Shown: positions 1 through 64,000 of the stretch, piece after piece
How positions within the stretch are numbered: position 1 is the first letter of the stretch
Layout: the number at the start of each line of letters is the position of its first letter
Source of the DNA: Kiritimatiellia bacterium
GTDB lineage: Bacteria; Verrucomicrobiota; Kiritimatiellia; CAIVKH01
Assembly (NCBI GenBank): GCA_039807095.1
Contig: JBDHQM010000002.1
Location: 97,261 to 161,260, forward strand
Length of the DNA stretch: 64,000 nt
Direction of reading: 5' to 3'
Notes under the pieces: generated by a model
Seen by the model: only the letters and a program-made list of their open reading frames with translations
Databases searched by the model: none
What the model was told of the DNA's origin: nothing
Position numbers and translations under genes: made by a program

Positions 1-534
1 AGTCTTGCCATCTACGAAGCAGGCGCAACGCCCACCCTCAATCTTCCACCCGCCGACCGCGACGCAGGCATCGCGCGGCTGGCGCCATACCGGAAAGAGA
101 ACACACCCATCTGGATCCTCCATCCCGGCAGCGGAAGCCTGAAAAAGAATTGGCCGCCCGGCAATTTCATCGAACTTGCGCGCCGAATGAAGAGCGAGCG
201 AGGTATTGCGCCACTCTTCCTCTTTGGTGAAGCCGATGACATTGCGCGAGAAAGTATCACCCGCAACGCGCCCGACATTCCCTACATCGAAAACCTCAGC
301 GTTCGAGAAGCCGCGCAGCTCCTGGCCGCCGCAGATGGGTATATCGGAAACGACTCCGGCATCTCCCACCTCGCAGCCGCAGTCGGCGCCAGAACCATCG
401 CCCTCTTCGGTCCCTCCAACCCTGCACTCTGGAGCCCACGCGGCCCCTCCGTCACCATCATCCAATCCCCCGCCCCCCAACTCGACACCCTCCCCGTCAC
501 CACCGTCCTCAACGCTATCCCTCACACCGGCTAG
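1..534 (+). CDS. ADP-heptose:LPS heptosyltransferase (glycosyltransferase family 9), 5'-truncated by window start
   Basis: Open frame from nt 1 joins the 187..534 ORF. The C-terminal GT9 signature region is present (YIGNDSGISHLAAAVG..FGPSNP). Confidence 0.7.
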   Translation, partial: SLAIYEAGATPTLNLPPADRDAGIARLAPYRKENTPIWILHPGSGSLKKNWPPGNFIELARRMKSERGIAPLFLFGEADDIARESITRNAPDIPYIENLSVREAAQLLAAADGYIGNDSGISHLAAAVGARTIALFGPSNPALWSPRGPSVTIIQSPAPQLDTLPVTTVLNAIPHTG

Positions 535-920
535 ACCCGGACACCCACGCAGAAAACGACTCGCATTAGCGTTATTCCGGGCCCTCCACAACACGTCGCC
601 GAGCTGCGAACTGTACGCCGTCTTCGTTGGGGACGGCCTTCAACCCGCACCATACGAAGGGCACGCTCCCCCTCGAAAAAGGTCTACAGTCCACGGTCTA
701 CGGTCTTCTATGAGAAAGCTGTCTCTGTCAAGGTCGAGCGCCGTGGCGGAGTCCTATATTTGAAGCGGGTTTTGAGCATCGTTTTGCTTCTATTCGCACT
801 CGTAATGGATGGCTTATCGCACCCGGTGCATTGTTGGGTCCATCGTCGAAGGGGCTGCTACCTACAGGACGCACTCTAAACGTGCTAGACCGTTACCGCA
901 GTCACCCGGACGGAACATGC

Positions 921-1008
921 TCAAAACTTCACTTCACTTATAGACCTCTACCTCCAACACTCAATGTTTCCTTCTTTGTTGAACCAAACAGTTCCTTTTC
1001 CTTTGTTT
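921..1008. repeat. 88-bp direct repeat (target-site duplication copy 1 of the IS1634-family insertion)
   Basis: Identical to 2670..2757 and directly abuts the left terminal inverted repeat. Confidence 0.85.
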
Positions 1009-2669
1009 CCTGAGTTCAACAATGGGACACCCGCGGACGATTTGAGCCCCAGATCAAATCGTAAAGGGCCTGTTGTTCAGGGTCCATCTGCAGGAGAACG
1101 CTTTGTTTTTCAGGGCTATTGGGATACGTAAAGGTCATTTCATACATGGTCTGCGTAAGCTCAGCCGCGCGCTTTGGCGTAATCTCGATCTTGCCGATTT
1201 CAAGGCGGCGCTGGAGTTCTTTGTAAAGGGTGTACGCCACGAACGCGATCAGCACGTGTGCTTCGATGCGATGGCGTCGGCGGTGATATATCGGACGGAT
1301 GCGCAGATCGGTTTTCGATATGCGAAAAGCTCTTTCGATTTGCCAGAGTTGCCCGTAGTTGTGGATGACTTGATCCGCTGATAATCCCGTGTTGGTAAGA
1401 TAGCCCTTGAGACCATCCCACACTGCGTCCTGAAGAACTTTGGTTTCATCGATTTCCATCAGGACCTCTCCATTGAGTTTTAGATATTTGTTGTAGCCCC
1501 GGTGATTGAGTTGCTCCTTGGTCATACGCCCCGTGGCGATCTGTTTGCGCAATCTCGCGATCCCTCGTTCGCGGTTGTAGCGATCCTTCCTCGCGCGGAC
1601 GTCTGAATAGGCAATGATCAGGCGACGTCCCTGCCCATGTTCCAGCACGACAGACTGGCCAGATCGTAAACTCTGTGCTTGCTGCAAGATGGCTTTGCTC
1701 ATGGCTTCTGTTTCGTTTCGAATGCGTGCGGCCACGATGAAGGGGTATCCCTCCTCCTCAAGGGCCCCAAGGTTTTCTTTACTCAACATAGCCGAGTCGG
1801 CAACGACGACCGGTTTGCCAAGCTTGTATCGCTTTTGGATTCCTCGGAGGACCGGCAACAAGGTCTTTCCCTCGAAGCGGTTACCCTCAAAAATATCGTA
1901 GGCGATCGGATATCCGTTTTCGCCAACAAGGAGGCCCAACATAATTTGTGGATGCTGAAATTTGCCGTCTTTGGAAAAGCCGACCTTTCGGAGATCGTCT
2001 TCGTCTTCCGCCTCAAAATAAAGGCTGGTCATGTCGTAGAACACGGCCGCGATCTGCTTGATGATTTTGCGGGTATGCTGGTATGCGATTTGTTTGGCGC
2101 GGTCGGCATAATGCTCATTGAGCCGGTCAAGGAAGCGGTAAATTTCCTGCACACTTAGTGTTTTGCCGCGGTATCGGTAGAGGTAATCAAGCGTCTTGAG
2201 CTTGCTTGTGGGATAGACCAACCGTGTAACGACGATGTCGCGGAATAGCGTTTCGGGAATGACGTTGAAGCCAACTTCGTCGAAGAGTCGCCCGAAAATA
2301 AGCTCCGGTCCAATCGTGCGAATAGAAGTATTCTTCAGCCCCCGCACAAAGTGATCAATAAGCGATCGTTCACGAGCGTTTTCGAAGGAAAGAAGATACT
2401 GTCCCCGCTCTTCTTCAATGAATCGTTTTCCGAGTTCAATCAGGCGCCGAAGCTCTGTGGGGTCGCGGCTCGATCCAATCGTTTTGATGATGCGATACCC
2501 CTTTGATTTATCGACCACCTGCACGCTGATGCTGCCGGATTTATTCTGCTTCTTTCGAACAAACACACCCCATTTTAGGCGCGGGACACCCAAAACGGCA
2601 ATTCTCAGAAATTGAAGCCTTGTAAATCAACGAGTTACAACAACGACTCCGGCGAATGTTGAACTCAGG
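1009..2669 (-). mobile_element. IS1634-family (IS4-related) insertion sequence, 1661 bp
   Basis: 12-bp perfect terminal inverted repeats CCTGAGTTCAAC at 1009..1020 and 2658..2669. A single 525-aa DDE transposase fills the element. Flanked by 88-bp direct repeats. GC content is visibly lower than the surroundings. Confidence 0.85.
1016..2593 (-). CDS. IS1634-family DDE transposase
   Basis: 525-aa ORF. Its length and sequence character match IS1634/ISMac-type transposases. Confidence 0.8.
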   Translation of the reverse strand: MGVPRLKWGVFVRKKQNKSGSISVQVVDKSKGYRIIKTIGSSRDPTELRRLIELGKRFIEEERGQYLLSFENARERSLIDHFVRGLKNTSIRTIGPELIFGRLFDEVGFNVIPETLFRDIVVTRLVYPTSKLKTLDYLYRYRGKTLSVQEIYRFLDRLNEHYADRAKQIAYQHTRKIIKQIAAVFYDMTSLYFEAEDEDDLRKVGFSKDGKFQHPQIMLGLLVGENGYPIAYDIFEGNRFEGKTLLPVLRGIQKRYKLGKPVVVADSAMLSKENLGALEEEGYPFIVAARIRNETEAMSKAILQQAQSLRSGQSVVLEHGQGRRLIIAYSDVRARKDRYNRERGIARLRKQIATGRMTKEQLNHRGYNKYLKLNGEVLMEIDETKVLQDAVWDGLKGYLTNTGLSADQVIHNYGQLWQIERAFRISKTDLRIRPIYHRRRHRIEAHVLIAFVAYTLYKELQRRLEIGKIEITPKRAAELTQTMYEMTFTYPNSPEKQSVLLQMDPEQQALYDLIWGSNRPRVSHC

Positions 2670-2757
2670 TCAAAACTTCACTTCACTTATAGACCTCTAC
2701 CTCCAACACTCAATGTTTCCTTCTTTGTTGAACCAAACAGTTCCTTTTCCTTTGTTT
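2670..2757. repeat. 88-bp direct repeat (target-site duplication copy 2)
   Basis: Identical to 921..1008 and directly abuts the right terminal inverted repeat. Confidence 0.85.
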
Positions 2758-2769
2758 TTTTCCTTCTTT

Positions 2770-3810
2770 TTAGGCCGCCGCCATTTCCCGGCGATTCGGC
2801 TCATATTCTTCGCCACTCTTCCACAACGCATGCAATAGCACCGCCAGTTTCCTGGCCACAGCCACCACAGCACGCTTCTTCGCCCGCTTCCCACCCCGTT
2901 TCTGGATCGCCATTCCATAGCGGCGCAGATCACACTCCGGACCAAAGGGCCCCAAAATATACTGAGCACTTCCCACCAGCAGTTTCCTCAAATACGCGTT
3001 GCCCGCTTTGCTTATCCCTAGTTGTTTTATCGTCTTGCCCGATTCATCAAGCCGTGGAGTAAGCCCTAAATACGGACCCACCATCCGACTCTTTTCAAAG
3101 CGGTCCGCTTCCTCCAGCGTCAAAACAAACGCAAGCGAGGTGACCGGGCCAACGCCAACAACCTGCTGGAGGGTTTCAGTCTCCGCATAATCAAGGCAGA
3201 GTCGTCCAATAAGTTGATCATAAGCACGTATTTGCTCCGTCATCATCGCTATCAGTTCCATTGTAGGTTCCAAAGCAGGAACGAGCGCCTCAGGAAGCTC
3301 GGCTTTTCGTGCAAAGGCATCAGAACGAATGCTCGATGGAATGCGTTCGCCGAAGCTCTTAACCATGCCGCGAACATGCTGGATTAGTCGGGCACGCGTC
3401 CGAACCACCATGTCACGCGCACGAACAACGGCTAAATCCTGCTGTGCCCCGGCACTGCGATGCTCAATGGGACTTAGCAGTTTGGAATCGAAGCGACCCA
3501 TACGGGCCAACAACTCCGCATCACGAACGTCCGTTTTGTACGCATTCGCCCAGATGGCTCGAAGCTTCCTGGCGTTCCCGACTAGCGTCTCCAAACCTGC
3601 GGCCTTCGCTTCTTCACTCACCCAACGCGAGTGCGTGCCACTCTCGATCACCAGGTTGGCCCCGGAATACTGACCGAAAAACTTCGCCACCGCTTTGCGT
3701 GTGCAGGGAACCGTACATTCCCGAGCAATTTCACCGCTCGCATCCAAAATGCAGACTACGTGCTTTTTATCTCCAAGATCCATACCGATTGTGATAGTTG
3801 TTTCGTTCAT
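2770..3810 (-). CDS. IS110-family transposase
   Basis: 346-aa ORF with an N-terminal DEDD-type catalytic region (ITIGMDLGDKKH...) and the C-terminal IS110/IS1111 transposase-20 region. Confidence 0.85.
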   Translation of the reverse strand: MNETTITIGMDLGDKKHVVCILDASGEIARECTVPCTRKAVAKFFGQYSGANLVIESGTHSRWVSEEAKAAGLETLVGNARKLRAIWANAYKTDVRDAELLARMGRFDSKLLSPIEHRSAGAQQDLAVVRARDMVVRTRARLIQHVRGMVKSFGERIPSSIRSDAFARKAELPEALVPALEPTMELIAMMTEQIRAYDQLIGRLCLDYAETETLQQVVGVGPVTSLAFVLTLEEADRFEKSRMVGPYLGLTPRLDESGKTIKQLGISKAGNAYLRKLLVGSAQYILGPFGPECDLRRYGMAIQKRGGKRAKKRAVVAVARKLAVLLHALWKSGEEYEPNRREMAAA

Positions 3811-3911
3811 TGCTGGTCTCCTTTTTGTTTGCAGCTATTGACTGACTGCGTCGCATGTTATCAAACATGTTCAACAAAACAGGAGATCAGCTTTCTCATC
3901 CAACCTACAGT

Positions 3912-5141
3912 CTACGGTTTCAGAACAAATGATCGAATTCCGGAATCATCGAGCACAAAGTCGTCGCGACTTTCGCTCGTCTCAAAAACCGGGACGATAA
4001 AATCAAGGTCCACGTCAATACCCGGCTGTTTCGCTTTCACAGACACCTTCCACTCAATGCTTCCGCCGCTCGACGGAAGGTCGCGCGGAATACCAAACAA
4101 CACTGGAATCTCAACCCCATTGCCGCGCGCAGGCAATTTTTCCGGGTCCAGGTTTCGCTCGTCGCTCCACACCCGTTCCGTCGTGCTATGCTTGCCCCGT
4201 CGCACGCTCCTGCTGCACACGATCGCGGTGTAATACGACTCATCCGGTTCGGCATAATCCGGAAGCGAAATAACACCCGCCAGTTTTCCGCCCAATACGC
4301 CCGGCACCGATGCCATGTGCAGCACCGCGGCGCCATAGCGACGCGCAACACGCAGCTCGCGTATGCCCCAAATCAGCAAGCCGATGCCGACCAGCGGAAA
4401 AATTGACAGCACAACCACTGCGCCGGTTTCGAGATTTGCGCGATTGATGAAGCCCATCGCAACCGCCAGCGACGAAATCGCGCACCAAATGCCCGCGAAT
4501 GACAGCAACCCCACCGCGCGTGTCGTTGCGGTTGATTTAATCACCCCCGCATTCCAATCCTCGCGCCAACGCCACGGCTCGTCCGGATATTGTTTCTGTA
4601 TTTTCCGCTGCGAACCCGACCGCACCATCGCAGTGATCCCGCCCAGCAGCATCGCGCTGCCGACCAACACAAAGATTCCGCCGACTATCGCCGGAAATAT
4701 CGCCTGACCGCGCGGTAAATCCGGAAACAGCACAGCCTCGCCGGGATCATCCGGATTCACAAACGCCTTGTACGCACCGTCGCTCTTCAATACGCGAGAG
4801 AGCTCGTCATACCGCCTCCGTACCCACTCGTTCCCAATATCAGCGCCGCGCCCAAGTCCAACGCGATTGCCTTCGTAAACGCGGCCGTTCACCTCATATT
4901 CGTATTTTGCCGTCAGGCGATACGAAACACCATCGTCGCCGTTCTCAATCTCCTCGATATTCGCTTCCAGAATGCGCGCGAATACCGGGTTCCATTTCTC
5001 CACCCGATGCATTTCGGCGACGCCGAGAATCGCGCTCCGCACGGCAAATGCGCCGAGCCCGATAAAGGGAAGCGAAAAGAGCGAGATGAAAAGCCCCATC
5101 CAGAATCCGTGGAATGCGTGCCGAATCCGAACACCTGCCAT
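3912..5141 (-). CDS. membrane protein with two tandem DUF3592-like modules
   Basis: Two TM-anchored repeats, each followed by a beta-rich domain, in the pattern typical of DUF3592. Confidence 0.5.
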   Translation of the reverse strand: MAGVRIRHAFHGFWMGLFISLFSLPFIGLGAFAVRSAILGVAEMHRVEKWNPVFARILEANIEEIENGDDGVSYRLTAKYEYEVNGRVYEGNRVGLGRGADIGNEWVRRRYDELSRVLKSDGAYKAFVNPDDPGEAVLFPDLPRGQAIFPAIVGGIFVLVGSAMLLGGITAMVRSGSQRKIQKQYPDEPWRWREDWNAGVIKSTATTRAVGLLSFAGIWCAISSLAVAMGFINRANLETGAVVVLSIFPLVGIGLLIWGIRELRVARRYGAAVLHMASVPGVLGGKLAGVISLPDYAEPDESYYTAIVCSRSVRRGKHSTTERVWSDERNLDPEKLPARGNGVEIPVLFGIPRDLPSSGGSIEWKVSVKAKQPGIDVDLDFIVPVFETSESRDDFVLDDSGIRSFVLKP

Positions 5142-5175
5142 GACGAGTAACTCCTCCTAATGCCGCCCACCGTCT

Positions 5176-6201
5176 CTAAACGGCAGAAAGAAATGCCTCC
5201 ATCTGTTCATCCGTCCCGATTGTGATCCGGAGATAATCGGAAATCCGCGGGGCGGCAAAATAGCGCACGAGAATCTTCTTTTCGCGCAAATGCGCGAACA
5301 GCTCTTTCGCGCTGATCCCGTGTGGTTTCGCAAAAAGAAAATTCGTTGCCGAGGGCAACACAGACCACCCGCGCGCCATCAACGCTGCTGCAACGCGATT
5401 GCGCGTCGCCACAATCTTTTCCGCATTCGCCCGCATCCATGCCTGATCGCGAATCGCCGCCAGACCGATCACCTGCGTCAACGCATCGAGATTGTAGGAA
5501 TCTTTGATTTTATACATCGCTTCAATCAGTGGCGCAGCACCAACTGCATAACCCAGTCTGATCCCGGCAAGCGAATAGGACTTCGAGAGCGTGCGCGACA
5601 CCAGCACATTCGGGTAGCGCAGTGCGAACTCCATTCCGTTTTCCGGGGCAAAATCAGCGTATGCCTCATCCAGCAGTACCACACCGCGATAACTCGCACA
5701 GAAGGCTTCCAGCTTCTCGCGCGGATACAGCATTCCAGTCGGCGCATTCGGCGTGGTCAAAAAGAAAAGCGGCGCGCAATCGGGCGCGGGAGTCGTCCAC
5801 TCAAAGCGGTCCGTCAGCGGAACGTGCACCGTCGGGACATCGGCAATCGCCGCCAGCACGGGATAGAGCGAATACGAAGGGTCGAAGCAGGCGATCCGCC
5901 CGCCCGGCGCGACAAAGGCGCGCGTGCAAAGCGCAAGCGTTTCATCAGAGCCATTTCCGGCAAATACATTCTCGATCTTACACCCGTGCAGCTCCGCAAT
6001 CGCCTCACGCAATTCCGTCGCGACCGGATCGGGATAAAGCCGCAGCCGCTCGGCCGAGAACGCCCTGAGCGCTTCTTCCACGCGCGGCGAAGGCGGGTAT
6101 GGATTCTCATTGGTGTTAAGCTTGATGAGCCCGGGCACGCGCGGCTGCTCGCCGGGTGTATAGGGCGTCATCGCAGCAACAGAGGGTCGAATTAATGGCA
6201 T
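5176..6201 (-). CDS. hisC: histidinol-phosphate aminotransferase
   Basis: Class II aminotransferase with the PLP lysine motif (SKSYSLAGIRLGY) and the N-terminal LNTNENPYPP motif. Start is taken at MPLIRP. Confidence 0.9.
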   Translation of the reverse strand: MPLIRPSVAAMTPYTPGEQPRVPGLIKLNTNENPYPPSPRVEEALRAFSAERLRLYPDPVATELREAIAELHGCKIENVFAGNGSDETLALCTRAFVAPGGRIACFDPSYSLYPVLAAIADVPTVHVPLTDRFEWTTPAPDCAPLFFLTTPNAPTGMLYPREKLEAFCASYRGVVLLDEAYADFAPENGMEFALRYPNVLVSRTLSKSYSLAGIRLGYAVGAAPLIEAMYKIKDSYNLDALTQVIGLAAIRDQAWMRANAEKIVATRNRVAAALMARGWSVLPSATNFLFAKPHGISAKELFAHLREKKILVRYFAAPRISDYLRITIGTDEQMEAFLSAV

Positions 6202-6284
6202 ATTCAAATCATCCTTCGCACGAGCTGGCACAGTGCGCAGCCACAAAACTGGTAGAGTGCGAGACGTTCATTGTCAAACTCTCC

Positions 6285-7406
6285 TCATGCACGGCTCTGA
6301 ACCACGCGTTCGAACACGCGCCACAACGCCGCCGCGCTTGCATCCCACGTGAACAGGCGAGCGCGCTCGCGCCCTGCCTTCACTAAGCGCGCGCGATCGT
6401 CAGCCGACATCACAACCGCCTTACTCAGCGCAGCGGCAAAAATTGCTTCATCCCGCCCATCTGCATAGCAGGCGGCATCGCCTGCCACCTCGGGAATAGA
6501 CGCTTCGCGCGTAGTAAATACCGGTGCTCCCGCCGTCATCGCTTCCAACACGGGCAGGCCGAATCCCTCGTAGAGCGACGGGAATACAAACCAATCCGCT
6601 CGCTGATACAGCGCGATCATTTCCTCCCGTGCAACATCCGCCAGGCGCACCACCCGCCCTGCGGGCGACTGCGCAAGCGCGGCTGCAACTTCCGGCTCAC
6701 CCAGCCGCGCTTTCCCCACCAGCACGAGGCGATGTGGAATCACCGATGCGATGCGATTGAAGGCGCGGATCAACATCGCGACATTTTTGTGCGGATAGGT
6801 ATGCGCCACGCAAAGCAAATAGGGGCCGTCTCCCGTCCGCAACGGCACACTCGATGGCACGCCAAACGCCGGGTCTGCTGCAAGCAGAGTTACTTCGATC
6901 TTGTCTGCGGGTGTGCCGAGGAAGCGAACGATCTCCGCCTTCGCAAATTCGGAAATTGTCACCACCGCCGCACTCACACGCGCGGCGAGCGGATAGAGGA
7001 TATCCATCGTCTGCGCCGCAAGCCACGTGACATCGTGTGGGAAGCGCTTGTACTGCATGTCGAGAGTGGACACGACCTGCGGACACGAACATCGCCATGG
7101 CGCCGTATAGCCCGGCGACCACAACACATCCACTCCGGCGCGCTTCACGAGTTTTGGCAGTGAAAACTGTTCAGCTGGAATCCGCGCAAACCGGTTTGTC
7201 GCCGCGACGCCTGTAGGCACCAGTTTTGCCGCCGGAAACGCGCGACTCAAAAATTCATGATTCTCGGCATTGGTAAAAAGGACAAGCTGCGGGGGCAGCT
7301 CGCGTCGGAGCAGTGCACGCAGCGTTTCGAGCAGATAGGTTTCAGAACCGCCGACCTCACCCGGCAGATAAAATAGCGTATTGACGCCCACTCGCATCGC
7401 GCTCAC
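6285..7406 (-). CDS. glycosyltransferase family 4 (GT-B)
   Basis: C-terminal EX7E-like region (EGFGLPVLEAMTAGAPV). Confidence 0.8.
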   Translation of the reverse strand: MSAMRVGVNTLFYLPGEVGGSETYLLETLRALLRRELPPQLVLFTNAENHEFLSRAFPAAKLVPTGVAATNRFARIPAEQFSLPKLVKRAGVDVLWSPGYTAPWRCSCPQVVSTLDMQYKRFPHDVTWLAAQTMDILYPLAARVSAAVVTISEFAKAEIVRFLGTPADKIEVTLLAADPAFGVPSSVPLRTGDGPYLLCVAHTYPHKNVAMLIRAFNRIASVIPHRLVLVGKARLGEPEVAAALAQSPAGRVVRLADVAREEMIALYQRADWFVFPSLYEGFGLPVLEAMTAGAPVFTTREASIPEVAGDAACYADGRDEAIFAAALSKAVVMSADDRARLVKAGRERARLFTWDASAAALWRVFERVVQSRA

Positions 7407-8005
7407 GGCTCCACGCGACGATGCTGCTTTTCCAGCTCCTCCACGCGCGCTTCAAGGTTGGCGCAACGCTGCGCCAGGCGTGCGCGGTCGTCGCTCAAGC
7501 GGGAAAGCGCGATAGAAAAGTGAAATGCGACGAGCAATAGAAACGTGAAGATCACCGCCACAACAAACGTCACGTACTGCATTCCGAAGAGCGCACAGAA
7601 AAAATCGAGCACATCCGTAAAGATTGCGCAAAGCAGCAAAATCAAGCCCGTGGACATCCACAATAGCGCATATCGCTCGCGCAGATGCGCGCGACGAACG
7701 GCCTCAAATGTCACCAGCAGGACAACAAAGCTCAACACGCCCATCAGCAATCGGATGCGTCCAAGAAATGTGATGCGGTTCAATTCCAGCAAAAGCCGCA
7801 AATCCCACGCCAGTGCGGCAAAGAACAGAGATAGCGCAATGAGAATTACGCTGCGGAATACGTGAATGCGATTCGCGCGCACCGCCAATACCATCGTCAC
7901 AAGCAGGAACACTGCGATGGCGACGAACAACACGCGCGCCCCCATCGGGCCCAGCGGGGCTACAATCGCGTCAACCCAACCCTGCATGGTTTTGACCGCG
8001 TTCAT
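7403..8005 (-). CDS. DUF2304 small membrane protein (partner of a polyprenol-phosphate glycosyltransferase)
   Basis: Four to five TM helices plus a C-terminal coiled coil. ATGA overlap with the upstream GT2 gene. Confidence 0.6.
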   Translation of the reverse strand: MNAVKTMQGWVDAIVAPLGPMGARVLFVAIAVFLLVTMVLAVRANRIHVFRSVILIALSLFFAALAWDLRLLLELNRITFLGRIRLLMGVLSFVVLLVTFEAVRRAHLRERYALLWMSTGLILLLCAIFTDVLDFFCALFGMQYVTFVVAVIFTFLLLVAFHFSIALSRLSDDRARLAQRCANLEARVEELEKQHRRVEP

Positions 8006-8733
8006 GTCCACTCCACCGTATAGCGGCGCGAAAGCCCCTTGTTCAATACGCGGACCCGGTCCACTACCAGCGCGAAGCCCACCTTCAGCGCGTAATAGAC
8101 TGTTCCCCAACCGTGAATACTCGACTGACCAGCCTGGCGTGCGCGGAACTGTACACCCGCCTCTGTGAACGTGTAGCCCAGTCGGCACAAAAGGGCGATT
8201 GCCTCAGGCTCCGGATAATCCACCGGATACTCGCGCGCAAAGTATTGCAGCAACGGTCGCTTCACTGCCCAGAAACCGGACGTGGGATCCGTCACACGTC
8301 TCCGGCAGATAATGGAAAGGAAAACCGCCAGCATCTTAATTCCGAAGAAACGGAACAGCGTCGTGTGTAAACCGGCGGACGAAAAACGGGAACCAATCAC
8401 GAGGTCCGCATCTGACTCACGCGCCGCCTTCAACAGCGTCGGGATTTCAGACGGCGGATGCTGCCCGTCTCCATCAATCCGGATTGCCAGTTGATAGCCA
8501 TTCGCCAGCGCATACTGGAAGCCCGCCTGCACCGCGCCGCCTACGCCCAGGTTGCACGGCAGGTCAAGAACTGTTGCGCCCGCCTCACGCGCCACCAGCG
8601 CTGTCCGGTCTGAGGCGCCATCACAGATCACAAGTGCAGGCACGCCCGGACACGCATCCGCGAGTTCCTTCACCAAGCCTCCAATCGAACCCTCCTCGTT
8701 GAAGGCCGGAATAATGACGACGACATCCTTCAT
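8002..8733 (-). CDS. GT2 polyprenol-phosphate sugar synthase (GtrB/ArnC/Ppm1-like)
   Basis: GT-A fold with DGxSxD and DxD motifs. About 240 aa, similar to dolichyl/undecaprenyl-phosphate hexose synthases. Confidence 0.75.
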   Translation of the reverse strand: MKDVVVIIPAFNEEGSIGGLVKELADACPGVPALVICDGASDRTALVAREAGATVLDLPCNLGVGGAVQAGFQYALANGYQLAIRIDGDGQHPPSEIPTLLKAARESDADLVIGSRFSSAGLHTTLFRFFGIKMLAVFLSIICRRRVTDPTSGFWAVKRPLLQYFAREYPVDYPEPEAIALLCRLGYTFTEAGVQFRARQAGQSSIHGWGTVYYALKVGFALVVDRVRVLNKGLSRRYTVEWT

Positions 8734-8790
8734 TTGGAATCCCGTCAGTATGAGCAGAAAGCCTCCCGCGTGTCCACGCCGCGCACGGCC

Positions 8791-10602
8791 CTAATCATCC
8801 GTCTCCAAATAAAACCCTGCCCCTAAATTTCCGGCCTTGCGCATCCGAAGCTCCTTCAACGGATACGGCGTACAGGGAAGCGGTGCGTCGCCACATTGAT
8901 CGCCCTGTACCGGCGCATACACAAGAAAAGGCGTGTTGGTGCCCAATACAAGTTCCTGCACAGGCAAGCTGCGCGAATGGCCAATCTCCCACCAAGGCCG
9001 ACTCGACGCGCTCTTCAACGACGGCTTCATCCACCACACCAACGACGCCACAGCGGCAATTGCAAGAAGCCGAATCCACGCGCGATCAGGGAGGCGCGAG
9101 AACAAGAGTGCACCTGCCGCGCCAAACCACATCCAGAAAAATCCAAGCCCAAATCGTAAATCCGGCGCAGTGAGCAACCAGAAGACCAGACTCGCCCCCG
9201 CCATCAGCAGAATCAAGATGGCCGCAACATCTTCGCCCCATAACGCCCCGCCGCGCCGCCGCCACGGCCATATCGTCAGCCATGCGGCGACGCAAACAGC
9301 TCCCGCTATCGCAATGAAGCGTGGAACGCCCCGCCAATTCTGCCGCGCCCAACGAGGCAGCCATTCCGACAACCGCTGGTTCGCCGCTTTTCCATAATGC
9401 GGACCGGGGCGACGCGCCCAGCCCTTTAGCACTCGATATTGCCCCTCCACGGACTGCATTTTGTATTCATGCCCTTTGGCAATGGGCTCTCGCGGAACCG
9501 ACCAATCCACCGGCAATGCCAAAATTGGACTTGGATATAGTGGCCATCCTGTTGCAATCGAATTTCGTGCAACAACACTCACAGCAAATAGACCGGGTAA
9601 AAGCAGAAGTGTAGCCGCGCGTCGTATCGCAGCAGGACGGCTCGCCCGCTCATCCGCACTCCACGCGATCAGTGCACTCAGCACGGCAACGAGCAGCACA
9701 ACAGCCGAAAGCGCTTTGACGGCATACGCCGCAGAAATCAGGAATAGAGGCGCGCGCAGCGCGAGCAGCCACGCACCTCTCTCTTTGGGCGGATATCGCA
9801 AGAGTTGCAAACCTGCGACGAGGAGCAAAATGTGCGCAACGTCGTCAGTGTATAGCGAAGGCTGGAGCAACCCGACCTGCGCGATCAAATACGGCAAAGT
9901 GAACAATGCGAAAAACCGAGCGACAGGCGGTACGGTTGTTTCGCGCACGATCACGTGAAGCCACTGCAGAAGCGCTGCACCCAGAGCGAAACCGGGAACA
10001 ACCCACGCGGATCGGCCATCCCACCATCCATGATCTACAAACGCTGCCAGCAACAAACCCGCGTAGGTATGCCCCAAGCGGCAGTGCAGATTTGCGATAC
10101 CCGGCACAACTGCATACTCCTTCGCCCAGCGCACCCAGGAAAAATGGTAGAGGTCGGTGTCATAAACGGAGGACCAACGCCAGGTGGCGGATTTCATCAC
10201 CAGCAAAACGATTGTCGCAGCTGCAAGCGTCCAGGAAACAAGACCGCGCATATTCACGCGCGGACGAGACGCAAAATCCGGCGCGACGATGCAGGTGGCG
10301 CGCGAACAGCGGTTGAAGAAACCGGCCGTAGAAATTAGCGCTACAGCTCCCGCGACAAATGATGTCAACGGAACCACAAAATTCAGTACGAGCAGAACGA
10401 GGAGCAAAAACGCGAGGCCTATCCAGAAGCGGGGCCATCGGTCGAACCTCTCCTGCGACCCGCTCATGAGGCGCCAAAGCGATTCGACCGCGAGACCGAA
10501 GCCCTGACACACCAGCGCGAGAAGCAACCAGGCTAAAGCAATACGAATCATGGGCGCTTTATCTACTCGGGATCCTGCAACAGCAATTCCGGCGAATCCC
10601 AC
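8791..10602 (-). CDS. large polytopic membrane protein, GT-C-like putative glycosyltransferase (start probably the internal Met at 10551)
   Basis: At least 12 predicted TM helices. Acidic D-x-D (YDTDLYHF) in the first loop. Confidence 0.45.
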   Translation of the reverse strand: MGFAGIAVAGSRVDKAPMIRIALAWLLLALVCQGFGLAVESLWRLMSGSQERFDRWPRFWIGLAFLLLVLLVLNFVVPLTSFVAGAVALISTAGFFNRCSRATCIVAPDFASRPRVNMRGLVSWTLAAATIVLLVMKSATWRWSSVYDTDLYHFSWVRWAKEYAVVPGIANLHCRLGHTYAGLLLAAFVDHGWWDGRSAWVVPGFALGAALLQWLHVIVRETTVPPVARFFALFTLPYLIAQVGLLQPSLYTDDVAHILLLVAGLQLLRYPPKERGAWLLALRAPLFLISAAYAVKALSAVVLLVAVLSALIAWSADERASRPAAIRRAATLLLLPGLFAVSVVARNSIATGWPLYPSPILALPVDWSVPREPIAKGHEYKMQSVEGQYRVLKGWARRPGPHYGKAANQRLSEWLPRWARQNWRGVPRFIAIAGAVCVAAWLTIWPWRRRGGALWGEDVAAILILLMAGASLVFWLLTAPDLRFGLGFFWMWFGAAGALLFSRLPDRAWIRLLAIAAVASLVWWMKPSLKSASSRPWWEIGHSRSLPVQELVLGTNTPFLVYAPVQGDQCGDAPLPCTPYPLKELRMRKAGNLGAGFYLETDD

Positions 10603-12278
10603 TCATAAATCGCCAGCGCATCGTTGTCGAACACACGACGGAATCGCGCGTCTGCATCCAGTTGCGCGGCAAAATAATCTGGATAGACACCAAGATTTGA
10701 AACTTCCGCATCCACATGCGCAACGCGGTCTTTTTTGATTACAATCGCGCCGACCCTTCGCCTCGCAAGAATGCCGATTCGCGTATCGTTATCGCCCAGC
10801 CAAAACTCACGCAAATGGCCGCCCAGATACCAATCGTGCGGTGCAGGAAACAAACGATAATTGCCTTCCGGATACATAAATATCCGACGCGGCTCCGGCA
10901 AATGCTCTCCCAGAAAGGCAATTCCCTCTTTCAGCTCATCGGACACACTTCGAAGCTGAACGGTCTTTGCAAGCACGCCGCCCGCCTGGGCCAAACACAG
11001 CAGCAGCAGCGCAGGAATCCAAATACGCGGGCGGACCAATCTGGCAGCCGATTCCGCGACAGGAATGAGAAGAAAGGGCACTGCGGGATAAAAGAACCGC
11101 GCATCCGGAGACGCCCTGAGCAAGAATGCAGCGGGAATAAGAAAACTCAATCCCACCCAGAACGGCCAGCACACCGCGGCAGCTTCCGATAGCTCGACGA
11201 GGCGGGTGCGACGGAATACTGACCCCGCTGCACCGGCGATCAATACAACCCACAGCGCGCCGCCACCATAGAGCAGCCAGTTCTTAGGCTCGCGTAAGTC
11301 GCCCGGATGATATGCCGACACTTGATTTTCATAGACCGATATTGATTGCGCTTTTACTGGCCGCGCGGCCCTTGGCTTTTCCGAACTACGCGATGGCGGT
11401 GACGTTTTTGCGCCAAATTTCTCAGCAATTGCGCGAACCTGGCGCAGCGGATAATACCCGCCATGCGGCGACAACACGCGATCTGCAATCTGCATGGAGA
11501 AGCTCACCAGAACGAGCGAGACCAAGAGCGGAATAAGTGTACAACGCACCCTTGCTCTGCGGGGTTTGTCACGTGTAGCGCTCCAGCGCCGCAGTGTCAG
11601 CATGACAAAGAACGCAGGAATGAACAGAGCGGCCGTCTCTTTCATACACAGAGCAAGCACAAGAAACAGCGTCGCCCATACCCAGCGCCGACGCTCCAGC
11701 AAATAGAACGCTGTCAGCAATTGCGCGGTCATCGGAACATCGAGATAGAAGACAACTGAAAACAGTAGCGACATGGGCAAAGAGGCAAGCGTCAGCAGAT
11801 ACACAATCGTTGAGCGCGCGGGCGTTTTCGAACACGACCGCAGCAGCAGAGAGCCGGCGAATAGCAACTGCGCAAAAAACAGCGCCTGATAAATCTGCAC
11901 CGAGGCAAAATAGGGGAACAAACGATACAGCCATGCCCCCGCGTAATGCCAAAGGTTTGCGTGCGCATAGTAGTGAAACTCCGTCTCTCCCCACCCCGTG
12001 GGAATAAACACTTCAAACGTGAGTGACGGCAATACATCCGCCTGATGCGTCAGCATGAAATAGTGCCGAACTTCATCCCCCAGCATCGCATGCGGCATCC
12101 AAAGCCCGGCGATCAAGACGGCAAACGAAAACAGAATGACGAGGCCTAGCCGCACGCGAGAAAGCGCGCGCGGTGCATGCGTACAACTCGTCGCGGAATT
12201 GGCATCTATTGATGAAGCTTCTCTCATCCAGCAGTACCTGCGGACTACAATGCGCAACACCCTATTCCATCTCAACAA
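10563..12278 (-). CDS. GT-C glycosyltransferase, PMT/ArnT-like (GT39/GT83-like); start probably 12227
   Basis: First-loop LGDEVRHYF resembles the PMT FDEVHFG motif. Multi-TM N-terminal half with a soluble C-terminal domain. Confidence 0.55.
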   Translation of the reverse strand: MLRWNRVLRIVVRRYCWMREASSIDANSATSCTHAPRALSRVRLGLVILFSFAVLIAGLWMPHAMLGDEVRHYFMLTHQADVLPSLTFEVFIPTGWGETEFHYYAHANLWHYAGAWLYRLFPYFASVQIYQALFFAQLLFAGSLLLRSCSKTPARSTIVYLLTLASLPMSLLFSVVFYLDVPMTAQLLTAFYLLERRRWVWATLFLVLALCMKETAALFIPAFFVMLTLRRWSATRDKPRRARVRCTLIPLLVSLVLVSFSMQIADRVLSPHGGYYPLRQVRAIAEKFGAKTSPPSRSSEKPRAARPVKAQSISVYENQVSAYHPGDLREPKNWLLYGGGALWVVLIAGAAGSVFRRTRLVELSEAAAVCWPFWVGLSFLIPAAFLLRASPDARFFYPAVPFLLIPVAESAARLVRPRIWIPALLLLCLAQAGGVLAKTVQLRSVSDELKEGIAFLGEHLPEPRRIFMYPEGNYRLFPAPHDWYLGGHLREFWLGDNDTRIGILARRRVGAIVIKKDRVAHVDAEVSNLGVYPDYFAAQLDADARFRRVFDNDALAIYEWDSPELLLQDPE

Positions 12279-14556
12279 AAAGCACTCTATGAATCAGTGC
12301 GCCTAAATCGCCCGGGTAGTTGTCGCGGTGTCCCGCAGACTGCGGATCAAAGGGGGTTTCTGCATAAAAATGATAGATTCCGGTACGAGGCAGTTCTATT
12401 CCTGCAGGCGCCACAAGTTCGGCTGTCAATTCGGCGACGGACGGCGGCACATCCAGCCAGACCGCGCCCCCTTCGCCCCACGGCGGCACCACGCGCAGAC
12501 GTTGCACGGGCTTGCTTTGATTCGATGCGGCAACAACGGTCAATTTCACACGCCCCTTGCGCGGAACGGGCCCGACAATGCCGCTACCCTCACGGCTCCA
12601 CTGCCCCGGCACGCGCGTCCCATCGCTCAGCTTCAACGACTGTGTAGGCCCCCACGGCGGGCGCAACGCAGCAGGACCACCATCAAGCAGTTTTTCCTGC
12701 TGGAGTCTCGCGATCTCATTGTCAATTAGCGCGACGCGTGCAAATTGCAACACGCGCTCGTCCTTCTTAAGAACTGCAGGAAGCGCCCGCTTGCTGTGCA
12801 CACGCGATACAGGAATCCGCTCTGTCGAAATAGGTTCAAAGCGAATCCCTTCTTCCAAATCAGGCAGCGAACGCGATGCGACAAACCACACATCCTCTGT
12901 GCTCGCCACGCCGCGAAGCCAGCCGATAAGTTGTTCCCAGTGCTGCGGCTTTCCCTCGCTGCTCCAACCAATGGCGCGCGTCTGGTTATCCACCGCGAAA
13001 GGAAAGCTGTCGGGAAGATAATCGAAGAGAACTAAGCGCGACCCGATGTTCGCTTTTATTTCTTGTACGCGCTCCAGCGCGCCGATTTCTTGGCGAACAA
13101 AATATGGAGCAGGCCACCGCGCTACATTTGCGCTGCCAAGAACAAGTGCCAGGACGCCGCATCCCGCCGCAATCGCGCGGCGAGTTCCGATCCGGGCTTG
13201 AACCCAGCGCGCGGCAGGCAAGAGCAATGCGGGTAGTAACAATAAAACAAACGGCCCCATTCGTCGCTGGCTCCACATTGCCATTTGTTCTGCGCCCTTG
13301 AGATAGGAAAAGACGGGCAGCAACGCGACCGCAAATCCTGCCACCAGACGCGCACGGCCGGCAGTCCTCGAAAATACAAGCGGGATCGCGCACGCGATCG
13401 CAAGAACTGCAGCGGGCCATCGAACAGCGGACCAGAGATCTGTCAGTCCCGTCAACACACGCGGCGATTCTGCCCAGAAAAGCAAGGCCAAGGCGGTAGG
13501 CAATACGGCAACCAATAACCAGGCGGGCGCACGGGGATGCAAGCGATCCAACGCTCGTTGAAATGCGTCTGCCTTACGAAGCCGCCAGATCAGGAGCCAT
13601 AGCAACGCAATGCCAAATACAGCGGCAAATACATCCACGACTTGGTGCGCTTGGCTATATTTGAAATTCACGACCAGCGTGCGCCAGCGCAGCCTGCCAT
13701 ATGGCCCGCAGACATTTGCGGTCAACCAGAGCAGAAATGCAGGGCCGGTTGCGAACAGCGTCACCCCAGATAAAAGCCGCCGCGCTGAACCCCGGTCTAC
13801 TGCCAGCAATACGGCGAGCAACGGAAGCGAGACAACGATCAAAGCAGGATGGAATGCCGGCGCCAAACCGAGTGCGAGATATGCAGCCAGCGATACCGGC
13901 CGCCCCGCAGGCAGCGTCATCCAATGCAGGGCGACCAGACCCGCAAACACTGCGCCACACACTTCCGCATAAAAACCGCGAAACAGCATCGCAGGCAATG
14001 GGGTCGCCAGAAAGAGCGCGCCCGCAAGAAGCAGTCCGGCAACCCCGCCCTCACGACGACCGATTGCGAGCAGAGCCGCTGCAAACAACAGCCCCAAAAG
14101 AGGCGGGAATAGGTCCATGCCTCTCCACGGCAAGAGCTTCTGCAACCCCGCAGCGCCCAGCGGTAGCGTGGGGTAAAAGTACGGCTCTGTTGCCCCGGAT
14201 CCGTCTTGCATCACTCGAAAGGATCGGTCGCGCGTGTTGCGATCCTTGGTGTACGGAAGCAACGTGAGATCCTCCCGAAATTCAGAAGAAACATCGAGAA
14301 ACGTGTGGTCAACATCATTGAAGCCGCGACCATTGGCGAACGAGTACGCCATAAGCCGGTAGCCGGAGTGATCCAATGCGGTGAACGTATCGCCGTGAGG
14401 CCGCAACAAAAGCAACGCAGCCAATAACACCGCCACCCACACGCCAAGCGAACGCCACACACCGCGCACAGACTGAACGCACAGCCAGATGGCGCAGGAA
14501 ATCGAAATCAGGAAAATCGCTAGTGCAAGCCAAGACATCGAGAAGATAGTAGCCAT
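12262..14556 (-). CDS. large polytopic membrane protein with C-terminal periplasmic domain (GT-C/YfhO-like, putative glycosyltransferase)
   Basis: 764 aa. Multiple N-terminal TM helices and a roughly 300-aa soluble C-terminus. Confidence 0.4.
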   Translation of the reverse strand: MATIFSMSWLALAIFLISISCAIWLCVQSVRGVWRSLGVWVAVLLAALLLLRPHGDTFTALDHSGYRLMAYSFANGRGFNDVDHTFLDVSSEFREDLTLLPYTKDRNTRDRSFRVMQDGSGATEPYFYPTLPLGAAGLQKLLPWRGMDLFPPLLGLLFAAALLAIGRREGGVAGLLLAGALFLATPLPAMLFRGFYAEVCGAVFAGLVALHWMTLPAGRPVSLAAYLALGLAPAFHPALIVVSLPLLAVLLAVDRGSARRLLSGVTLFATGPAFLLWLTANVCGPYGRLRWRTLVVNFKYSQAHQVVDVFAAVFGIALLWLLIWRLRKADAFQRALDRLHPRAPAWLLVAVLPTALALLFWAESPRVLTGLTDLWSAVRWPAAVLAIACAIPLVFSRTAGRARLVAGFAVALLPVFSYLKGAEQMAMWSQRRMGPFVLLLLPALLLPAARWVQARIGTRRAIAAGCGVLALVLGSANVARWPAPYFVRQEIGALERVQEIKANIGSRLVLFDYLPDSFPFAVDNQTRAIGWSSEGKPQHWEQLIGWLRGVASTEDVWFVASRSLPDLEEGIRFEPISTERIPVSRVHSKRALPAVLKKDERVLQFARVALIDNEIARLQQEKLLDGGPAALRPPWGPTQSLKLSDGTRVPGQWSREGSGIVGPVPRKGRVKLTVVAASNQSKPVQRLRVVPPWGEGGAVWLDVPPSVAELTAELVAPAGIELPRTGIYHFYAETPFDPQSAGHRDNYPGDLGALIHRVLFVEME

Positions 14557-14592
14557 CCCTGCGAGACGGACAACTGCAAAGCCCGGGTCACC

Positions 14593-15702
14593 TCAACGCG
14601 CACGACCCTTCTCCGCCGCGACTCCAACAAGCGAAGCCTTCAGCTTTGCGCGCAAGTTCCCGACATCCAAATGACGCCGATAATAAGCACGCGCAGCCTC
14701 CATCTGGGCGCGGCGCGCATCAACATCTCGCTGCAGTCGCATAGCTTCGTCCCGCATCTCCGACGGCGAATCCACCTCGATCCACGCGCCGTCCCCCGTC
14801 GGAATTCCGCGCATCGCTCCGCGGCGCGCAATAATGGCGCGCCCTGCGGCAAGCGCCTCGATTGTCTTGATCTGAACCCCCATCCCTTCAATGGTCGTCA
14901 TCAGTATGATTCCGCATTCGCGATACGGATCCATTGTCTCGTGATATCGCCCCACCCGTTCGAAGCCCACTTCACCGACATGCGCCGCCAGCCCGCCGTA
15001 CACGCGAATTGGCGATTCCGTAATGCCCTCGCCCAACCAACGCAACCCCTCGCGATTGAATGCGTTGGCCGAACCGATCATTCCGATGCGCTCTGAGTCG
15101 GGCAGTTCCACCGCATCCACAAACGGTGGACTCCATAGCGTCCGCTCAATTCCACGCGCGCGCAAACGCTCCTGCTCCTGCTGTGAAATAACGACGACCA
15201 AGCCCGCGCTTCTCAAATCGCGCGTTTCCGCGGCGTGTCCGCCCCACATAAAGTCCGACCACACATCCAGTAGCGCGACGACTTTTGGGCACTTCGTCGG
15301 GAAACCCGCCCAGAAACTATAAACAAATACAGCGAGATCAGCCGATTCAGAGTGATGCGCAACCCATCGCGGATCAAAGGCAAACCGATGGTACGGATTC
15401 GCGTGGCCGAATGCCTTTTCCAGTCGCAGCGCTTTGCAAACGACGGCATAGAGCAACCCTAACCACCGCAACGGACGGAGCCGGCGAGGCTCATCGTCTT
15501 CGCGAAACAGAATGCGGAACCCCCGCGATTCCAATTCCGCAATCGCCGGTTTCGTCCAGCCAGTTCCAACCGGCAGCGTACGCGCGGAAAGGATTGTACA
15601 CTCACCCAATTCGCGAAGAGTCTCCAACACCTTCAGCATCTCCATCTTCCCACCGTGGTCGGCTGGAAGCGGGCAATAGGGAATAAGAACCACCGATTTC
15701 AT
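14593..15702 (-). CDS. glycosyltransferase family 4
   Basis: GT-B fold, about 369 aa. Confidence 0.65.
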   Translation of the reverse strand: MKSVVLIPYCPLPADHGGKMEMLKVLETLRELGECTILSARTLPVGTGWTKPAIAELESRGFRILFREDDEPRRLRPLRWLGLLYAVVCKALRLEKAFGHANPYHRFAFDPRWVAHHSESADLAVFVYSFWAGFPTKCPKVVALLDVWSDFMWGGHAAETRDLRSAGLVVVISQQEQERLRARGIERTLWSPPFVDAVELPDSERIGMIGSANAFNREGLRWLGEGITESPIRVYGGLAAHVGEVGFERVGRYHETMDPYRECGIILMTTIEGMGVQIKTIEALAAGRAIIARRGAMRGIPTGDGAWIEVDSPSEMRDEAMRLQRDVDARRAQMEAARAYYRRHLDVGNLRAKLKASLVGVAAEKGRAR

Positions 15703-16769
15703 TCGCTGGTCCCCACGGAGATACTTCTAGGCTCATTCTGCCACTTCACCAAATCACGGATAAAACGCTCGGTGCGCAACTCGCGGCCCTCTGCGTTCAG
15801 ATGATAGGCGGAGTCATAAAACAATGCGCGATCGAAACGGTAGTCTTCCGGCACAGAAATCACGGCAATATCCATCTCTTTCAAGTGCCGGGCGATAAGG
15901 TTGATCCATTCTCTCTGGTTATCAAACGACTCCTGCTCAAAGCTCGGATAGCTCAGCACAAAAGAAACAGAATTGTGCGCGTCTCTCACTTCATTGAAGA
16001 AACGCGACAGCGCACGGAAGATGTTCATGTCGAGTTTCTCGAGATCGGCGGCGTGCGAAGCCTTGAAGGGCAACGCGGGCTTCCCGAGATGCCCGACGAA
16101 ATCACCATATTTGTTGAAGCCGCTGCGACGCAGCACAGCGTCTGAAAATACCTCGCGCCTCCGGAAAAAGCTGAATGACTTCCATCTGATGTATTCTGCG
16201 AACTGACTCGGCAGGCCATACATCCCTCGTCGCCACAGCAGCGACGGGGGCTTCCTCTCAACATCAATCATTACAGCGATTCGGTTGAAGTTCCCGTTCC
16301 ATCCGGAAAACTGACCATATTCAGGCAATAACGCAACGGTGTCCCCATCCTGAATAAACGGCTCGACGGAAGCCAGGGCATACCCCAACCCCATTCCCGC
16401 ATTGAAGCCGGTGTTGATCACCGTCATGCCGGTTTCACTCTCAATCCGCTCTGAATTCATACTGAACGCAAGATTCGATCCGCCGATCAGAATAAGCCGC
16501 CTGGGCCGCCCCATCGTCTCCTTCAGCCGCGCCAGTTTATCGAGCCATGCCATATTGTAATCGTCGGCCGCCAGCGATGGCGAAGGGCGCGTCAGGCAGA
16601 ACGCGACGAGCGCGGCTGCTGCCATGAGCAGTAGAAAAAAGAAAAGCGCCGTCTGTTTGATGAAGCGTCTCATTGTATATCCATCTAAAACTGAAAATAG
16701 ATGAACTCCATTCCGCGCGAAGGTGCGAAAAAGAACATCAGCCCTATAAGCGCGTAATACAGACCCCAC
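15699..16769 (-). CDS. SGNH/AlgX-AlgJ-DltD-like polysaccharide O-acetylation protein (probable start 16673)
   Basis: Signal anchor, GGSN motif, Ser and His blocks. Adjacent to and coupled with the MBOAT gene. Confidence 0.6.
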   Translation of the reverse strand: MGSVLRAYRADVLFRTFARNGVHLFSVLDGYTMRRFIKQTALFFFLLLMAAAALVAFCLTRPSPSLAADDYNMAWLDKLARLKETMGRPRRLILIGGSNLAFSMNSERIESETGMTVINTGFNAGMGLGYALASVEPFIQDGDTVALLPEYGQFSGWNGNFNRIAVMIDVERKPPSLLWRRGMYGLPSQFAEYIRWKSFSFFRRREVFSDAVLRRSGFNKYGDFVGHLGKPALPFKASHAADLEKLDMNIFRALSRFFNEVRDAHNSVSFVLSYPSFEQESFDNQREWINLIARHLKEMDIAVISVPEDYRFDRALFYDSAYHLNAEGRELRTERFIRDLVKWQNEPRSISVGTSE

Positions 16770-18169
16770 CGCAGCAGTTTATTCTGTGGCAGTCGCGCAA
16801 GGCCATGCTGCTCGCGACGGGCAAACCACTCCACGGCGAACAACACAACAATCCCAAGCGGCGCCGCGATGGATTTAACATCGCCGAAAAGAGCGGGCAG
16901 CATATTTCGGCCTGATGCAAGAGAAAGCATTCTCGCAATCCACGTGAACGCGACGTGAATATCCGGCGCGCGAAAGAACGTCCACGCCAAAACAACCAAA
17001 AGAAATGTAAGCGCCATTTGCAGCGCCTCCGCAAGTGTCGGAAGGCTGTGCTCCGCAGCGACAACTGACGTATATTTCCGGTTTCGACGCAGCAGCAGCA
17101 AAGGCAAGAAACAACACGCATGCACGAAACCCCAGGCGATGAAGGTCCAATTTGCGCCGTGCCAAAATCCGCTGACGACAAATATGATGAACACATTCCG
17201 GATCGCCATGCTGACCGAGCAGCGGCTTCCGCCCAGTGGAATATACAGGTAGTCCCGAAACCAGGTGCTTAACGAAATGTGCCAGCGCCGCCAAAACTCT
17301 GCGATATCGCGCGAGAAATAGGGATAGGCGAAGTTGCGCATCAAACGAATGCCGAATAAACGCGCACACCCAATCGCAATATCAGAATAGCCCGAAAAAT
17401 CGCAGTATATCTGTATCGCGAAAAAGACCGCGCCCGCCCATAGCGAAACACCCGAAGGCTCTGAATCTGACTTCAAGATTGTATTTGCAAGGCTCGCGCA
17501 ATTATCGGCCACCACCATCTTCTTGAACAGTCCCCACAGCATCTGCCGGCAACCATCCACTGCTGAGGAATAATCGAAGCGACGGGGAGACAAAAATTGC
17601 GGCAAAAGACTGGAAGCGCGCTCAATCGGACCCGCTACAAGCTGCGGGAAAAAAGTCACAAACGCGAGGAAGGCTACGATGTCGCGAGCCGGCTCCACAT
17701 CGCGGCGACAGACATCCACCGTGTAGCTGATCAGTTGAAAGGTGTAAAAACTAATGCCGACGGGAAGGATAACGCGCAGCGACGTAATATGAGGCGCAAA
17801 ACCGAGCTGCAGCAACAGGCTCGCGAATTGCTCAATGAAGAAGTTGGAATACTTGAAATAGCCAAGAATACCAAAATTGACGACGCAGCTTAGCCAGACC
17901 CAGCGACGGTCGCGCCGATCGCCCCTCGAAGCGAGAACGCCAAGCGCGTATGTCCACAGGGAGCTCAAGGCTATCAGGATGAGAAAACGCCAGTCCCACC
18001 AGCCGTAGAACACGTAGGAAGCGATAACGATGAGCAGATTTTGCAATCTGCGCCGGTGCGCGCCAATCAGCCAATAGAGAGAAAAGACAATGGGCAAAAA
18101 AACGAGAAAGGTGAGGGAGTTAAATAGCATCGCTCTCTCCGACTCCTTCGGCCAAGCCTCTCCGGACAA
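16685..18169 (-). CDS. MBOAT family O-acyltransferase (AlgI/DltB-like); probable start 18130
   Basis: Multi-TM protein with the conserved His region (WHISLSTWFRDY...GFWHG). Confidence 0.85.
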   Translation of the reverse strand: MSGEAWPKESERAMLFNSLTFLVFLPIVFSLYWLIGAHRRRLQNLLIVIASYVFYGWWDWRFLILIALSSLWTYALGVLASRGDRRDRRWVWLSCVVNFGILGYFKYSNFFIEQFASLLLQLGFAPHITSLRVILPVGISFYTFQLISYTVDVCRRDVEPARDIVAFLAFVTFFPQLVAGPIERASSLLPQFLSPRRFDYSSAVDGCRQMLWGLFKKMVVADNCASLANTILKSDSEPSGVSLWAGAVFFAIQIYCDFSGYSDIAIGCARLFGIRLMRNFAYPYFSRDIAEFWRRWHISLSTWFRDYLYIPLGGSRCSVSMAIRNVFIIFVVSGFWHGANWTFIAWGFVHACCFLPLLLLRRNRKYTSVVAAEHSLPTLAEALQMALTFLLVVLAWTFFRAPDIHVAFTWIARMLSLASGRNMLPALFGDVKSIAAPLGIVVLFAVEWFARREQHGLARLPQNKLLRWGLYYALIGLMFFFAPSRGMEFIYFQF

Positions 18170-19292
18170 ACGTCACAAATCTTTCAGCGGCAAGCGCAGG
18201 TTGATATTCCTTCAGCAAGCGAGTCTGCAATCCTTGTCCGACGCACATACGGCGACCTGCATCGCCCAGCAAATCGGATATTCGCTCCGCAAACACCTCC
18301 GCTCCCGGGTCCGCGATCCACTGCCGATCGCCAAGATACTCGCTCATTCCTCCAAACGGGCTCGCGACAACGGGCTTTGCGCGCGCCATCGCTTCCAACA
18401 GCGCAGTCGGAGAGGTATCCCATCGCGACGGCATAATGACGGCCCATGCTCGACGATAGGCCTCATTCAATTTCGCCGCATTCAACTGGCCTAGAAAACG
18501 GACGCGGGCGCGCATGTCGCCAAGCTCCCGCTCCAGCCACGCCCGCATGGAGCCGAGGAAGCGAGCGTACGAATCGCCTCCCGCAATCTCCAGCACGACG
18601 CGCGGATAAAGTTTTGAAACCTGCTTCAGGATATCGCGCAGATAGCCAATCCCTTTCCCGATATCAATCCGACCGACAAGCAGCAGGGTGGGCTCTTCGG
18701 CCTCTGCATTTGTCCACTCCGGAAGCGCCGCCAATGGCTTGGGCAGAACACCTCGAATCTCTGGAAGCCTCAGACCCTGCTGCTGCAAGGCATCAAGCAT
18801 CCACGCAGATGGCGCGGCGAGAAAATCGGCGTGCTCAATGGAAAAACGCTCGCGTCGCAATCGCGCGCGATCGCGTAGGCAGGCAAGATCAATCACACGC
18901 CGCTGCCACCCGTACCACGCCTGAGCATACCGCGCACGTAAAACGACGTCGTTGTAGCGGCAATTGATCAACACCGGTGGCCGCGATCTCATTTTCAGCA
19001 GTTCTGCCGCCTCGCCCAGATGATCCACAGCCTCGATCAAGTCCACCCGATAATCTCTCGCAAGCGACAACACACGTTCTGCCACTGTGCATGAGCCGAT
19101 CTCCCGTTCCTCGTAGATGCGATGAATACAACCGTGGGGTAGCTCTTCCCGCTCCGGAAGCCCATCGCCGCGGCTCGTAACGACAATAGATTCATGACCC
19201 AGGGCTCGCAGCCCGGCGGATATTTCGAAAATATATTTTCCGACTCCAGACCCGCGCGGCGGATATTCCCAACAGAAGTGCAGAACTTTCAT
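18120..19292 (-). CDS. glycosyltransferase family 4
   Basis: GT-B fold with an N-terminal GxGxxV-type motif. Confidence 0.75.
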   Translation of the reverse strand: MKVLHFCWEYPPRGSGVGKYIFEISAGLRALGHESIVVTSRGDGLPEREELPHGCIHRIYEEREIGSCTVAERVLSLARDYRVDLIEAVDHLGEAAELLKMRSRPPVLINCRYNDVVLRARYAQAWYGWQRRVIDLACLRDRARLRRERFSIEHADFLAAPSAWMLDALQQQGLRLPEIRGVLPKPLAALPEWTNAEAEEPTLLLVGRIDIGKGIGYLRDILKQVSKLYPRVVLEIAGGDSYARFLGSMRAWLERELGDMRARVRFLGQLNAAKLNEAYRRAWAVIMPSRWDTSPTALLEAMARAKPVVASPFGGMSEYLGDRQWIADPGAEVFAERISDLLGDAGRRMCVGQGLQTRLLKEYQPALAAERFVTFVRRGLAEGVGESDAI

Positions 19293-20530
19293 TCTGCACC
19301 GCCTTTCGTCGTCACCGACAAAAGCAACCTCTGATAGACCTCACACAGACGATCAACTGTCGCCTGAATCGAAAAATGCTCCTCTATCGTCCGCCGTGCA
19401 GCCGAGCCGAGCCGACGACATAGCGCATCATCCATCAATACGCGGAGCAATGCAGCCGCAAGCGCCTCTGCATCGCCAACAGGAACGAGCAATCCGTTCA
19501 CACCATCCTCTACAACAGCGCGGTTCGCGGGAATATCCGACACCACGCACGGGAGCCCCCACGCCTGGGCCTCCAACAGCGCGTTGGACATCCCTTCCGC
19601 ACGTGAGGGCAAAACGAAACAACGGGCATTTTTATAATACACTGCGGGATCAGGCTGATAACCGCAAAAATGCACACCGCCCTCGCAACCCAACTCGCGC
19701 ACGACGCTGCGCCAATGGATATCCTCGCCGCCACCAAGCAAGCTCAATCGCGCGGTTGAAAGCCTCTGATGCACCCGCGCCCACGCTGCAAATAAAACAT
19801 CGAAGGCTTTGTAGCCCGCTCCCTGTGAAAGATTTCCGACATACAAAACATCACCGGCAGGATTCCACTCCAGCCTTTCGGGGAGTTCAACGCCGTTCGG
19901 GATCGTGAATATGCGCTCATCGGAAATTCCCCGCTGCACCAATCTGTTTTTCAGATGCTCTGTCGGCGCGATATACGCCGCGCGCTGTCGAAGCAGTGCC
20001 CACCGGCGACGCTCAGGCACATCGTAGCCGACGCGACTCAGCGGGTGGTCTGAACTCGCTTTGCCCAGCGCTACGCCACCGAGCGCATCGGCCGCCTCCA
20101 CCGCCACACCGGCGAGCCAGATCGCCTCGTGTGCGTGAAATATCTTCACAGTGCGGGCCTCATCCGTTCGCAACCAGGCGCGAAAATCCGAAAGAAAACC
20201 GCGTCGCGCAAGCCACTGCAACGGCAGCTCAAACCAGAATGAAAGGGCCTTGGAAGGAATTTTCGCGAACGCACGGCGAAGAACTCGAATTCCCCTGTTG
20301 AGGCGCGGCACGCATTTTCCGAGTCGCAGAATCTCTCCGCCTTCCCACGTCTCGCGCACCGGTGTATCCCGGAACGGCCGACTCGCCACGATCAACACGT
20401 CGTATCCCCGCCGCGTCAATTCAACCGCAATCCGTCGGCATTGTTTCTCCGCCCCGCCTTCACGATCCGGCGCACACGCCCACATCAGCATCGCAATTCT
20501 GGGACGACTACTATTTGGAGTTTCGTTCAT
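19289..20530 (-). CDS. glycosyltransferase family 4
   Basis: GT-B fold with a C-terminal E-x7-E region (AEGMSNALLEAQAWGLPCV). Confidence 0.8.
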   Translation of the reverse strand: MNETPNSSRPRIAMLMWACAPDREGGAEKQCRRIAVELTRRGYDVLIVASRPFRDTPVRETWEGGEILRLGKCVPRLNRGIRVLRRAFAKIPSKALSFWFELPLQWLARRGFLSDFRAWLRTDEARTVKIFHAHEAIWLAGVAVEAADALGGVALGKASSDHPLSRVGYDVPERRRWALLRQRAAYIAPTEHLKNRLVQRGISDERIFTIPNGVELPERLEWNPAGDVLYVGNLSQGAGYKAFDVLFAAWARVHQRLSTARLSLLGGGEDIHWRSVVRELGCEGGVHFCGYQPDPAVYYKNARCFVLPSRAEGMSNALLEAQAWGLPCVVSDIPANRAVVEDGVNGLLVPVGDAEALAAALLRVLMDDALCRRLGSAARRTIEEHFSIQATVDRLCEVYQRLLLSVTTKGGAE

Positions 20531-21750
20531 GCCGACTTCGCACCCGCCTCGCCGTAAAATCTGACAACGCGTTTTGCGATAGCCTCCATCTGGAATTCCG
20601 ATTCAATCCGTGCGAATGCGGCCCGACTCATCGCCGCGCGCAAAAGCGGATCATCCAGCAAACGCAGTATCCCCGTCGCCAGCGCGTCCGTATCGCCGAC
20701 AGGCACCACCACCCCGTTTTCGCCATCGCGCACCACATATTCATTGCCCGGAATTGCGCTCACTACTGCCGGGACGCCCCAACTTTGCGCTTCCAGCAGC
20801 GCGTTTGAAATACCTTCGCGCCGGGACGGCAGCAGCAGCATAAGCGCGTTGCGATACAGCGGACTTAAATCTGACACTCGCCCCGCAAAATGAACCGACG
20901 CCTCCGCACCGCGCACTCTCAAGAACTTCTGCCACACGCCCGAATCGCCCGCGCCGGCCACCACCAACTTCGCGGCGGGCCGATGCTCATGCACACGTGC
21001 CCACGCATCAAACAGGACGTCGAAGGCCTTGTTCTCAACCGGACGCGTGAGATTGGCGACATACAACACAACTCCATTCGCACCCGGATCGGGGCGCGGC
21101 TCACGGGTGGGCATAGCAATTCCATTAGGGATCACCGCGATTCGCTTTTCATCAACACCGTTTGCGGCCAGATCGGCCTTCATTTCCGGAGTCAACGCAA
21201 TGAAGTACAAACGCCTGCGCGATTCGATCATCGTGCGGCGAAAGGGGATGCCCGATTCATTCGAAAAAACCGGGAGGTTTGCCCCTTTGCATACAACCGG
21301 AACTCCTGCTCGCCGGGCCCACCACGCGCACCAGCCCGCCGTCAACGCCGCCACGTGTACATGCCAGATATCCACTTGATCGCGCAACCGGCACATCCGC
21401 CATGCGGTGCCTCCGAGCATCAGCCACAAATTTAGCCGCTTCACTATCCACGCGGCGACACAACTGCAGCGGGACGGCGAGAGCGCCGCAGCAGGCGGCG
21501 TCTTACCCGAGTCCGACTTTCCGACAGCAGGTTTCGAGCGGCGGCCGAGCAATGCCTCGATACGCGGCATTCTAATTACACGAACTCCATTCTCAATAGC
21601 ATCGCGCGGCGAATCGCGGCGCGCGCGAGTCGTGAGAATTGTCACAGAATGGCCTTGTCGCACCAGCTCTTCCGACAGGCGACGGCACTGCTGTTCCGCC
21701 CCGCCCGTTTGGTCGGGAAAGTATGACGCGATAAACATTCCGATCTTCAT
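20527..21750 (-). CDS. glycosyltransferase family 4 (start taken at MKIGMF)
   Basis: GT-B fold (REGISNALLEAQSWGVPAV). Confidence 0.75.
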   Translation of the reverse strand: MKIGMFIASYFPDQTGGAEQQCRRLSEELVRQGHSVTILTTRARRDSPRDAIENGVRVIRMPRIEALLGRRSKPAVGKSDSGKTPPAAALSPSRCSCVAAWIVKRLNLWLMLGGTAWRMCRLRDQVDIWHVHVAALTAGWCAWWARRAGVPVVCKGANLPVFSNESGIPFRRTMIESRRRLYFIALTPEMKADLAANGVDEKRIAVIPNGIAMPTREPRPDPGANGVVLYVANLTRPVENKAFDVLFDAWARVHEHRPAAKLVVAGAGDSGVWQKFLRVRGAEASVHFAGRVSDLSPLYRNALMLLLPSRREGISNALLEAQSWGVPAVVSAIPGNEYVVRDGENGVVVPVGDTDALATGILRLLDDPLLRAAMSRAAFARIESEFQMEAIAKRVVRFYGEAGAKSA

Positions 21751-21775
21751 GGCGGGCGCGCGCAATGACGCGATT

Positions 21776-22624
21776 CTACGGTCGCTTCCACATATAAATG
21801 CTGCCACCGATAAGCGTGAGATTAGCCGCGCGCAGCCAAGGATTTCGCCGCAGTGCTCCCAGCACGCGGGCACCGATTCCCACGCGCGCGTCTCCGCGCG
21901 GCAAGCTCAACAAATCCATCGGTGAATAGAACTGCGCAAATCCTGCCTCACGCCCCAGCGAACACAAATCGGCAAAGCTATACCAGTGCACAGCGGGGCG
22001 TGGCGAATAGTCCGCCAGCGTCGGCTTATAGTGCAGATGTTGAAAGACGTAGGATTCTCTTACTGTGCGCGGGAACCAGTTGTAGAACGGCACGCGATAT
22101 TCCCCGTTGCGGCCCAGCGGTGAAAAACGGAGCCGGTTTGTCGTCCGGACAAACAAAACACCCCCCGGCGCCAGCACGCGAAACATTTCCGCCAGACTTT
22201 TACCGGGCGAGTCCACATGCTCCAACACACCCTCCATCAGCACAATTCGCTGCGAGTGATCCGGAAACGGCATTTCTTCCGCAACACCCCATTTCACACG
22301 CGATGCATCGCCCAAATACTCACGCGCCACTGCCAGGCTTTCCTCCACCGGTTCAATGCCCACGGCATCAAACCCCTTTTCAAGCAGCGTTTTCACTGTG
22401 AGCGGGCTCGGCCCGCACCCCACAACCGCCACCGTTTTGAGGCCAGCCGACAGATCAATAAGGCGACGACAGCACTCGAGAATATCGTTAAGCCCGCCAC
22501 GTTTGAGTGTTGTCGGCAAGCGTTCATCAAACCGCTTCCGTTTATGTTCAACGTAGCGAGCAGGCAAATCCGGAACACCGGATGAAAGAGGGCGATTGCG
22601 ATACAAGTCCGAATACTTCATCAC
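21776..22624 (-). CDS. class I SAM-dependent methyltransferase
   Basis: Motif I VVGCGPS. Length and later motifs fit the Methyltransf_11/12 type. Confidence 0.75.
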   Translation of the reverse strand: MMKYSDLYRNRPLSSGVPDLPARYVEHKRKRFDERLPTTLKRGGLNDILECCRRLIDLSAGLKTVAVVGCGPSPLTVKTLLEKGFDAVGIEPVEESLAVAREYLGDASRVKWGVAEEMPFPDHSQRIVLMEGVLEHVDSPGKSLAEMFRVLAPGGVLFVRTTNRLRFSPLGRNGEYRVPFYNWFPRTVRESYVFQHLHYKPTLADYSPRPAVHWYSFADLCSLGREAGFAQFYSPMDLLSLPRGDARVGIGARVLGALRRNPWLRAANLTLIGGSIYMWKRP

Positions 22625-23388
22625 CGGCTCCCTTTCGCGCGCGAATGTTGAGACACGATAAACTCCGCAATGCGCTGTGCTTCGGCATCAAGGTTTGAAA
22701 TGCCACTCGCGCGAAGCACAGGAACGCCTCGACCCTCCAGTGCATCAGCAAGTGCATTCAGTAGGGTCGCGCCCTCCTGAAAACGTGTCTTCATTTTATC
22801 TACGGGTTCACTCCCGAACAGGACAGGGGGCTGTCCGCGTCCTTGTACGCGCTCTACGCAGACATCGGCCGGAGTATCCACACAAATCAAGACATCCGGC
22901 GCGGGCAACAATGCGGCATAGCGCTCAGCGTCCGCAGGTTTGCCCAGCCCGCGATAACCGCGCAACGAGAAGAATCGGTGCGCAAACCCTTCGTCGAGCA
23001 CAACAATTCCATCCAGTTGTTTCGCCAATTGAAATTCAAAGCCTGAAGTCAACACCGCGCGAAATACCGGATCGCGCCAACTCGAATCCGTCCCGGATAC
23101 AGCGAGCCATTCGTGCAGCAACGCGACGAAATCCGCGTGCTCGACTGCAAAGCGATGCCAATCGTTCAGCCCGTGGGGCAGTCCGAGAAAATGCCGGCGC
23201 CAGGCAGGAATGAGCCGGCCACACAGATTGCCAATGACTCCGAAATCACGCGCACGCAAACCCCGCTCAACTACGTCCTCGCGATTCGCAGCCTCGATAC
23301 CGCGCGCGCGCAACGCCTTCACCACCACTCCGCAGAGCGTGCTCTTGCCCGCCGCAGGGACGCCGCAAAACTCTACGCGCATTTTCAC
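22621..23388 (-). CDS. P-loop NTPase, small-molecule kinase-like
   Basis: N-terminal Walker A motif (GVPAAGKST) and a Walker B-like VVLDEGF. 255 aa. Coupled by ATGA overlap to the methyltransferase. Confidence 0.5.
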   Translation of the reverse strand: MKMRVEFCGVPAAGKSTLCGVVVKALRARGIEAANREDVVERGLRARDFGVIGNLCGRLIPAWRRHFLGLPHGLNDWHRFAVEHADFVALLHEWLAVSGTDSSWRDPVFRAVLTSGFEFQLAKQLDGIVVLDEGFAHRFFSLRGYRGLGKPADAERYAALLPAPDVLICVDTPADVCVERVQGRGQPPVLFGSEPVDKMKTRFQEGATLLNALADALEGRGVPVLRASGISNLDAEAQRIAEFIVSQHSRAKGSR

Positions 23389-24749
23389 GAACCGGCCTCA
23401 TTCGGAATCAGCCAAAACGAGTGCTTCGCAAATGGGCGGATATCGTAATTCGCCCGAATATTCGAGACCTCCATCATCCGGCTCATCGTCTCGCGAATTT
23501 CTGCCTCGTCCAGCCCTGGAAATTTCTGGGAGCTGTAACCATCCGACACCAGTTGTGCCTCGCGCCGGGCATGAAGTCGTACCCGCCACATGCGCTTCGC
23601 CTCGGCCAACATCCGTTGTTTTGCAGAAAATTGACCGAGCGGTTTCCTGCCCGCCAATTCCACCAGCTCATTTGTAATCCGTTCCGCGGATGTCACCCCG
23701 GACAGACCGGCCATATAGCGCTTGGCAGTTGTCCACTGTTCGTCCGTCCACAAGACACCTCGCTCGCGAGCCGTCTTTCGCCCCTCCAGTGCAACGAACA
23801 GTTCATCCATCGAAAACACGTTCTCACTCAATGCATTCGGCAAGTGATTTTCATATCGCGGATAGCGCTTGGGGCGATACGCAATCGCCGGAACATCCAG
23901 AAGGAAAGATTCGACGGCGGTTGTGCAGTTAAAGTGAATCACCACTTCCGACGCCAGTATCCACTCGTGCACATTGCCGCTGCCATCCACATGCAAACGC
24001 GGATGCCTCTTGGCCAGCTCCAACCACGGTGCATGGCTTTCAGAGGGATGTGGGCGGACGACCACCGCATGCTTTGGATAACGCGCGAGAATCTCAGGCA
24101 CCATGGCGAGATACGCCTCGTGCATCTCGCGATGCATGGCGATCCACTTCTCCATGTAGCCGGGCTCGTTGTTGATCGGATATCGGGCCAATAATTTCTT
24201 CACTTCTTCCGGCGATTTGAAGTGATTGTGAAAAGCGAAGTTGGTGTTCACCAGCAGCATCGGACCGAACCGCGCGCGCAGTTGCTCGACGGGCTCCCGA
24301 TAAAAGGGCCGCAATTCCGGGCGCAAGAAATCGAAGCGAGGGTTGCCGCACAACGCAATCCGATCAACGTATTGTGGATATTCCTCACAGATCGCCTCGC
24401 GTTGCACCTCACCCCACGCGAAGAATCGCGTCACCTGATCCAGGGATTCGGGGACGATCCGCTGTTTGCGATACAGCCACGCATCAAAAAAAACCAATCC
24501 CTCTTCATCCCACGAAACTAATTCGTGTCCCATCGCCCGGCAGCGGCGAAACCAATCCGTTCGCGTCGCGGCAACGCTCTTGTCCAAATAGATCGCGGGT
24601 TCGACCAGATCCGCATAATCCCAGAGTCGCCCCTGCACGCCGAAAAGGACCGGATGCCCTCTGCTCAAAACATTGAGCGCGAGCCACAGCTTTCCGTGAA
24701 ACTCACGTGCCTTCGTCTCTACAGGTATAATGACAGCCGTCTTCTTCAC
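23385..24749 (-). CDS. TagF/KpsS-fold transferase ('surface carbohydrate biosynthesis protein' type), candidate CMP-ulosonate or polyol-phosphate transferase
   Basis: An RPHP motif and a downstream HFNCTTAVESF block resemble the CDP-glycerol glycerophosphotransferase / capsule-synthesis fold. Located beside neuB and neuA. Confidence 0.45.
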   Translation of the reverse strand: MKKTAVIIPVETKAREFHGKLWLALNVLSRGHPVLFGVQGRLWDYADLVEPAIYLDKSVAATRTDWFRRCRAMGHELVSWDEEGLVFFDAWLYRKQRIVPESLDQVTRFFAWGEVQREAICEEYPQYVDRIALCGNPRFDFLRPELRPFYREPVEQLRARFGPMLLVNTNFAFHNHFKSPEEVKKLLARYPINNEPGYMEKWIAMHREMHEAYLAMVPEILARYPKHAVVVRPHPSESHAPWLELAKRHPRLHVDGSGNVHEWILASEVVIHFNCTTAVESFLLDVPAIAYRPKRYPRYENHLPNALSENVFSMDELFVALEGRKTARERGVLWTDEQWTTAKRYMAGLSGVTSAERITNELVELAGRKPLGQFSAKQRMLAEAKRMWRVRLHARREAQLVSDGYSSQKFPGLDEAEIRETMSRMMEVSNIRANYDIRPFAKHSFWLIPNEAGS

Positions 24750-24758
24750 GCTGCATTC

Positions 24759-27011
24759 CTACAATCCAAATCGCTCCAGGCGCTCAAGGGCCACCCAAAA
24801 ACCCTCTCCACCATTTTTGTGGCCCTGCCAGATTTCCGGCATGAAGGAGGCGCCGGGGCACACCTCCTTCAACTGCGCGCAAAGCGCGGGAAAGTCCAGC
24901 TCGCCCTCGCCCACCTGCAATCCCTCTCCATCGGTTCCACGAGCATCCGCCATGTGCAGATGCGCAGCAAACGGCCCCACCTGATCCACAAACTCCTTGA
25001 ACGAAGTTTTGTAATGATTGCAGGCGAGTTTTGAGTGACTCACATCGAAGCAGAGGCGCAAGTTATTCGCGCGGCAGAACTCCACTGTGTCTTCTGCTTT
25101 GACAAAAAGATTGAGGTACATCTGCCCGCCGAAATACCAGGGGAATGGAGGCAGAGTCTGGCCAATAATCTCGACGCCGTCCGAATCTAACTCCCGCAAA
25201 CTGCGCGCCATAATTTCGTAGCGCTTGCTTACTTCGGGTTCCGACAAAAATCCGTCTCGCGAAAATCCGCCCAAACTAACAATAATGACCGGGCGCGTTG
25301 CCTTCTTAAAGTAGGGCTTCAGCTTTCGCGTCAAGTCCACCACGCGCTGGAGCTCGGCAATGGATCGCGCACGATGCGCTTCATCCGGATTTGAGAGATC
25401 GAGAAGGTGATCGCCATTGAACGTATCGGGACTGTGCACCTTGAAGTCCAGATCAAGAGGCTCGCCGAAGTAGCGCTCATACTCCTCATCCATGTCCTTA
25501 AAGCTCAGATGAAACTCGATGAAGTCGGGATTCGACTTCTTTCGTATTTCCTGGAAGTCGTGCCAACGCACCGTGACCCCCCACGGCCGACTAAAGCGAT
25601 AGTGCCGCGCCTGTGCGATGGGCTGCTCAATGTCACCGGCAAAAAAGAAATCGCCTTTCTTTAGATTGCGCGTGGCGCGCCGACCGATCAGCTCCGGTTT
25701 TCGATTTGGCTGCAACCCCCGCCCGGGGCTCCGAATTTCCACCGCGCTCTCATCAATCTCCTCGCCTTGTGCGATATCGCGTGCAGCAACAAGACTCTTG
25801 GCAAGGTTTGAGCGATTCATCAGTTCGCCCTGCGAAAGCGTGCGCGGATGGCCCGTTCCGATGGATTCTTCAACCTGCCGAATACCCTCAACCATTGCCG
25901 CAAATTCGTCCGGCAACAGACTCGCTTTATGGTCCGATCCTTCGAGGTTTCGGTCCAGCGTGATGTGCTTTTCGATAATCTTCGCGCCCTGCGTCACAGC
26001 CGAAATGGCAACGTGAATACCGCGCTCGTGACCGGAATATCCGACGAGACATCCGCCGATCGAGCGTAACCGGGACAGGTAGGCAAGGTTAATGTCTTTG
26101 AACGGCGCGGGGTACGTTGAATTGCAGTGCAACAGCGCATAGGCACTTCCATTCCGGCGCAGCACCTTCACGGTTTCCGCGATCTCATCCTCCGTGGACA
26201 TACCCGTCGAAAGAATCAACGGCTTATACGTTCGCGCAAGCTTCTCGATGAACGGATGATTCGTCAAATCCGCCGAAGCAACTTTGTATGCCTCCATCCC
26301 GTTGCGCTCCAGCACGTCCAGGCTCTCTTCTTCCCACGGAGTGCACAGCACGGCGAGGTCGAGAGAGCGGGCGTAATCAAACAGCGCAAGCATATCCGGG
26401 ACGGGTAGCTCGAACTTTTCCAACAGATTGAGCGTATATTGAGCGCCGAGGTCCTCCCCCGCCACACCGCCCGGCGTGTTGCGGTACAAATGCGACATTG
26501 AGCGCATCTGAAACTTCACCGCATCTACACGCGCATCGCGCGCCGCGCGGATCAGGCGACGCGCCATCTCCACGCTGCCGTTATGATTGATCCCGACCTC
26601 CGCGATGACGAAAACCGGCCCCTCGTCGCTGATTACGCGGTCACCGATTTTCAGCCCTTCAAACAATCCGCGACGGCGCACCACGCCAATCAAACGGCGG
26701 CGCGCGTCCAGCAGCGGCAGAAATTTTACGCGATCGGAAAAACGACGGCGAATTTCCTCCTGCGATTCGCCTTCCAGTGCCACCGCACAGGAGCGCACGA
26801 GAATCGTGCGAACCGGCTCGCGCAGATTCGCCACAGATTGCTTCATCAGCCAGCGTCGCACGTCGCCGTCGGTCAGAACACCCTCCAGCACACCGTACTC
26901 ATCCACGCCGATAACAAATCCCTTATGATTCGCGTCGAGGCGATGCAACGCCTCCGCAATCGGCGTATCCGCATTCACGCTCCACGGTCGGACATCGCGT
27001 TCGATGATCAT
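24759..27011 (-). CDS. neuB: tri-domain fusion: CBS pair + N-acylneuraminate/ulosonate-9-P synthase (NeuB, with SAF domain) + xylose-isomerase-like TIM-barrel sugar isomerase/epimerase
   Basis: NeuB core motif (VFVIAEVGINHNGS...VKFQ) and a SAF domain. The C-terminal roughly 260 aa has the TIM-barrel AP_endonuc_2-like pattern. The ORF as listed overlaps neuA by 43 bp, so the start was taken at MIIERD. Confidence 0.75.
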   Translation of the reverse strand: MIIERDVRPWSVNADTPIAEALHRLDANHKGFVIGVDEYGVLEGVLTDGDVRRWLMKQSVANLREPVRTILVRSCAVALEGESQEEIRRRFSDRVKFLPLLDARRRLIGVVRRRGLFEGLKIGDRVISDEGPVFVIAEVGINHNGSVEMARRLIRAARDARVDAVKFQMRSMSHLYRNTPGGVAGEDLGAQYTLNLLEKFELPVPDMLALFDYARSLDLAVLCTPWEEESLDVLERNGMEAYKVASADLTNHPFIEKLARTYKPLILSTGMSTEDEIAETVKVLRRNGSAYALLHCNSTYPAPFKDINLAYLSRLRSIGGCLVGYSGHERGIHVAISAVTQGAKIIEKHITLDRNLEGSDHKASLLPDEFAAMVEGIRQVEESIGTGHPRTLSQGELMNRSNLAKSLVAARDIAQGEEIDESAVEIRSPGRGLQPNRKPELIGRRATRNLKKGDFFFAGDIEQPIAQARHYRFSRPWGVTVRWHDFQEIRKKSNPDFIEFHLSFKDMDEEYERYFGEPLDLDFKVHSPDTFNGDHLLDLSNPDEAHRARSIAELQRVVDLTRKLKPYFKKATRPVIIVSLGGFSRDGFLSEPEVSKRYEIMARSLRELDSDGVEIIGQTLPPFPWYFGGQMYLNLFVKAEDTVEFCRANNLRLCFDVSHSKLACNHYKTSFKEFVDQVGPFAAHLHMADARGTDGEGLQVGEGELDFPALCAQLKEVCPGASFMPEIWQGHKNGGEGFWVALERLERFGL

Positions 27012-27724
27012 GTCGGATTCTCCCCGCGTTGAAGCAGAAAACTCGCCCACTCCAAATCCATTTCGGAATCAATATCTACTCCAGCCTCTTCAGTCATTTT
27101 GAACAAAACGATTTTGCCGCCCAACCGATTGTTTCCCTGCCGCAGCACCCACGGTTTGAAAATGTAAATGGATCCGTTCTCCCGATAGCGTGGCGCCATG
27201 TCCTGACGCCGCGGGCGTACACGCCAGTCGCGATTGACCGCGACCGCAGATCCATCCTGTTCTTCCCAAAGAAACAGATGAGAGGGCGAAACAGAGACAA
27301 CAGAATCGGCATTCGATTCCTCTAGCAAGGCAATAGCGGAATCAATATCCATTCCGGTTCGAATCGGACACGTTGCTTGTAGAAATACGACGAGGTCAGG
27401 GTCTCCGCCCCGGTCTGCCGCGATGCAATCCAACGCGTGCAACAGCGCAGCCTCGGATGTTGTCGAGTCTTCCGCCAAGACCGCCGGGCGATCAATAATC
27501 TGTGCGCCGGCATCTTGTGCTGCGCACTTAATCTCGGCGTCATCCGTGCTGACATACACACAAGAGACGCGTTGAGACTCAAGCGCATCGGCGACGCTCC
27601 ACGCAATCAGTGGGCGCCCCGCTACAGGACGCACATTTTTTCGCGGCACACCCTTGGATCCGCCGCGCGCCGGGATGATGGCGACGACGTTTTCGAATCG
27701 CTGACTGTGCTGGGAGGGGTTCAT
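27008..27724 (-). CDS. neuA: acylneuraminate (CMP-ulosonate) cytidylyltransferase
   Basis: IPARGGSKGVPRKN motif of the CTP_transf_3 family. Confidence 0.85.
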   Translation of the reverse strand: MNPSQHSQRFENVVAIIPARGGSKGVPRKNVRPVAGRPLIAWSVADALESQRVSCVYVSTDDAEIKCAAQDAGAQIIDRPAVLAEDSTTSEAALLHALDCIAADRGGDPDLVVFLQATCPIRTGMDIDSAIALLEESNADSVVSVSPSHLFLWEEQDGSAVAVNRDWRVRPRRQDMAPRYRENGSIYIFKPWVLRQGNNRLGGKIVLFKMTEEAGVDIDSEMDLEWASFLLQRGENPT

Positions 27725-29481
27725 GCTGAGGCTTCGGCGTTCTTCGCCTTTTTCTCCACCACAAAATCGCCAAGCACCAACACGTCAATCTCCGTACCCA
27801 GGAAGCACGCAACCGCCTGCTCCGGAGTTTGGACAATCGGCTGCCCCTTTACATTGAAGGATGTATTCAACAGCACAGGACAGCCGGTCTTCTTATGAAA
27901 CGCAGTGAGCAACTCGTAGAAGCGCTCGTTGTTTTCCCGACCGACCGACTGCACCCGGCACGAATCATCCACATGGACCGTTGCCGGAATCGCCGACTTC
28001 TTCGCCGGCTGCACTTTGCACGCGATCAGCATGTGCGGACTTTCCTGCCCGATGTCGAAGTATTCATGCACATATTCCTTCAAACACGCCGGAGCAAGCG
28101 GCCGGAAATACTCGCGGAACTTCACGTTGTCGTTAATGTGATCGCGCATCGCCTCCGGATACGGCTTGGCAAGAATACTGCGATTGCCGAGCGCGCGCGG
28201 ACCGAATTCTGCTCCGCCCTGATACCAGCCAATCACCTTCCCCGCAGCCAGTTTGTCAGCAACATCGGCGTAAAGATTTGGCGGACGCGTGTATGCCACG
28301 CCGGCACTCTTGAGCGCCTGCTCCATTTCGGCCGACGTGTAGTCGCCGTGCAGATAATAGTTGTGGTTTTTGACCGGCCGGTAATTCGGATCATGTGCGC
28401 GCTGCGCAAGGAAACACGCGCCGATCGCCAGTCCGGCGTCACCCGATGCAGGCTGCACGAAGATTTCGTCAAATATATGCTCGCGCTCAATCCGCCCGTT
28501 CATCGAGCAGTTCAGCGCAACGCCGCCGCTCAAGCACAGATACTTGATTCCCGTATCTTTGCGCGCATTGCGCAGCACACCCAACACAACCTCCTCAAGG
28601 CGCCGCTGCAAGGCAGCGGCAATATCTTTATGGTGCTGATTTAGCGTTGCGACATCGTACTTCCGGCGCGGGCCGAACACTTCGACAAAGCGGTCCGACA
28701 CCCATTTATTCCGCTCATAATAATACGCCATCCATTCCGGATTGATGGTGATAGTGTATTTCCCGTCATACTGAATGATATCTTCAAAAAACGAATAGTA
28801 GCTCCGCGTCTGCCCCGGCACGATATGATCGGAATCACCAAAGCACGCCAGCGCCATGATGATGCCCTCATGGTGCACATTCTTCCACCCGAGATAGCAG
28901 GTGATCGCGGCATACACCAATCCGAGTGAATGCGGGTAATCGTAGCGGTCATACAAGACCTCAATCGCGCCTGCCCGCCCGACGCCCAGTTTCATCGTCT
29001 TGTTGTCGCCGATGCCGTCAATGCTCAGCAACACAGCATCCTGAAATCCGCTCGGATAATACGAACTCGCCAGATGTGTGAGGTGGTGATCGAAATAGGA
29101 AATCTTTCCCGTAAAACCGGTCTTCTCGCGGATGATCTCTTCCACATTGAACATCTCTTTGATGCGCTCAAACTCCTGAATCATCATGCCCACGCGTTTG
29201 GGGTCGCGAATTGCCGCCTCGAGATACGTTCTGCGAATGCACGCCTCCGGATCCCCGCCGAATGCAATTTCGTCCACATCGGCCATCGTCAGCTTTGCCT
29301 TCCGTAGGCAATCCTGAATTGCATCTGTCGGAAACAGCCGGCTGTGCTTATCCAGTGAATAGCGCTCCTGCTCGCACGCGGCGATCAGCTTGCCATCCAC
29401 CATAATCGCGGCTGCTGTATCGTGTGCCAGATACTTGATCCCCAAAATCACTTTTTTCATTCGATTCATCCTTTCCAACAT
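27721..29481 (-). CDS. carbamoyltransferase (NodU/CmcH family); start probably at 29460
   Basis: FDHHLTHL metal-binding motif and a YrdC/Kae1-like C-terminal region. Confidence 0.8.
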   Translation of the reverse strand: MLERMNRMKKVILGIKYLAHDTAAAIMVDGKLIAACEQERYSLDKHSRLFPTDAIQDCLRKAKLTMADVDEIAFGGDPEACIRRTYLEAAIRDPKRVGMMIQEFERIKEMFNVEEIIREKTGFTGKISYFDHHLTHLASSYYPSGFQDAVLLSIDGIGDNKTMKLGVGRAGAIEVLYDRYDYPHSLGLVYAAITCYLGWKNVHHEGIIMALACFGDSDHIVPGQTRSYYSFFEDIIQYDGKYTITINPEWMAYYYERNKWVSDRFVEVFGPRRKYDVATLNQHHKDIAAALQRRLEEVVLGVLRNARKDTGIKYLCLSGGVALNCSMNGRIEREHIFDEIFVQPASGDAGLAIGACFLAQRAHDPNYRPVKNHNYYLHGDYTSAEMEQALKSAGVAYTRPPNLYADVADKLAAGKVIGWYQGGAEFGPRALGNRSILAKPYPEAMRDHINDNVKFREYFRPLAPACLKEYVHEYFDIGQESPHMLIACKVQPAKKSAIPATVHVDDSCRVQSVGRENNERFYELLTAFHKKTGCPVLLNTSFNVKGQPIVQTPEQAVACFLGTEIDVLVLGDFVVEKKAKNAEASA

Positions 29482-29492
29482 TTCGTAAATTT

Positions 29493-30389
29493 CTATATCG
29501 CTCGCGTCGGCTCTTCCCCCGATTTAACCGCAGAATTCACCGCACGTGACAAATAAATACCCGCAGGCGAAACGTAAAATTCACGCGGCGCATCACCAGG
29601 ACCGATATCCGTTCCCTTCATAAACTTTCGGATTTGATGGAAGTGCAGATACATCATCTCTTCGCCGTTCGCACCGTATACCCGGCCCTCACACCAGCGC
29701 ATGCTCAACGATGGGTCCTCCAGCATCAAGCGCTGATGTTTTCCGCTCGTCGTCCACACCCGCTCCCACCACACGCGTGGCAGCGGCAACCGGCGAATCC
29801 AGCGCGTGGTCAACCGGCCAATGGCGCTGAGCTGATACCACTGCAGCACCTTGGATAACCCGTCTTCATCCACTCGCCAGTATCTGGCAGAGTCCTCTAC
29901 CCGTTCCTGAATTTTCGAAACCCGGCGAAAAAGGTTGTTCCATGCCTCCTGATTCCGAAACAGGGTGAAGTGTCCCGATATACGGTTCGGACGCGCGGAG
30001 ATCACGTCGTAATTCGCCAGAAGCTCCTCCGTCAGAAAGTGCCGCAGATTTCCCCAGATCACATCCAGATCGCAGCATCCCCAGAAATCGTACCCCTTCA
30101 ATTCCTCCTCGAAAATCAAACCGCTCATCATTTTGAGATCGCACAGCTTATAGGTGAATGAGGGATTCACCCGAATTCGATACCCCGACGCCGCGCTTGC
30201 GCGAGTATTGAAACGATCAATATCCATCGGAAAAAACTTAACGTTTTCCGGCGTCGAGGCGGGCGCGGATTGATCGGTGAAGATCAGCCAATCCACATCG
30301 GGGTTGAAACGACACGAATGTAGCAAGGCCGGCATCCAAAATGGCAATGGACCGAACCACACGTTGACAAGCGCTATGCGCGCACTCAT
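29493..30389 (-). CDS. putative glycosyltransferase-like protein (DxD-containing, GT-A-like)
   Basis: CCDLDVIW DxD-like motif. Lies among the GT genes. Confidence 0.3.
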   Translation of the reverse strand: MSARIALVNVWFGPLPFWMPALLHSCRFNPDVDWLIFTDQSAPASTPENVKFFPMDIDRFNTRASAASGYRIRVNPSFTYKLCDLKMMSGLIFEEELKGYDFWGCCDLDVIWGNLRHFLTEELLANYDVISARPNRISGHFTLFRNQEAWNNLFRRVSKIQERVEDSARYWRVDEDGLSKVLQWYQLSAIGRLTTRWIRRLPLPRVWWERVWTTSGKHQRLMLEDPSLSMRWCEGRVYGANGEEMMYLHFHQIRKFMKGTDIGPGDAPREFYVSPAGIYLSRAVNSAVKSGEEPTRAI

Positions 30390-31177
30390 TCCGACCCCCT
30401 TCCCAACAGGGAAACGAAGATATCGGATGCAAAACGACGCATGCGATAAATAAGAGAGAAGTGCGACCGGAGGCGCCGGCGCTCGCGCTTCATTTCGGAC
30501 GAATGCTTTTTTTGCGCAGAAACGCCGGTTGCATCATATTCGGCCACCAGTACGTCACAGCGTTCCATTCGAGCGCCGCCTAAAACTGCGCGCACAAAAA
30601 AATCCCAGTCCGCGATATATTTGAATGTCGTGTCATACGGGCCGAATTTCTCGAATGCTCTACGCCGGATAAATGCCGACTGATGATTCACCGGGCGGCG
30701 GTAGAAGTGATGCAGATCGAGCGCACCTGAATGTATTTTTTTGACCGGTGCACGCCCATCCGGCCACACGCGAACATGTGCGCCGACCAGCACGTCTACA
30801 TCACTCTTTTCGAGCAATGGCGCAATACTCGCAACTGTGCTCCGGTTCACAAATGCGTCTCCACCGTTGAGAAAAAGCAGCCACTCTCCCGATGCAGCGC
30901 GCGCGCCTTTATTCATCGCGTCGTAAATGCCGCGATCCGGTTCTGAAATCAATTTTGCAATGGCATCATTGTGCGCCTGGAGAATCGCCAACGTTCCATC
31001 TGTTGAAGCGCCGTCCACAACAATCCACTCAAACAATTCTGTTCTCTGACCGAGAATCGAATCAATCGTCCGCTGTATTCGTCCGACCTCATTGCGGCAC
31101 ACCGTAATGACGCTGATCAGCGGACGGACACGTTCGCTCGACGCATATTCGGCTACAGCTTTTGGGCCGGAGTTCAC
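30386..31177 (-). CDS. glycosyltransferase family 2
   Basis: ISVITVCRN...DGASTDGT...DAD-like GT-A motifs. Confidence 0.8.
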   Translation of the reverse strand: MNSGPKAVAEYASSERVRPLISVITVCRNEVGRIQRTIDSILGQRTELFEWIVVDGASTDGTLAILQAHNDAIAKLISEPDRGIYDAMNKGARAASGEWLLFLNGGDAFVNRSTVASIAPLLEKSDVDVLVGAHVRVWPDGRAPVKKIHSGALDLHHFYRRPVNHQSAFIRRRAFEKFGPYDTTFKYIADWDFFVRAVLGGARMERCDVLVAEYDATGVSAQKKHSSEMKRERRRLRSHFSLIYRMRRFASDIFVSLLGRGSE

Positions 31178-32217
31178 GAAGTTACCCCCGAACGGGATTT
31201 TTGCTGCATCCGCATAAAGTCAAATAGCCGCTCTGCAATCAACCCCACCCCAGTGGCAGCAAATACTAAGTGCGCAAATCCCCCGACCTTCCACGGCTGC
31301 GGGCATCGCCACAGAAGGATTGCCGAGGCAGCAAGCGCGATTCCAACGGCGCGCGCAACGCGCTGCTGTGACACTCGTCCGTTTGCAGCGCTCACGTAGC
31401 GTCGCGCCAACGCCCGCCGCTGCTCTGCCGATAACTTTCGCGAAGCAGCCCATTTCAACAGATCGCCCCAGACCTGTTGGATTCCCGCATACTGCAATTG
31501 ACGCGGCCTGCCCGTCACCCGGTTGCCGGAATGAACGCGCGCCATGGCTACCGGCGACAACACATCACTGGAATAAAGTCGTCCAACTGCTGCCAATCGA
31601 ACCCACAGGTGCGTATCCTGTCCCGTGCGCAAGCGTGTATTAAAATTACCGCTCTTCTGCAAAAGCTCCCGCCGCAACACGATTCCATCGGTACAAAACG
31701 CGCCCGACCCGCCGCGCGCCAGGCTTTCAAATAACTGTTCAGGAAGAATCGCATCCCGAATTCGAAGTACTTCTGGCCAATTGGCTTTTTCCCAGCGCTC
31801 GTGAGCCGCCTCGTCTTCAAAGATCATGCCGACAGCATCATAGACACCATCCGCATCCGGATGCGCCTCCAGAGTTCGAATCACACCGCGAAACCGACCG
31901 GGAAGAAAAATGTCGTCTGCATCCAAGAATGCCACCAAGGGATGCACTGCATGTTCGATCCCAAGATTCCGCGCTGCTCCGGCGCCTCGATTTTCGCCAT
32001 TGGCGTGGCGGAGCAAGCGGACCTGAGCAAATTGCGCAACCAAATGCTCACAAATCTCGAGTGACCCATCTGTAGAACCGTCATCCACCAGAATCACCTC
32101 ACCCGTCTCGGGTTGCGCCAATGCAGAGCGCACCGCACTCTCGACAAACGGCGCGGCGTTAAAAACCGGAATCACTACAGAAATCATTAGCGCAGGATTG
32201 TGTGCTGTTTCAGACAT
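31174..32217 (-). CDS. glycosyltransferase family 2
   Basis: ISVVIPVFN...VDDGSTDGS...DADD motifs. Confidence 0.8.
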   Translation of the reverse strand: MSETAHNPALMISVVIPVFNAAPFVESAVRSALAQPETGEVILVDDGSTDGSLEICEHLVAQFAQVRLLRHANGENRGAGAARNLGIEHAVHPLVAFLDADDIFLPGRFRGVIRTLEAHPDADGVYDAVGMIFEDEAAHERWEKANWPEVLRIRDAILPEQLFESLARGGSGAFCTDGIVLRRELLQKSGNFNTRLRTGQDTHLWVRLAAVGRLYSSDVLSPVAMARVHSGNRVTGRPRQLQYAGIQQVWGDLLKWAASRKLSAEQRRALARRYVSAANGRVSQQRVARAVGIALAASAILLWRCPQPWKVGGFAHLVFAATGVGLIAERLFDFMRMQQKSRSGVTS

Positions 32218-33109
32218 CCGGCACCCCTACGATTGGCTCCTCGGCGATCACTCCACGAACTGAGCGCTGTTCGACTGCACGCCAGTAGTGTGCGCGTAGC
32301 TTCGTTTTCATCCCGGTTTCAGTGCTTCGCGTCAATTGCCCGCCGTGCTGGCGATATAACATTTGCGTTTCCGGCAGGGAGAACACAGGGATATCCGCCT
32401 TTGCTGCGCGCCGCAAGAAGTCCCGATCGCCCGCACACGGCCACGGAGCGAAGCCGCCCAGGCGGGTGAGGACTGTCTTGGAAAGCCCAATGGCGCCCTT
32501 GACCTGGCGCGGATGTTTCTTCTCGGCGGGCTGTAGCCGGTCATCGCAAATCGCCGCCATCGGACGCACAAGAAATGCGGGCGTTATGGCGGCGCATTGA
32601 CGACAAAAAGAATAGAAGGACGCGAGAGCGCCGGGCACCAGCGCATCGTCAGCATCCACGAACAGGACAAACTCACCGCGGGATGCCAGCAGTAGAGAGT
32701 TGCGAATAACAAACAGTCCACAATGGGACCGGAAGTTCAGCACGCGAACGCGTCTACGCATCTCCGATGAAAGTGCGGCGATATACCGGTGTGCTGCGGA
32801 AAGCGTAGCTTCACAACAGTCTATCGCGATCAACACTTCCAGCTCCACCCCAACCGGCGCAGGTTGGTGCAGGATGGAATCCAAGCAATCTGCCAAATAG
32901 CGATCTACAGCCCGGGCAGCGATCAGCACAGAAAACACGCCCGGATCGGATTCGCGGACCAAGGAATTCACGGGACGACAAGATTGATTGATATTGCGCT
33001 CCCACGCTGCAGCCTGCGCAGCAGCCGAACGCGCAGCTACCATCCCGCTTGCGTATCGCCACAATGCGCCCGCAATCATGACGAACCTCCAGGGATATGG
33101 GCCGCCCAA
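32210..33109 (-). CDS. glycosyltransferase family 2-like (start probably 33079)
   Basis: VLIAARAVDRYL...FVDADD motifs. Confidence 0.6.
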   Translation of the reverse strand: MGGPYPWRFVMIAGALWRYASGMVAARSAAAQAAAWERNINQSCRPVNSLVRESDPGVFSVLIAARAVDRYLADCLDSILHQPAPVGVELEVLIAIDCCEATLSAAHRYIAALSSEMRRRVRVLNFRSHCGLFVIRNSLLLASRGEFVLFVDADDALVPGALASFYSFCRQCAAITPAFLVRPMAAICDDRLQPAEKKHPRQVKGAIGLSKTVLTRLGGFAPWPCAGDRDFLRRAAKADIPVFSLPETQMLYRQHGGQLTRSTETGMKTKLRAHYWRAVEQRSVRGVIAEEPIVGVPDV

Positions 33110-33885
33110 AAATCGGGCTCATATTTTCCCCACGCATGGCACCCGAACGGCAAACGCCCGTTCATGCGAGCCACATAGCTCGATGGCTCCAGTTCCAGCG
33201 CAAAATACATCGCTTCCTCTTCGCGAGGAATCCGGAAACCGGGAGGCGCAAACATTGTCCAGAACATATCTTCATTTCCCGGCCACTGCGCAGCGAACTT
33301 CCCGTGCGTCATCAGGGTCTGGCGAAAACCCGGTATACGGCGCAGCGAGAAACCGCCATTGCCCACGCGAAAATCACGGCGATACCAGAGTCGCGCCAAT
33401 CCCGGCCACTGCACCAACCGTGGCCGCGCCTCGCGCACATGGCGATGGCGCAATAGGTCCCGACTGCCCCACGGCGCGCCGATATAGTCATACCCACGCG
33501 CGCACCAGTCCTCCAATTCATCGCGGAAAACAAAGGCATCCAACTGATAAATCAGCAAGTATTCCCACCCGCGAAATCGGGCATAAAAATCATCGGAAAG
33601 CAGCAGGCGGCTGTATGCGTCAACGCTCACAAATGCCGATGCTGGGAAATACTCGGTTTTCACTCCCTCAAACTCCGGAGGCAGGATCAAACCTTCCGGG
33701 CAAATGATGCGGATGTCGTGGCGGCCCAAAATACGGCGGCACTGTGCAAGCGACAGGCGCTCTTCCGCGCTGAGCGTCTCCTTGAAGCAGGGCACTAATA
33801 CGACACAACTCATTTTGTCATCCACACGTTCCCGCACACCCGGCGCATCACAGCCATACGTCACGCCGAGTTGACGATCTCCCAT
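33076..33885 (-). CDS. DUF5672-like glycan-cluster protein (putative GT-A-like transferase)
   Basis: YQLDAFVFRD DxD-type block. Typical companion of GT2 genes. Confidence 0.45.
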   Translation of the reverse strand: MGDRQLGVTYGCDAPGVRERVDDKMSCVVLVPCFKETLSAEERLSLAQCRRILGRHDIRIICPEGLILPPEFEGVKTEYFPASAFVSVDAYSRLLLSDDFYARFRGWEYLLIYQLDAFVFRDELEDWCARGYDYIGAPWGSRDLLRHRHVREARPRLVQWPGLARLWYRRDFRVGNGGFSLRRIPGFRQTLMTHGKFAAQWPGNEDMFWTMFAPPGFRIPREEEAMYFALELEPSSYVARMNGRLPFGCHAWGKYEPDFWAAHIPGGSS

Positions 33886-35174
33886 TGATGCGACACCAGA
33901 ACCCCCGAATTATCGCTGATCTTTTGCAGTTTGCCCGTCCCGTAAAAATCTCCGTCAACGACGAATAACTCCAGGCCGTCAATCAATTCATCCGCAACGG
34001 TTTTGCCAACCTTGCAGAACAGATGCACCACATAGCGTCCCGGAAGCAGCGGCAACTTTGGAATTGTGAGGCGAATCGTGCCGCGCCGCCCCAAGCGAAG
34101 GGTCTCCGGATGCGAGACGCGCGAAAAACACAGGAATTTTTCCTGACGGGTCTCACCCGATGCCACTCGAAAATAAATGAAGCACGGTTGATCGTTCATC
34201 ACGGTGCGCTCGTAATCCAACTCAACCGTAATGGTTTCGCCAGACTGCGCCGCGTTGATGACGACGTTTCGCTCGTTACGAATTCGATAACCAGTAAAAC
34301 GCACACTGCCGTCCCCGCTCCGGTCGGTTCGTTCGTTGATGGGCAGATGCGACGCCTTCGGTAAATGCGTTTTCAGATACGCTTCTGTAATTTCCTGCAC
34401 ATTGCCGATCATCTGGCACTCACCGCCGCGCAAGAGAACAGCCCGGGAACAGAGCGCCTGAATCGCGGCCATGTTGTGACTGACAAATAAAATCGTACGC
34501 CCCTCTTTTGAGACGTCTTGCATACGGCCAAGGCATTTCGCCTGAAACTCCGCATCACCTACCGCGAGCACCTCGTCCACGATCAATATCTCTGGCTCCA
34601 AATGCGCCGCCACCGCAAAGGCAAGTCGAACGTACATTCCGCTCGAATAACGCTTCACCGGTGTATCTATGAACGCGCTCAACTCGGCGAAGGCAACAAT
34701 CTCGTCCAGTTTGCGGGCGACTTCTCGCTCCTTCATGCCGAGAATCGTGCCGTTCATAAATACATTTTCTCGCCCGGTCAGCTCCGGATGGAAACCCGTA
34801 CCCACCTCAAGCAACGAACCAATTCGACCGCGAATTCGCACCTCGCCAGAGGTGGGTTCTGTGATGCGACTCAGAATCTTCAGGAGCGTGGATTTGCCCG
34901 CGCCATTGCGGCCGATGATGCCGACAACTTCTCCCGGCTGCACATCGAATGAAACATCGCGCAAGGCCCAGAAGTCCTGGTTTCCAGCCTGTTCTGCCTC
35001 GACCCGGCGACGCTCAGTCGCGCCGTATCCGATTTTTTCAAACGCCTTCCGCGGATCGCGGCCGCGCAGTTTGTGCCACCAATACTTGGTTTCATCAATT
35101 AGCGTGTGCCGCCCGATCGTCCCCAATCGGTATCGCTTCGAAAGATTGTGAATGGAAATTGCCGCCTCGCTCAT
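33861..35174 (-). CDS. wzt: ABC transporter ATP-binding protein Wzt with C-terminal glycan-binding domain
   Basis: Walker A GRNGAGKST, signature YSSGM, Walker B ILIVDE. A C-terminal extension of about 170 aa as in Wzt/TagH-type exporters. Confidence 0.85.
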   Translation of the reverse strand: MSEAAISIHNLSKRYRLGTIGRHTLIDETKYWWHKLRGRDPRKAFEKIGYGATERRRVEAEQAGNQDFWALRDVSFDVQPGEVVGIIGRNGAGKSTLLKILSRITEPTSGEVRIRGRIGSLLEVGTGFHPELTGRENVFMNGTILGMKEREVARKLDEIVAFAELSAFIDTPVKRYSSGMYVRLAFAVAAHLEPEILIVDEVLAVGDAEFQAKCLGRMQDVSKEGRTILFVSHNMAAIQALCSRAVLLRGGECQMIGNVQEITEAYLKTHLPKASHLPINERTDRSGDGSVRFTGYRIRNERNVVINAAQSGETITVELDYERTVMNDQPCFIYFRVASGETRQEKFLCFSRVSHPETLRLGRRGTIRLTIPKLPLLPGRYVVHLFCKVGKTVADELIDGLELFVVDGDFYGTGKLQKISDNSGVLVSHQWEIVNSA

Positions 35175-36007
35175 ATCGTATCCACAAACGTGCGTTGAAC
35201 TTTATTGAAGAGGAAAAGGCCGGACACCAAAACAAGCGCAGTGACAAACCAGCTCAAGCCCAGCCCCCAAAGCTCCGGGCTCCCCCGCCCCGTGAGTGCA
35301 TAGCGGCTGAACTCCACAACCGCGGTCATCGGATTAAGCCACAGCACAAACTTCAGGATCGGTTTCACAACCAGTTTGGCGGGATACACAATTGGCGTGC
35401 CATACATCCACAACTGCACCAGAAACGGCAGAGCGAAACGCAGGTCGCGATACTTGATCGTCGCCGCCGAGACCCACAATCCGAATCCGAGTCCGAGCAG
35501 TCCCGTCTGTAGAATCAACAGAGGCAGGAAGAAAACCCACGCATTCGGCTCCATCGCGCTCCCGCGGAAATAATACCAAAAGTAGAAGCCGAGAAACAAA
35601 AGCGAGTTCAGTGCAAGATGGGCAAACTGCACAAACACGCCGGACAACGGCATGATCAGGCGCGGGAAATACACCTTTGTTAGGATATTTGTGTTGGACA
35701 CCAGCGATGTCGCGCCTTGATTCAACACGCCCTGAAAATAATTCCAAAACAGCGTTCCGCTCATGTAGAAAATGAACTGCGGAATTCCATCTGTCGAAAT
35801 CTTTGCCACCGTTCCGAAGATCACCGTAAAGACGATCGTCGTAAGCAGCGGCTGAATCACAAACCAAAGCGGCCCGATGATTGTCTGGCGATACACCGCG
35901 GTCAGCTCGCGCTTGACCCACAGGGTCAAAAGATCACGGTATTCCCACAGCTCGCGCACCGGAATCCGCCACCAGGGACTGTTTGCTCGAATAACGGTTG
36001 TCTGCAT
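35171..36007 (-). CDS. wzm: ABC-2 type polysaccharide exporter permease Wzm
   Basis: Six-TM ABC-2 permease, ATGA-coupled to wzt. Confidence 0.85.
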   Translation of the reverse strand: MQTTVIRANSPWWRIPVRELWEYRDLLTLWVKRELTAVYRQTIIGPLWFVIQPLLTTIVFTVIFGTVAKISTDGIPQFIFYMSGTLFWNYFQGVLNQGATSLVSNTNILTKVYFPRLIMPLSGVFVQFAHLALNSLLFLGFYFWYYFRGSAMEPNAWVFFLPLLILQTGLLGLGFGLWVSAATIKYRDLRFALPFLVQLWMYGTPIVYPAKLVVKPILKFVLWLNPMTAVVEFSRYALTGRGSPELWGLGLSWFVTALVLVSGLFLFNKVQRTFVDTI

Positions 36008-36012
36008 CGCGC

Positions 36013-36525
36013 CTATCCCAGCTTAGAAAACAAATTCACAAGAGGATTCTTCATCAAACGGCTTGCGCGCTTGTTCAACTGACTCAAACGAGCGACACGC
36101 CGACGTAGAAACGCTTCATCCGGACTCGCCGCTTTGCCCCCCAATGCCGCGTCTGCTTCTTCCAGCTCCGTATCCAGCGCCGCCATACGCGCGCTGGCAA
36201 ATTTCAAAATTCCGTGGCGCAACGCGGTTCCAATATCGTCCGCGCTTCGATAGTAGCGTTTACGGTCGCCCGGTTTCCGCACACGATGGGCTAATCCCAG
36301 CCGGTCCAGTTGCGCAGCAGCAAGACTCACCGCCGCCTTACTCAAGTTCAGCTCGCGCTCCAACGCATCCAGCGATGCCTCCCCCTCTGTGAGGTAAAGG
36401 CACGCCAAGACTTCGCCCGCAGTCCGATTGAAACCGAAATCCTGCGCAAGTCGCCCGCCGGCCGCCACCAGACGCCGCTTCACATTCCTGGCACTCGCTC
36501 CGTTATCCACGCCCATGTTTATCAC
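36013..36525 (-). CDS. GbsR/MarR-type winged-helix transcriptional regulator
   Basis: HTH region LACLYLTEGEASLDALERELNLSKAAVSLAAAQLDRLGL. About 170 aa. Confidence 0.65.
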   Translation of the reverse strand: MINMGVDNGASARNVKRRLVAAGGRLAQDFGFNRTAGEVLACLYLTEGEASLDALERELNLSKAAVSLAAAQLDRLGLAHRVRKPGDRKRYYRSADDIGTALRHGILKFASARMAALDTELEEADAALGGKAASPDEAFLRRRVARLSQLNKRASRLMKNPLVNLFSKLG

Positions 36526-36527
36526 GC

Positions 36528-36551
36528 AACTTTTACAATTTCGTAAAAGTT
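36528..36551. promoter_or_regulatory. perfect 9-6-9 palindrome AACTTTTAC-AATTTC-GTAAAAGTT, candidate GbsR operator
   Basis: Sits 3..28 bp upstream of the regulator start, in the 100-bp divergent intergenic region. Confidence 0.5.
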
Positions 36552-36623
36552 AGGCAGTTTGCCGGGGTGGCGTCAATGGATTTCTTTCCATCGCGGCGGC
36601 CGCGTTGCGAAGATTGACGCACC

Positions 36624-37763
36624 ATGCCGCGCGTGCAACTCTTTCGCGCCATGGATGCCACAGCAGCGGAACGCGACAACCAGACTACCGGCGCCGTGCG
36701 CATTCTCTACTCTTCTTTCCAAACCGGTCCTGCCCTGCCGGGATACATCCGCTACGCACTTACCAGTTTCGCGCGCAGCGGCATGCCGGTCGTCTTGCTG
36801 ACAAATCGCCGCGAGCTGGACGAGGAAAGCAAACAGTTCCTCGCGGCAAACGGAATCGAGCTGTTTCTCACCGAGAATGATGGATTCGATTTCGGTATGT
36901 GGCGCCGCTTCATCAACGCCACGCCTGAAGGAGTTCGCAATGCCTGGTCGCGCATCCTCCTCGCCAACGACTCCGTGGTTTATTTTCGCGACACCATCCC
37001 CGACTTCATCGCTCAGGCAGAAATGAATGACGCCGACATGGTCTCGCTCACCGCAAACCCAAATCTTGGCTTTCACCTGCAATCATTCTTTCTCTATCTC
37101 AAGCCGCGTGCGATCCACGAGCTTTTCCGCCATCTCTCAACAGGCGCCTCCTCAACCGGGTATTGGGACACGATCAAATCCATGGAAGTGGGATTGAGTC
37201 GGCGAATGGTTGAGAGCGGATTGAAAATCGCGCCCCTCTTTCGCACAAGCAAACACATTGATTTTTCGTACGAAGAACTGATCCGCCAGGGTGCGGGTTT
37301 TGTGAAGCGACGCTTCGTGGATGGACGATACAAACACTCATCGCCCACCTATTTTTGGAAAAACGGAGAGGCGCGGGCGATTGAACTCGATTATGTGCGC
37401 CTCATTCGCGAAGCGGGCAATCTAGATCCCGCCTTTTCTCTCGATTGGATCAGCGACCTGAATACACACCCCTCTTTTCGGTCCGCGCTCTATAGGCTCC
37501 GAAAATTCGCGTTTTACGCCGTATATCCGGGTTTTCGCGCAATTCAACGCTATCGGCGCTATGCAACGCCGACAGTTTTGATGGCCGATCTTGCCTCAAT
37601 CTTCGTGTGCGTTGCCGCGGCAGCGACAGGCGGATATTTCTTCGGATGGCGGTCTGCGCTTGCGGGATTTTTGGCGATGTTTTTTCTGATTCTTGCGGTG
37701 CGTCGCCTACGCTCTCGTGTCAGAAAGCGAAACGGATCGTCTATTTCCGCAGGACAACGGTAA
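36624..37763 (+). CDS. putative polysaccharide-biosynthesis transferase-like protein with C-terminal TM anchor
   Basis: The only plus-strand gene in the locus. It is divergent from the regulator. No firm family assignment. Confidence 0.3.
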   Translation: MPRVQLFRAMDATAAERDNQTTGAVRILYSSFQTGPALPGYIRYALTSFARSGMPVVLLTNRRELDEESKQFLAANGIELFLTENDGFDFGMWRRFINATPEGVRNAWSRILLANDSVVYFRDTIPDFIAQAEMNDADMVSLTANPNLGFHLQSFFLYLKPRAIHELFRHLSTGASSTGYWDTIKSMEVGLSRRMVESGLKIAPLFRTSKHIDFSYEELIRQGAGFVKRRFVDGRYKHSSPTYFWKNGEARAIELDYVRLIREAGNLDPAFSLDWISDLNTHPSFRSALYRLRKFAFYAVYPGFRAIQRYRRYATPTVLMADLASIFVCVAAAATGGYFFGWRSALAGFLAMFFLILAVRRLRSRVRKRNGSSISAGQR

Positions 37764-38403
37764 AGCCGTTGCCAATTTTGTCGTCCCGGCCCTGCACGGC
37801 TTCAATCTTTACCGGCGCGGGAAAAAGGCCACTGCGATTCATGTGGAGAATAAGCTCCAACAGATCTTCTGTAACCCAGACTGAGTAGTGGCCATCCGGC
37901 GGATCAAACGGTGCAATTTTTCCGGCATGGCGATCGAGCAGTTCCGACAACTGAGTTCGTTGTTTCTCTTTGTCGAAGGTTCGCTCTTTGTGCGGGACAA
38001 TGATGAAAATGATCCCGCCGGGCCGCACGAGGCGATACCACTCTTGAAGCGCTTTGATTGGATCGAAAAAATGCTCCAGCACGTGCGAGTTGATCACGAA
38101 ATCAACTGACGCATCGGGCAGCGGAACTGCGTCGCCCGGTGCGACAATATCCACGGGCAACGCGCGCCCACATGCGCTGATTTCCATTTCTTTGTAGACC
38201 GTTTGCTCGCGCGTATAGTCCACATTGCGCGTGTTTAGTCCGAACGGATTGTGTGCTGCACCGCCAATCTCCAGCCCCTCGCCCTTGCAGAATTCCTTGG
38301 CAAGTGCAGAAGGCCGGTTGGGACGCCGATCCAATCGAAGAAGATGCTCCAATCGTTTTCGAAGCGGGCGCGGCACTCCAATATCTTTCAAGAAAGATCG
38401 CAT
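37741..38403 (-). CDS. class I SAM-dependent methyltransferase
   Basis: LEIGGAAHNPF motif I and VDFVINSHVLEHF motif II. Confidence 0.75.
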   Translation of the reverse strand: MRSFLKDIGVPRPLRKRLEHLLRLDRRPNRPSALAKEFCKGEGLEIGGAAHNPFGLNTRNVDYTREQTVYKEMEISACGRALPVDIVAPGDAVPLPDASVDFVINSHVLEHFFDPIKALQEWYRLVRPGGIIFIIVPHKERTFDKEKQRTQLSELLDRHAGKIAPFDPPDGHYSVWVTEDLLELILHMNRSGLFPAPVKIEAVQGRDDKIGNGFTVVLRK

Positions 38404-38418
38404 TCCCGACTCGCCTGC

Positions 38419-39783
38419 CTATTTATCAAAACGAATCCGGGCGGAGCGGCCGTGGGCGGGGAGGCGTTCGACGCGGGAGAATTGGTCAATGTGCGGGAGG
38501 ACGTCCTGCAGGTCGGCGCGTGTGAACGAGATGAAGCTGGTGCGGCGGCGGAAGGAGTCCACAGTCAGGCCGGAAAACAAGGCGGCAGTACCGCCGGTCG
38601 GCAAAACGTGGCTGGGGCCAGCCACAAAGTCGCCCGCGCATTCCGGGGTCCAGGGGCCAATGAATACCGCGCCCGCGCTCTTTACCTTCTTCAGCCACAC
38701 GCGCGGTTCGCGGCACATCACTTCCAAATGTTCCGGCGCGAATGCGTTGATGAGCTCCATTCCGATATCCAGATTATCCACGATGACAATCAGGGTGCCT
38801 TTGTTCAGCACGCGATAGACGGCGTCACCGGCGTTGAGGTCGGATGCCTGTTTGGGCAGCTCTTCCGCAACGGCGTAGGCGAGTTGCGGGGAAACAGTGA
38901 CCAGCAGCGCGCGCTCGTGGCCGGTGCCGTGTTCCGCCTGTGCCAGCATGTCGGCAGCGACGTGCTTCGCAGATGCCGAATCGTCAGCGAGGATCGCAAC
39001 TTCGCTGGGGCCCGCGATCATATCGAGGTCCACAGCTCCATACACGAGCCGTTTGGCAGCGGTGACGTACGGCCCGCCGGGGCCAACAATCTTCTGCACT
39101 TTCCGAATGGTTTTGGTGCCATACGCCATTGCGCCAATGGCTTGGATTCCGCCGATGCGATAAATCTCCGTCGCGCCCGCGAGATCGAGCGCATACAGGA
39201 CGTGCGGGTTAACTTTGCCGCCCTTCTCAGCAGGGGTGCAGGCGACAACTTCCAAAACACCTGCCGCCTTCGCGAGACCGACGGTCATCAAAGCGGTGGA
39301 GGCGAGCGGCGCGGCGCCGCCGGGGATGTAGCAGCCGACGCGATCGTAAGGCTGAAACTGTTCGCCGAGCATGCCGCCTTTGGGGCTGAGGATATTCCAA
39401 TCTTTGCGCAATCCGGCTTTGGCAAATTTCTGAATTCGCGCGAGCGCTTCGCCTGCGGCCTTCTTGAAGTCGGAATCCACGCGATCAATCGCATCCATTC
39501 GCTCGGCCTTCGTCACTTCCATCTTGGCGGCGGTGACCTTGTGTCCATCAAACTGCGCGACGAACTCACACACGGCGGCATCGCCGCGCGCCCGAATTTC
39601 TGCGAGTACCCCGCGCGCGGATTCTTCGGCCTCCGGAAGGATGGCATCGCGCACAATGAACTCTTCCACCGCTTTGACGGTGGATGTGGGGGCCCACTTC
39701 ACCACGCGGATGTCAGCGGTTCGATTATCGTCTTGCTTGCTCATAAACTTCTTTTCCTTCCTGCCCGCGTACGCTGTTTTCAA
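38419..39783 (-). CDS. hisD: histidinol dehydrogenase
   Basis: HisD core motifs (CYIPGGAAPLASTALM, AQAEHG). Alternative start at 39744 has a GGAAGG RBS. Confidence 0.9.
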   Translation of the reverse strand: MKTAYAGRKEKKFMSKQDDNRTADIRVVKWAPTSTVKAVEEFIVRDAILPEAEESARGVLAEIRARGDAAVCEFVAQFDGHKVTAAKMEVTKAERMDAIDRVDSDFKKAAGEALARIQKFAKAGLRKDWNILSPKGGMLGEQFQPYDRVGCYIPGGAAPLASTALMTVGLAKAAGVLEVVACTPAEKGGKVNPHVLYALDLAGATEIYRIGGIQAIGAMAYGTKTIRKVQKIVGPGGPYVTAAKRLVYGAVDLDMIAGPSEVAILADDSASAKHVAADMLAQAEHGTGHERALLVTVSPQLAYAVAEELPKQASDLNAGDAVYRVLNKGTLIVIVDNLDIGMELINAFAPEHLEVMCREPRVWLKKVKSAGAVFIGPWTPECAGDFVAGPSHVLPTGGTAALFSGLTVDSFRRRTSFISFTRADLQDVLPHIDQFSRVERLPAHGRSARIRFDK

Positions 39784-40013
39784 CGCAATGGCGCCTCATT
39801 CAAATGATCGCAGTGCGGGCAACGCGCCATGGGCACCTGGCGGGGTTCGACATAGAGACGCCCGCAGTTCACACACCGATACAGGCGTCCGGGATCGTAT
39901 GATTTGCGCGTTTTTTCCTCGCGCGCGGCATAATATAGCCACGCGGCTAAAATTGCGACAAGGGCGAAAACCGGCGGCACCCAGAAGACCAGCGCTGATG
40001 AGGCTCCGGTCAT
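39780..40013 (-). CDS. small membrane protein with CxxC...CxxC zinc ribbon
   Basis: 77 aa with one N-terminal TM and CVNC..CPHC. ATGA-coupled on both sides. Confidence 0.45.
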   Translation of the reverse strand: MTGASSALVFWVPPVFALVAILAAWLYYAAREEKTRKSYDPGRLYRCVNCGRLYVEPRQVPMARCPHCDHLNEAPLR

Positions 40014-40786
40014 GGCGTCGCCTCCGATGCGCGCGCGGAGTCCAGCGTCGGACGCTGAAGATAGAGCCCGACCCGCACGCTCGATTCTGCGCCCGGCCCG
40101 GTGTGCAGTCTGTACAGCGCACGCACCAGCGAGTCGGTTCGTTCACGGGTGGCTGTACTCTGCTCAACAAATACGCTGCGCACGTCGCCGCGATCGGAGA
40201 AGAATAGACGCGCGTGCACCTCCCACACCTTCTCGTCCAACGCAGGGTCAATCGCGAGTGGAAGGCCCGACGCGAGTTCCGGCCGGCCGTCCGGCCATTC
40301 CAGCACAACCACCGCGCTCGTGACGACGGGCGGGGCAAACGGATCTTTCACTTGCGGCAAGCGCCCCCACCGCGCGGAGAGCGCGCCCTCCAGTTCCGCC
40401 GCAGTGCGGTCGCGAAGCAACTCGGGTGCGGGCGCATCGGCGGGCATACGGTCCAGCCACAGCCCGGCATTCCGGCGCTCTTGCAGCGCGGGCGATGCGG
40501 GAAACACGCGCGCGGAGCGCGTGGGACTGAAGCCCGCTGCAGTAGGCAGCGCAAACAAGACGGGAGATCCAAGCGCCCGCGGATCCTGATCCCATGCGGC
40601 GAGGCCCGCGCGCGATTCTCCATCGGGCAGATAGGCTAGATGCGGGACGAACGGGGCCGCACGCATGGAAAATGCGAGCGGCCAGGTGCGGTGCGCCAGC
40701 GCGGCGACTCCGGCAAAACACGCGCTGGTCACCAGAAGCGCGACCCACGTTTCGCGCGTGCGCCAGAAGGGCACACGAACGTTCAC
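40010..40786 (-). CDS. membrane-anchored Pro/Ala-rich protein, possible TonB-like energy transducer
   Basis: N-terminal TM, Pro/Ala-rich linker and C-terminal domain. Located directly after exbD. Confidence 0.35.
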   Translation of the reverse strand: MNVRVPFWRTRETWVALLVTSACFAGVAALAHRTWPLAFSMRAAPFVPHLAYLPDGESRAGLAAWDQDPRALGSPVLFALPTAAGFSPTRSARVFPASPALQERRNAGLWLDRMPADAPAPELLRDRTAAELEGALSARWGRLPQVKDPFAPPVVTSAVVVLEWPDGRPELASGLPLAIDPALDEKVWEVHARLFFSDRGDVRSVFVEQSTATRERTDSLVRALYRLHTGPGAESSVRVGLYLQRPTLDSARASEATP

Positions 40787-41232
40787 GGCTTTCGCTCCAG
40801 TCGCGATGCGAGCACAATCTCGCGAACACCTGCGTTGCGCGCCATGCCATAGATGCGGATCATGGTGTCGTAGGAAATCCGTTTATCCGCTTCGATGATC
40901 AAGGCGGCATCCCGGTTGCTGCGCACGGCCCGCTCGAGAGCCAGCGCAACGCCATCGAATGAAAGCCGCTCGTCCTGAAAGAAGAACATCCCCTCCTGTG
41001 GAACGGTCAGCACCAGCGCGTCGGGGCGAATGCCATCCACGAAAGACGCAGCGGGCAGATCCAGGCGCACACCGGGGCGCAGGGTGGAGGCCGACTGTTG
41101 AATCAGTACGAGAATAAATAGCAGCAGCACATTGATCCACGGCGCAATGATGAGCATGGCGCGCGGCGCGCGGTGCGTCGTGTCGAAGTGCCGCCGGAAC
41201 ACGTACATTCGTTTGGGGGTCGTATCTGCCAT
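40783..41232 (-). CDS. exbD: biopolymer transport protein ExbD/TolR
   Basis: Single TM plus periplasmic domain, about 149 aa. Confidence 0.8.
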   Translation of the reverse strand: MADTTPKRMYVFRRHFDTTHRAPRAMLIIAPWINVLLLFILVLIQQSASTLRPGVRLDLPAASFVDGIRPDALVLTVPQEGMFFFQDERLSFDGVALALERAVRSNRDAALIIEADKRISYDTMIRIYGMARNAGVREIVLASRLERKP

Positions 41233-41238
41233 GGCGAA

Positions 41239-41865
41239 TCAGGAGTCCCGCTTGTCCGTCTGAAGGTGCGCGAGCGTCTGCAGGATTTCGGTATAGGCCT
41301 GCTCCATTTCGAGTACAACCGCCGCCACCCGGTTCACGATGAAGGCATGGCCGAAATAGCCCACCACGCACGCGCCCAGGCCGGCCATGGTGGTGATCAG
41401 CGCGCGGCTCATTCCAAAACCGAGATCGCCCGACTGAAGCAGCGGCGCCTGCTCGTGCAGCGCCACCAGCATATCCCACATCCCGACCACCGTGCCGAGC
41501 AGACCCAGCACCGGTGCCATCTGCGATAGCGCCAGCAGAATCGGCAGATTCTTCTCCAGACGCGCAATCTCAATCACGCCCACCTCTTCCATCACCTGTC
41601 GCGTGCGCGCGCCGCCCTGCTGATGTTCCAAAATCGCCACGCGCGCCATCTGCGACACCGGGCCCGGCGTCTCTTCGCACAGCGCGACGGCTTCCATCAA
41701 ATTGCCGCGCTGAAGGTTGATGAATATCCCCTTCAGGAAATCGCGCCCGCGCAGCGACGCGCGGTGTACCGTCAGCGAGCGCTGCAAGATCAGCATCACA
41801 ATGGCAAAACTGAACCCTAGAATCACCCAGAGGACAGCGCCGCCCAACTCCAACAAATGCATCAT
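41239..41865 (-). CDS. exbB: MotA/TolQ/ExbB proton channel
   Basis: Three-TM pattern and a conserved C-terminal region. Confidence 0.8.
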   Translation of the reverse strand: MMHLLELGGAVLWVILGFSFAIVMLILQRSLTVHRASLRGRDFLKGIFINLQRGNLMEAVALCEETPGPVSQMARVAILEHQQGGARTRQVMEEVGVIEIARLEKNLPILLALSQMAPVLGLLGTVVGMWDMLVALHEQAPLLQSGDLGFGMSRALITTMAGLGACVVGYFGHAFIVNRVAAVVLEMEQAYTEILQTLAHLQTDKRDS

Positions 41866-44462
41866 CGCGTAGTTCTCCCGGCCGCCGGCTCGCCCAACTG
41901 GGCAGAGCGGCTGTCTTGAATCTTCTGTATCTGTTTCTCCGCATCCGCGCCTGCGGGGAGCCCGCTCTCCACAACGCGCTGATAGATGCGAATCGCCTCA
42001 TCCCACTGCTGCTCGGCCTCCTTCAGCGCCGCCGCCGCAAATGCGGCGCGCACGAACCAGACCGGCTCCACAAACTGTTCCTGCTCGCGCGCGCTGAGCC
42101 AGCCATACACGGTGTCGAGATAGTAGCGAAACGCCTCACTCCCGCGCCCCAGCCGCTCGTAGGAGCGCCCGATTTTGAACTGCGCCTGCAAGCGCAATGC
42201 GGGCGCAACAGCGGGGTTGTCGAGCAGCGCGCGGTAACTCGCGATGGCTTCCTGATAGCGCTCGGGGCGGTCCGTTCCGAGCATGAATTGGCTGTCCCCT
42301 CGCCGACCCCGCGCGCGGTCGGCCAGCGGGTGCGCGGGATAGCGCCGCACAATGTCGTCGAACGCCAGCAGCGCACCGGAAAATTCGCCCAGCTCGGAAA
42401 GCGCGTCGCCCTGCGCGAAACGCGCATCCGGCACCAACGGACTGTTGGTGTACACGCGCGTCAAGTCGTTGAACAATCCCAGCGCGCGCCGGAATTCGCC
42501 CTGCGCCACAGCCGCGCGACCGGCCCAATACAGCGCGTCATCCGCCCAATCGCTCAGCGGATAGGCGGTGACGATGCTGCCAAAATTTGTCTCCGCCCGA
42601 CCATACGCCCCCGCATTGAAGTATTGCTCCGCCATCCAGAAACGCACCTCGGGCACCATGGCCGAGGTTGGATAGCGATCGAGAAACTCCTGCGCCACCT
42701 GCATGGCGCGCGGCGTTTGCCCCAACAGATGCAGCGCGCGCGCGCGGAGGAAAAATGCATCCTCCACAGACGCGCTTTCAGGATATTCGCTCAACACGCG
42801 GTCGAACCGGTCCAATGCCGCCTGAAAGGCGCCCTCGCGATACGACGTCAGCGCGGAGCGAAGCAGCGCCTCGGAGCGAATGACGGCGGGAAATTGATTC
42901 GTCAGCAACTCGTCATATAGCGCCACCGCCTCGGACCACTTCCCCTGATCCTCGCGCAGCGATGCCAGTCGCAGCGCCGCGCGGCTGGCCAGCGGATCTT
43001 TCGGGAAGCGCGCGCGCAAGTCTTCCAGCCGCTTCGATGCCGTGGCGAAGTCGCGATTGCGCGCCATGCTCTCGGCCACCTGCAGCAGCACCTGCGGCGT
43101 CAACGCGCTCGCCGGAAACTCGGCCAGCGCCTTTTCATACGCGTCCTGCGCGAGCTTGAACTGATTGTTCGAGAAATAAGAATCGGCAGCCTTCACCATC
43201 GCCATCTCGCGCATCGCCGCATTCGTCAGCAGCGGCGCGGTCTGCTCAAACACAGTCGCCGACTCCGCATAGCGACCCAGATTCCACAGCGCCCATCCGC
43301 GCCCCATCCGCGCACGCGCCTGTTCATCGGGATCCACCACCATCGCCAGGCAGTTCTGATAGGCCTCCAGCGCGCTGGCATACTGCCCGCGATCCAGCAA
43401 AATATCTGCCAAAGCCAACTGCGCCTCCGCCGCGCCGGGGCGCGAGGGCGCAGAGGTTACCGCCGCCTCTAGCAGGCCGATCGCAGCATCCGCCTTGTCC
43501 ATCCGCGCCAGCAGCCGCGCGCGGGCAATGCGCAGGTCGAGCTTCAAATCGAGGTCATCCGCCGCCTTTTCGCCGCGCTCATACGCATCCAGCGCGGCGG
43601 AATAATTCGTCTTTGCTGTCGCGATGTCCGCCAACGCGAGCCAGGCTTCCGCGCGCGTGTCCGGCTCGGAATCGTTCGCGCGCGGGCGCACAATCAAATC
43701 TAGCATCGCCTTGGCATCCGGAAAATCGCCGCGATCCACCAGCATGCGCCCGAGCCAGAGTCGGGCCGAATGCGACGCCACACTGTCCGGATAGCGCTCG
43801 ATAATCTGGCGCAACAGGCGCTCTGCGTCAGCATCGCGATCGGCCTCCATCAGCAACGCCGCCCAATCGAGCAAGTTGTCCGGCAGTTCCGGCGACTCCG
43901 GATAGCGCTCCTGAAACGACGCAAATGCGCTCAGCGCACTATTGCGATCGCCCAGCTTCACCAGCGCATGCGCGCGAAGCCGCGCCGCCTGCGCCCGGTT
44001 CGCATCTTCCCGATATTCCCGCTCGAAGCGAAAGAGCGACTGGGTCACATCGCTATAACGCCCCAATTCATACTGCGCGCGCGCGGTCCAAAAAACAAAA
44101 CCGCCCTCCACATCATCGCGCGAGGCCCACCCGCGCCGCTCTTGCAACAAGCCCAGCGCCTCCTCAAACTGCCCCATCCCAAACAAGGCTTGCGCCTCGA
44201 ACAACGTCCCGCGCGCCTTGGAGTTCTTGAAAAAGGCCTTATCCACAAAGGCTTCAAACTTCTGGCGCGCGACATCATAGAACCCGTCGCGCAACGCCGC
44301 CTGGCCCGCCACCCAGTTCGGGTCGCGCTCAAACCGCGCCGGGGTCTCCGCGCGCGCCGACCACGCGCCCGCCCCCATCAACAACGCGAGCAGCGCGCCG
44401 CGCACCATCCGCCCGACGGCACGCTTCCAATCCTTGGAACCTGTTTTCGACAAAACTTCCAT
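41862..44462 (-). CDS. large TPR-repeat protein (signal peptide)
   Basis: 866 aa with many TPR-like helical repeats. ATGA-coupled to exbB. Confidence 0.7.
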   Translation of the reverse strand: MEVLSKTGSKDWKRAVGRMVRGALLALLMGAGAWSARAETPARFERDPNWVAGQAALRDGFYDVARQKFEAFVDKAFFKNSKARGTLFEAQALFGMGQFEEALGLLQERRGWASRDDVEGGFVFWTARAQYELGRYSDVTQSLFRFEREYREDANRAQAARLRAHALVKLGDRNSALSAFASFQERYPESPELPDNLLDWAALLMEADRDADAERLLRQIIERYPDSVASHSARLWLGRMLVDRGDFPDAKAMLDLIVRPRANDSEPDTRAEAWLALADIATAKTNYSAALDAYERGEKAADDLDLKLDLRIARARLLARMDKADAAIGLLEAAVTSAPSRPGAAEAQLALADILLDRGQYASALEAYQNCLAMVVDPDEQARARMGRGWALWNLGRYAESATVFEQTAPLLTNAAMREMAMVKAADSYFSNNQFKLAQDAYEKALAEFPASALTPQVLLQVAESMARNRDFATASKRLEDLRARFPKDPLASRAALRLASLREDQGKWSEAVALYDELLTNQFPAVIRSEALLRSALTSYREGAFQAALDRFDRVLSEYPESASVEDAFFLRARALHLLGQTPRAMQVAQEFLDRYPTSAMVPEVRFWMAEQYFNAGAYGRAETNFGSIVTAYPLSDWADDALYWAGRAAVAQGEFRRALGLFNDLTRVYTNSPLVPDARFAQGDALSELGEFSGALLAFDDIVRRYPAHPLADRARGRRGDSQFMLGTDRPERYQEAIASYRALLDNPAVAPALRLQAQFKIGRSYERLGRGSEAFRYYLDTVYGWLSAREQEQFVEPVWFVRAAFAAAALKEAEQQWDEAIRIYQRVVESGLPAGADAEKQIQKIQDSRSAQLGEPAAGRTTR

Positions 44463-44473
44463 ACCTTGGAAAA

Positions 44474-47323
<2,850 letters not shown>

Positions 47324-47526
47324 TGTATGGTGCCAAAATTTGGAAACTCAGAAAACCAGACAACATACCACACTTCACCCCCACCACCCACAAAAACCTT
47401 GGGCACACCGGGGCCCGATCATAGTGGCGTCACCATTCGGGCGCGTCGGCGTAGATGCGACCTATCGTTTTCTTGATTGTGAGGTTTGAGCGTGGTTGAA
47501 TGCACTGCCTGCAATTGGGGTATTTA

Positions 47527-50379
47527 ATGCGTCTTTTTCTCGCCATTTTAGTTCTCGCTTCTCTCGGGCCGGTTTTGCGGGCGGATGAGCCGCCGCTCAC
47601 GCCGGAATCTCACTTCATTCCCGGCATAAAGGCCACGCACTGGCTGCGTTACTCCGATCCGATGGCCAGCACAGTGGAGGTGGCGGGCACCTGGAATCAG
47701 TGGACCGCAGGCGCGCCGCTGATCCGGACAAACCAAAATTTGTATGTGCTGGACGTTAAATCCCTGCCGATCACAAAGCCGGGCCGCTACGAATACAAAT
47801 TCATCGTCAACGGCGTCTGGGAAACCGGCGACAACCGCGAATTTGTCGTGAATGACGACCTCCTGCTGGAGCGCCCACCAAATGTGCTCGTCTCCGCACA
47901 GCTCGACGGCCGCAACGAGATCACGGTGTATCTGAAACAGCCCCTTGCGAGTGCGGAGCACATCCGCGTCGCAATCGAGCCCGATGTCCCCGTGCGCGAT
48001 ATTCAGGTGATCCCCGGCCAACCGGATAAAAATCTGCGCGGCTACCTCCTGGCTGGCGAGTGGCTGAGATTCGTTTTCGACGAGCGTGTCTACGGGGTGA
48101 ATATTTCGCCCACCACAAAAGTCACCGTGGCCGGCAATTTCAATTGGTGGAATTCACAGGGCGGCGCAAACGGCGTGTGGCAGCTTCAGGACGATGATGA
48201 CGACGGCGTATGGGAGGTGACCGTCCCGACCGAAGGCCTTCCGTTCCCCCCGCAGGATCCGTTCCCGATGTTCCGATTCGTGATCAATGGCAGTCAGTGG
48301 ATGGATGTGCCCGCCCAGGCGCCCAACCGGGTGCGCGATCCCAACGGAAACACAAACCTGAAAATTGATTTCACGGAATCCGGCATCTCGGTTCTCAAAA
48401 TCTTTACCGCTGAACCGATGAGCCTGTCCGAAACCTATAACGTCGTCATAGACGGCCTCGCATCGCGCCGCGTGCGCGAGGTGCTCACGGTCGGAAAGCT
48501 CCTCGACTCCATCACCACGACAAAGGAACTCGGCGCGCACCTCAATAAGGCGCGCGGCATCACGACCTATCGCCTCTTCGCGCCTCGCGCCACTGCCGTA
48601 CACCTGAACCTCTTTGATACACCCGAGTATGAAGTGCAGCGTCCCGCCTACCGGCGCCTGACTCCCGCAGAACGCTATCCCATGATCAAGGACGAGAGCG
48701 ATGGCGTGTGGGAAATCAGCCTCGTCGGCCTCGATACGGGCAAATACTACGCCTTCAACGTGGATGGCCCGCAGGGCAATGGCGAGGCGTTCAACGGACA
48801 GGCGTTCATCAGCGACCCCTACGCCTTCGCGGTCGCTCACTCGATGAACAACTCAATCGTCATTGACCGCGAGGCGACAAACGAATGGTTCAACGGATGG
48901 ACCGCCACCCAGTGGAAGGCGCCGCCGCGCGAAGACCTCATCATCTATGAAACCCACATCCGCGACCTGACCATTCACCCCTCCTCGGGCGTCCAACCCG
49001 GCCTGCGCGGCACATACGAAGGCGTACTGGCCACACTCGGCACCGGCACCGGACTCGATCACCTCAAAGCGCTGGGCGTCAACGCGATTGAATTTTTGCC
49101 GGTGAACGAGTTTGAAAACAGCACGCGCGATTATGGCTGGGGCTACAACACCGTACACTTCTTTGCGCCCGAAGCCTCCTACGGACGCAAGCCGCTGCAA
49201 GGCTCGCAGTATTACGAGTTCAAGAAAATGGTGGATGGGTTGCACCGCGAAGGGTTCTCCGTCTTGCTCGATGTCGTCTATAACCACGTCGGCGGACCGA
49301 ACCTCTTCTCCATGATTGATAAAAAATATTTCTTCCGCCTCACCCCGGACTGCAAGTTCATCAACTTTAGTGCGTGCGGCAACGACGTGCGCAGTGAGGC
49401 TCCCATGATGCGCCGCTTCATTGTGGACAACGTCCTCTACTGGATGCGCGAACACAAAGTGGACGGGTTCCGCTTCGACCTCGCCGAACTGATAGATATG
49501 GAAACAATGCGCCAAATCGAAAAAGAGGCGCGCGCACTGAACCGCGATGTCATCCTCATCTCCGAGCCGTGGAGCATCCGCGGCCAGAACAAAGAAAAAC
49601 TGCGCGGCATGTGGTGGGGCGCGTGGAACAATGACTTCCGCTACGCGGCCAAAGATTTCGCGCGCGGCCGCGCCGACCGCGAGTGGATGAAAAAAATCAT
49701 CACCGGCTCCACCGAAACGTGGACCGCAAATCCGCTGCAAGCCGTCAACTATCTGGAAAGCCACGACGACATGGCGCTGGTGGACGAACTGAGTCTGCGC
49801 TCAGACCACAACGGTAAATTCGTGCAGTCCTTTGAAGTGCAGATGAACAAACTCGCCGCAACCGTTCTGTTCACCTCGCTCGGCATGCCGATGATCAACG
49901 AAGGTCAGGAGTTCCTGCGCAGCAAATACGGCATCAGCAACACCTTCAACAAGGGCGATGCCGTCAACGCCATTCGCTGGACGGATCGGGATCGCCCCCT
50001 CGCCGCGGAAGCCATGCGCTACTACAAAGACCTCATCGCCATGCGCCAAAGCGACGAGGGCAAAGCGTTCCGGGTTCACCTGACCCCGCCCGCAGGCTAT
50101 TACGAGTGGATCACCCCGGAAAATGATACCCGCGCCCTCGGCTATATCGTCAACGGCAAGCACGAGAATCCGGGCCGCGCCTTTGCCGTTCTCCTCAATA
50201 GCGGAGACAGCCCGACCTCCTTCAGCGTCCCCCTGCCCGCCGGGAATTGGCGCGTCATCGGTGACCACGCAACAATCAACCTCAAAGGACTGCCCGACTT
50301 CCCTGCAATCGAAGGCGGCCAAACCCGCGAAATTAAACTCGGTGCAACAAAATCTGTAATTTTGATGGACGGATTCTAA
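47527..50379 (+). CDS. secreted GH13 pullulanase/debranching-type alpha-glucanase with N-terminal Ig/CBM domains
   Basis: Signal peptide, then the GH13 catalytic regions (GFRFDLA, EPW, YLESHD). Confidence 0.75.
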   Translation: MRLFLAILVLASLGPVLRADEPPLTPESHFIPGIKATHWLRYSDPMASTVEVAGTWNQWTAGAPLIRTNQNLYVLDVKSLPITKPGRYEYKFIVNGVWETGDNREFVVNDDLLLERPPNVLVSAQLDGRNEITVYLKQPLASAEHIRVAIEPDVPVRDIQVIPGQPDKNLRGYLLAGEWLRFVFDERVYGVNISPTTKVTVAGNFNWWNSQGGANGVWQLQDDDDDGVWEVTVPTEGLPFPPQDPFPMFRFVINGSQWMDVPAQAPNRVRDPNGNTNLKIDFTESGISVLKIFTAEPMSLSETYNVVIDGLASRRVREVLTVGKLLDSITTTKELGAHLNKARGITTYRLFAPRATAVHLNLFDTPEYEVQRPAYRRLTPAERYPMIKDESDGVWEISLVGLDTGKYYAFNVDGPQGNGEAFNGQAFISDPYAFAVAHSMNNSIVIDREATNEWFNGWTATQWKAPPREDLIIYETHIRDLTIHPSSGVQPGLRGTYEGVLATLGTGTGLDHLKALGVNAIEFLPVNEFENSTRDYGWGYNTVHFFAPEASYGRKPLQGSQYYEFKKMVDGLHREGFSVLLDVVYNHVGGPNLFSMIDKKYFFRLTPDCKFINFSACGNDVRSEAPMMRRFIVDNVLYWMREHKVDGFRFDLAELIDMETMRQIEKEARALNRDVILISEPWSIRGQNKEKLRGMWWGAWNNDFRYAAKDFARGRADREWMKKIITGSTETWTANPLQAVNYLESHDDMALVDELSLRSDHNGKFVQSFEVQMNKLAATVLFTSLGMPMINEGQEFLRSKYGISNTFNKGDAVNAIRWTDRDRPLAAEAMRYYKDLIAMRQSDEGKAFRVHLTPPAGYYEWITPENDTRALGYIVNGKHENPGRAFAVLLNSGDSPTSFSVPLPAGNWRVIGDHATINLKGLPDFPAIEGGQTREIKLGATKSVILMDGF

Positions 50380-50387
50380 CCCTCGCC

Positions 50388-51770
50388 ATGATCTACCGGC
50401 TGATATTCTTGAACGGTCCGCGAACCGGTGAGCGAATCACCGTCGCGGAACAGCCGATGTGCGCAGGGTCCGATCCTCAGTGCGCAATTCACATTGAAGA
50501 CCCCGAAATTGCGCGGCGACACGCTGAAATTTTCCAAAAAAACGATGAGCTGTTCATTCGCGACCTCGGGTCAATGAACAAAATCCTCGTGAACAAGCGA
50601 GAGGTCCAGGACGCACGTCTGAAACACGGCGATGAGTTCGAACTCGGCCGCACCAAACTTGTCGTCCAGGCCCTGGTCCAAGCCGAAGTAGAAGGCCGAT
50701 CACACGCGCGCAGGCGACGCCGTCAAACCACCTGGGCGCTTGCCTCCCTGCTGCTCATCGGACTCGTGCTCGCCCTCTCCGCGCGCTACATCCCACACGA
50801 AACACCCGAAGACGCCGGGAACGCAAGCGCGCTGGCCACCCCGGAAAACATAGACAGCGCCGCGCGCACACGCGCAACGCCCTCGCCAGCGCTCACAGAG
50901 GACATTCGGACACTCCGCGAAGACCTTCGCGCAATTCAAGACACCGTCAAACAGCTCGGCGTCACAACCGCACCGCCGCCATCCGCCCTCCCCACCCTCA
51001 CCCCGCCCCCTTCGCCCCGCACCGCTCGCGAAGAAGCCGAAGAGCTCATCGTCGCCGCGCGCGAGGCGCGCACCACCGGACACCCGGCCGAAGCCGACCG
51101 CCTGCTGGCGCACATCCAGAATCTCGACCCCGATTATCTCCCCGCGTACGAAGAGCGCGCACGCCTCCTCGAAAGTCAGGGCCGCACCGGCGAAGCCGCC
51201 GCACAGTGGTCCGAAATTCTGCGCCGCAGCACGGAATCGCCGATTTATCAAAAAGCCGTCTCGGAACGCATTCGCCTCAGTCGCTTCAACTCGCCGGGAC
51301 TCGACGCGCCCGAACTCAAAATCGCGGCCGTTCAGCAGACGCGATTTCCCGCCACGGCAGACTACGACGAAATGCGTGTCCTCAAAATCACACTGCAATC
51401 TGAAAGCGCATTTCGTCTGAACCCCGACGACCTCCGCATCGAAGTCGCGTTCTACGACCGCAACCCCGACACCGGCGTCATCGCCCCCTCTGCGGGACGC
51501 ACCTCTCAGCAGGCCATGGAGCCCACTCCCGAATGGGGCTCCCTCGACGAACGCACCCTCACTGCCACCTGCGTAATTCCGAAGGGCATGCGCGAACAGC
51601 AAACAGCCACAGGCGAGCCCTGCACATATTACGGCTACTACCTCCGCCTGATCTATCTCGACCACAAGCTCGATGAAGCTGCGCAACCCCGCCCCCTGCT
51701 CGCCAAAGCCTCCGCCAGCGCGGAGCGCGAGCGCCCCACACGCGTCAAGCCCATCGCATCGGCGCCATGA
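50388..51770 (+). CDS. FHA-domain protein with TM segment and TPR-like periplasmic region
   Basis: N-terminal FHA fold (CAIHIEDPEIARRHAEI...GSMNKILVN) and a TM segment around residues 110..135. Confidence 0.7.
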   Translation: MIYRLIFLNGPRTGERITVAEQPMCAGSDPQCAIHIEDPEIARRHAEIFQKNDELFIRDLGSMNKILVNKREVQDARLKHGDEFELGRTKLVVQALVQAEVEGRSHARRRRRQTTWALASLLLIGLVLALSARYIPHETPEDAGNASALATPENIDSAARTRATPSPALTEDIRTLREDLRAIQDTVKQLGVTTAPPPSALPTLTPPPSPRTAREEAEELIVAAREARTTGHPAEADRLLAHIQNLDPDYLPAYEERARLLESQGRTGEAAAQWSEILRRSTESPIYQKAVSERIRLSRFNSPGLDAPELKIAAVQQTRFPATADYDEMRVLKITLQSESAFRLNPDDLRIEVAFYDRNPDTGVIAPSAGRTSQQAMEPTPEWGSLDERTLTATCVIPKGMREQQTATGEPCTYYGYYLRLIYLDHKLDEAAQPRPLLAKASASAERERPTRVKPIASAP

Positions 51771-52594
51771 CCGCCCCGGCACCACGCGAACGCATCTCCG
51801 CGTGCGTCATCGTTTTCAACGAGGAAAAGAAAATCCGCCGATGCCTCGAAAGCCTGCTCTGGTGCGATGAGATCGTGGTTCTCGACAGCTTCAGCACAGA
51901 CAAAACCATCGAAATCTGCCGCGAATATACCGACCGCATTTTCCAGCACGTCTGGCTCGGCTATGTCGGACAGCGCAACAAAGTCCGTACCCTCGCCCGC
52001 TACAACTGGATACTCAACATAGATTCAGACGAAGAAATCTCACCCGGCCTGCGCGAAGAAATCCTCGCTGAATTTGAGAACGACAAACCGCAACATCTCG
52101 GCTACGAGTTCCCCCGCCAGGTCTACTATCTCGGCAAGTGGATTCACCACGGAGAGTGGTATCCCGACGTCAAGCTGCGCCTCTTCCACAAAGACTACGG
52201 TCGCTCCGAAGGAGAAGAACCGCACGACAAAGTCGTGGTCAACGGCCCCATCAAACGGCTGAAGTATCCGCTCTGGCACTACACCTACGACGATCTGCGG
52301 GACCACCTCGACACACTCGACCGTTTTTCCACCATCTCCGCACGCCAGAAGTTCGTGCAAAACCCGCGATTCAAACCGCTGGATATTCTGACCCGCCCCC
52401 CGCTGCGCTTCCTCAAAGGCTACATCCTCAAACACGGGTTTCTCGACGGCTGGCACGGGCTCATCATCGCCATCACCAGCTCCTTCGGCGTCTTCATGAA
52501 ATACGCCAAACTCTGGGAACTCGCGATGCGCAAGAAACACGCCTTCCGCCAGTTTCCTGACCCCGGAACCGGCCCCGGATCACGCCCCTCGTGA
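51767..52594 (+). CDS. GT2 LPS-core glycosyltransferase (WaaE/KdtX-like)
   Basis: ISACVIVFNEE...DSFSTDKT motifs. About 275 aa. Confidence 0.75.
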   Translation: MTAPAPRERISACVIVFNEEKKIRRCLESLLWCDEIVVLDSFSTDKTIEICREYTDRIFQHVWLGYVGQRNKVRTLARYNWILNIDSDEEISPGLREEILAEFENDKPQHLGYEFPRQVYYLGKWIHHGEWYPDVKLRLFHKDYGRSEGEEPHDKVVVNGPIKRLKYPLWHYTYDDLRDHLDTLDRFSTISARQKFVQNPRFKPLDILTRPPLRFLKGYILKHGFLDGWHGLIIAITSSFGVFMKYAKLWELAMRKKHAFRQFPDPGTGPGSRPS

Positions 52595-53370
52595 AAATTA
52601 CCCGCACCATTTCACTCACCGCTCTCACCCTCCTCCTCATCACGCCCTCGACCCGCACGTACGGAATGACCTTCTACGGACGCGCAGAGCAACTCGCGTG
52701 GGAAGAATTCTCCGAAGGCGCGCGCATCCTGAAAGAAGACGGCCTCCGCTACGGAATCGGCGTCAATGGCATCGCAGAAGATTTCGATATCTGGCAGCTC
52801 GGCTTTCGCGCCGAAGGCACACTCGGATCCGTTGACTATGAAGGCCACACATTCGGCGGCGAACCGAAGTCATCCAACACCGACTACTTCGGTTTGCGCA
52901 CCGAAATCTATGCCTCCTTCCTCGCCCGCGACGGCACCGGCCTAAACGCGCATCCCATTCTCGGTATCGGAGGCCGCTATTGGATTCGACGCATCTCCAA
53001 AGGCAGCGCAAACAACGGCGGCTACGACGAAGGCTGGCTCACAATCTATGGCCAACTCGGTGTCGAACTTGAATGGATCGCCACCGGAAACCTCCACCTC
53101 TACGCCCGCATGCTTCGCCGTCCCGCCATCTATAACAACACCCAATACAGTCTCGAACTCGAAGACGAAAAAACCTTCTCCTTAAAACCCGGACGCGACA
53201 CCACCTGGGACCTCGAAGTCGGCATCGCCTACCGCGACATACAACTCTCCGCCTTCTACGAAACCCTTTCCTTCAAACGCTCACCCTCCCGCATCGTCCC
53301 CCCCATCGAAGCCTACCAACCCGAATCCGAAGGCACCCTCCTCGGCCTTCAATTGGGTATCAGTTGGTAG
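52591..53370 (+). CDS. outer-membrane beta-barrel protein
   Basis: Signal peptide, alternating amphipathic strands and a C-terminal aromatic residue (..QLGISW). Confidence 0.55.
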   Translation: MKITRTISLTALTLLLITPSTRTYGMTFYGRAEQLAWEEFSEGARILKEDGLRYGIGVNGIAEDFDIWQLGFRAEGTLGSVDYEGHTFGGEPKSSNTDYFGLRTEIYASFLARDGTGLNAHPILGIGGRYWIRRISKGSANNGGYDEGWLTIYGQLGVELEWIATGNLHLYARMLRRPAIYNNTQYSLELEDEKTFSLKPGRDTTWDLEVGIAYRDIQLSAFYETLSFKRSPSRIVPPIEAYQPESEGTLLGLQLGISW

Positions 53371-53474
53371 AGGGCACCAAGGCGCAAGGGCATCCGGCTT
53401 CGTCCCGTCCCGACTCTTGGAGGTCGGGACGGAACTACGCCGTGACAAGCAAAGGCACAAAGTTTAAGAGTCGT
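53367..53474. repeat. intergenic repeat copy 1 (about 100 bp) with a 10-bp-stem hairpin CCGTCCCGAC-TCTTGGAG-GTCGGGACGG at 53405..53432
   Basis: About 90% identical to 53861..53960. Confidence 0.7.
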
Positions 53475-53860
53475 CTATTCACCAATCCACCCGCTGTAGT
53501 TCCGCCACTCCGCTGGCGGAATGCCGAACCAAGCACCTCTCGGAGGGGCAGGCGATGCCAGCCTGCCCCTGGCAGGTCCTGCCCGCCTCTAGCAATTCCT
53601 ACCCTCGTCAATAAGGTCATTGCGGTCATTCAGGTCAAACCATTGTTCGAGTAGATCGAATTGGGCGACATTATCGAGTGGTTCGAATTCTTTCCGCCTT
53701 CATCATATTTCTCTTTTCTTCCTCCACCCTTCGTGCTCTTCGTGGTTAATCAAATCCGAAATTCGCCATTCGAAATCCGAAATTCCTTTCTCTTCCATCA
53801 GTGAAAATCCGTGAAATCCGTGGTTGGAAAAAGGAGTTAGGAGTTGGGAGTTAGGAGTTC

Positions 53861-53960
53861 GTAGAAGGCACAAAGGCATCCGGCTTCGTCCCGTCCCGAC
53901 TCTTGGAGGTCGGGACGGAACTACGCCGTGGCAAGCAATGGCACAAAGTTTAAGAGTCGT
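53861..53960. repeat. intergenic repeat copy 2 with the same hairpin (53891..53918)
   Basis: Second copy. Each copy is associated with a CATCAGTGAAAATCCG..ATCCGTGGTTG..AAAAAGGAG..TAGGAG tail motif (53797..53850 and 54057..54110). Confidence 0.7.
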
Positions 53961-54245
53961 TAGTTTTTCAGCGCCCCACAGAATGGCCGATCTTCTTTTT
54001 CCACAATTTTCTTCCCGTCCATCCGGTCAATCCCGTTATCCGGTCTCTTCTTTCATCATCAGTGAAAATCCGCGACATCCGTGGTTGAAAAAAAGGAGGT
54101 AGGAGCTGAAAATTTCTCTTCTCTTTTTCTCCTCTATTCGTGTCTCTTGGTGTTCATTCGTGGTTAAATCCTTCTTCCTCATCAGGCCTCAAAAAATCCC
54201 TTCGCAAACTCGCGCCGCTCTGCAAGCATCGGATCCACGAACGCC

Positions 54246-54905
54246 ATGACTACAAAACCTGCACCGCAACTCCGCAATCGGGCTAACGAAATACTCACCC
54301 GACTCCGTCGCCACATCGAACTCCGCTGCGAACTCGATTTCACTTCTCCCCTCGAACTCGCTGTCGCCGCAATCCTCGCCGCACAATGTACCGACAAACG
54401 TGTCAACGAGGTCACCCCCGCCCTCTTCAAAAAATACCGCACCGCAAAAGACTATGCCGACGCAGACCCGACGGAACTCGAGGCCCTCATCAAATCCACC
54501 GGCTTCTTCCGCAACAAAGCCAAGAGCATCCGCGCGCTCGGCGCCGCACTCATCGCACACCACAACGGCCAACTCCCGCGCGATCTCGAACAACTCATCA
54601 AACTCCCCGGCATCGGACGCAAAACCGCCAACCTCCTCATGGCCGATGCATTCGGACAACCCGGTCTCATCATTGACACCCACCAAATCCGCGTGAACCA
54701 GCGCCTCGGCATCACCAAACAAACCGATCCCGCCAAAATCGAAATGGAGCTTCGCGACCTCCTCCCCCCCTCCGACTGGACCGACTGGTCTCACGCCCTC
54801 ACCCTCCACGGCCGCTACACCTGCATCGCGCGAAAACCCAAATGCGGCGAATGTCCCCTCACCGATCTCTGCCCCTATTTCGCCGAACACCCCATCACCA
54901 AATAA
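54246..54905 (+). CDS. nth: endonuclease III
   Basis: HhH-GPD motif (LPGIGRKTANLL) and the C-terminal 4Fe-4S Cys cluster (C-x6-C-x2-C-x5-C). Confidence 0.9.
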   Translation: MTTKPAPQLRNRANEILTRLRRHIELRCELDFTSPLELAVAAILAAQCTDKRVNEVTPALFKKYRTAKDYADADPTELEALIKSTGFFRNKAKSIRALGAALIAHHNGQLPRDLEQLIKLPGIGRKTANLLMADAFGQPGLIIDTHQIRVNQRLGITKQTDPAKIEMELRDLLPPSDWTDWSHALTLHGRYTCIARKPKCGECPLTDLCPYFAEHPITK

Positions 54906-54967
54906 GCGCGAAACTGCACCCTCGCATCTCCGAAACAGTTGACACCACACGCCATTAACCTAGCCTA

Positions 54968-56032
54968 GTGCCCATGAGCGCTATTTTTCGCCTACTTCGC
55001 GTCGCTACCGTCGCCGCCATCCTCTTCGCCGCACTCCCCGCTCACGCACAGCAGGAAGTCAAAACAACCCCCGCCAAAGAAGTTGCCGCCAACCCGCAGC
55101 GCTTCTGGGCGCGCGGCGTAGTCTTCCGCGACACCCTCGTCGAGGCGCCCGCCAAAGAAACCATCACACTCGCCGGCGCGCGCGTGTACAAATTCACAAC
55201 CAAAACCGTCGGCACCTGCTACGCCGACGAAAAAGTACTCGCCGCTCTTCAAGCGCTCGCACCCAACCGCGAATACATCTTCGGCGCATCCGTCCTCAGC
55301 CAGCAGACCGGCTTCTTCCGGAAAAAGACCATCTATCGAGTCGTCGTCAACGGCCTCGTCATCCCCACCCAGGGAGTTGACGATCTCCCCGAAATGATCG
55401 AGACCGCCATTGAGCAGGCCGCCGAAGAGAATCCTCTCCGCCAGCACCTCGTCATTCTCAAGCAGCTTATCGTCAGCGTCCAGGAATCCATCACCGCTTC
55501 AGCCGCCACCGACCAGATTGATCGCTCGCAATACCTGGACCCCAAATCAGAGTACTTCGACAAACTCATCCAAGTCTGTCGGCGCGCCGTCAACGACCTT
55601 GAAACCGAAACCAAAACTCCGGGCCGCGAACAGCTCGCCCAAATCCTCGCCGCCCTCGTCTCGCTTGAAGAAGGCGCACTCACCCCCGCTGCACAGCCCG
55701 CAACCCACCACACAGATAACAGCAGCGACACCGCCTCCACTCCGCCCGACGAGCAGCCCGCGACGGAAAACGCCCCCGCCACCGAGTCGCCCGTAAAAAC
55801 CAAATCCCGCCACTGGTACTGGCCCTTCGGCGGCAGCGACAAATCCGCACCCGCCACGGAAGAGATCGAAACACAAACACCCGCTGCTGAACCCCTCGAC
55901 CCCGAACCCCAACCGCCCCTCGCGCTCTCCGCAAAGAACATCGCGCCCGCCCCCGAAGCACAAGACAACGAACCCCCTCTCGACGCGAGCGAAAGCGAAG
56001 ACGAACCCGCCATCGAAGAATCCGCCCCCTGA
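54968..56032 (+). CDS. secreted protein with acidic Pro/Glu/Ala/Thr-rich low-complexity C-terminus
   Basis: Signal peptide (..ALPAHAQQ). The C-terminal roughly 130 aa are low-complexity. Confidence 0.5.
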   Translation: MPMSAIFRLLRVATVAAILFAALPAHAQQEVKTTPAKEVAANPQRFWARGVVFRDTLVEAPAKETITLAGARVYKFTTKTVGTCYADEKVLAALQALAPNREYIFGASVLSQQTGFFRKKTIYRVVVNGLVIPTQGVDDLPEMIETAIEQAAEENPLRQHLVILKQLIVSVQESITASAATDQIDRSQYLDPKSEYFDKLIQVCRRAVNDLETETKTPGREQLAQILAALVSLEEGALTPAAQPATHHTDNSSDTASTPPDEQPATENAPATESPVKTKSRHWYWPFGGSDKSAPATEEIETQTPAAEPLDPEPQPPLALSAKNIAPAPEAQDNEPPLDASESEDEPAIEESAP

Positions 56033-56042
56033 TCAAGCGTCA

Positions 56043-56071
56043 TTGCAACTCGCGCTCACCTTCGCTATAAT
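56043..56071 (+). promoter_or_regulatory. sigma-70-like promoter TTGCAA-N17-TATAAT for tRNA-Thr
   Basis: The -10 hexamer ends about 18 nt before the mature tRNA 5' end. Confidence 0.5.
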
Positions 56072-56088
56072 TCCGCCTTCCTACCCAC

Positions 56089-56161
56089 GCCAGCGTAGCT
56101 CAGTTGGTAGAGCAGCTGATTTGTAATCAGCAGGTCGGGGGTTCGAATCCCTTCGCTGGCT
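56089..56161 (+). tRNA. tRNA-Thr (anticodon UGU)
   Basis: Cloverleaf: acceptor GCCAGCG/CGCTGGC, D-arm GCTC..GAGC, anticodon stem GCTGA/TCAGC with loop TTTGTAA, T-loop TTCGAAT. A genomic CCA follows. Confidence 0.85.
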
Positions 56162-56335
56162 CCACTCTTTTCCCTCGTTTTCCCAAGCAATCAGGCGCAT
56201 TTTGGCCAATAAACACGGGCCTTTTCTCAATATCCGCCCTTTTCGCGCTGTTCGCTTTTCTTCGCTTACGTGCCTTTGCGAAGTCTTCCAAAATGATGCA
56301 CGAAAGCAGAGCAGAAGCAGAGCATCCCTTTTTGA

Positions 56336-56569
56336 CTGATTTTCCTGCACGCCCCTGCCCTGCCTCTCGGTCGCCCCGGTCGCGGTCTTTTTACACCCCG
56401 CCAAACGCGCAACACGGCCTCAGTGGTTCCGGTCGGCTCCAGTATCGCGGCGCGGATAGATCGGGCCGCCTGCGCGATTCCTGCGGATGTTTATGAAGAC
56501 AAGCACGTAGGGCCGCATGTGGGATCAGATCACTTCCCGGTCGTCGTGGAGTTTGCCACCCGCGAGTAG
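56336..56569 (+). pseudogene. possible 3' remnant of an endonuclease/exonuclease/phosphatase (EEP) family gene
   Basis: Stop-to-stop frame with no ATG. It ends ..HVGPHVGSDHFPVVVEFATRE*, and SDH-x-PV is the typical EEP C-terminal catalytic motif. It lies between the tRNA and the groEL terminator. Confidence 0.25.
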
Positions 56570-56653
56570 CGCGCTCACGAACGCTCTGCAATTCTTCAAA
56601 GAACGGAACGCCGATCTCCCGATCGGCATCCCCTCCTTCTCACACCATGCCGC

Positions 56654-56684
56654 AAAAAAACGGGCGGCCCGGAGGCCGCCCGTT
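56654..56684 (-). terminator. rho-independent terminator of groEL
   Basis: GGGCGGCC-TCCG-GGCCGCCC hairpin followed by TTTTTTT on the minus strand, about 25 nt after the groEL stop. Confidence 0.8.
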
Positions 56685-56709
56685 TCTATAGTCCGTTTGA
56701 CCGGATGGA

Positions 56710-58332
56710 TTAGTAGTCCATTCCGCCCGGAGGCATGGCCGGAGCTGCTTCCTTCTTCTCGGGCACCTCGGTGATCATGCACTCGGTCGTGAGCAACAGA
56801 CCGGCGATGCTCGCCGCGTGCTGGAGCGCCGAACGGGTGACCTTGGTCGGATCAATGATACCGGCCTTGATCATGTCCACATACTCGCCAGAAGCGACGT
56901 TGTAGCCATTGCTCCCCTTCGACTTCTTGACTTCCTGCACCACCACAGCGCCTTCGATGCCTGCGTTGGCCACCAACTGACGGAGCGGAGACTCGCACGC
57001 ACGGCGCACAATGTCAGCGCCAATGGCTTCGTCACCGGAGAGGCTGAGGTCGTCCAGCGCGTTCTGCGCGCGCAAGAGCGCAACGCCACCGCCTGCCACA
57101 ATACCCTCTTCCACCGCTGCGCGGGTCGCGTGCAACGCGTCTTCCACGCGGGCCTTCTTCTCCTTCATCTCCGTCTCGGTCGCCGCACCGACGTTGATCA
57201 CAGCCACACCGCCTGCCAGCTTGGCCAGACGTTCCTGCAGCTTCTCGCGATCGTAGTCGGACGTGGTTTCCTCGATCTGGCGACGAATCTGGCCAATGCG
57301 GGCCTGAATGTCCGCAGACTTGCCAGCGCCTTCAACGATGGTCGTGTTGTCCTTGTCAATCGTGACGCGCTTCGCGCGGCCGAGATCGGCCGGCTGGATG
57401 CTCTCCAGCTTGATGCCGAGGTCTTCCGAAATGAAGCGACCACCGGTCAGGATTGCGATGTCTTCCATCATGGCCTTGCGGCGATCACCGAAGCCCGGCG
57501 CCTTGACGGCGGCGACTTGCAGCGTGCCACGGATCTTGTTGACCACGAGGGTTGCCAGCGCTTCGCCTTCCACGTCTTCCGCGATGATGAGGAGCGGACG
57601 ACCGCTCTTCGCCACCGACTGGAGCAACGGGAGGAGATCCTGCAGGTTCGAAATCTTCTTTTCGAAGATCAAGAGATAAGCATCGTCCAGAACCGCTTCC
57701 ATCGTGTCCGGGTTGGTCACGAAGTACGGGGAGAGATAGCCCTTGTCGAACTGCATACCTTCCACGACATCGAGCGAGGTCTCAATGCTCTTGGCCTCTT
57801 CAACCGTGATGGTGCCGTCCTTGCCGACCTTGTCCATCGCGTCCGCAATGATTTCGCCGATCGCCGTTTCGCCGTTGGCCGAAACCGTCGCAACCTGCGC
57901 AATCTCTGCGCGGTCTTTGACCTTCTTGCTCTGCTTGTGGAGGTTCGCGACGATGGACTCAACCGCGGCGTCAATTCCGCGCTTGAGGCTCATCGGGCTC
58001 GCACCCGCGGTGACGTTCTTCAGACCTTCGCGATAGATGGCTTCCGCCAGCACGGTGGCTGTCGTTGTTCCATCGCCCGCGATGTCGCTCGTCTTGCTCG
58101 CGACTTCGCGAACCATCTGAGCGCCCATGTTCTCGAAGGGATCCGCCAATTCGACTTCCTTCGCTACGGATACGCCGTCTTTCGTGATCGTCGGCGAACC
58201 GAACTTCTTATCAATCACGACATTGCGGCCACGCGGACCCAGCGTCGCCTTGACCGCGCGGCTCAATTTCTCCACGCCGGCCAGGATGAGCTGACGCGCT
58301 TCCTGGTCATATTTCAACTGTTTAGCTGCCAT
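56710..58332 (-). CDS. groEL: chaperonin GroEL
   Basis: Canonical GroEL sequence with a Gly-Met C-terminal tail. Confidence 0.97.
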
Positions 58333-58349
58333 TTGCTGTTCTCCTTAAA

Positions 58350-58640
58350 TCAGGCCTCGATCACGCCGAGGATGTCTTCCTCGCGCACAATCTGGTATTC
58401 CTTGCCATCAACTTTGACCTCGGTTCCGCCGTATTTCGGCATCAACACGCGGTCGCCCTTCTTCACGTTGAAGGGAATCTTCTCACCCTTCTCGTTCAAC
58501 TTACCCGTACCCACGGCAATGACTTTGCCTTCCTGGGGCTTCTCTTTGGCCGTGTCCGGAATGATGATGCCACCCTTGTTGACTTCCCCTTCCTTGAGGG
58601 GCTCCACGAGGACGCGATCACCTAGCGGTTGGATCTTCAT
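58350..58640 (-). CDS. groES: co-chaperonin GroES
   Basis: [12 protein letters not shown].. 96 aa. GAGAGGAAAG RBS. Confidence 0.95.
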
Positions 58641-58721
58641 GCGGTTCTTTCCTCTCGTTTCTGTTGCTTGTGTATTCCCGGGCGCAGGCACCCGCCGGTG
58701 CGCCCAATGAAAGTTGCGAAA

Positions 58722-58748
58722 GCGCTCGCGCGAATCGCGCGCGAGCGC
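58722..58748. promoter_or_regulatory. perfect 11-5-11 GC-rich palindrome GCGCTCGCGCG-AATCG-CGCGCGAGCGC between dnaK and groES
   Basis: 16 bp after the dnaK stop. Followed on the minus strand by a weak T-rich run. Candidate attenuator/terminator or operator. Confidence 0.4.
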
Positions 58749-58763
58749 CGTGTGCGCGATGGC

Positions 58764-60695
58764 TTATTTCTTCTTGTCGTCGTCCACCATCGTGAAGTCG
58801 GCGTCAATGACGTCGCCTTCAGCCTTCTTCTCCGATGCGCCTGCATCGCCGGACGGCGGCGGAGGCGGTGCACCCGCACCCGCGCCGGGCTGCTGCTTGG
58901 CCTGCGCATACATCTCGGTCGAAATCGCCTGCATCTGGGCAGTCACATCCTCAATGCCGCTCTTCATCTTGGCCGCATCGTTGTTCTTCACCGCATCGCG
59001 CAGGTCGCTGACGGCCGACTCCAATTTCGACTTCTTGTCCGCCGCAACCTTGTCGCCGTGCTCCTTGAGGAACTTCTCCGCCTCATACGCCATGCCGTCG
59101 GCGCGATTGCGTGTCTCCACTTCCTCACGCTTCTTCGCATCGTCCGAGGCGTGAGCCTCCGCATCGCGGCGCATCTGCTCAATCTCCTCTTTCGAGAGAC
59201 CGCTCGATGCCGTGATCGTGATCTTCTGCTCTTTGCCCGTGCCCAAATCCTTCGCGCTCACGTGCAAAATGCCGTTCGCATCAATATCAAACGTCACTTC
59301 GATCTGCGGAACGCCGCGCGGCGCAGGCGGAATGCCGTCGAGATGGAACTTCCCGATCGTTTTATTGTCGCCTGCCATCTTGCGCTCGCCCTGGAGCACG
59401 TGAATCTCCACAGTCGGCTGGCTGTCCGCCGCCGTGCTGAAAATTTCGCTCTTCTTCGTCGGGATCGTCGTATTGCGCTCAATCAACGGCGTGAAAATTC
59501 CGCCGAGCGTTTCGATACCCAGCGTCAACGGCGTCACGTCGAGCAGGAGCACATCCTTCACCTCGCCCTTCAGCACACCGCCCTGAATACCCGCGCCAAT
59601 CGCCACCACTTCATCCGGGTTCACACCCTTGTGCGGTTCCTTGTTGAAGAACTTCTTCACCACTTCCTGAACCTTCGGCATGCGCGTCATACCGCCGACG
59701 AGAATGACCTCGTCAATGTCCGACGCACTCAAACCCGAATCGCGCAGGCAGTTTTCCACCGGCTTGATCGAACGCTGAATCAAATCATCCACCAACTGCT
59801 CAAGTTTCGCGCGCGTCAGCGTCACCGTCAGGTGCTTCGGTCCGCTCGCATCCGCAGTGATGAACGGAAGGTTGATCTCCGTGCTCTGCGAGCTGGAAAG
59901 CTCAATCTTCGCCTTCTCCGCCGCCTCTTTCAAACGCTGCAGCGCCATCGGATCCTTCGAAAGATCAACGCCGTTATCGCGCTTGAATTCCGCAATCAAC
60001 CACTCAATCACACGCAAATCGAAATCGTCACCGCCGAGGTGCGTGTCGCCGTTCGTCGCCTTCACCTCGAACACGCCGTCGCCGATTTCCAGAATCGAAA
60101 TGTCGAACGTACCACCGCCCAGGTCGTACACCGCCACCTTCTCTTCCTTCTTCTTATCCAACCCGTACGCGAGCGACGAAGCCGTCGGCTCGTTGATGAT
60201 GCGCAGCACTTCCAAGCCCGCAATCCGCCCCGCGTCCTTCGTCGCCTGGCGCTGGCTGTCATTGAAATAGGCAGGCACGGTCACAATCGCCTGCGTAATC
60301 TTCTCACCGAGAAACGCCTCCGCATCCGCCTTGAGCTTCTGCAGAATCATCGCCGAAATCTCGGGCGGCGAATACGACTTGTCGCCAATCTTAACCGCAA
60401 CGTCGCCATTGCCCGCCGCCGCAATTTCATACGGAACCCGCGTCGCCTCGTTGCCCATCTCGGCAAACTTGCGACCCATGAACCGCTTCACGGAATAAAT
60501 CGTCTGCTTCGGATTCGTCACCGCCTGGCGCTTCGCCGCCTGGCCAACCAACCGCTCACCCGACTTCGTGAACGCAACAATCGAAGGCGTCGTGCGACCC
60601 CCTTCCGCGTTCGGCACCACGACCGGCTCGCCACCCTCCATAACGGACATGCACGAGTTCGTCGTACCCAAATCAATACCTAATACCTTGGACAT
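58764..60695 (-). CDS. dnaK: molecular chaperone DnaK (Hsp70)
   Basis: Canonical Hsp70 motifs ([16 protein letters not shown]). GAGGAG RBS. Confidence 0.97.
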
Positions 60696-60737
60696 AAAAT
60701 ACTCCTCACTTCCTTAAACCAAAATGTGACACCCACT

Positions 60738-60756
60738 AAAGCAGGAGCCGTGCCAA
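60738..60756 (-). promoter_or_regulatory. sigma-54-like -24/-12 element TTGGCACGGCTCCTGCTTT upstream of dnaK
   Basis: GG-N10-GC invariant spacing. The -12 GC lies 46 nt upstream of the dnaK ATG. It is part of an inverted-repeat pair (60725..60756 and 60866..60894). Confidence 0.35.
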
Positions 60757-60928
60757 AAACAGCGAGAAAAGAGGCGTATAAAATTACAACGCGTTGTGAT
60801 TGTGGATGTTGCGCAAACTTTTCGCGCCTAAAAGCTGCGGCAAATTCTCGCACTAGTGTGCCACATTGGCACGGACAGCCTATTCCGTGTCACACTTGGC
60901 CTTAGAAATGGCGCACCGGATAGCCGGA

Positions 60929-61624
60929 TCAACCAGCACCCTGCGCGTAGGCAAGAATCGCCTCGGCGTGGAGGATCATCGTGTCGTAGAGCGGCAGCGG
61001 TGTGTCTTCCGGCTTGATGAGCATACTCAGTTCCGTGCAGGCGAGAATCACCGCATCCGCGCCCTGCGCAGCCAGGTCCGCGATCATCCGCTTGGCGGCG
61101 GCGCGCGATTTTTCCTCAATCACGCCGTGCGCCAGCTCATCCCAAACCATTCGATCCAACGCCTGCCGCTCCGCAGCGGGCGGAATGAGCGATGAAATCC
61201 CGAGCGATTCAAAATGCTTCTGAAAGAAGCCGTACTCCATCGTTGCCTTCGTCCCCAACAGCGCGACCTTCTTCCGCCCGTCTCGCAGCAAAGGCGCGCT
61301 CGTCGCCTCCATGATCGTCAAAATCTTCAGCGGCGACGCATCGCGAATCAAATCGTAGGCATTGTGCGGTGTATTCGCCAGAATCGCAGCGAACTCCGCG
61401 CCAGAATTTTTGAGTCGCTGCAAAACGCGAAGCAGAATTTCCGCCACCTTCTCCCACTGATTTGTGCTAAACAGCCCGATCAGCTCCTGCAAATTCACGC
61501 TCTCGATGGACATCTCGGGGAAACTCAACCCGCCCGCCTTCGCGTTGTGTTCGCGACAAATCGCGAGATAATAGTGAACCGTGGACTCAGGCGTGAGCCC
61601 GCCAATCAACCCGATCTTCTTCAC
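60929..61624 (-). CDS. aspartate/glutamate racemase family protein (probable GTG start)
   Basis: KKIGLIGGLTPEST N-terminal motif and a second Cys region (ILACTELS). Confidence 0.65.
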   Translation of the reverse strand: MKKIGLIGGLTPESTVHYYLAICREHNAKAGGLSFPEMSIESVNLQELIGLFSTNQWEKVAEILLRVLQRLKNSGAEFAAILANTPHNAYDLIRDASPLKILTIMEATSAPLLRDGRKKVALLGTKATMEYGFFQKHFESLGISSLIPPAAERQALDRMVWDELAHGVIEEKSRAAAKRMIADLAAQGADAVILACTELSMLIKPEDTPLPLYDTMILHAEAILAYAQGAG

Positions 61625-61649
61625 ACTCAACCTGCCATTCTGTAACGAC

Positions 61650-62057
61650 TCACAAATAATGCGAGCCGGACGCCTCGGGCTGATACACAACATCCTTGAT
61701 GCGCAAATGCCGGACGCCATCCGGCACCGGCCACGTAATCTTGTCGCCCTTCGAATACCCGAGAATCGCCGTTCCGATCGGCGCCAACACAGAAATCGCA
61801 CCCGCCCCCGGATTCGCCTCATGCGGAAACACCAGCGTGTACGTCATTTCCTCGTGCGAATCCACATCCTGTAAAATAACTTTCGAGTTCATCGTCACCA
61901 CGCCCGGCCGCACGCTCTCGGAATCCACCACCTCCGCGCGCGCCAACTCCTGAACCAGCGCACTCACATCCTGCCCGGAGCGCGGGGGAATCCGCGCCAA
62001 CAGCTCTTCCAGCCGCGCTTTATCGCGCTTCGTGATGCAAATTGCTTTCGCTTTCAT
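61650..62057 (-). CDS. GreA/GreB-family regulator lacking the coiled coil (Rnk-like)
   Basis: 135 aa. C-terminal FKBP-like GreA domain (DKITWPVPDGVRHLRI). Strong GGAGAAGGAAG RBS. Confidence 0.65.
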   Translation of the reverse strand: MKAKAICITKRDKARLEELLARIPPRSGQDVSALVQELARAEVVDSESVRPGVVTMNSKVILQDVDSHEEMTYTLVFPHEANPGAGAISVLAPIGTAILGYSKGDKITWPVPDGVRHLRIKDVVYQPEASGSHYL

Positions 62058-62190
62058 AGTCGAACTTCCTTCTCCGTTTCGAACCGTAAACCCAGTGTAG
62101 AGTGAAACACACAACCTGACCAGAAAGGAAATTTCCGCGCGCGCATTTTTCTTCAAACAGCATCCACACGCGCGCCGCGCGCCGCGCGGA

Positions 62191-63207
62191 CTAGAACAAC
62201 TCGCCCTGACGCGAACCGGGTTTCAGGCCGAATTTCTTGTAGCACAACTCGGTCGCAACGCGGCCCTGCGGAGTGCGCTTGAGATAGCCCTCCTGAATCA
62301 AATACGGCTCGTACACTTCTTCAATGGTGCCCGCCTCTTCGCCAACCGATACGGCCAGCGAATTCACGCCTACGGGGCCGCCCGCGAATTTGTGGATGAT
62401 GGTTTCCAGAATCCGCTTGTCCATCTCGTCGAGCCCGTGCTCATCAATGTCGAGCATCGAGAGCGCTTTATCCGCGACGTCTTTCGTGATCTTGTTGCCC
62501 GCCCGCACCTGTGCGTAGTCGCGCACCCAGCGCAGCAGATTGTTCGCAATGCGCGGCGTTCCGCGCGAGCGGCGCGCGATCTCACGGGCGCCGCCATCGT
62601 CCACATCCACATTCACAATCCGCGCGGAGCGCTGGACAATCAGCATCAATTCTTCCGGCGTGTAGTAATCGAGGCGATTCGCCAACCCGAAGCGCGAGCG
62701 CAGCGGCGCGGAAAGCAATCCGCTTCGTGTCGTCGCGCCGACGAGCGTGAATTTCGGCAGATTCAACCGCACCGACCGCGCGTTGGGCCCCTGATCAATC
62801 ACGATGTCGAGGACATAGTCCTCCATCGCGGAATACAGATATTCCTCCACCGCCTTCGGCAACCGGTGAATTTCGTCAATGAAGAGGATATCGCCCTTTT
62901 CAAGATTCGTGAGGAGACCCGCCAACTCGCCCGCCTTCGTAATCACCGGGCCCGAGGTGGATTTCACATTCACCCCCATCGCCTCGGCAATGATGTACGC
63001 CAGCGTCGTCTTCCCCAGTCCCGGCGGCCCGAAAAGCAGGACGTGATCCAGCACATCTCCGCGCCCGCGCGCCGCTTCCACAAACAACTGCAAACGCTCG
63101 CGGACCTTTCCCTGCCCCACGAAGTCCACAAACTTCGACGGACGCAGCGAAACATCAAACTCCGTGTCCGCCCGATTCAACGTATTGGTTACAAAACGCT
63201 CCGCCAT
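62191..63207 (-). CDS. ruvB: Holliday junction DNA helicase RuvB
   Basis: AAA+ Walker [15 protein letters not shown] and Walker [11 protein letters not shown]. Start at MAERFV. Confidence 0.95.
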
Positions 63208-63290
63208 AAAAACCTTTACCCTCGCCCGCTCCCCCCGCCCGGGGGGCCCGCCCGGGGTCAGCCCTTGAAATTCAATTATCCGACTCCGCC

Positions 63291-63884
63291 TCACGCCAGC
63301 GCGCGGCGCACCAGATCCTCCACGGTCGCATCCGCCGAAACATTCGGCAGCACGTCCTTCACCATCTTCAGCGCATCCGCCTGTTTATAGCCAAGCGAGA
63401 TCAGCGCCAGAATCGCATCGCGCGTACGCAGCTCTTCCGCACTGCCCGGCTCGGCGCTGGCGACGGCTTCCATCATCTCGCCTTCCGTCAGTTTATCCTT
63501 CAGCTCAACGATGATCTTCTCCGCCGTCTTTCGGCCCAGTCCCTTCACCGTCGCAAGACGCTTGGCATCGCCCTCGGCAATCGCCTTCTTGATGTCGCGA
63601 ACAGAGAGCCCGCCCAGCACGCCCAAAGCGGTTTTGGGACCGATTCCGCTCACCGAATACAACAGCAGAAACAACCGGCGCTCCGTCTCCGTCGCAAAGC
63701 CGAACAATTCCTGCGCATCCTCGCGGACGTGGTGATAGGTCAACACTTTGCACGCCGCGCCTTCCGGCGGAAGCCGCTCGAAACTCGATAGCGGAATAAA
63801 GACTTCATAGCCCACACCGCCGACGTTCACAACCGCGCGACCCGGCTGCTTCTCAAGCAATACACCTTCCAAAAACGTAATCAT
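63291..63884 (-). CDS. ruvA: Holliday junction DNA-binding protein RuvA
   Basis: MITFLEGVL.. OB fold, two HhH motifs and the C-terminal domain III. Confidence 0.95.
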
Positions 63885-64000
63885 TCGTTCAACTCTATCA
63901 CACTCGCTCCGTCAAAACCGACAGCAAACGCATTTTTCCAATCGTTGGAAACTCATTTGTGCGCGACTTCCAAGCGTTGGAAATCCACTCGCGCCTCAGC

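Follow-up and report, generated by a model that had tools for sequence, protein, structure and literature searches.

Whereas many pathways for the biosynthesis of bacterial sialic-acid-like sugars are known, the known transferases for these sugars are few. Among the closest described ones are those of T. forsythia, where deletion of Tanf_01245 or TFUB4_00887 leaves the O-glycan without Pse5Am7Gra or without a Leg derivative, and CMP-NulO is still present in the pool of nucleotide sugars; together with BFO_1060, these are proteins of 442–445 aa (PMC5420450). The model NF046086 (BFO_1060 family glycosyltransferase) covers these Pse/Leg-derivative transferases, and the genetics done on them is also the sole functional anchor of a sister family, TIGR04396 (surf_polysacc, “surface carbohydrate biosynthesis protein”), which is very large (at E ≤ 1e-3, it takes in 7,664 clusters of 50% identity) and has no solved structure. 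Literature searches on TIGR04396, on DUF6625, on DUF5672 or on nonulosonic combined with glycerophosphotransferase found nothing useful. CMP-activated sugars are also used by other GT-B enzymes. First, a D/E-D/E-G motif and an HP motif are required for catalysis and CMP-Neu5Ac binding in the sialyltransferases NmB-polyST and PmST1 (Freiberger et al. 2007, PMC2169525). Second, WbbB (GT99) adds a single ulosonic acid cap to an O-antigen exported by an ABC transporter (PMC12887879).

Here we analysed a window of 64,000 nucleotides, that is the whole stretch of DNA under study, from an uncultured Kiritimatiellia-like bacterium, in which a 454-aa protein had been proposed to be a TagF/KpsS-fold transferase acting either on a CMP-activated ulosonic acid or on a polyol phosphate. 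The target gene is indeed found at 23385..24749 on the minus strand, like all the features described below, with a GTG start and a possible AGGA ribosome-binding site ~7 nt upstream of it. Since an identical 454-aa protein exists in the database, together with full-length relatives of equal length that are up to 80% identical, we consider this open reading frame to be a real gene. No transmembrane segment was found in its product. The two gene junctions differ slightly from the original prediction. On one side, the adjacency to a NeuB-fusion gene stands, but the spacer up to the stop codon of this gene measures 9 nt (24750–24758) instead of 10 bp. On the other side, the target is coupled to a P-loop gene as proposed, but not by ATGA. 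The junction, which reads GTGAAAATG, holds a GTGA overlap, provided that the GTG at 23388 is the P-loop start; alternatively, this gene starts at the ATG at 23382, 2 nt past the target stop, with which an identical 253-aa database protein (P0260) is consistent. Under either start, the two genes are tightly coupled.

The gene following the 9-nt spacer (24759..27050) encodes a CBS-NeuB-SAF-AP_endonuc_2 fusion ending in a xylose-isomerase-like TIM barrel, presumed to be the synthase of the ulosonic acid donor (Pfam scores of 267 bits for NeuB, 64 for AP_endonuc_2, 46 for CBS and 44 for SAF). Translation probably begins with the ATG at 27011 and yields a protein of 750 aa, to which an identical database protein of this length (P0295) corresponds. 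Among the NCBIfam models, those for NeuB (321 bits) and for PseI (251 bits) are matched, both under cutoff. Next comes a NeuA/KdsB-type cytidylyltransferase gene (27008..27724; CTP_transf_3, 77 bits), the presumed CMP-ulosonate synthetase, whose match to the NCBIfam PseF model (116.8 bits) does not reach the cutoff of 205.7 bits. Directly upstream of it lies a gene for a NodU/CmcH-type O-carbamoyltransferase (27721..29481; Carbam_trans_N and Carbam_trans_C). The P-loop protein (22621..23388) gave weak AAA_33 and Thymidylate_kin matches and has a nucleoside-monophosphate-kinase fold, with an AF2 model of pLDDT 92.3 for which the top Foldseek matches are thymidylate, adenylate and UMP-CMP kinases (TMq ~0.5). 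Directly downstream of it, we found a SAM-dependent methyltransferase gene (21776..22624; Methyltransf_11, 58.6 bits). Finally, at 33861..36007 lie genes for Wzt, an ABC ATPase carrying the carbohydrate-binding domain Wzt_C (ABC_tran and Wzt_C), and for the ABC-2 permease Wzm (ABC2_membrane), by which the glycan pathway of the locus is recognised as dependent on an ABC transporter.

By scanning 37 open reading frames of the window with Pfam, we found GT2, GT4, DUF6625, DUF5672 and similar matches, and none to the sialyltransferase, Maf or Capsule_synth families. Thus, as far as these 37 ORFs go, the locus holds no classical sialyltransferase, as had been claimed. PseB/C-, LegB/C- and NeuC-type genes are absent from the locus, so the donor of the target is probably neither Pse nor Leg; no Epimerase_2 gene was found in the window either.

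Compared with the NCBIfam models, the target matches TIGR04396 with 345.9 bits (E 3.8e-103) against a curated cutoff of 125 bits, residues 6–425 aligning to profile positions 1–426 of 427. Judged by this profile, the target is a full-length TIGR04396 member, in keeping with the suggestion that the “surface carbohydrate biosynthesis protein” model would recognise it. All the invariant positions of the family are present in the target (E82, E83, W112-G113, G135/R138/D140, R232-P233-H234-P235-x-E237, C275-T276-T277 and E280), each being 95–100% conserved among 253 relatives. The target also matches NF046086 colinearly, with residues 8–298 on profile positions 4–298 of 365 (83.8 bits, E 1.2e-23), and so do all 42 aligned relatives (best E 1.4e-37). 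Given that 83.8 bits falls short of the curated cutoff of 200 bits and that the final ~67 model positions are unmatched, the profile comparison places the target as an NF046086 homologue in a sister family rather than as a member. In one family fusion protein of 945 aa (P0240), the extra part consists of FG-GAP/beta-propeller-like repeats only and is uninformative.

Then, we looked at the gene neighbourhoods of 61 TIGR04396-family loci, each of at least 15 kb. NeuB is found in 45 of them (74%), CTP_transf_3 in 49 (80%) and both in 43, an association that spans many phyla and gene orders. A P-loop kinase-fold gene is present in 14 of the 61 loci, always downstream of the TIGR04396 gene and on the same strand. 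Genuine Epimerase_2 genes co-occur with the family gene in 25 loci, and in 24 a complete set of NeuB, a separate Epimerase_2 and CTP_transf_3 stands beside it. Taking family, homology, neighbourhoods and the fold described below together, we consider it likely that the target transfers, as predicted, the ulosonic acid that its NeuB and NeuA neighbours would supply in CMP-activated form.

The AlphaFold (AF2) model of the target (pLDDT 94.1, pTM 0.92) consists of two Rossmann-like domains in a GT-B fold. Searching the PDB with Foldseek returned 187 matches at E ≤ 1e-3, the best 50 of which are all GT-B proteins; among these 50 there is no GT-B bacterial sialyltransferase. TagF (3l7j) is a significant match (E 4e-7, TMq 0.46), and UDP-GlcNAc 2-epimerases including NeuC (5xvs) rank slightly above it (E 1.6e-8 to 4e-7), so the fold search alone picks no subfamily. 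PDB sequence searches with the single target or with a profile of 42 sequences gave only chance matches at E ~1.

These epimerase matches raise the question of whether the target could be a biosynthetic enzyme instead, namely a NeuC/PseG-like nucleotide-sugar hydrolase or 2-epimerase feeding an aldose to the NeuB domain. The step of substrate supply is formally vacant, as Epimerase_2 is missing from the window and from 11 of 11 loci with a fusion synthase, and hhalign pairs the GNPRFD segment of the family with the G-x-P-x-ID block of epimerases. However, the same program gave a probability of only 2.9% for the family against 29 NeuC-like Epimerase_2 sequences, and Pfam Epimerase_2 (PF02350) is weakly matched by just 2 of the 42 relatives (best E 0.011). 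Moreover, the family cannot simply stand in for NeuC given that 24 of the 61 loci hold their own Epimerase_2 beside the family gene, and T. forsythia mutants deleted for members of the homologous family still contain fully modified CMP-NulO. In the fusion loci, the TIM barrel fused to the synthase suggests itself more readily as the supplier of the substrate. We therefore rejected the family as a NeuC replacement on the hhalign result and the co-occurrence with Epimerase_2, and regard a biosynthetic role of the target as unlikely.

A second alternative is a TagF/TagB-type phosphotransferase moving glycerol-phosphate, ribitol-phosphate or another phospho-group from a CDP donor to a glycan. In Pfam searches the target itself matched no family even at E ≤ 1, including the Glyphos_transf and Capsule_synth families that had been suggested for it, but a relative sharing 42% identity with it (P0063) passes the Glyphos_transf (PF04464) gathering score of 22.1 bits with 26.7 bits over residues 78–311. 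Glyphos_transf is matched by 6 of the 42 relatives and, with a best E of 3e-5, is the closest Pfam family among them; the TarB primase is weakly matched by 2 of 42. The AF2 model bears out a GT-B fold; these matches and the significant structural match to TagF are compatible with the predicted TagF-like form of it without singling it out. As for the chemistry, no TagD-, TarI- or TarJ-type gene for CDP-polyol synthesis was found in the scanned ORFs, where the only cytidylyltransferase-type gene near the target belongs to the NeuA/KdsB type. Around the family genes, NeuB and CTP_transf_3 predominate, and the closest homologues that have been studied are nonulosonic acid transferases. The locus thus lends no support to the polyol-phosphate option of the original prediction, and we judge a phosphotransferase very unlikely.

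Three conserved blocks stand out in the target when it is compared with the 253 relatives. The first, D81-E82-E83-G84 (24498..24509), is a D/E-D/E-G-type motif in a loop behind beta-strand 76–80 of the N-terminal Rossmann domain; E82 is conserved in 99%, E83 in 100%, G84 in 94% and D81 in 78% of the relatives, with Cys replacing the latter in 21%. The second, R232-P233-H234-P235-S236-E237 (24039..24056), contains the predicted RPHP motif (residues 232–235, DNA 24045–24056) and follows the first beta-strand (228–233) of the C-terminal Rossmann domain in the AF2 model; R232 and P235 are conserved in 100%, P233 and E237 in 99% and H234 in 97%. The third block, H272...C275-T276-T277...E280 (23910..23936), comes after strand 269–272 (H272 95%, C275 100%, T276 96%, T277 99%, E280 99%) and probably forms the N-terminus of a nucleotide/ribose-binding helix, since GT-B donor sites typically look so. 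By motif comparison, (D/C)EEG and RPHPxE correspond to the D/E-D/E-G and HP motifs known from bacterial sialyltransferases of the GT-B type. HP dipeptides are commonplace in proteins, a caveat for any argument from this motif, and only H234-P235 of the three in the target is conserved. No DxD motif is present in the target.

In GT107/GT99 (KpsS/KpsC-type) enzymes, the motif is defined as HP plus QxxxKD. The target has no QxxxKD, and Capsule_synth (PF05159) is weakly matched by only 2 of the 42 relatives, the best match (E 0.0074) scoring 16.2 bits where the cutoff demands 20. With no significant match and no such motif, the specific KpsS/KpsC (GT107) relationship that had been put forward was rejected.

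The conserved residues and the neighbourhoods also bear on a third alternative, in which the target would be a GT-B glycosyltransferase for an ordinary UDP-, GDP- or dTDP-sugar that lies next to NeuB and NeuA merely by sharing a glycan locus with them. Many other glycosyltransferases are encoded in the locus, 10 of the 61 family loci (~16%) have neither NeuB nor CTP_transf_3 within 10 kb, and B. subtilis SpsB provides a precedent, being the counter-example by which gene adjacency and a TagB-like domain are insufficient proof. Nevertheless, such an enzyme is quite improbable in view of the association with NeuB and CTP_transf_3 in most loci across many phyla and gene orders, of the conserved HP and acidic motifs, which are those of CMP-sugar-using GT-B enzymes, and of the homology to the T. 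forsythia transferases.

The transferase reading is based on the observed family, fold, motif conservation, T. forsythia homology and NeuB/NeuA association; from there we infer the donor identity, the acceptor, the roles of residues, the stereochemistry and the number of residues added (one versus several). In the proposed scheme, the fusion synthase would make a 3-deoxy-2-ulosonic acid, which the NeuA-type cytidylyltransferase would activate with CMP. The target, presumably a cytoplasmic GT-B glycosyltransferase that is either soluble or peripherally attached to the membrane, would then move the ulosonic acid from the CMP donor onto a hydroxyl of a lipid-linked glycan. Assembly of this acceptor may be the task of the GT2 and GT4 enzymes encoded in the locus, and export by the Wzm/Wzt ABC transporter would follow the transfer. 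By analogy with the metal-independent GT-B sialyltransferases on which this mechanism is modelled, an E82/E83 carboxylate of the (D/C)-E-E-G loop in the N-terminal domain could serve as the base toward the acceptor hydroxyl, while H234, placed in the RPHPxE loop of the C-terminal domain, could contact and stabilise the leaving CMP phosphate. One option is that a single residue is added, for example as a chain-terminating cap recognised by the Wzt carbohydrate-binding domain.

The fusion synthase deserves attention of its own. This ~750-aa CBS-NeuB-SAF-TIM-barrel protein is at least 55% identical over Kiritimatiellia, Lentisphaerae, cyanobacteria, Chloroflexi, CPR and Bacteroidota, and it marks a distinct NeuC-less module in which the adjacent P-loop kinase is often present. 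The cultivable Desulfopila sp. IMCC35008 has the same module, at 57% identity. Since no NeuC-type epimerase is ever present in fusion-synthase loci, the aldose substrate may come from the fused isomerase-like barrel itself. Also, a carbamoyltransferase is found in 4 of the 11 fusion-synthase loci versus 1 of the 34 other NeuB loci. A neighbour-joining (NJ) tree joins the target in one clade with 10 of the 11 proteins encoded at fusion-synthase loci, a sequence grouping that fits a donor-linked specificity. When looking in reverse from the synthase, one of two fusion-synthase loci (L086) was without a TIGR04396 gene nearby. We tentatively raise the possibility, which we hold to be rather doubtful, that the target is the dedicated transferase of an undescribed four-part ulosonic-acid module with a new donor specificity and a new role for the kinase. 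Such a module would consist of the fusion synthase, the NeuA-like cytidylyltransferase, the TIGR04396 transferase and the P-loop NMP-kinase-fold protein, sometimes with a carbamoyltransferase. Its product could be a KDN-like or other non-aminated ulosonic acid, possibly phosphorylated or carbamoylated, rather than Neu5Ac, Leg or Pse, and the coupled kinase might then act in sugar phosphorylation or CMP removal.

A probable CMP-ulosonate transferase gives the surface-glycan locus of this bacterium a testable annotation, with the EEG and RPHPxE residues standing out as targets for mutagenesis. TIGR04396 enzymes could also serve glyco-engineering with non-sialic nonulosonic acids. The assignment of the target is itself an expected annotation and reveals no new kind of system; more interest lies in the donor sugar and in the kinase coupled to the target.

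How does the target compare with the known systems? Like the T. forsythia transferases, it has ~290 colinear homologous residues, a similar length (454 versus 442–445 aa), no transmembrane segment, an HP motif within a domain of the TagB/GT-B type and a gene immediately beside CMP-nonulosonate biosynthesis genes. Unlike them, it stays under the NF046086 cutoff and its donor is probably neither of theirs. With TagF, TagB and TarB (Glyphos_transf) it shares a GT-B-like two-domain fold, a cytidine-nucleotide-activated donor, presumed for the target, and an apparently membrane-peripheral location, but the target has no Pfam match and no CDP-polyol genes in its locus, and it is predicted to transfer a glycosyl group from a CMP-ketoside whereas they form phosphodiesters.

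The GT-B sialyltransferases (the CAZy GT38 polysialyltransferases, GT52 and GT80 PmST1) resemble the target in the GT-B fold, the lack of DxD and the CMP-sugar donor, which is presumed for the target. In both, an acidic motif lies in the N-terminal domain and HP opens the C-terminal domain, with a spacing of 151 residues in the target, ~125 in NmB-polyST and ~170 in PmST1 (PMC2169525). The likeness to GT38, GT52 and GT80 is in motif and fold only, as no sequence similarity is detectable by Pfam or by PDB sequence and profile searches. Finally, KpsS/KpsC (GT107), WbbB (GT99), KpsS1 (GT118) and KrkA (GT140) are retaining enzymes with a modified GT-B fold that use CMP-activated Kdo or Pse; the target differs from them in showing no significant similarity and no QxxxKD, and its N-terminal Rossmann domain is full-size in the model while that of GT99 and GT107 is reduced (PMC12887879). 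Capping in the style of WbbB nonetheless offers a plausible functional analogy for this locus.

The 454-aa open reading frame at 23385..24749 (minus strand) starts with a GTG codon, with a possible ribosome-binding site (AGGA) about 7 nt 5' of it. Since an identical protein is recorded in the databases and its relatives are full-length, of equal length and up to 80% identical, we consider it a real gene. The upstream NeuB fusion gene stops 9 nt before its start. At the other end, the ATGA coupling to the P-loop gene claimed in the original prediction did not hold, as the junction reads GTGAAAATG, that is either a GTGA overlap or an ATG start after a 2-nt gap. The observation of the gene as a whole was nevertheless confirmed, and the RPHP motif was found at residues 232-235.

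The protein had no Pfam match even at E<=1. In NCBIfam, it matched over its full length the model that had been proposed as a check, TIGR04396 "surface carbohydrate biosynthesis protein", with 345.9 bits for a cutoff of 125 bits. It also matched NF046086 "BFO_1060 family glycosyltransferase" (E 1.2e-23, 83.8 bits), under the 200-bit cutoff of that model, which was matched by 42/42 aligned relatives (best E 1.4e-37). TIGR04396 and NF046086 are sister families. Clustered at 50% identity, TIGR04396 comprises 7,664 clusters at E<=1e-3 and 2,929 at E<=1e-30. The family is already known and the placement of this protein in it is new; because of this membership, the finding stands as a sound annotation.

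Sequence and profile searches for a relative of known structure found none. The AlphaFold2 model built from the 42-sequence alignment (pLDDT 94.1, pTM 0.92) has two Rossmann-like alpha/beta domains, a helical C-terminal extension and a small terminal beta-hairpin. Foldseek returned 187 PDB matches at E<=1e-3, and all of the best 50 were GT-B proteins. These were led by UDP-GlcNAc 2-epimerases (E 1.6e-8, TMq about 0.48), as would be expected of a NeuC/PseG-like biosynthetic enzyme; aligning 253 family members with 29 NeuC-like epimerases in hhalign gave a probability of 2.9%, and we regard this reading as unlikely. TagF appeared from rank 20 onward (E 4e-7, TMq 0.46). Weak Pfam matches among the 42 relatives were to the GT-B families LpxB (8), Glyphos_transf (6, best E 3e-5), Capsule_synth (2) and Epimerase_2 (2), and one relative, 42% identical to our protein, scored above the gathering cutoff of Glyphos_transf in a match covering residues 78-311. 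Taken together, the Pfam matches in relatives, Foldseek and hhalign make TagF/TagB the nearest Pfam family. This is in line with the TagF part of the original prediction; a relationship specific to KpsS/KpsC found no support.

We then considered the residues conserved among 253 relatives. A first block, D81 (78%, Cys in 21%), E82 (99%), E83 (100%) and G84 (94%), is located in the model in an N-domain loop following strand 76-80. A second, R232 (100%), P233 (99%), H234 (97%), P235 (100%) and E237 (99%), comes after the C-domain's first strand. C275 (100%), T276 (96%), T277 (99%) and E280 (99%) are conserved as well. The first two blocks match the D/E-D/E-G and HP motifs that GT38, GT52 and GT80 sialyltransferases have in common. 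NmB-polyST is inactive when E153 or G154 is mutated, and changes at H278 or P279 leave it with a lower Vmax and a higher Km for CMP-Neu5Ac; in PmST1, it is H311 that forms a bond with the CMP phosphate (PMC2169525). An ordinary NDP-sugar glycosyltransferase would share the GT-B fold; given motifs that correspond to those of CMP-sialic acid-using enzymes, we find it quite improbable. The protein lacks a transmembrane segment, a DxD motif and a QxxxKD motif. Helix 376-399 is basic, with 8 Lys/Arg, and could conceivably mediate membrane association.

Among 61 related loci from many phyla, each 15 kb or longer, a NeuB homologue lay within 10 kb of the TIGR04396 gene in 45 (74%) and a CTP_transf_3 homologue in 49 (80%), both being present in 43 and one or both in 51. 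A TagF-type polyol-phosphate transferase would agree with the nearest Pfam family; set beside these neighbourhoods, it is very unlikely. In 24/61 loci the gene stands beside NeuB, a NeuC-like Epimerase_2 and CTP_transf_3. As the CMP-nonulosonate pathway is complete in these loci, the family adds a function rather than standing in for a pathway step. Two of these loci, L083 and L084, share the operon NeuB-Epimerase_2-CTP_transf_3-2-Hacid_dh-Asn_synthase-TIGR04396 (about 4.3-11.4 kb). Its two additional enzymes, a 2-hydroxyacid dehydrogenase and an asparagine-synthase-like amidotransferase, could provide glyceroyl and acetamidino decoration as in T. forsythia Pse5Am7Gra. In a Rhodospirillales genome (L060), two TIGR04396 paralogues (3148-4557 and 9938-11341), about 5 kb apart, share one NeuB/CTP_transf_3 pair, which points to a second transfer step or a second acceptor.

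In the window, the gene belongs to a same-strand block of about 30 kb (about 6.3-36 kb), bordered by the housekeeping genes hisD, uvrA, groEL, dnaK and ruvB and by two transposase genes (DDE_Tnp_1 and IS110 families; 1016-3810, minus strand) near one end. From the 36-kb end, all on the minus strand, come Wzm and a Wzt with a Wzt_C carbohydrate-binding domain, DUF5672 (33076-33885), three GT2 and DUF6625 (29493-30389), a NodU-type carbamoyltransferase, a NeuA/KdsB-type cytidylyltransferase, the CBS-NeuB-SAF-AP_endonuc_2 fusion synthase (24759-27050), our gene, the P-loop protein, a methyltransferase, then three GT4, an MBOAT and further glycosyltransferases. The whole is a surface-glycan locus of the ABC-transporter-dependent type. 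Three large, consecutive open reading frames (8791-14556, minus strand; 603, 571 and 764 aa) encode polytopic membrane proteins, each with 7-12 predicted hydrophobic segments and without a Pfam or NCBIfam match at the thresholds applied; within the glycan locus they may be of a GT-C-like or polymerase/ligase-like kind. DUF6625 and DUF5672 also adjoin the fusion-synthase/TIGR04396 module in Desulfopila sp. IMCC35008 (L002/L005); a literature search on their function found none. The window contains one TIGR04396, one NeuB and one CTP_transf_3 gene and no NeuC-like Epimerase_2. Gene order is unchanged in the nearest relatives, Kiritimatiellia metagenome-assembled genomes with 80% identity.

The fusion synthase, annotated until now as "N-acetylneuraminate synthase family protein", is about 750 aa long, its third domain, SAF, preceding the xylose-isomerase-like TIM barrel AP_endonuc_2. 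Its sequence is conserved at 55% identity or more between Kiritimatiellia, Lentisphaerae, cyanobacteria, Chloroflexi, CPR and Bacteroidota. Its NeuB domain scored under both curated cutoffs (NeuB, 321 vs 400 bits; PseI, 251 vs 340 bits), and the cytidylyltransferase under that of PseF. Compared with 34 family loci carrying a stand-alone NeuB, the 11 fusion loci lacked Epimerase_2 (0/11 vs 24/34) and 2-Hacid_dh (0/11 vs 20/34) and more often had the P-loop protein (7/11 vs 6/34) and the carbamoyltransferase (4/11 vs 1/34). In a neighbour-joining tree without bootstrap, our protein forms one clade with 10 of the 11 family proteins of fusion loci. Together, these data point to a distinct ulosonic-acid module. 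Neu5Ac, Leg and Pse are unlikely as its product, which may be an undescribed ulosonic acid. Given the missing epimerase, the fused barrel may supply the aldose. Reverse searches from the fusion synthase gave a mixed picture: in a Lentisphaerae locus, a remote family member scoring 101 bits lay two genes upstream, and a Chitinophagaceae locus had none within 10 kb. The translationally coupled P-loop protein (22621-23388, minus strand) is modelled with a nucleoside-monophosphate-kinase fold (pLDDT 92.3) in which a large insert, made of helices, spans about residues 34-121; its top structural matches are thymidylate, adenylate and UMP-CMP kinases (TMq about 0.5). Homologues occur in 14/61 loci, downstream on the same strand, adjacent or one gene off, with enrichment in fusion loci. 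A role in sugar phosphorylation or CMP removal is speculative, and a new ulosonic-acid pathway that has its own transferase and a kinase coupled to it is a tentative proposal that we rate as rather doubtful.

Family, fold, motifs, homology and neighbourhood all support the CMP-ulosonate transferase of the original prediction. We therefore consider it fairly probable that the protein acts in the cytoplasm as a metal-independent GT-B glycosyltransferase, transferring a CMP-activated ulosonic acid to a lipid-linked glycan intermediate. The two genes upstream would make the donor, and the acceptor intermediate would come from this locus; the base would be E82/E83, with H234 stabilising CMP as it leaves. 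We infer these partners and residue roles, as well as the stereochemistry and whether one or several residues are added.

The sister family offers a known system for comparison. BFO_1060 of Tannerella forsythia 92A2 is orthologous to TFUB4_00887, which with Tanf_01245 forms a candidate transferase pair (442-445 aa) for Leg/Pse derivatives; deleting either gene yields an S-layer O-glycan without nonulosonic acid, while the nucleotide-sugar pool still holds the fully modified CMP-nonulosonate (PMC5420450). This places the T. forsythia protein at the transfer step rather than in biosynthesis or modification. One caution is B. subtilis SpsB: although it carries a TagB-type domain and adjoins CMP-Leg genes, Leg transfer does not require it (PMC7439481). 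If only one residue is added, it could, in analogy to WbbB GT99 (PMC12887879), form a terminal cap that the Wzt carbohydrate-binding domain reads. In our locus, a kinase-like gene is followed directly by a SAM methyltransferase (21776-23388, minus strand), and Wzt (33861-35174, minus strand) carries its carbohydrate-binding domain at the C-terminus. WbdD-type proteins terminate ABC-transporter-dependent O-antigen chains with phosphate/methyl caps. The arrangement of kinase-like gene, methyltransferase and Wzt domain resembles that system, except that the fold of the kinase is here of the P-loop type instead of the protein-kinase type.

What the first reader, a model, noticed from the sequence alone, without database searches (positions are those of the whole stretch)
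24759..27011. Tri-domain CBS-NeuB-TIM-barrel isomerase fusion; possible self-contained KDN-like ulosonic acid pathway
One 750-aa protein combines three parts. The first is an N-terminal CBS pair. The second is a complete NeuB-type (PEP-condensing) ulosonate synthase with its SAF domain. The third is a C-terminal xylose-isomerase-like TIM-barrel (sugar-phosphate isomerase/epimerase fold) of about 260 aa. The locus has neuA (27008..27724) but lacks genes that other routes would need. There is no UDP-GlcNAc 2-epimerase (NeuC). There is none of the dehydratase/aminotransferase/N-acetyltransferase set required for pseudaminic or legionaminic acid. The product is therefore more likely a Neu5Ac- or KDN-type acid, or a novel one. 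The fused isomerase domain could generate the hexose(-phosphate) substrate in cis (for example Fru-6-P to Man-6-P for a KDN-9-P synthase). I do not recall this domain architecture as a characterised enzyme.
Basis: partly seen in the sequence, partly recalled or inferred. Interest (0 to 1): 0.8.

Follow-up and report, generated by a model that had tools for sequence, protein, structure and literature searches.

The report
Fused sialic-acid-type (Kdn-like) synthase gene
This is a real 750-residue enzyme that joins a regulatory CBS pair, a sialic-acid-type synthase and an uncharacterised sugar-isomerase-like barrel. It belongs to a very widespread, already annotated bacterial family that, with one neighbouring gene, probably makes an activated Kdn-type sugar for cell-surface polysaccharides.

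Summary
One uninterrupted gene on the minus strand (24759..27011, 750 aa) encodes a CBS pair, NeuB, SAF and a xylose-isomerase-like TIM barrel. It is translationally coupled to a CMP-sugar cytidylyltransferase. The window holds no NeuC and no pse/leg gene set.

The architecture is not rare. More than 350 full-length relatives (about 55-60% identical) occur across at least ten phyla. A paper on Serratia marcescens capsules describes a NeuB with the same extra COG1082 domain. There, only neuA plus neuB are needed to make KDN, with minor Neu5Ac.

The only universally conserved neighbour is the cytidylyltransferase. The TIM family is almost exclusively tied to NeuB, either fused or as the next gene.

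In this window the module sits in a Wzm/Wzt polysaccharide locus, next to a predicted nonulosonate transferase and tailoring enzymes.

The product is most likely CMP-Kdn or a close relative. What the TIM domain does is still unknown. One relative carries a separate KdsC/BT1713-type phosphatase, which supports that guess. A phosphatase role is the main rival.

Verdict: a new member of a known but biochemically uncharacterised family, of moderate interest.

The parts
24759..27011 (-). Whole gene: CBS pair, NeuB, SAF and xylose-isomerase-like TIM barrel. 750 aa; the stop codon is at 24759-24761.
   Evidence: ORF and translation. Pfam. 100% identical database protein P0001, and full-length homologues of 747-753 aa.
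26661..26990 (-). CBS pair (Bateman module), residues about 8-117. Probably regulatory. It is absent from many family members.
   Evidence: Pfam CBS at residues 8-56. KpsF/GutQ and IMPDH CBS regions matched over residues 9-116. PDB CBS-pair hits 4o9k and MJ0100. CBS is missing in L009, L012, L013, L015, L016 and L018 and in 66 of 105 fused representative clusters.
25851..26615 (-). NeuB catalytic barrel (PEP-condensing ulosonate synthase), residues about 133-387.
   Evidence: Pfam NeuB 1.3e-79. TIGR03569 scores 321 bits and TIGR03586 251 bits, both below their equivalog cut-offs. In the alignment to N. meningitidis NeuB, the positions I recall as its Mn ligands (His215/His236) align with H328/H349, and those I recall as its PEP ligands align with K166, K243, S246, S268 and S326. 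These residues are invariant in the family.
25629..25799 (-). SAF (antifreeze-like) domain of the synthase, residues 405-461.
   Evidence: Pfam SAF 3.5e-11. In the alignment to NmeNeuB, the position of Arg314 (essential in that enzyme, from memory) is Ser428 here, with Arg427 just before it.
24762..25583 (-). C-terminal xylose-isomerase-like TIM barrel (AP_endonuc_2), residues about 477-750. It belongs to a family-specific, NeuB-linked subfamily. It carries a conserved His/Asp/Glu cluster: E499 H501 D506 H526 D656 H659 H684 H686 D689 E696 E726 H731.
27008..27724 (-). CMP-ulosonate cytidylyltransferase (neuA-like). Its stop overlaps the start of the fusion gene.
   Evidence: Pfam CTP_transf_3 2.4e-21. 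The best NCBIfam match is PseF at 117 bits, below its cut-off. Homologues lie next to the fusion in 17 of 19 loci and in every Pfam-annotated locus.
23385..24749 (-). Predicted nonulosonate glycosyltransferase. It starts 9 nt downstream of the fusion gene.
   Evidence: NCBIfam TIGR04396 'surface carbohydrate biosynthesis protein', 346 bits (cut-off 125). A BFO_1060-family glycosyltransferase domain also matches at 84 bits, below its cut-off of 200. No Pfam or PDB sequence match. Conserved downstream of the fusion in L003-L006.
22621..23388 (-). P-loop nucleoside/nucleotide-kinase-like protein. Role unknown. It is conserved with the module in Kiritimatiellia.
   Evidence: Weak AAA_33/AAA_18/thymidylate-kinase matches. 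Homologues in L003-L005. A cytidylate kinase follows the split NeuB/TIM pair in L091.
27721..29481 (-). NodU/CmcH-type O-carbamoyltransferase directly upstream of neuA. A likely tailoring enzyme.
   Evidence: Pfam Carbam_trans_N/C. NodU matches at 197 bits, below its cut-off.
33861..36007 (-). Wzm (35171-36007) and Wzt with a C-terminal carbohydrate-binding domain (33861-35174). This is the ABC exporter of the polysaccharide locus that holds the module.
   Evidence: Pfam ABC2_membrane, ABC_tran and Wzt_C. The same Wzm/Wzt_C context is seen in L001, L003-L005, L016 and L083.

Best explanation
The gene encodes a member of a large, highly conserved family of multidomain ulosonic-acid synthases. 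Together with the overlapping upstream cytidylyltransferase it forms a portable two-gene cassette. That cassette makes a CMP-activated nonulosonic acid without any nucleotide-sugar (NeuC, Pse or Leg) pathway.

Shown here:
- The NeuB-SAF part keeps the positions that align with the Mn and PEP ligands of N. meningitidis NeuB.
- The TIM barrel is an obligate partner of this NeuB clade, either fused or encoded as the next gene.
- The cytidylyltransferase is the only universal neighbour.
- The genes next to the cassette are CMP-sugar-type transferases and O-tailoring enzymes.

Inferred:
- The product is Kdn or a close relative. NeuB condenses PEP with a manno-configured hexose 6-phosphate to give Kdn-9-P.
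- A YrbI/KdsC-type or promiscuous phosphatase, encoded elsewhere, removes the phosphate.
- The NeuA-like enzyme makes CMP-Kdn.
- The downstream TIGR04396 protein transfers it onto an O-antigen-like polymer exported by Wzm/Wzt. That polymer is then carbamoylated, methylated or acylated.

For the TIM domain I commit, with low confidence, to a substrate-supply role. I propose a metal-dependent isomerisation or 2-epimerisation of an abundant hexose phosphate (Fru-6-P or Glc-6-P) to Man-6-P, handed on in cis to NeuB. The optional CBS pair probably gives nucleotide or CMP-sugar feedback control.
For: Architecture and catalytic residues.

Family size and conservation:
- More than 350 full-length relatives at about 55-60% identity, from Kiritimatiellia to Cyanobacteria, CPR, Actinomycetota and Proteobacteria.
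- Cytidylyltransferase adjacency in 17 of 19 loci and in every Pfam-annotated locus.

NeuB-TIM coupling:
- 105 of the 150 best TIM-profile hits carry NeuB in the same chain.
- The stand-alone copies I checked lie directly after a separate NeuB gene.

Neighbouring transferases are of CMP-sugar types:
- Maf/MptE-like beside flagellar genes.
- PolyST PF07388.
- KpsC/S Capsule_synth.
- TIGR04396/BFO_1060-like in this window.

Kdn identity:
- S. marcescens neuA plus a NeuB with a COG1082 domain gives KDN and needs no other sialic-acid gene (PMC9000132).
- In Ensifer the cassette follows ManC (PMI/GMP).
- The neighbouring tailoring enzymes are mostly O-directed: O-methyl, pyruvyl, carbamoyl, sulfo.

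Phosphorylated route:
- The Kdn synthases discussed in PMC6200933 (B. thetaiotaomicron, P. parvum, human) use Man-6-P.
- The Paceibacterota locus L012 carries a YrbI/KdsC/BT1713-family phosphatase between neuA and NeuB-TIM.
- That phosphatase also argues that the TIM domain does something other than dephosphorylation.
Against: - No enzyme of this family has been assayed in anything I could read.
- I could not obtain the S. marcescens sequence, so its orthology rests on the shared architecture and on the specificity of the TIM subfamily.
- A dedicated phosphatase is present in only 1 of 30 loci.
A textbook isomerase mechanism is therefore not supported.
- The site has six invariant His, which resembles a hydrolytic multi-metal centre at least as much.
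- Ensifer already has a PMI (ManC) next door, which would make a Fru-6-P/Man-6-P isomerase redundant there.
- NCBIfam scores fall below both the NeuB and the PseI equivalog cut-offs, so the substrate cannot be read from the sequence.
Confidence: 0.45

Rival explanations
1. The TIM barrel is the missing phosphatase. NeuB makes Kdn-9-P from Man-6-P, which ordinary PMI supplies. The C-terminal metal-dependent barrel hydrolyses the 9-phosphate. The two-gene cassette would then encode all three specialised steps of the B. thetaiotaomicron-type Kdn pathway, with non-orthologous replacement of the HAD phosphatase.
For: - 29 of the 30 fusion loci have no YrbI/KdsC-type HAD phosphatase within about 10 kb. 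None appears in the Pfam-annotated loci either; L085's only HAD-type gene, fused to a CTP_transf_like domain about 5 kb downstream, looks GmhB-like to me (from memory).
- The Kdn routes discussed in PMC6200933 need a phosphatase.
- The domain order follows the reaction order.
- There are six invariant His plus several carboxylates.
- From memory only: the top hit MJ1311 conserves the Endo IV trinuclear-zinc ligands; Endo IV has 3'-phosphatase activity; CbiR is a phosphodiesterase. A weak CbiR match (E 0.0034) appears.
- A mobile cassette would be expected to carry the specialised step (the phosphatase) rather than a housekeeping one (PMI).
Against: - L012 encodes a separate KdsC/BT1713-family phosphatase right inside the cassette, which would be redundant.
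- I know of no AP_endonuc_2 member that acts as a sugar-phosphate monoesterase (my knowledge).
Confidence: 0.22
2. The product is not Kdn. The cassette would make Neu5Ac, an 8-carbon Kdo-like acid or a novel ulosonic acid from another aldose(-phosphate) that the TIM domain generates, for example a pentose or heptose phosphate. The link to Serratia would be a coincidence of architecture.
For: - Scores are below both the NeuB and the PseI equivalog cut-offs.
- The cytidylyltransferase is closest to PseF and then KdsB, both below cut-off.
- The CBS pair most resembles that of the arabinose-5-phosphate isomerases KpsF/GutQ.
- KpsC/S-type (Kdo) transferases are neighbours in two loci.
- Some loci add GFO/SDR oxidoreductases and aminotransferases that could remodel the sugar.
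- Orthology with the Serratia enzyme was not checked at sequence level.
Against: - The only experimental datum for this architecture is KDN.
- ManC is adjacent in Ensifer.
- The TIM subfamily is narrow and almost always tied to NeuB, so a second independent NeuB-COG1082 fusion family is unlikely.
- The very high conservation across phyla suggests one common product.
Confidence: 0.15
3. The TIM domain acts after condensation, as a tailoring epimerase or dehydratase on the ulosonate. Alternatively it is non-catalytic and serves only as a scaffold or oligomerisation module.
For: - Distant stand-alone AP_endonuc_2 genes sit with GFO oxidoreductases and NeuB in Roseburia loci.
Against: - About 25 invariant polar residues in the barrel argue for catalysis.
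- The Serratia product was unmodified KDN, identified against standards.
- A 3-deoxy-2-keto acid has no stereocentre next to the carbonyl to epimerise.
- The minimal cassette contains no oxidoreductase.
Confidence: 0.1

Closest known systems
Serratia marcescens KL1/KL2 capsule NeuB (NeuB with an added COG1082 'sugar phosphate isomerase/epimerase' domain) plus NeuA (PMC9000132)
   Same: Same reported architecture: a NeuB family domain plus an extra COG1082 / xylose-isomerase-like domain. The same two-gene neuA-neuB unit sits in a surface-polysaccharide locus, and no neuC was found in that paper's text.
   Different: Sequence-level orthology was not verified here. The paper does not mention a CBS pair (from what I read). 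The Serratia genes sit in a capsule locus that includes wzi, whereas here the locus uses a Wzm/Wzt ABC exporter. The role of the extra domain was not studied there either.
Kdn pathway of Bacteroides thetaiotaomicron (BT1713 phosphatase, BT1714 Kdn-9-P synthase, plus a CMP-Kdn synthetase; the three proteins are Q8A710-Q8A712), also in Prymnesium parvum and human NANS/NANP
   Same: A NeuB-family PEP condensation followed by CMP activation, with no nucleotide-sugar precursor route. One relative (L012) even has the BT1713/KdsC-type phosphatase between the two genes.
   Different: Those synthases are about 350 aa with no TIM barrel and no CBS pair. They are accompanied by a dedicated HAD phosphatase, which 29 of the 30 loci here lack. 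Overall identity to NANS is only 30%.
Bacterial Neu5Ac, legionaminic and pseudaminic acid synthases (NeuB/SiaC, LegI, PseI, SpsE)
   Same: Same NeuB barrel plus SAF fold. The positions that align with the N. meningitidis NeuB Mn and PEP ligands are conserved. PDB E-values are 1e-45 to 1e-53.
   Different: The scores are below the equivalog cut-offs. The Arg314 position of NmeNeuB is Ser here. There is no NeuC, PseB-H or LegB-G partner. Two extra domains are present.
Xylose-isomerase-like TIM barrels: MJ1311, TM0416, D-tagatose/psicose 3-epimerases, endonuclease IV
   Different: Sequence similarity is marginal (best E 1e-6, over about 75 residues only). The central Glu appears to be replaced by Gly-Gln (low confidence). 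A conserved family-specific loop PPFPWxFGGQxxxN follows that strand. None of these relatives is fused to, or encoded next to, NeuB.

Membership tests
NeuB-COG1082 (AP_endonuc_2) fusion family ('N-acetylneuraminate synthase family protein', about 750 aa) | NeuB, SAF and AP_endonuc_2 domains in one polypeptide, full-length alignable to family members | tested here: met
   Pfam. 100% coverage at 55-87% identity to more than 120 proteins with the same precomputed Pfam set, plus two further sets.
NeuB-COG1082 (AP_endonuc_2) fusion family | Adjacent CTP_transf_3 cytidylyltransferase and no NeuC | tested here: met
   The window scan found no Epimerase_2 gene.
NeuB-COG1082 (AP_endonuc_2) fusion family | Product is Kdn, as shown genetically and chemically for S. 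marcescens | not testable with these tools
   Only literature on a presumed orthologue. The Serratia sequence could not be retrieved.
N-acetylneuraminate synthase NeuB/NnaB (TIGR03569 equivalog) | HMM score at or above the curated cut-off (399.65 bits) | tested here: not met
   321.2 bits.
N-acetylneuraminate synthase NeuB/NnaB | Catalytic Mn and PEP ligands of NmeNeuB conserved | tested here: met
   In the alignment, H328/H349 align with NmeNeuB His215/His236, and K166, Q168, K243, S246, S268, S326 and D360 with its other active-site positions (ligand roles recalled from memory). H328, H349, K166, Q168, K243, S246, S268, S326 and D360 are invariant in the family. The Arg314 position is Ser428.
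N-acetylneuraminate synthase NeuB/NnaB | Partner UDP-GlcNAc 2-epimerase (NeuC) supplying ManNAc | tested here: not met
   No Epimerase_2 among the 41 ORFs scanned in the window. It is also absent from nearly all related loci; only L085 has an Epimerase_2 gene, about 6 kb away.
Pseudaminic acid synthase PseI (TIGR03586 equivalog) | HMM score at or above the cut-off (340.25 bits), with pseB/C/H/G partners | tested here: not met
   251.3 bits. No pse genes in the window.
Kdn-9-P / Neu5Ac-9-P synthase type (BT1714, NANS) | Uses Man-6-P or ManNAc-6-P and is accompanied by a YrbI/HAD phosphatase | tested here: inconclusive
   Substrate use is not testable here. A phosphatase neighbour occurs in L012 only, 1 of 30 loci.
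Xylose-isomerase-like TIM barrel superfamily (Pfam AP_endonuc_2) | Pfam score above the gathering threshold, and the fold | tested here: met
Ketose 3-epimerase / xylose isomerase catalytic type | Glu-Asp-His-Glu metal tetrad, including the central Glu that acts as base or bridging ligand | tested here: inconclusive
   Asp656, His686 and Glu726 are present. No coordinates were available for inspection.
Endonuclease IV trinuclear-zinc phosphoesterases | Nine conserved Zn ligands | tested here: not met
   By the low-confidence alignment and by motif reading, about 5 of 9 are retained (H526, D656, H659, H686, E726). The His109 and Glu145 equivalents are absent, and Asp229/His231 are replaced by the shifted D694/E696.
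CBS pair (Bateman module) | Two tandem CBS repeats | tested here: met
   The first repeat is above the Pfam cut-off. The pair is covered by KpsF/GutQ and IMPDH models over residues 9-116 and by PDB CBS-pair chains.

The most novel reading that the evidence does not exclude
The NeuB-linked TIM barrel would be a new catalytic type within the xylose-isomerase-like superfamily: a hexose-6-phosphate isomerase or 2-epimerase, or alternatively a new sugar-phosphate phosphatase. Its active site would differ from every characterised member. It would turn Kdn biosynthesis into a portable two-gene cassette present in more than ten bacterial phyla, including CPR bacteria. Kdn-type sialic acids on O-antigens, capsules and flagellins would then be far more widespread than currently recognised.
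Probability: 0.4. Interest if true: 0.65.

Novelty: new member of a known kind. Interest (0 to 1): 0.45.

Why it matters
Kdn is usually treated as a rare bacterial sugar. The route characterised in B. thetaiotaomicron uses three separate enzymes (PMC6200933).

This family points to a compact cassette, horizontally spread, that is present in cyanobacteria, plant and human pathogens (Xanthomonas, Serratia), rhizobia, CPR bacteria and PVC bacteria. It feeds O-antigen-like polymers, capsules and flagellin glycosylation.

The cassette contains a highly conserved catalytic domain that nobody appears to have assayed. Defining that domain would do three things:
- complete a pathway relevant to immune evasion by S. 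marcescens;
- allow Kdn-bearing glycans to be predicted from genomes;
- possibly add a new reaction type to the xylose-isomerase-like superfamily.

For this particular window the finding is an ordinary member of that family, not a one-off invention.

Tried and rejected
1. Plus-strand reading of the given coordinates. Rejected, because it is full of stops.
2. Frameshift or separate genes in this window. Rejected: it is one frame here and in hundreds of homologues. Genuine split NeuB + TIM gene pairs do exist in other taxa.
3. A neuC/pse/leg gene set elsewhere in the window. Not found among the 41 large ORFs scanned between 1016 and 58710. Regions outside the 64-kb window cannot be checked.
4. 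Literature searches for the fusion under 'TIM barrel', 'CBS' or 'xylose isomerase-like'. They found nothing. A phylogenetic survey of NulO synthases does not mention the fusion. The final broad search returned only noise.
5. Retrieving the S. marcescens or Streptomyces coelicolor (SCO4881) proteins through homologue searches seeded with Ensifer and Microthrixaceae members. Neither organism appeared in the top 120, so orthology is unverified.
6. Sequence or profile search of the TIM domain against the PDB. Only a partial match of about 75 residues to MJ1311 came back, so active-site mapping stayed low-confidence.
7. The Foldseek afdb50 library was unavailable. The MJ1311 structure paper is not held.
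8. A triple fusion CTP_transf_3-NeuB-TIM in L015. The ORF is open across all parts, but only 54 residues match the cytidylyltransferase profile. Left as 'possible'.
9. A weak HAD-like hit upstream of the fusion in L006. It turned out to be a SAM methyltransferase.
10. The neighbourhood census by greedy ORF calling is noisy in high-GC loci. I used it only qualitatively.


Full report
**Observation**

The reported interval holds a single gene, but it lies on the minus strand. The plus-strand translation is broken by many stops. The reverse strand is open from a GTG at 27050 or an ATG at 27011 down to the stop at 24759. The ATG at 27011 overlaps the stop codon of the upstream gene (ATGA) and is preceded by a GGAG-like motif. 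Homologues are 747-753 aa and align over 100% of the 750-aa product.

Pfam finds four domains above their curated thresholds:
- CBS, residues 8-56.
- NeuB, residues 153-387 (1.3e-79).
- SAF, residues 405-461.
- AP_endonuc_2 'xylose isomerase-like TIM barrel', residues 496-731 (2.1e-17).

**Surroundings in the window**

The gene sits in a long minus-strand operon-like array running from about 36.5 kb to 12.3 kb. In order, the array contains:
- MarR.
- Wzm.
- Wzt with a Wzt_C carbohydrate-binding domain.
- DUF5672.
- Three GT2 glycosyltransferases.
- DUF6625.
- A NodU/CmcH-type carbamoyltransferase.
- A CTP_transf_3 cytidylyltransferase.
- The fusion gene.
- A 454-aa protein that Pfam does not recognise. 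NCBIfam calls it TIGR04396 'surface carbohydrate biosynthesis protein' (346 bits, cut-off 125), with a BFO_1060-family glycosyltransferase domain below cut-off.
- A P-loop kinase-like protein.
- A SAM methyltransferase.
- Three GT4 glycosyltransferases.
- An MBOAT acyltransferase.
- Further unknown proteins.

I scanned 41 large ORFs between 1016 and 58710. None is a NeuC-type epimerase, and there is no dehydratase/DegT/acetyltransferase set of the pseudaminic or legionaminic routes. The class I/II aminotransferase at 5176-6246 is a different family. The locus is thus an ABC-transporter-dependent, O-antigen-like polysaccharide cluster. Within it lies a three-gene core: a cytidylyltransferase, the fusion synthase and a putative nonulosonate transferase.

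**How common is the architecture?**

Three database searches were seeded with the window protein, an Ensifer member and a Microthrixaceae member. Each returned 120 full-length proteins of about 750 aa with the same Pfam set, typically 55-60% identical to the query.

Named sources include:
- Kiritimatiellae (87% identity; probably the source lineage).
- Verrucomicrobia, Lentisphaerae, Chloroflexi, KSB3.
- Peregrinibacteria and Paceibacterota.
- Chitinophagaceae, Saprospiraceae, Salinibacteraceae.
- Acidimicrobiales and Microthrixaceae.
- Acidobacteriota and Desulfobacula.
- Many cultured cyanobacteria: Geminocystis, Stanieria PCC 7437, Rippkaea PCC 8801, Crocosphaera watsonii, Aphanothece sacrum, Synechococcus KORDI-100.
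- Proteobacteria: Parvularcula, Comamonas aquatica, Candidatus Symbiobacter, Xanthomonas campestris, Methylobacillus, Azonexus, Magnetospirillum.
- A 1.9-Mb Ensifer canadensis plasmid.

The proteins are routinely annotated 'N-acetylneuraminate synthase family protein', 'N-acylneuraminate-9-phosphate synthase' or 'sialic acid synthase SpsE/sugar phosphate isomerase/epimerase'. The CBS pair is optional. It is missing in six of the genome loci and in 66 of 105 fused representative clusters.

A profile of the TIM domain, scored against 1.84 billion cluster representatives, hits only 1048 clusters at E<=1e-3 and 275 at E<=1e-30. Of the best 150, 105 carry NeuB in the same chain. Most of the remainder are short fragments. 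I looked up two stand-alone copies of about 280 aa, and both lie immediately downstream of a separate NeuB(+SAF) gene. The barrel is therefore a narrow subfamily whose occurrence is essentially tied to this NeuB clade, whether fused or split.

**Conserved context**

Across 19 loci, the only window gene with a homologue next to the fusion almost everywhere is the cytidylyltransferase (17 of 19). It is also present in every locus for which precomputed Pfam calls were available and in Ensifer.

The other neighbours vary but follow a theme. The transferases belong to families that use CMP-ulosonates:
- MptE-like/Maf proteins. In Xanthomonas and Comamonas these lie beside fliE/F/G or motA/B, which makes those loci flagellin-glycosylation islands. 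A census of ten further loci also found three flagellin-domain ORFs.
- An alpha-2,8-polysialyltransferase-family protein in a Trichormus-related locus.
- KpsC/S-type Capsule_synth proteins in a Peribacteraceae locus and in Synechococcus.

The tailoring enzymes are mainly O-directed: TylF and other methyltransferases, pyruvyl transferases, sulfotransferases, and in this window a carbamoyltransferase and an MBOAT. Wzm/Wzt_C exporters recur.

The precursor genes expected for Neu5Ac, Pse or Leg are generally absent.

**What is the product?**

A full-text search found one directly relevant paper. In Serratia marcescens KL1/KL2 capsule loci, neuA and neuB are the only sialic-acid genes. [quoted passage not shown] The capsule contains KDN, with Neu5Ac at about 1:20. 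Deleting neuB abolishes the sialic acid and the capsule, and complementation restores them (PMC9000132). The function of the extra domain was not addressed.

I could not obtain that sequence, so orthology is inferred from three things: the identical architecture, the identical two-gene unit, and the narrowness of the TIM subfamily.

Two further observations fit a mannose-derived sugar:
- In Ensifer the cassette directly follows a bifunctional ManC (mannose-6-P isomerase / GDP-mannose pyrophosphorylase).
- The neighbouring tailoring enzymes modify hydroxyl groups.

NCBIfam places the synthase below both the NeuB (321 versus 399.65 bits) and the PseI (251 versus 340.25 bits) equivalog thresholds. 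The cytidylyltransferase falls below the PseF and KdsB thresholds. Neither enzyme can therefore be filed under a characterised specificity.

In the alignment, H328 and H349 align with His215 and His236 of N. meningitidis NeuB, which I recall as its Mn ligands. K166, K243, S246, S268 and S326 align with positions I recall as its PEP ligands. The position of Arg314, which I recall as essential and in contact with the N-acetyl group, is Ser428.

**Phosphorylated or free sugar?**

The Kdn synthases discussed in PMC6200933 (B. thetaiotaomicron, Prymnesium parvum, human NANS) condense PEP with Man-6-P, and the pathway then needs a phosphatase. The Prymnesium enzyme does not accept free mannose.

Two observations here point the same way:
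- The segment around the second metal ligand shares the motifs GYSGHExG and GSDHxASL with human NANS.
- In the Paceibacterota locus L012, a 187-aa gene lies between the cytidylyltransferase and the NeuB-TIM gene. It is a YrbI/KdsC-family HAD phosphatase. Its best PDB matches are 3ewi (labelled N-acylneuraminate cytidylyltransferase; the HAD-like C-terminal domain of mouse CMP-Neu5Ac synthetase, as I recall), 3e81/3e8m (which I recall as B. thetaiotaomicron BT1713) and several KdsC chains. The DVDGV and GDD motifs are intact.

L012 thus reproduces the B. thetaiotaomicron trio with the TIM domain added. No such phosphatase is detectable within about 10 kb in the other 29 fusion loci.

**What does the TIM barrel do?**

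This remains open.

*Family invariants:*
- E499, H501, S503 and D506 after strand 2.
- H526 after strand 3.
- G581-G582.
- E614.
- A conserved, family-specific loop PPFPWxFGGQxxxN after strand 5, which has low model confidence.
- D656-x-x-H659.
- H684-x-H686-x-x-D689.
- E696 (invariant in the 30-sequence alignment), with D694 invariant among the 17 close relatives.
- E726, W728 and H731.

*The active site.* Only the D-x-x-H ... H-x-H-x-x-D ... GEG stretch aligns significantly with a solved protein, MJ1311. Together they put Gly617-Gln618 where endonuclease IV, xylose isomerase and the ketose 3-epimerases have their central Glu. That Glu is a bridging ligand or catalytic base in those enzymes. 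The site therefore looks like neither a textbook isomerase nor a textbook Endo IV centre. It is unusually rich in histidine.

The strict NeuB-TIM coupling suggests adjacent steps. A 2-epimerase acting on both Glc-6-P and GlcNAc-6-P would neatly explain KDN plus minor Neu5Ac in Serratia.

*Argument for a phosphatase.* The module otherwise lacks that specialised step in 29 of 30 loci, including monoderm lineages. A mobile cassette would more plausibly carry a dedicated phosphatase than a PMI. Ensifer already has a PMI next door. The metal site is His-rich.

I rank the possibilities as follows:
- Substrate supply first, about 0.4-0.45 given a Kdn-type pathway.
- Phosphatase second, about 0.2-0.25.
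- A different product, about 0.15.
- A downstream or non-catalytic role, about 0.1.

The CBS pair most resembles the CBS pair of KpsF/GutQ arabinose-5-phosphate isomerases. It is dispensable in much of the family, so I read it as a regulatory add-on. I have no test of its ligand.

**Comparison with known systems and novelty**

The protein works like a NeuB-family synthase and is a bona fide member of the NeuB-COG1082 fusion family. It fails the equivalog tests for Neu5Ac synthase and PseI. It cannot be assigned to the BT1714/NANS type without biochemistry.

The architecture is already in the databases in very large numbers, and its link to KDN has been published for Serratia. The window's gene is therefore a new member of a known kind.

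Three things remain unexplored:
- The catalytic role of the TIM subfamily.
- The breadth of the cassette across phyla.
- Its use for O-antigen-like polymers, capsules and flagellins.

**Limits**

- No enzyme data exist in the library I could search.
- The Serratia and Streptomyces sequences were not retrievable.
- Model coordinates could not be inspected.
The KdsC result was independently confirmed against the PDB.
- Statements about MJ1311's zinc ligands, and about the HP-type motifs of sialyl and Kdo transferases, rest on my memory. They are leads, not tests.

Noticed in passing
window 21776-23388 (-), with Wzt_C at 33861-35174: A P-loop kinase-like gene lies directly beside a SAM methyltransferase, in a locus whose Wzt carries a carbohydrate-binding C-terminal domain. 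This recalls chain-terminating methyl-phosphate caps of ABC-exported O-antigens (E. coli O9a WbdD, from memory). The cap could equally be the ulosonic acid itself.
   Followed up: partly
L012 9331-9891: In a Paceibacterota genome, a YrbI/KdsC/BT1713-family HAD phosphatase is inserted between the cytidylyltransferase and the NeuB-TIM gene. It is the only such case among 30 loci.
   Followed up: yes
L015 8978-11881: In an Acidobacteriota genome, the reading frame is open from a cytidylyltransferase-like N-terminus through NeuB, SAF and TIM (968 codons). Only 54 residues match CTP_transf_3. This may be a triple fusion, a degraded gene or an assembly frameshift.
   Followed up: partly
L087 (Xanthomonas campestris) and L089 (Comamonas aquatica): The same cassette sits in flagellar regions (fliE/F/G, motA/B) with 640-656-aa Maf/MptE-like proteins, several methyltransferases and a pyruvyl transferase. 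This suggests flagellin glycosylation with a modified Kdn-type sugar.
   Followed up: no
L088 (Synechococcus sp. KORDI-100): The cassette is flanked by two KpsC/S-like Capsule_synth genes, three consecutive DUF6716 genes and three sulfotransferases. This may be a sulfated ulosonate-containing capsule in a marine picocyanobacterium.
   Followed up: no
L090, L091, L092: Split versions exist: a 344-349-aa NeuB(+SAF) gene followed immediately by a 276-281-aa TIM gene of the same subfamily. In L091 a cytidylate kinase comes next.
   Followed up: partly
L019 8508-9374 and L023 14077-14946 (Roseburia): Distant stand-alone AP_endonuc_2 genes (E about 1e-5 to the TIM profile) lie in NeuB/CTP_transf_3 loci, together with GFO_IDH_MocA oxidoreductases, a CBS-DegT aminotransferase and a B12-radical SAM enzyme. 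This looks like a different, more elaborate nonulosonate pathway that also uses a TIM barrel.
   Followed up: partly
window 1016-3810 (-): Two transposase genes (DDE_Tnp_1 and IS110 family) lie about 8 kb beyond the far end of the polysaccharide locus. This fits a mobile or variable region.
   Followed up: no
window 8791-14556 (-): Three large ORFs (603, 571 and 764 aa) at the distal end of the cluster have no significant family match, apart from a weak DIE2/ALG10 hit. They may be membrane glycosyltransferases or polymer-modifying proteins.
   Followed up: no
L086 9756-11183 (Ensifer canadensis plasmid pT173e): A bifunctional ManC (GDP-mannose pyrophosphorylase / mannose-6-P isomerase) lies directly upstream of the neuA-fusion pair, on a 1.9-Mb rhizobial replicon that PLSDB lists with almost no annotation.
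   Followed up: partly

What the first reader, a model, noticed from the sequence alone, without database searches (positions are those of the whole stretch)
27721..29481. NodU/CmcH-family carbamoyltransferase inside the glycan operon
A 580-aa O-carbamoyltransferase with an FDHHLTHL motif is ATGA-coupled to neuA. O-carbamoylation of a cell-surface polysaccharide or a nonulosonic acid is rare. It is known mainly from Nod factors, antibiotics and a few O-antigens. Together with the O-acetylation pair and two O-methyltransferases, the polymer is predicted to be unusually heavily decorated (acetyl, carbamoyl and methyl).
Basis: partly seen in the sequence, partly recalled or inferred. Interest (0 to 1): 0.55.

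Follow-up and report, generated by a model that had tools for sequence, protein, structure and literature searches.

The report
Carbamoyltransferase tied to sialic-acid-like sugar genes
This is a real, intact TobZ/NodU-type O-carbamoyltransferase gene, translationally coupled to the genes that make and activate a sialic-acid-like sugar, so it most likely adds a carbamoyl group to that sugar; this modification was not found in the literature searched, and the enzyme itself is an ordinary member of a large family.

Summary
The gene lies on the minus strand (27721..29481). Its probable start is the ATG at 29460, giving 579 aa. FDHHLTHL is present, and ATGA overlaps link it to a CMP-sugar synthetase gene and that gene to a NeuB-family fusion.

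The protein matches both Pfam carbamoyltransferase domains over their full lengths. It aligns end to end with NovN, GdmN and TobZ (E about 1e-83 to 1e-86) and keeps the HxxH...D and KxR...SxN catalytic motifs. It is not a NodU orthologue (197 bits against a cut-off of 1000), and it is not HypF or TsaD.

The new result is a link at clade level. Carbamoyltransferases at least 47% identical to this one form one clade. In 22 of 23 such loci with enough flank, a NeuB or cytidylyltransferase gene lies within 10 kb. In more distant relatives the count is 0 of 6.

The most likely acceptor is therefore the nonulosonic (ulosonic) acid made next door. That sugar may be a chain-terminating cap read by the Wzt carbohydrate-binding module. 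Neither the acceptor nor the cap role has been tested. No paper in the searched library links carbamoylation to nonulosonic acids.

Overall this is a new member of a known enzyme family with a plausible new acceptor, and it is of moderate interest.

The parts
27721..29460 (-). O-carbamoyltransferase CDS, 579 aa. The ORF is open up to the ATG at 29481, which would give 586 aa. The N-terminal domain is Kae1/ASKHA-like and the C-terminal domain is YrdC-like.
29071..29094 (-). FDHHLTHL. It contains the HxxH metal-binding motif of the Kae1-like domain (H126 and H129 in 579-aa numbering).
   Evidence: Read. It aligns with the HHLAH of NovN and the HHEAH of GdmN. Motif definition from PMC9654439.
28114..28122 (-). 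K447-F-R449, the KxR motif of the YrdC-like domain, where carbamoyl-adenylate is formed.
   Evidence: Read. Conserved both in the clade and in the outgroups. Motif definition.
27853..27861 (-). S534-F-N536, the SxN motif of the YrdC-like domain.
   Evidence: Read. Universally conserved. Motif definition.
27721..27724 (-). ATGA overlap: the carbamoyltransferase stop and the cytidylyltransferase start.
27008..27724 (-). CMP-ulosonic/nonulosonic acid synthetase-like cytidylyltransferase (CTP_transf_3), 238 aa.
   Evidence: 77 bits; PseF model 117 bits, below cut-off; CMP-Neu5Ac synthetases, 1e-40 to 1e-27.
27008..27011 (-). Second ATGA overlap: the cytidylyltransferase stop and the NeuB-fusion start.
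24759..27011 (-). CBS-NeuB-SAF-AP_endonuc_2 fusion, 750 aa. It is the PEP-condensing (non)ulosonic acid synthase, fused to a xylose-isomerase-like TIM barrel.
23385..24749 (-). TIGR04396 'surface carbohydrate biosynthesis protein', 454 aa. It is the candidate nonulosonic-acid transferase and carries the DEEG and RPHPSE sialyltransferase-type motifs.
   Evidence: (346 bits against a cut-off of 125; BFO_1060 family E=1.2e-23).
22621..23388 (-). 255-aa P-loop, NMP-kinase-like protein. It is conserved after the transferase gene.
21776..22624 (-). Class I SAM methyltransferase. It is absent from the same position in L003.
29493..30389 (-). DUF6625 protein directly upstream. It is also next to the module in L003, L004 and L014.
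33861..35174 (-). Wzt ABC-transporter ATPase with a C-terminal Wzt_C carbohydrate-binding module.
   Evidence: ABC_tran 87 bits; Wzt_C 37.4 bits against a cut-off of 30.4.
35171..36007 (-). Wzm ABC-2 permease.

Best explanation
The gene encodes an active two-domain O-carbamoyltransferase of the TobZ/NovN/GdmN/NodU family. By homology, its C-terminal YrdC-like domain makes carbamoyl-adenylate from carbamoyl phosphate and ATP. Its N-terminal Kae1-like metal centre then transfers the carbamoyl group to a hydroxyl. The acceptor is inferred to be the sialic-acid-like (nonulosonic or ulosonic) acid made by the NeuB fusion and CMP-activated by the cytidylyltransferase, the two genes translationally coupled to it. 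That sugar is then placed on an ABC-transporter-exported (Wzm/Wzt) glycan by the TIGR04396 transferase. The family assignment, intact catalytic motifs, gene coupling and clade-wide neighbourhood association are shown here. The acceptor, the position carbamoylated, and the stage (free sugar, CMP-sugar, or after transfer) are inferred. The 64-kb window holds no aminotransferase, dehydratase or NeuC gene, so the sugar is more likely a deamino (Kdn-like) acid than pseudaminic or legionaminic acid.
For: Family: Pfam N and C domains at 1.5e-58 and 1.1e-70, both matched over their full lengths. Solved O-carbamoyltransferases match at 1e-83 to 1e-86 over residues 11-572. The HxxH...D and KxR...SxN motifs are present. 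Coupling: ATGA overlaps link the carbamoyltransferase, cytidylyltransferase and NeuB fusion. The surrounding operon of at least 18 genes has overlaps or gaps of 32 nt or less. Synteny: the same core (carbamoyltransferase, cytidylyltransferase, NeuB fusion, TIGR04396 gene, P-loop gene) occurs in Kiritimatiellia and Verrucomicrobia MAGs and in the distant phylum KSB3, although the surrounding glycosyltransferases differ. Locus L014 carries the same association with an unfused NeuB plus cupin and HAD phosphatase genes. Clade level: of 23 loci with carbamoyltransferase identity of at least 47% and at least 5 kb on both sides, 22 have a NeuB or CTP_transf_3 gene within 10 kb, and 19 have both. The exception, L015, has a CTP_transf_3 gene cut by the locus end. 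For relatives below 47% identity the count is 0 of 6 (Fisher p about 1e-5). In a neighbour-joining tree these loci form one clade, apart from NovN/GdmN, NodU and other contexts. The association holds whether the locus uses an ABC transporter (window) or a flippase-type Polysacc_synt exporter (L018), and whether the sugar pathway is Pse-type (L049) or the fusion type. The only constant partner is therefore the nonulosonic-acid pathway. The NeuB fusion also occurs widely without a carbamoyltransferase, as expected if the carbamoyltransferase is an optional tailoring enzyme.
Against: There is no biochemical or structural-chemistry evidence. Gene neighbourhood cannot separate action on the sugar from action on an adjacent residue of the glycan. 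The sampled loci are not phylogenetically independent, since many are similar marine contigs. The tree is neighbour-joining without bootstrap support. The identity of the NeuB product is unknown: the scores are below NCBIfam cut-offs for both NeuB (321 against 399.65) and PseI (251 against 340.25). No natural carbamoylated nonulosonic acid was found in the searchable literature. That absence leaves the prediction without chemical precedent.
Confidence: 0.6

Rival explanations
1. The enzyme carbamoylates a different residue of the glycan, such as a hexose of the repeat unit or the undecaprenyl-linked intermediate, at the cytoplasmic face before export. On this view its position beside the neuA/neuB-like genes reflects operon packing only. 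This would resemble the 7-O-carbamoyl-heptose of the Pseudomonas LPS core, which is cited from the author's general knowledge.
For: The gene sits in a long glycan operon with eight glycosyltransferase genes between 18120 and 33109 (three GT2, three GT4, plus DUF5672 and DUF6625 proteins, which are possible glycosyltransferases). More distant family members (34-44% identity) sit beside GT2 genes with no NeuB gene nearby. Polymer- or oligosaccharide-directed members exist, NodU in the nod operon being one.
Against: Across phyla the glycosyltransferase content changes while the carbamoyltransferase stays with NeuB and the cytidylyltransferase. ATGA coupling is specifically to the CMP-sugar synthetase. 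The clade with the NeuB context is separate from the GT2-context clade.
Confidence: 0.2
2. The enzyme N-carbamoylates an amino group of a 5,7-diamino nonulosonic acid precursor, giving a ureido substituent in place of N-acetyl. This would be analogous to the N-directed chemistry of TsaD.
For: Marine clade members lie inside Pse-type clusters with DegT aminotransferases and PseG- and PseI-like genes. The Kae1 fold can transfer carbamoyl-type groups to nitrogen or sulphur.
Against: The window holds no sugar aminotransferase, 4,6-dehydratase or NeuC gene in 64 kb. The only aminotransferase is a class I/II hisC-like gene beside hisD. All solved close relatives are O-carbamoyltransferases.
Confidence: 0.08
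3. The protein is not a glycan enzyme. It would instead be a HypF/TsaD-type maturation or tRNA-modification factor, or a tailoring enzyme of a secondary metabolite.
For: There are weak partial hits to HypF_C_2 (3.1e-5), TsaD (1.8e-4 Pfam; 2.4e-5 NCBIfam) and HypF (9e-4). The closest solved structures are antibiotic tailoring enzymes.
Against: Those hits cover only about 55-80 residues of the shared ASKHA core and fall far below the cut-offs (23.6 against 296; 17.5 against 466). There is no acylphosphatase or zinc-finger domain, and the domain order is opposite to HypF. No PKS, NRPS or aminoglycoside genes lie in the window. All neighbours are glycan genes.
Confidence: 0.02

Closest known systems
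TobZ (tobramycin), NovN (novobiocin) and GdmN (geldanamycin) O-carbamoyltransferases, all with solved structures
   Same: The alignment runs end to end, at E 1e-83 to 1e-86. The two-domain order is the same, Kae1-like then YrdC-like. The HxxH...D and KxR...SxN motifs are shared. The presumed mechanism is the same two-step route through carbamoyl-adenylate.
   Different: These enzymes branch well outside the window protein's clade. Their acceptors are antibiotic aglycones or sugars in Streptomyces natural-product clusters, whereas here the context is a cell-surface glycan operon. The window protein's clade has its own conserved residues in the Kae1-like half (W192, W243, R250, W253, R287) that the outgroups lack.
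NodU / NolO Nod-factor carbamoyltransferases
   Same: They share the same Pfam family. They carbamoylate a sugar hydroxyl of an exported glycoconjugate and are encoded in an operon with an ABC exporter.
   Different: Identity is 28%. The NodU NCBIfam score is 197 bits against a cut-off of 1000. There is no nodABC context. NodU served as the outgroup in the tree.
Chain-terminating caps of ABC-transporter-dependent O-antigens: the Klebsiella O12/O4 Kdo cap, and the O3/O7 methylphosphate cap made by kinase-methyltransferase pairs and read by the Wzt CBM
   Same: Wzm, plus Wzt with a Wzt_C module, are present. So is a CMP-ulosonic-acid pathway with a single dedicated transferase. That transferase is followed directly by a kinase-like P-loop protein and a methyltransferase.
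   Different: The transferase is of the TIGR04396/BFO_1060 type, not GT99, GT107 or GT137. The synthase belongs to the NeuB family, not KdsA. No coiled-coil 'ruler' was identified. A carbamoyl group on a cap has no precedent in the literature searched. The cap role is a hypothesis only.
Tannerella forsythia Pse/Leg-derivative transferases (Tanf_01245 / BFO_1060)
   Same: The neighbouring TIGR04396 protein matches the BFO_1060 family model (E 1.2e-23). It carries the D/E-D/E-G and HP motifs described for these enzymes and for bacterial sialyltransferases.
   Different: The score of 83.8 bits is below the family cut-off of 200. The target here is a polymer exported by an ABC transporter, not a protein O-glycan.

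Membership tests
TobZ/NodU/CmcH-type O-carbamoyltransferases (Pfam Carbam_trans_N + Carbam_trans_C) | Both Pfam domains score above gathering threshold and are matched over their full lengths | tested here: met
   PF02543 scores 199.3 bits (cut-off 24) over profile positions 2-345 of 346. PF16861 scores 237.1 bits (cut-off 27) over positions 1-170 of 170.
TobZ/NodU/CmcH-type O-carbamoyltransferases | Kae1-like domain carries the HxxH...D metal-binding motif | tested here: met
   H126-L-T-H129, D148 (in DGIG) and D341 (in SGDAG) align with the NovN and GdmN equivalents. Motif definition from PMC9654439.
TobZ/NodU/CmcH-type O-carbamoyltransferases | YrdC-like domain carries the KxR...SxN motif for carbamoyl-adenylate formation | tested here: met
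   K447-F-R449 and S534-F-N536 are conserved in the clade and in the outgroups.
TobZ/NodU/CmcH-type O-carbamoyltransferases | Domain order is Kae1-like then YrdC-like, with no acylphosphatase or zinc-finger domain (which distinguishes it from HypF) | tested here: met
TobZ/NodU/CmcH-type O-carbamoyltransferases | ATP- and carbamoyl-phosphate-dependent O-carbamoylation activity | not testable with these tools
   This needs an enzyme assay.
NodU (NCBIfam NF041651 equivalog) | Score above the equivalog cut-off, with a nod operon context | tested here: not met
   196.6 bits against a cut-off of 1000. Identity to an annotated NodU is 28%. There are no nodABC genes in the window.
HypF / TsaD (Kae1) carbamoyl or threonylcarbamoyl transferases | Score above the family cut-off, with the HypF domain set or a stand-alone Kae1 domain | tested here: not met
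   TsaD scores 23.6 bits against 296.1. HypF scores 17.5 bits against 466.1. The matched stretches cover only residues of about 278-357.
CMP-nonulosonic acid biosynthesis module (NeuB/PseI/LegI synthase + NeuA/PseF synthetase + transferase) | NeuB-family synthase and CTP_transf_3 cytidylyltransferase are both present | tested here: met
   PF03102 scores 267 bits and PF02348 scores 77 bits. Solved relatives are PseI and NeuB at 1e-53 to 1e-45, and CMP-Neu5Ac synthetases at 1e-40 to 1e-27.
CMP-nonulosonic acid biosynthesis module | Assignment to a specific sugar (Neu5Ac, Pse or Leg) by equivalog scores and precursor genes | tested here: not met
   NeuB scores 321 against 399.65, PseI 251 against 340.25, and PseF 117 against 205.7. 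The window holds no NeuC, PseB/C/H/G or LegB/C genes.
ABC-transporter-dependent glycan with a terminal cap read by the Wzt CBM | Wzm permease and Wzt ATPase, the latter with a C-terminal Wzt_C module | tested here: met
   ABC2_membrane scores 61.7 bits, ABC_tran 87 bits, and Wzt_C 37.4 bits (cut-off 30.4).
ABC-transporter-dependent glycan with a terminal cap read by the Wzt CBM | A non-reducing terminal residue that is required for export | not testable with these tools
   This needs the glycan structure and a deletion of the terminator gene.

The most novel reading that the evidence does not exclude
A whole clade of TobZ-like enzymes, found in marine Dehalococcoidia and other plankton, Bacteroidota, KSB3 and Kiritimatiellia, makes an undescribed class of carbamoylated nonulosonic acids. 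In this organism the carbamoylated sugar, possibly further phosphorylated or methylated by the adjacent kinase-like and methyltransferase genes, would be the non-reducing end cap. That cap would stop chain growth and be recognised by the Wzt carbohydrate-binding module to license export.
Probability: 0.25. Interest if true: 0.65.

Novelty: new member of a known kind. Interest (0 to 1): 0.4.

Why it matters
Nonulosonic acids are major surface determinants of bacteria. They affect immune evasion, phage receptors and flagellin glycans. Their known decorations are mostly acetyl, acetimidoyl, formyl, hydroxybutyryl, glyceroyl and methyl groups. A carbamoyl decoration would add a neutral, hydrogen-bonding, esterase-resistant substituent to that list. 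The clade-level gene association found here gives a simple genomic marker for where to look: a TobZ-like gene beside neuB/pseI and a CMP-sugar synthetase gene. It also gives a mass signature to search for in nonulosonic-acid surveys, +43.006 Da. If the sugar is also the chain-terminating cap, the locus would extend the cap-and-CBM quality-control model of ABC-transporter-dependent glycan export to a new cap chemistry and to the PVC superphylum. If not, this is one more tailoring gene in a glycan operon.

Tried and rejected
1. Only short sub-threshold hits to the shared ASKHA core were found.

2. NodU orthology was rejected: 197 bits against a cut-off of 1000, and 28% identity.

3. Literature precedent for carbamoylated nonulosonic acids was sought in six searches. 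These used carbamoyl or carbamoyltransferase together with Kdn, nonulosonic, pseudaminic/legionaminic, neuA/neuB or Wzt. None was relevant. The library covers open-access papers only, so this is absence of evidence.

4. I looked for a cultured host of a clade member with a solved glycan structure. The cluster look-up named only Nitritalea halalkaliphila and Dehalococcoidia MAGs, so nothing was usable.

5. The promoter/terminator scan of 18000..37500 gave counts at or below shuffled expectation (5 against 8.4; 25 against 26.2). It is uninformative about operon boundaries.

6. Sequence searches of the TIGR04396 protein and the P-loop protein against solved structures found nothing significant.

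7. The context look-up for the cyanobacterial NeuB fusion P0254 found no record.

8. The role of the AP_endonuc_2 domain could not be resolved. There are only weak hits, to the CbiR phosphodiesterase and the IolO epimerase. It could act as an isomerase (replacing the cupin of L014) or as a phosphatase (replacing the HAD of L014).

9. Structure prediction was not run. The tool returns no coordinates, so pocket geometry could not have been examined.
Full report
OBSERVATION

The ORF at 27721..29481 is real but lies on the minus strand. It translates to 586 aa from the first ATG and contains ...ISYFDHHLTHLASS.... The 100%-identical database protein (P0001, 579 aa), the gene call on its contig, and twenty homologues all begin at Met8, 'MKKVILG'. 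The start is therefore most likely the ATG at 29460, which has a GGAAAGGA stretch 8 nt upstream.

The carbamoyltransferase stop and the start of the next gene (27008..27724) share ATGA at 27721..27724. A second ATGA, at 27008..27011, joins that gene to the following one. On the twin contig, the run of genes from MarR to the MBOAT gene has 1-25 nt overlaps or gaps of 32 nt or less. A consensus promoter/terminator scan found nothing above shuffled expectation inside this run.

WHAT THE PROTEIN IS

Pfam matches Carbam_trans_N (1.5e-58) and Carbam_trans_C (1.1e-70), each over the whole profile. Among solved structures, NovN, GdmN, TobZ and a fourth carbamoyltransferase align over residues 11-572 at 2e-86 to 4e-81.

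The review PMC9654439 describes TobZ as an N-terminal Kae1-like domain (motif HxxH...D) followed by a C-terminal YrdC-like domain (motif KxR...SxN). The YrdC-like domain makes carbamoyl-adenylate from carbamoyl phosphate and ATP. The Kae1-like domain transfers the carbamoyl group to a hydroxyl. All of these motifs are present here: H126-L-T-H129, D148, D341, K447-F-R449 and S534-F-N536.

TsaD and HypF models hit only a 55-80 residue stretch, at 1e-4 to 1e-5, far below their cut-offs. The HypF-specific domains are absent.

The protein is also not a NodU orthologue. It scores 197 bits against a cut-off of 1000 and is 28% identical to an annotated NodU sitting in a nodABCSUIJ operon.

CONTEXT IN THE WINDOW

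On the minus strand, read 5' to 3', the genes are:
- a MarR regulator;
- Wzm;
- Wzt with a Wzt_C carbohydrate-binding module;
- a DUF5672 protein;
- three GT2 glycosyltransferases;
- a DUF6625 protein;
- the carbamoyltransferase;
- a CTP_transf_3 cytidylyltransferase;
- a 750-aa CBS-NeuB-SAF-AP_endonuc_2 fusion;
- a TIGR04396 'surface carbohydrate biosynthesis protein';
- a 255-aa P-loop protein;
- a SAM methyltransferase;
- three GT4 glycosyltransferases;
- an MBOAT and further membrane proteins.

The cytidylyltransferase's best solved relatives are CMP-sialic acid synthetases, at 1e-40 to 1e-27. The synthase's best solved relatives are PseI, SpsE and NeuB, at 1e-53 to 1e-45.

The TIGR04396 protein matches the BFO_1060 family at 1.2e-23. 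That family is named after the Tannerella forsythia pseudaminic/legionaminic-acid transferases (PMC5420450). The protein carries the D-E-E-G and R-P-H-P-S-E motifs reported for bacterial sialyltransferases, and these are conserved in its homologues.

No sugar aminotransferase, 4,6-dehydratase, NeuC or N-acetyltransferase gene occurs anywhere in the 64 kb.

COMPARATIVE EVIDENCE

The closest genomes are a Kiritimatiellia MAG (89% identity, syntenic from hisD through the whole operon) and an 'uncultured Verrucomicrobia' MAG (86%).

In Candidatus Vecturithrix (KSB3, 73-74%) the surrounding glycosyltransferases differ. The core is kept, downstream of a Wzt with a CBM: carbamoyltransferase, an inserted methyltransferase, cytidylyltransferase, NeuB fusion, TIGR04396-like gene and P-loop-like gene.

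In L014 (68%) the synthase is unfused and is accompanied by a cupin and a HAD phosphatase. The carbamoyltransferase still abuts the cytidylyltransferase and a TIGR04396 gene.

A metagenome scan used two peptide patterns internal to the carbamoyltransferase and returned 77 loci at 47-89% identity. I built HMMs for NeuB and CTP_transf_3 from the loci and counted neighbours, combining these loci with the other clade loci already fetched. Of 23 loci with at least 5 kb on both sides, 22 have one of the two genes within 10 kb and 19 have both. The single exception has a CTP_transf_3 gene cut off at the locus edge. None of the 6-11 loci with carbamoyltransferases below 47% identity has either gene (Fisher p about 1e-5 to 5e-7).

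A neighbour-joining tree places all loci at 47% identity or above in one clade. That clade is separate from NovN/GdmN, NodU, a Sinorhizobium pSymB/Planctomyces group (SxtJ-DUF5989 context) and a Bacteroidota group beside GT2 genes. The clade has its own invariant residues in the Kae1-like half (W192, W243, R250, W253, R287), which the outgroups lack.

A representative marine locus is a Pse-type cluster: DegT, PseG-like, NeuB/SAF, a DUF4910 aminopeptidase-like gene, the carbamoyltransferase, a weak BFO_1060-like gene, CTP_transf_3, GFO_IDH and DegT.

Conversely, the NeuB fusion is widespread. It is 55-60% identical in cyanobacteria, CPR bacteria, Chloroflexi, Lentisphaerae and Chitinophagaceae. 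In three loci examined it sits with a cytidylyltransferase but no carbamoyltransferase.

Three caveats apply. The loci are not independent samples. The tree has no support values. The HMMs were trained on the same loci.

INTERPRETATION

The constant partner of this carbamoyltransferase clade is the nonulosonic-acid pathway. This holds across export routes, phyla and sugar-pathway types. The carbamoyltransferase is dispensable for the NeuB-fusion pathway. The most economical reading is that it is a tailoring enzyme that carbamoylates the nonulosonic (ulosonic) acid.

The stage is unknown. Tight coupling to the cytidylyltransferase suggests action on the free or CMP-activated sugar, but this is inference.

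Clade members serve both 9-deoxy diamino sugars and, apparently, a deamino sugar. A hydroxyl common to both (O-4 or O-8) is therefore the parsimonious target. This is speculation.

In the window the sugar is probably Kdn-like. The locus lacks amino-sugar genes, and L014 supplies cupin (sugar isomerase-like) and phosphatase functions typical of a route through a sugar phosphate.

A further hypothesis concerns chain termination. In ABC-transporter-dependent O-antigen systems a Wzt CBM recognises a terminal cap. Known caps include Kdo and methylphosphate, the latter installed by kinase-methyltransferase pairs (PMC11231755). Here a single CMP-sugar-dependent transferase is followed directly by a kinase-like P-loop protein and a methyltransferase, and Wzt has the CBM. 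A carbamoylated ulosonic-acid cap is thus plausible but untested. I put it at about 0.25-0.3.

COMPARISON WITH THE KNOWN, AND NOVELTY

As an enzyme this is a new member of a well-known family. What appears undescribed is the acceptor class and the clade-wide genomic link. No paper in the searchable library contains both 'carbamoyltransferase' and 'nonulosonic'. Five other searches found no natural carbamoylated nonulosonic acid and no carbamoyl cap. The library is open-access only, so this is not proof of novelty.

VERDICT

Interest is moderate (0.4). The enzymology is ordinary, but the finding gives a concrete, cheaply testable prediction of a new nonulosonic-acid decoration, with a genomic marker that is common in environmental bacteria.

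Noticed in passing
window 24759..27011 (-); loci L101, L102, L103: The CBS-NeuB-SAF-AP_endonuc_2 fusion (about 750 aa) is conserved at 55-60% identity across Kiritimatiellia, Lentisphaerae, KSB3, Chloroflexi, cyanobacteria (Geminocystis, Scytonema, Leptolyngbyaceae), CPR Peribacteraceae and Chitinophagaceae. In every context examined a CTP_transf_3 gene lies nearby, and GFO_IDH or SDR oxidoreductases sit beside it in the Chitinophagaceae and CPR loci (L101, L102). Its product, and the role of the TIM-barrel domain (isomerase or phosphatase), are unknown.
   Followed up: partly
window 22621..23388 (-): This 255-aa protein has an N-terminal Walker A motif (GVPAAGKST) and LID-like arginines resembling NMP or deoxynucleoside kinases. 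It has no Pfam family above cut-off and no solved relative. It follows the TIGR04396 transferase gene in L003, L004, L005, L014 and L020. Together with the next gene, a methyltransferase, it recalls the kinase-methyltransferase terminator pairs of Klebsiella O3 and O7.
   Followed up: partly
window 5176..6246 and 38419..39783, with 1016..3810: The glycan gene island of about 32 kb (6285..38403) lies between a class I/II (hisC-like) aminotransferase and hisD. The hisD flank is conserved in the Kiritimatiellia MAG L004. An IS4-type DDE transposase (1016..2593) and an IS110-type transposase (2770..3810) lie just beyond the hisC-like gene.
   Followed up: partly
window 7403..18169 (-): The distal half of the operon may be a periplasmic, post-export modification set. 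It holds an MBOAT (16685..18169) with a 356-aa partner that has no family, a GT-C-like 571-aa membrane protein with weak ALG10/GT87/ALG3 hits (10563..12278), two large proteins with no family (764 aa and 603 aa), and a GT2 with a DUF2304 protein (8002..8733 and 7403..8188).
   Followed up: no
L049 8516..12814, also L017 and L018: In marine and other clade members the carbamoyltransferase is flanked by a DUF4910/DUF2172/HTH_47 aminopeptidase-like gene. In L049 it is also followed by a 367-aa protein with a weak BFO_1060-like match, all inside Pse-type clusters. The role of the aminopeptidase-like protein is unknown.
   Followed up: no
window 29493..30389 (-) and 33076..33885 (-): The DUF6625 and DUF5672 proteins are probably uncharacterised glycosyltransferase-like enzymes. 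DUF6625 is conserved immediately upstream of, or near, the carbamoyltransferase module in L003, L004 and L014.
   Followed up: no
L099 (Planctomyces sp. SH-PL62 plasmid) 7992..10536: A 39%-identical carbamoyltransferase there is followed by an SxtJ-family membrane protein and a DUF5989 protein, next to exosortase/EpsI genes. This is a different, recurrent context for the family.
   Followed up: no
window 36624..37763 (+): This is the only plus-strand gene inside the island. It encodes a 379-aa protein with a sub-threshold RgpF (rhamnan synthesis) match, is divergent from the MarR-Wzm-Wzt operon, and is conserved in L004.
   Followed up: no

Follow-up and report, generated by a model that had tools for sequence, protein, structure and literature searches.

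In enteric bacteria, control of glnAp2 by NtrB/NtrC combines a soluble kinase, an activator with REC, AAA+ and Fis-HTH domains, and tandem palindromes located about 100–140 bp upstream of a −24/−12 promoter. HsfB/HsfA of Myxococcus xanthus is a two-component sigma-54 activator of the heat-shock gene lonD. In E. coli, sigma-54 and the enhancer-binding protein PspF are used at pspA, and ibpB has a sigma-54 promoter. To our knowledge, the heat-shock regulation of PVC bacteria has hardly been studied outside Chlamydia.

Sigma-54 promoters were predicted in silico before the GroEL, GroES, DnaK, DnaJ, GrpE and IbpA COGs in Bacteroidota and in Planctomycetota, themselves PVC bacteria (Carrera-Reyna et al., 2025; PMC12316311); sigma-54 chaperone promoters are therefore already known as a kind. 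That study does not mention Kiritimatiellia or Lentisphaerota, does not list a chaperone enrichment for Verrucomicrobiota and describes no enhancer or activator. For Bacteroidetes, sigma-54 dependence of grpE and groES is credited to Sabree et al. (2009). In Chlamydia, whose species have been studied most among PVC bacteria, dnaK/groE are under negative control by HrcA-CIRCE, with the operator beside a sigma-66 promoter (PMC8762339, PMC12154930). The literature search turned up no paper linking sigma-54 to chaperones in Kiritimatiellia, Lentisphaerae or Akkermansia.

The locus described here lies in a 64-kb stretch of DNA of a Kiritimatiellia bacterium, the whole of which was analysed (the window). 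It resembles NtrB/NtrC-glnAp2 in the architecture of its candidate kinase and activator, in its tandem enhancer sites and in its −24/−12 promoter, but its targets are chaperones instead of nitrogen assimilation, and its site is GTGACA-N3-TGTCAC, whereas that of NtrC is TGCACC-N5-GGTGCA. HsfB/HsfA serves one protease gene in a deltaproteobacterium, whereas the main dnaK-groESL operon is concerned here. The likeness to pspA and ibpB is the use of sigma-54 and an enhancer-binding protein on a stress or holdase gene, although PspF has no receiver domain and serves the membrane-stress response, and E. coli dnaK/groESL use sigma-32. The target genes and the superphylum are also those of the Chlamydia system, but a repressor acts at CIRCE there and no CIRCE was found in the window here. 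Compared with PMC12316311, the present analysis adds a dnaK-groES-groEL operon, a consensus for the enhancer and a candidate two-component activator; the predicted enhancer and the candidate regulator are the new elements.

Organization of the chaperone genes

The features of the gene block are as follows.

56605..56632, minus strand: terminator-like hairpin, a 12-pair stem followed by a T-rich tail, about 78 nt past the groEL stop
56710..58332, minus strand: groEL, 540 aa, Pfam Cpn60_TCP1 (E = 9e-81)
58350..58640, minus strand: groES, 96 aa, Pfam Cpn10 (ORF scanned, 58350..58691)
58641..58763, minus strand: dnaK-groES spacer with two strong GC hairpins (MFE −49.1 kcal/mol)
58764..60695, minus strand: dnaK, 643 aa, Pfam HSP70 (E = 4e-270)

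The initial annotation had placed dnaK, groES and groEL head-to-tail on the minus strand, and this order was confirmed by the Pfam HSP70, Cpn10 and Cpn60 matches. The close spacing was also upheld, but the gaps of 120 and 18 bp given at that time were corrected to 123 nt (dnaK-groES) and 17 nt (groES-groEL), because groES starts at the ATG at 58640 and not at the GTG at 58691. This ATG has a strong Shine–Dalgarno sequence (GAGAGGAAAG) and the same start is used in relatives. Neither grpE nor dnaJ is part of the block, as noted before, since there is no room for either between the three genes. The 90% cluster of DnaK carries Kiritimatiellia names. The locus was compared with nine relatives (L001–L009), namely eight Kiritimatiellia/Verrucomicrobiota MAGs and one Lentisphaerota MAG, in which groEL is 80–96% identical and groES always precedes groEL.

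No sigma-54, sigma-70 or sigma-32 match was found in the dnaK-groES spacer. In L001–L007, a strong hairpin lies directly 3′ of the dnaK stop and leaves about 25–45 nt to groES, while the hairpin sequences differ. The spacer hairpins would be an intercistronic stabiliser or a partial terminator, and not a promoter. A separate groES sigma-54 promoter was sought in two loci where dnaK and groES are split (L096 and L160), and none was found; the gap there is an insertion of about 3 kb. The hairpin past groEL is the probable end of the operon.

The −24/−12 element and the upstream palindromes

The following features were recorded upstream of dnaK.

60696..60729, minus strand: predicted 5′ UTR of about 34 nt with Shine–Dalgarno sequence AAGGAAGTGAGGAG; start near 60729, counted from the −12 C at 60741
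60726..60732, plus strand: lone GTGACAC half-site over the predicted start, one of three GTGACAC in 64 kb
60738..60756, minus strand: sigma-54-type −24/−12 promoter TTGGCACGGCTCCTGCTTT, with GG at 60753–60754 and GC at 60741–60742
60782..60801, no strand assigned: 20-bp near-perfect palindrome AATCACAACG/CGTTGTAATT between enhancer and promoter
60837..60851, minus strand: weak third enhancer-like site GCGAGAATTTGCCGC, 8/12 match to GTGACA-N3-TGTCAC at −95
60858..60872, no strand assigned: candidate main enhancer (UAS), conserved; perfect palindrome GTGCCA-ATG-TGGCAC, GTGCCACATTGGCAC (15-bp GTGCCAatgTGGCAC)
60879..60895, minus strand: distal enhancer half-site GTGTGACAC (60887..60895), 21 bp upstream of the main site

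The sigma-54-like GG-N10-GC element announced upstream of dnaK is present, and it is the only consensus match in 64 kb. The search for TGGCAC-N5-YTGCW suggested in the initial annotation was run over the window and gave this single match; the element is also the sole TGGYAY-N5-YTGCW, with 0.12 and 0.33 matches, respectively, expected by chance. Its core, TGGCACGGCTCCTGCT at 60740..60755, deviates from TGGCAC-N5-TTGCW at one position, a C for T before the GC, so that the −12 region reads CTGC and not TTGC. In all ten dnaK-groES-groEL loci (the window and the nine relatives), TTGGCAYG-N4-YTGCW occurs exactly once, on the coding strand, 35–63 nt before dnaK. It was absent (0 matches) from 623 kb of control dnaK loci from Gemmatimonadales, Desulfomonile and others. 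The −24/−12 element is also kept in 21 further metagenome heat-shock promoters (31 promoters examined in all). The genes upstream of the operon vary among relatives, while the −24/−12 and enhancer blocks stay conserved. Placed by the position rule for sigma-54 promoters, which sets the start 10–14 nt past the −12 GC, transcription would start near 60729. The GTGACAC half-site over this position is absent there in L001, L002 and L123, and its function is uncertain.

The perfect GTGCCA/TGGCAC palindrome reported earlier at 60858..60872 is present and appears to be a conserved enhancer site. It begins 117 nt ahead of the −24 TGGCAC and is centred about −136 from the predicted start; the window has no second GNGMCA-N3-TGKCNC (0.40 matches expected). 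A homologous palindrome, of conserved consensus GTGACA-N3-TGTCAC, lies 101–124 nt upstream of the promoter in 31/31 heat-shock promoters, within the range of roughly 80–150 bp that is usual for upstream activator sequences, and usually with a second site in tandem 21–24 bp further upstream. Among the ten dnaK-groES-groEL loci, GnG(A/C)CA-N3-TG(G/T)CnC was found 103–123 nt upstream in nine, and in the tenth, L007, degenerate forms of it occupy that distance. In control loci, the relaxed pattern turns up only about once per 10 kb. The distal half-site includes a block, GGTG(T/C)GACAC, common to the window, L001, L002 and L123 with one variable base; in L123, as in many other loci, the distal site is a full palindrome. 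The weak third site lies 21 bp promoter-proximal of the main site. The spacer between enhancer and promoter is generally AT-rich, with 65–69% AT in relatives in the region of the 20-bp palindrome, which is possibly a bending or accessory site. An IHF site in the spacer was considered and discarded: a match with ≤1 mismatch was found in 8/31 promoters, and the window has none.

Classical heat-shock controls were also searched for. The reported lack of CIRCE and HAIR upstream of dnaK and groES extends to the whole 64-kb window, where neither TTAGCACTC-N9-GAGTGCTAA nor CTTGAGT-N7-ACTCAAG was matched with ≤3 mismatches. No HrcA domain, whose gene usually neighbours grpE-dnaK, was found among the window ORFs scanned with Pfam. 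Neither the dnaK-groES spacer nor the 235 nt preceding dnaK holds a sigma-32 site (CTTGAAA-N12-16-CCCCATNT) with ≤4 mismatches. Near dnaK and groES, the best sigma-70-like pairs reached only 8/12, for a consensus that may not be that of this phylum, and Bacteroidetes-type promoter hexamers were absent. Rfam gave no match at E ≤ 1 in 58300..61000, and the dnaK 5′ UTR has no fold of an RNA thermometer (ROSE, fourU or others; z = +0.21).

Distribution of the element and the candidate activator

Metagenomes were scanned for the combined enhancer and promoter pattern, which gave 90 unique first downstream ORFs. These included 12 Hsp70 by Pfam (plus two more dnaK loci by tblastn), six Hsp20, two ClpB and one sigma-70-family factor. 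The better the palindrome, the larger was the heat-shock share: 0/17 for sites matching at 8/12 and 8/13 for those at 11/12, although both 12/12 sites precede non-heat-shock genes. The sources were Akkermansia muciniphila, Victivallis vadensis, Kiritimatiellia, Lentisphaeria, Victivallales, Verrucomicrobiota, Sphaerochaeta and Prevotella. Since the element precedes dnaK, hsp20, clpB and a sigma-factor gene, including hsp20 and clpB in related phyla, it looks like the mark of a proteostasis or heat-shock regulon. The scan also returned palindromes resembling GACA-N3-TGTC before unrelated sigma-54 operons, such as formate-dehydrogenase-like and hydantoinase loci; next to some of these lies an activator gene of their own. 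The regulator can therefore not be told from the enhancer motif alone.

No protein with GAFTGA or an RpoN box was found in the 64-kb window, and the Pfam survey of the window gave no regulator. Neither an activator gene nor rpoN adjoins the target in the window, in L001–L009 or in any heat-shock locus of the scan. In Omnitrophota-type loci (L053, L029, L204–L209), a kinase gene is followed by the NtrC-type activator gene and then, after about 200 nt, by dnaK. This linkage was seen in every such locus examined (eight loci, five distinct genomic contexts), and the 200-nt spacer carries palindromes at −103..−108 and −127..−132 together with TGGCAY-N5-TTGA. By Pfam, the L053/L029 activator consists of REC, a sigma-54 AAA+ domain with GAFTGA and a Fis-type HTH, next to its cognate histidine kinase, a cytoplasmic (soluble) PAS kinase. 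The activator falls below all NCBIfam curated cut-offs (AtoC, 505 against 714; NtrC, 442 against 559) and matches no named equivalog, ZraR and GlrR included.

Homologues of this activator were searched in 1.84 billion proteins. Ten full-length cluster representatives were looked up from the top 17 hits; two of these clusters are Kiritimatiellia and one is Spirochaetales. The Kiritimatiellia family P0233 (63–76% identity) is paired with a PAS-HisKA-HATPase kinase, and the P0233, P0420 and P0457 loci encode the same REC/AAA+/HTH and kinase domains. In one kinase-activator operon of Kiritimatiellia, L210, the start codon is closely preceded by three GTGACA half-sites. The candidate gene of this group does not adjoin dnaK. 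The P0233-family protein, 50% identical to the Omnitrophota activator, may be its orthologue within the very large NtrC family. A response-regulator activator in L112 was dropped as an autoregulated candidate, having a single poor site and a frameshifted gene.

Kiritimatiellia clusters carry sigma-54-dependent regulators. In A. muciniphila, rpoN is Amuc_0021 (PMC12552655) and a sigma-54-specific two-component regulator is Amuc_0312 (PMC5945754). The counterpart kinase-activator pair of this species would be Amuc_0311/0312.

Proposed control and alternative explanations

We consider it likely, from the comparison of promoters, that dnaK-groES-groEL form one operon with a sigma-54 promoter switched on through the upstream enhancer. 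Of the non-canonical modes of control suggested in the initial annotation, the conserved −24/−12 and enhancer elements favour the enhancer-dependent one. The operon would be read by sigma-54 (RpoN) polymerase from 60740..60755, with a start near 60729. The holoenzyme of sigma-54 forms a closed complex that does not open unaided. An ATP-dependent enhancer-binding protein would bind the palindrome at 60858..60872 and the phased half and weak sites 21 bp on either side, and reach the polymerase by DNA looping over the AT-rich spacer. The best candidate for this activator, which would be encoded outside the window, is the putative Kiritimatiellia orthologue of the P0233 family, an NtrC-type protein (REC, sigma-54 AAA+, Fis-type HTH) paired with a soluble PAS histidine kinase; heat or unfolded protein would be the signal.

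If this is true, the principal chaperone operon runs on an enhancer-activated sigma-54 promoter, and not on sigma-32 or a repressor. More tentatively, and with somewhat less than even confidence, a dedicated cytoplasmic PAS kinase together with an NtrC-type activator, working through GTGACA-N3-TGTCAC and sigma-54, could be the master positive heat-shock regulator (dnaK-groESL, hsp20, clpB) across Kiritimatiellota, Verrucomicrobiota including A. muciniphila, Lentisphaerota, Omnitrophota and perhaps some Spirochaetota and Bacteroidota. In that case, an uncharacterised class of bacterial heat-shock control would stand beside sigma-32, HrcA, HspR, CtsR and RheA. The same architecture is present in the cultivable A. 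muciniphila and Victivallis vadensis, so the idea is directly testable; Akkermansia is reportedly genetically tractable. The enhancer consensus, the regulon list and the kinase-activator pair give a start for the stress physiology of A. muciniphila, a health-relevant gut bacterium.

An essential operon behind a strictly activator-dependent promoter needs a source of basal transcription, and dnaK and groESL are normally essential. The operon could be read mainly from another promoter (an unrecognised housekeeping or sigma-32-type one, or read-through from the upstream racemase gene), the sigma-54 element serving stress induction or lying idle. No terminator-like site lies between the racemase stop (60929) and dnaK, and the sigma-70 consensus used may not be the housekeeping one of this phylum. 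This is nevertheless judged unlikely given the poor sigma-70-like and missing sigma-32-like sites, the varying upstream genes beside conserved −24/−12 and enhancer blocks, and the same composite element before hsp20 and clpB. It is rather unlikely that the enhancer is bound by a different protein, for example a PspF-like one with no receiver domain that is restrained by chaperones. Heat-shock control usually works by titration of a chaperone (sigma-32/DnaK, HrcA/GroEL, PspF/PspA), GACA/TGTC-type palindromes are used by several activator families and the Kiritimatiellia candidate is unlinked to dnaK. Against this stand the linkage in 8/8 Omnitrophota-type loci, the Kiritimatiellia and Spirochaetales clusters among the closest relatives looked up, and the half-sites of L210.

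Classical heat-shock operators are palindromes, and the initial annotation had also raised repressor-operated control, of which a lone GTGACAC overlapping the predicted start is reminiscent. A negative, HrcA- or HspR-like role of the palindrome is very improbable, however: relatives (L001, L002 and L123) do not share the half-site at the start, the palindrome always accompanies a sigma-54 promoter, which requires an activator, its distance and mostly tandem 21–24-bp spacing in 31 promoters are activator geometry, and an activator gene adjoins in Omnitrophota. The promoter sequence had further been seen as one arm of an imperfect inverted-repeat pair (60725..60756 and 60866..60894), with the palindrome embedded in it. 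The sequence matches exist, but not as a single conserved unit above chance: they are two separate pieces, one of 9 nt and perfect (60748–60756 and 60866–60874) and one of 18 nt at 78% (60715–60732 and 60887–60904). Two of the three window GTGACAC copies sit in the arms, which could hardly form a cruciform, loop anchor or RNA stem together. Their interiors are unpaired over a distance of 110–150 nt, and most of the region lies upstream of the predicted start and so is not in RNA. The long-range repeat was rejected as a structural unit on the dinucleotide shuffles of the region, 13% of which contained a perfect 9-nt repeat, and on the absence of arm pairing in the closest relatives (L001, L002 and L123). 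What produces the pair is the likeness of the −24 element TTGGCACGG to the enhancer half-site TGGCAC, a likeness peculiar to this genome.

The dnaK-groES-groEL operon and its upstream region

The chaperone genes and the elements around them were placed as follows, the genes by Pfam:

58764..60695, minus strand: dnaK
58640 (ATG start codon), minus strand: groES
56710..58332, minus strand: groEL
56605..56632: terminator-like hairpin downstream of groEL
60738..60756: sigma-54 type element TTGGCACGGCTCCTGCTTT, inside the 233-nt region upstream of dnaK
60858..60872: perfect palindrome GTGCCA-CAT-TGGCAC

The ATG at 58640 was retained as the groES start (strong Shine-Dalgarno sequence ahead of it, start at the same position in relatives) and GTG 58691 was rejected. 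The contiguity of the three genes described in the initial annotation was confirmed; because groES begins at 58640, its gaps of 120 and 18 nt become 123 nt (dnaK-groES) and 17 nt (groES-groEL). Genes for an Asp/Glu racemase, a GreA/Rnk-like factor, ruvB and ruvA were identified upstream of dnaK with Pfam. The dnaK-groES spacer (58641..58763) was predicted to fold into two strong GC hairpins (MFE −49 kcal/mol), but the z-score is only −1.5, owing to the GC-rich sequence. In each of seven relatives' loci (L001–L007), a strong hairpin of different sequence lies directly 3′ of dnaK and the space left before groES is too short for a promoter. We infer that dnaK, groES and groEL are co-transcribed; the hairpins probably act as an intercistronic stabiliser or as a partial terminator setting the dnaK:groESL ratio. 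In two Verrucomicrobiota-like contigs, L096 (5400..8600) and L160, an insertion of about 3 kb of extra genes parts dnaK from groES, and no sigma-54 promoter of its own was found for groES. Convergent with groEL is a tRNA-Thr(TGT) gene (56043..56164, plus strand), preceded by the sigma-70-like promoter TTGCAA-17-TATAAT; no other good one was seen in 56000..61200.

The sigma-54-like promoter proposed upstream of dnaK was recovered as the only match in the 64-kb window to TGGCAC-N5-YTGCW (0.12 expected) and also to the looser TGGYAY-N5-YTGCW (0.33 expected), at a position kept in relatives. The reported lack of CIRCE and HAIR elements was borne out in a search of the window allowing three mismatches. 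No sigma-32-like site was found within four mismatches in the 235 nt upstream of dnaK or in the dnaK-groES spacer; the best sigma-70-like hexamer pairs scored 8/12. No Rfam family was matched at E ≤ 1 over the chaperone region (58300..61000), and the predicted 5′ UTR folded no better than shuffles.

Conservation of the predicted promoter and enhancer sites

The 90% cluster of the window DnaK bears Kiritimatiellia names. The closest dnaK loci belong to Kiritimatiellia MAGs (94% and 89% DnaK identity), followed by Verrucomicrobiota and Kiritimatiellae MAGs at 79% and then by a Lentisphaerota MAG. The dnaK-groES-groEL order was kept in nine relatives' loci (L001–L009) and was not found in 71 other fetched dnaK loci (Gemmatimonadales, Desulfomonile and others). 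Exactly one TTGGCAYG-N4-YTGCW was present in each of the ten loci formed by these nine and the window, on the coding strand and 35–63 nt before the dnaK ATG. None was found on either strand of 623 kb of control loci with this pattern, which ends in YTGCW and leaves out the Omnitrophota-type −12 TTGA.

The palindrome at 60858..60872 was found as initially annotated, and no second GNGMCA-N3-TGKCNC occurs in the window (0.40 expected). Palindromes of the form GnG(A/C)CA-N3-TG(G/T)CnC start 103–123 nt upstream of TGGCA in 9/10 loci, and the remaining one (L007) has degenerate versions. As the relaxed pattern occurs about once per 10 kb in control loci, we infer that its recurrence within a 25-nt window cannot be chance. 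The full site of the window (−116) is accompanied by GTGTGACAC, a left half-site (−137), and by GCGAGAATTTGCCGC, a weak site (−95), with a 21-bp phasing common to the three. When 21 heat-shock promoters from metagenome contigs were added to the ten dnaK loci, the best site lay 75–124 nt upstream of TTGGCA in 31/31 cases and 100–124 nt upstream in 30; many have a second site 21–24 bp further up, or about 36–42 bp. Aligning the four closest sequences showed five conserved blocks:

Block 1: distal GGTG(T/C)GACAC, one variable base
Block 2: enhancer palindrome
Block 3: GCAAC (60808..60812 in the window), lying about 55 nt 5′ of the promoter, invariant in the four closest sequences and not seen in more distant relatives
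Block 4: promoter TTGGCA...CTGCTT
Block 5: ribosome-binding site

Between enhancer and promoter, the window carries a 20-bp near-perfect palindrome, AATCACAACG/CGTTGTAATT (60782..60801); relatives are AT-rich at this position, with an IHF-like match in 8/31.

The imperfect inverted repeat described upstream of dnaK exists as sequence, and its TGTGACAC ends are enhancer half-sites. Pairing across it fared less well: the 9-nt perfect inverted match between CCGTGCCAA (−24 element) and TTGGCACGG (right half of the enhancer palindrome) has a length reached in 13% of shuffles and is missing from L001, L002 and L123, which are among the closest relatives. GTGACAC occurs three times in the 64-kb window, twice in the ends of the repeat. 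One copy (60726..60732, plus strand), which overlies the predicted transcription start, has no conserved counterpart in L001, L002 or L123; another is the distal enhancer half-site.

Sigma-54 promoters have been predicted, and found enriched, at GroEL, GroES, DnaK, DnaJ, GrpE and IbpA genes in Planctomycetota and Bacteroidota (Carrera-Reyna et al., 2025; PMC12316311), without mention of Kiritimatiellia, Lentisphaerota, enhancers or an activator. No paper on sigma-54 chaperone control in Akkermansia or Kiritimatiellia was found. The promoter of the window operon is a well-supported further example of this predicted kind. The putative enhancer and the candidate regulator are newly defined here; sigma-54 dependence, activator identity and inducing signal are all three predictions made from sequence.

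Genes downstream of the composite in metagenomes

Metagenome contigs were scanned with GACANNNTGNCNC-N85-110-TTGGCAYGNNNNYTGC, giving at least 120 loci. The matches listed contain 90 distinct first downstream ORFs, including 12 Hsp70, 6 Hsp20 and 2 ClpB by Pfam and one further ORF for a 292-aa sigma-70-family factor; two more dnaK loci among them, where a spurious ORF had been taken as first, were detected by tblastn. Since dnaK loci had supplied the search pattern, the dnaK hits do not count as independent evidence, unlike those to hsp20, clpB and the sigma factor. Among the matches listed, the heat-shock share increased with agreement with GTGACA-N3-TGTCAC, from 0/17 (8/12 positions) through 3/24 (9/12) and 11/34 (10/12) to 8/13 (11/12), but both 12/12 sites precede non-heat-shock genes. 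The other matches listed belong to unrelated sigma-54 operons, some of which adjoin activator genes of their own, so GACA/TGTC palindromes are not exclusive to this putative heat-shock regulon.

Table. Sources of genes bearing the enhancer–promoter composite (exact look-ups)
Akkermansia muciniphila: DnaK; dnaK-groES-groEL order also present
Victivallis vadensis: DnaK
Kiritimatiellia: DnaK
Lentisphaeria: ClpB
Victivallales: Hsp20
Verrucomicrobiota: Hsp20
Sphaerochaeta: Hsp20
Prevotella: Hsp20

The sigma-70-family factor (contig L141, 3763..4638; regions 1.2, 2, 3 and 4) lies behind the same enhancer and sigma-54 promoter and scores below the RpoD, RpoS and RpoH cut-offs; the divergent groES has a sigma-70-like promoter, and the locus could be a sigma cascade. 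In contig L152 (3810..7701), the composite is followed by a 196-aa protein without Pfam match and two DnaK-like segments (47–49% identity), possibly an Hsp70 paralogue module. Metagenome contig L084 (2745..4227) carries an rpoN-like ORF (RpoN box ARRTVAKYR), the composite pattern and then an acetate kinase gene.

Candidate kinase-activator pair and other features of the window

No GAFTGA protein adjoins the heat-shock targets in the window, L001–L009 or the metagenome loci. In two 'control' dnaK loci, L053 (Omnitrophota) and L029, an NtrC-type response regulator (REC, Sigma54_activat, AAA lid, HTH_8) and a histidine kinase (HisKA, HATPase_c) are encoded directly upstream of dnaK, and the kinase-activator-dnaK order recurs in three further homologues examined. 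The activator-dnaK spacers of these Omnitrophota-type loci (about 200 nt) contain enhancer-like palindromes (e.g. ATGCCA-AAA-TGGCAC, GAGTCA-TAA-TGGCGC and GTGTCG-AAA-TGTCTC) at −103 to −108 and −127 to −132 from a TGGCAY-N5-TTGA element, which escaped the promoter pattern because of its −12 sequence. TTGA replaces TTGC in all five loci (L053, L029, L204, L206 and L208), which suggests a lineage-specific sigma-54 −12 preference. The kinases lack any hydrophobic segment and are therefore taken as cytoplasmic; the activator scores under every NCBIfam equivalog cut-off.

Of 1.84 billion cluster representatives searched with this activator, about 97,000 were NtrC-like matches at E ≤ 1e-30. Ten full-length representatives, drawn from the top 17 matches, were looked up: two clusters, at 50% and 51% identity, were from Kiritimatiellia and one from Spirochaetales, lineages also showing the composite at heat-shock genes. 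The Kiritimatiellia activator family is well conserved (more than 120 clusters at 63–76% identity), is preceded by a gene for a PAS-HisKA-HATPase kinase of about 395 aa and showed no linkage to dnaK in the loci examined. In one such locus (L210, 4787..4819), a TATACT hexamer is closely followed by three GTGACA half-sites, all in the last 35 nt ahead of the start codon of the kinase gene, and GGGACAATTTGACAT is at the equivalent position in another (L212, about 4790). From these motifs, the kinase-activator operon may be autoregulated. In A. muciniphila, rpoN is Amuc_0021 (PMC12552655), and Amuc_0311/0312 is listed as the single two-component regulator specific to sigma-54 (PMC5945754).

Elsewhere in the window, a glycan-synthesis cluster of about 30 kb (5176..36007, minus strand) encodes many GT1, GT2 and GT4 enzymes, MBOAT, a carbamoyltransferase, a cytidylyltransferase and Wzm/Wzt ABC export; several of its large ORFs (8791..16769) had no Pfam match. 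It includes a 763-aa fusion of CBS, NeuB, SAF and a xylose-isomerase-like TIM barrel (24759..27050). Two side-by-side transposase genes (DDE_Tnp_1 and IS110 family; 1016..3810) lie at its edge.
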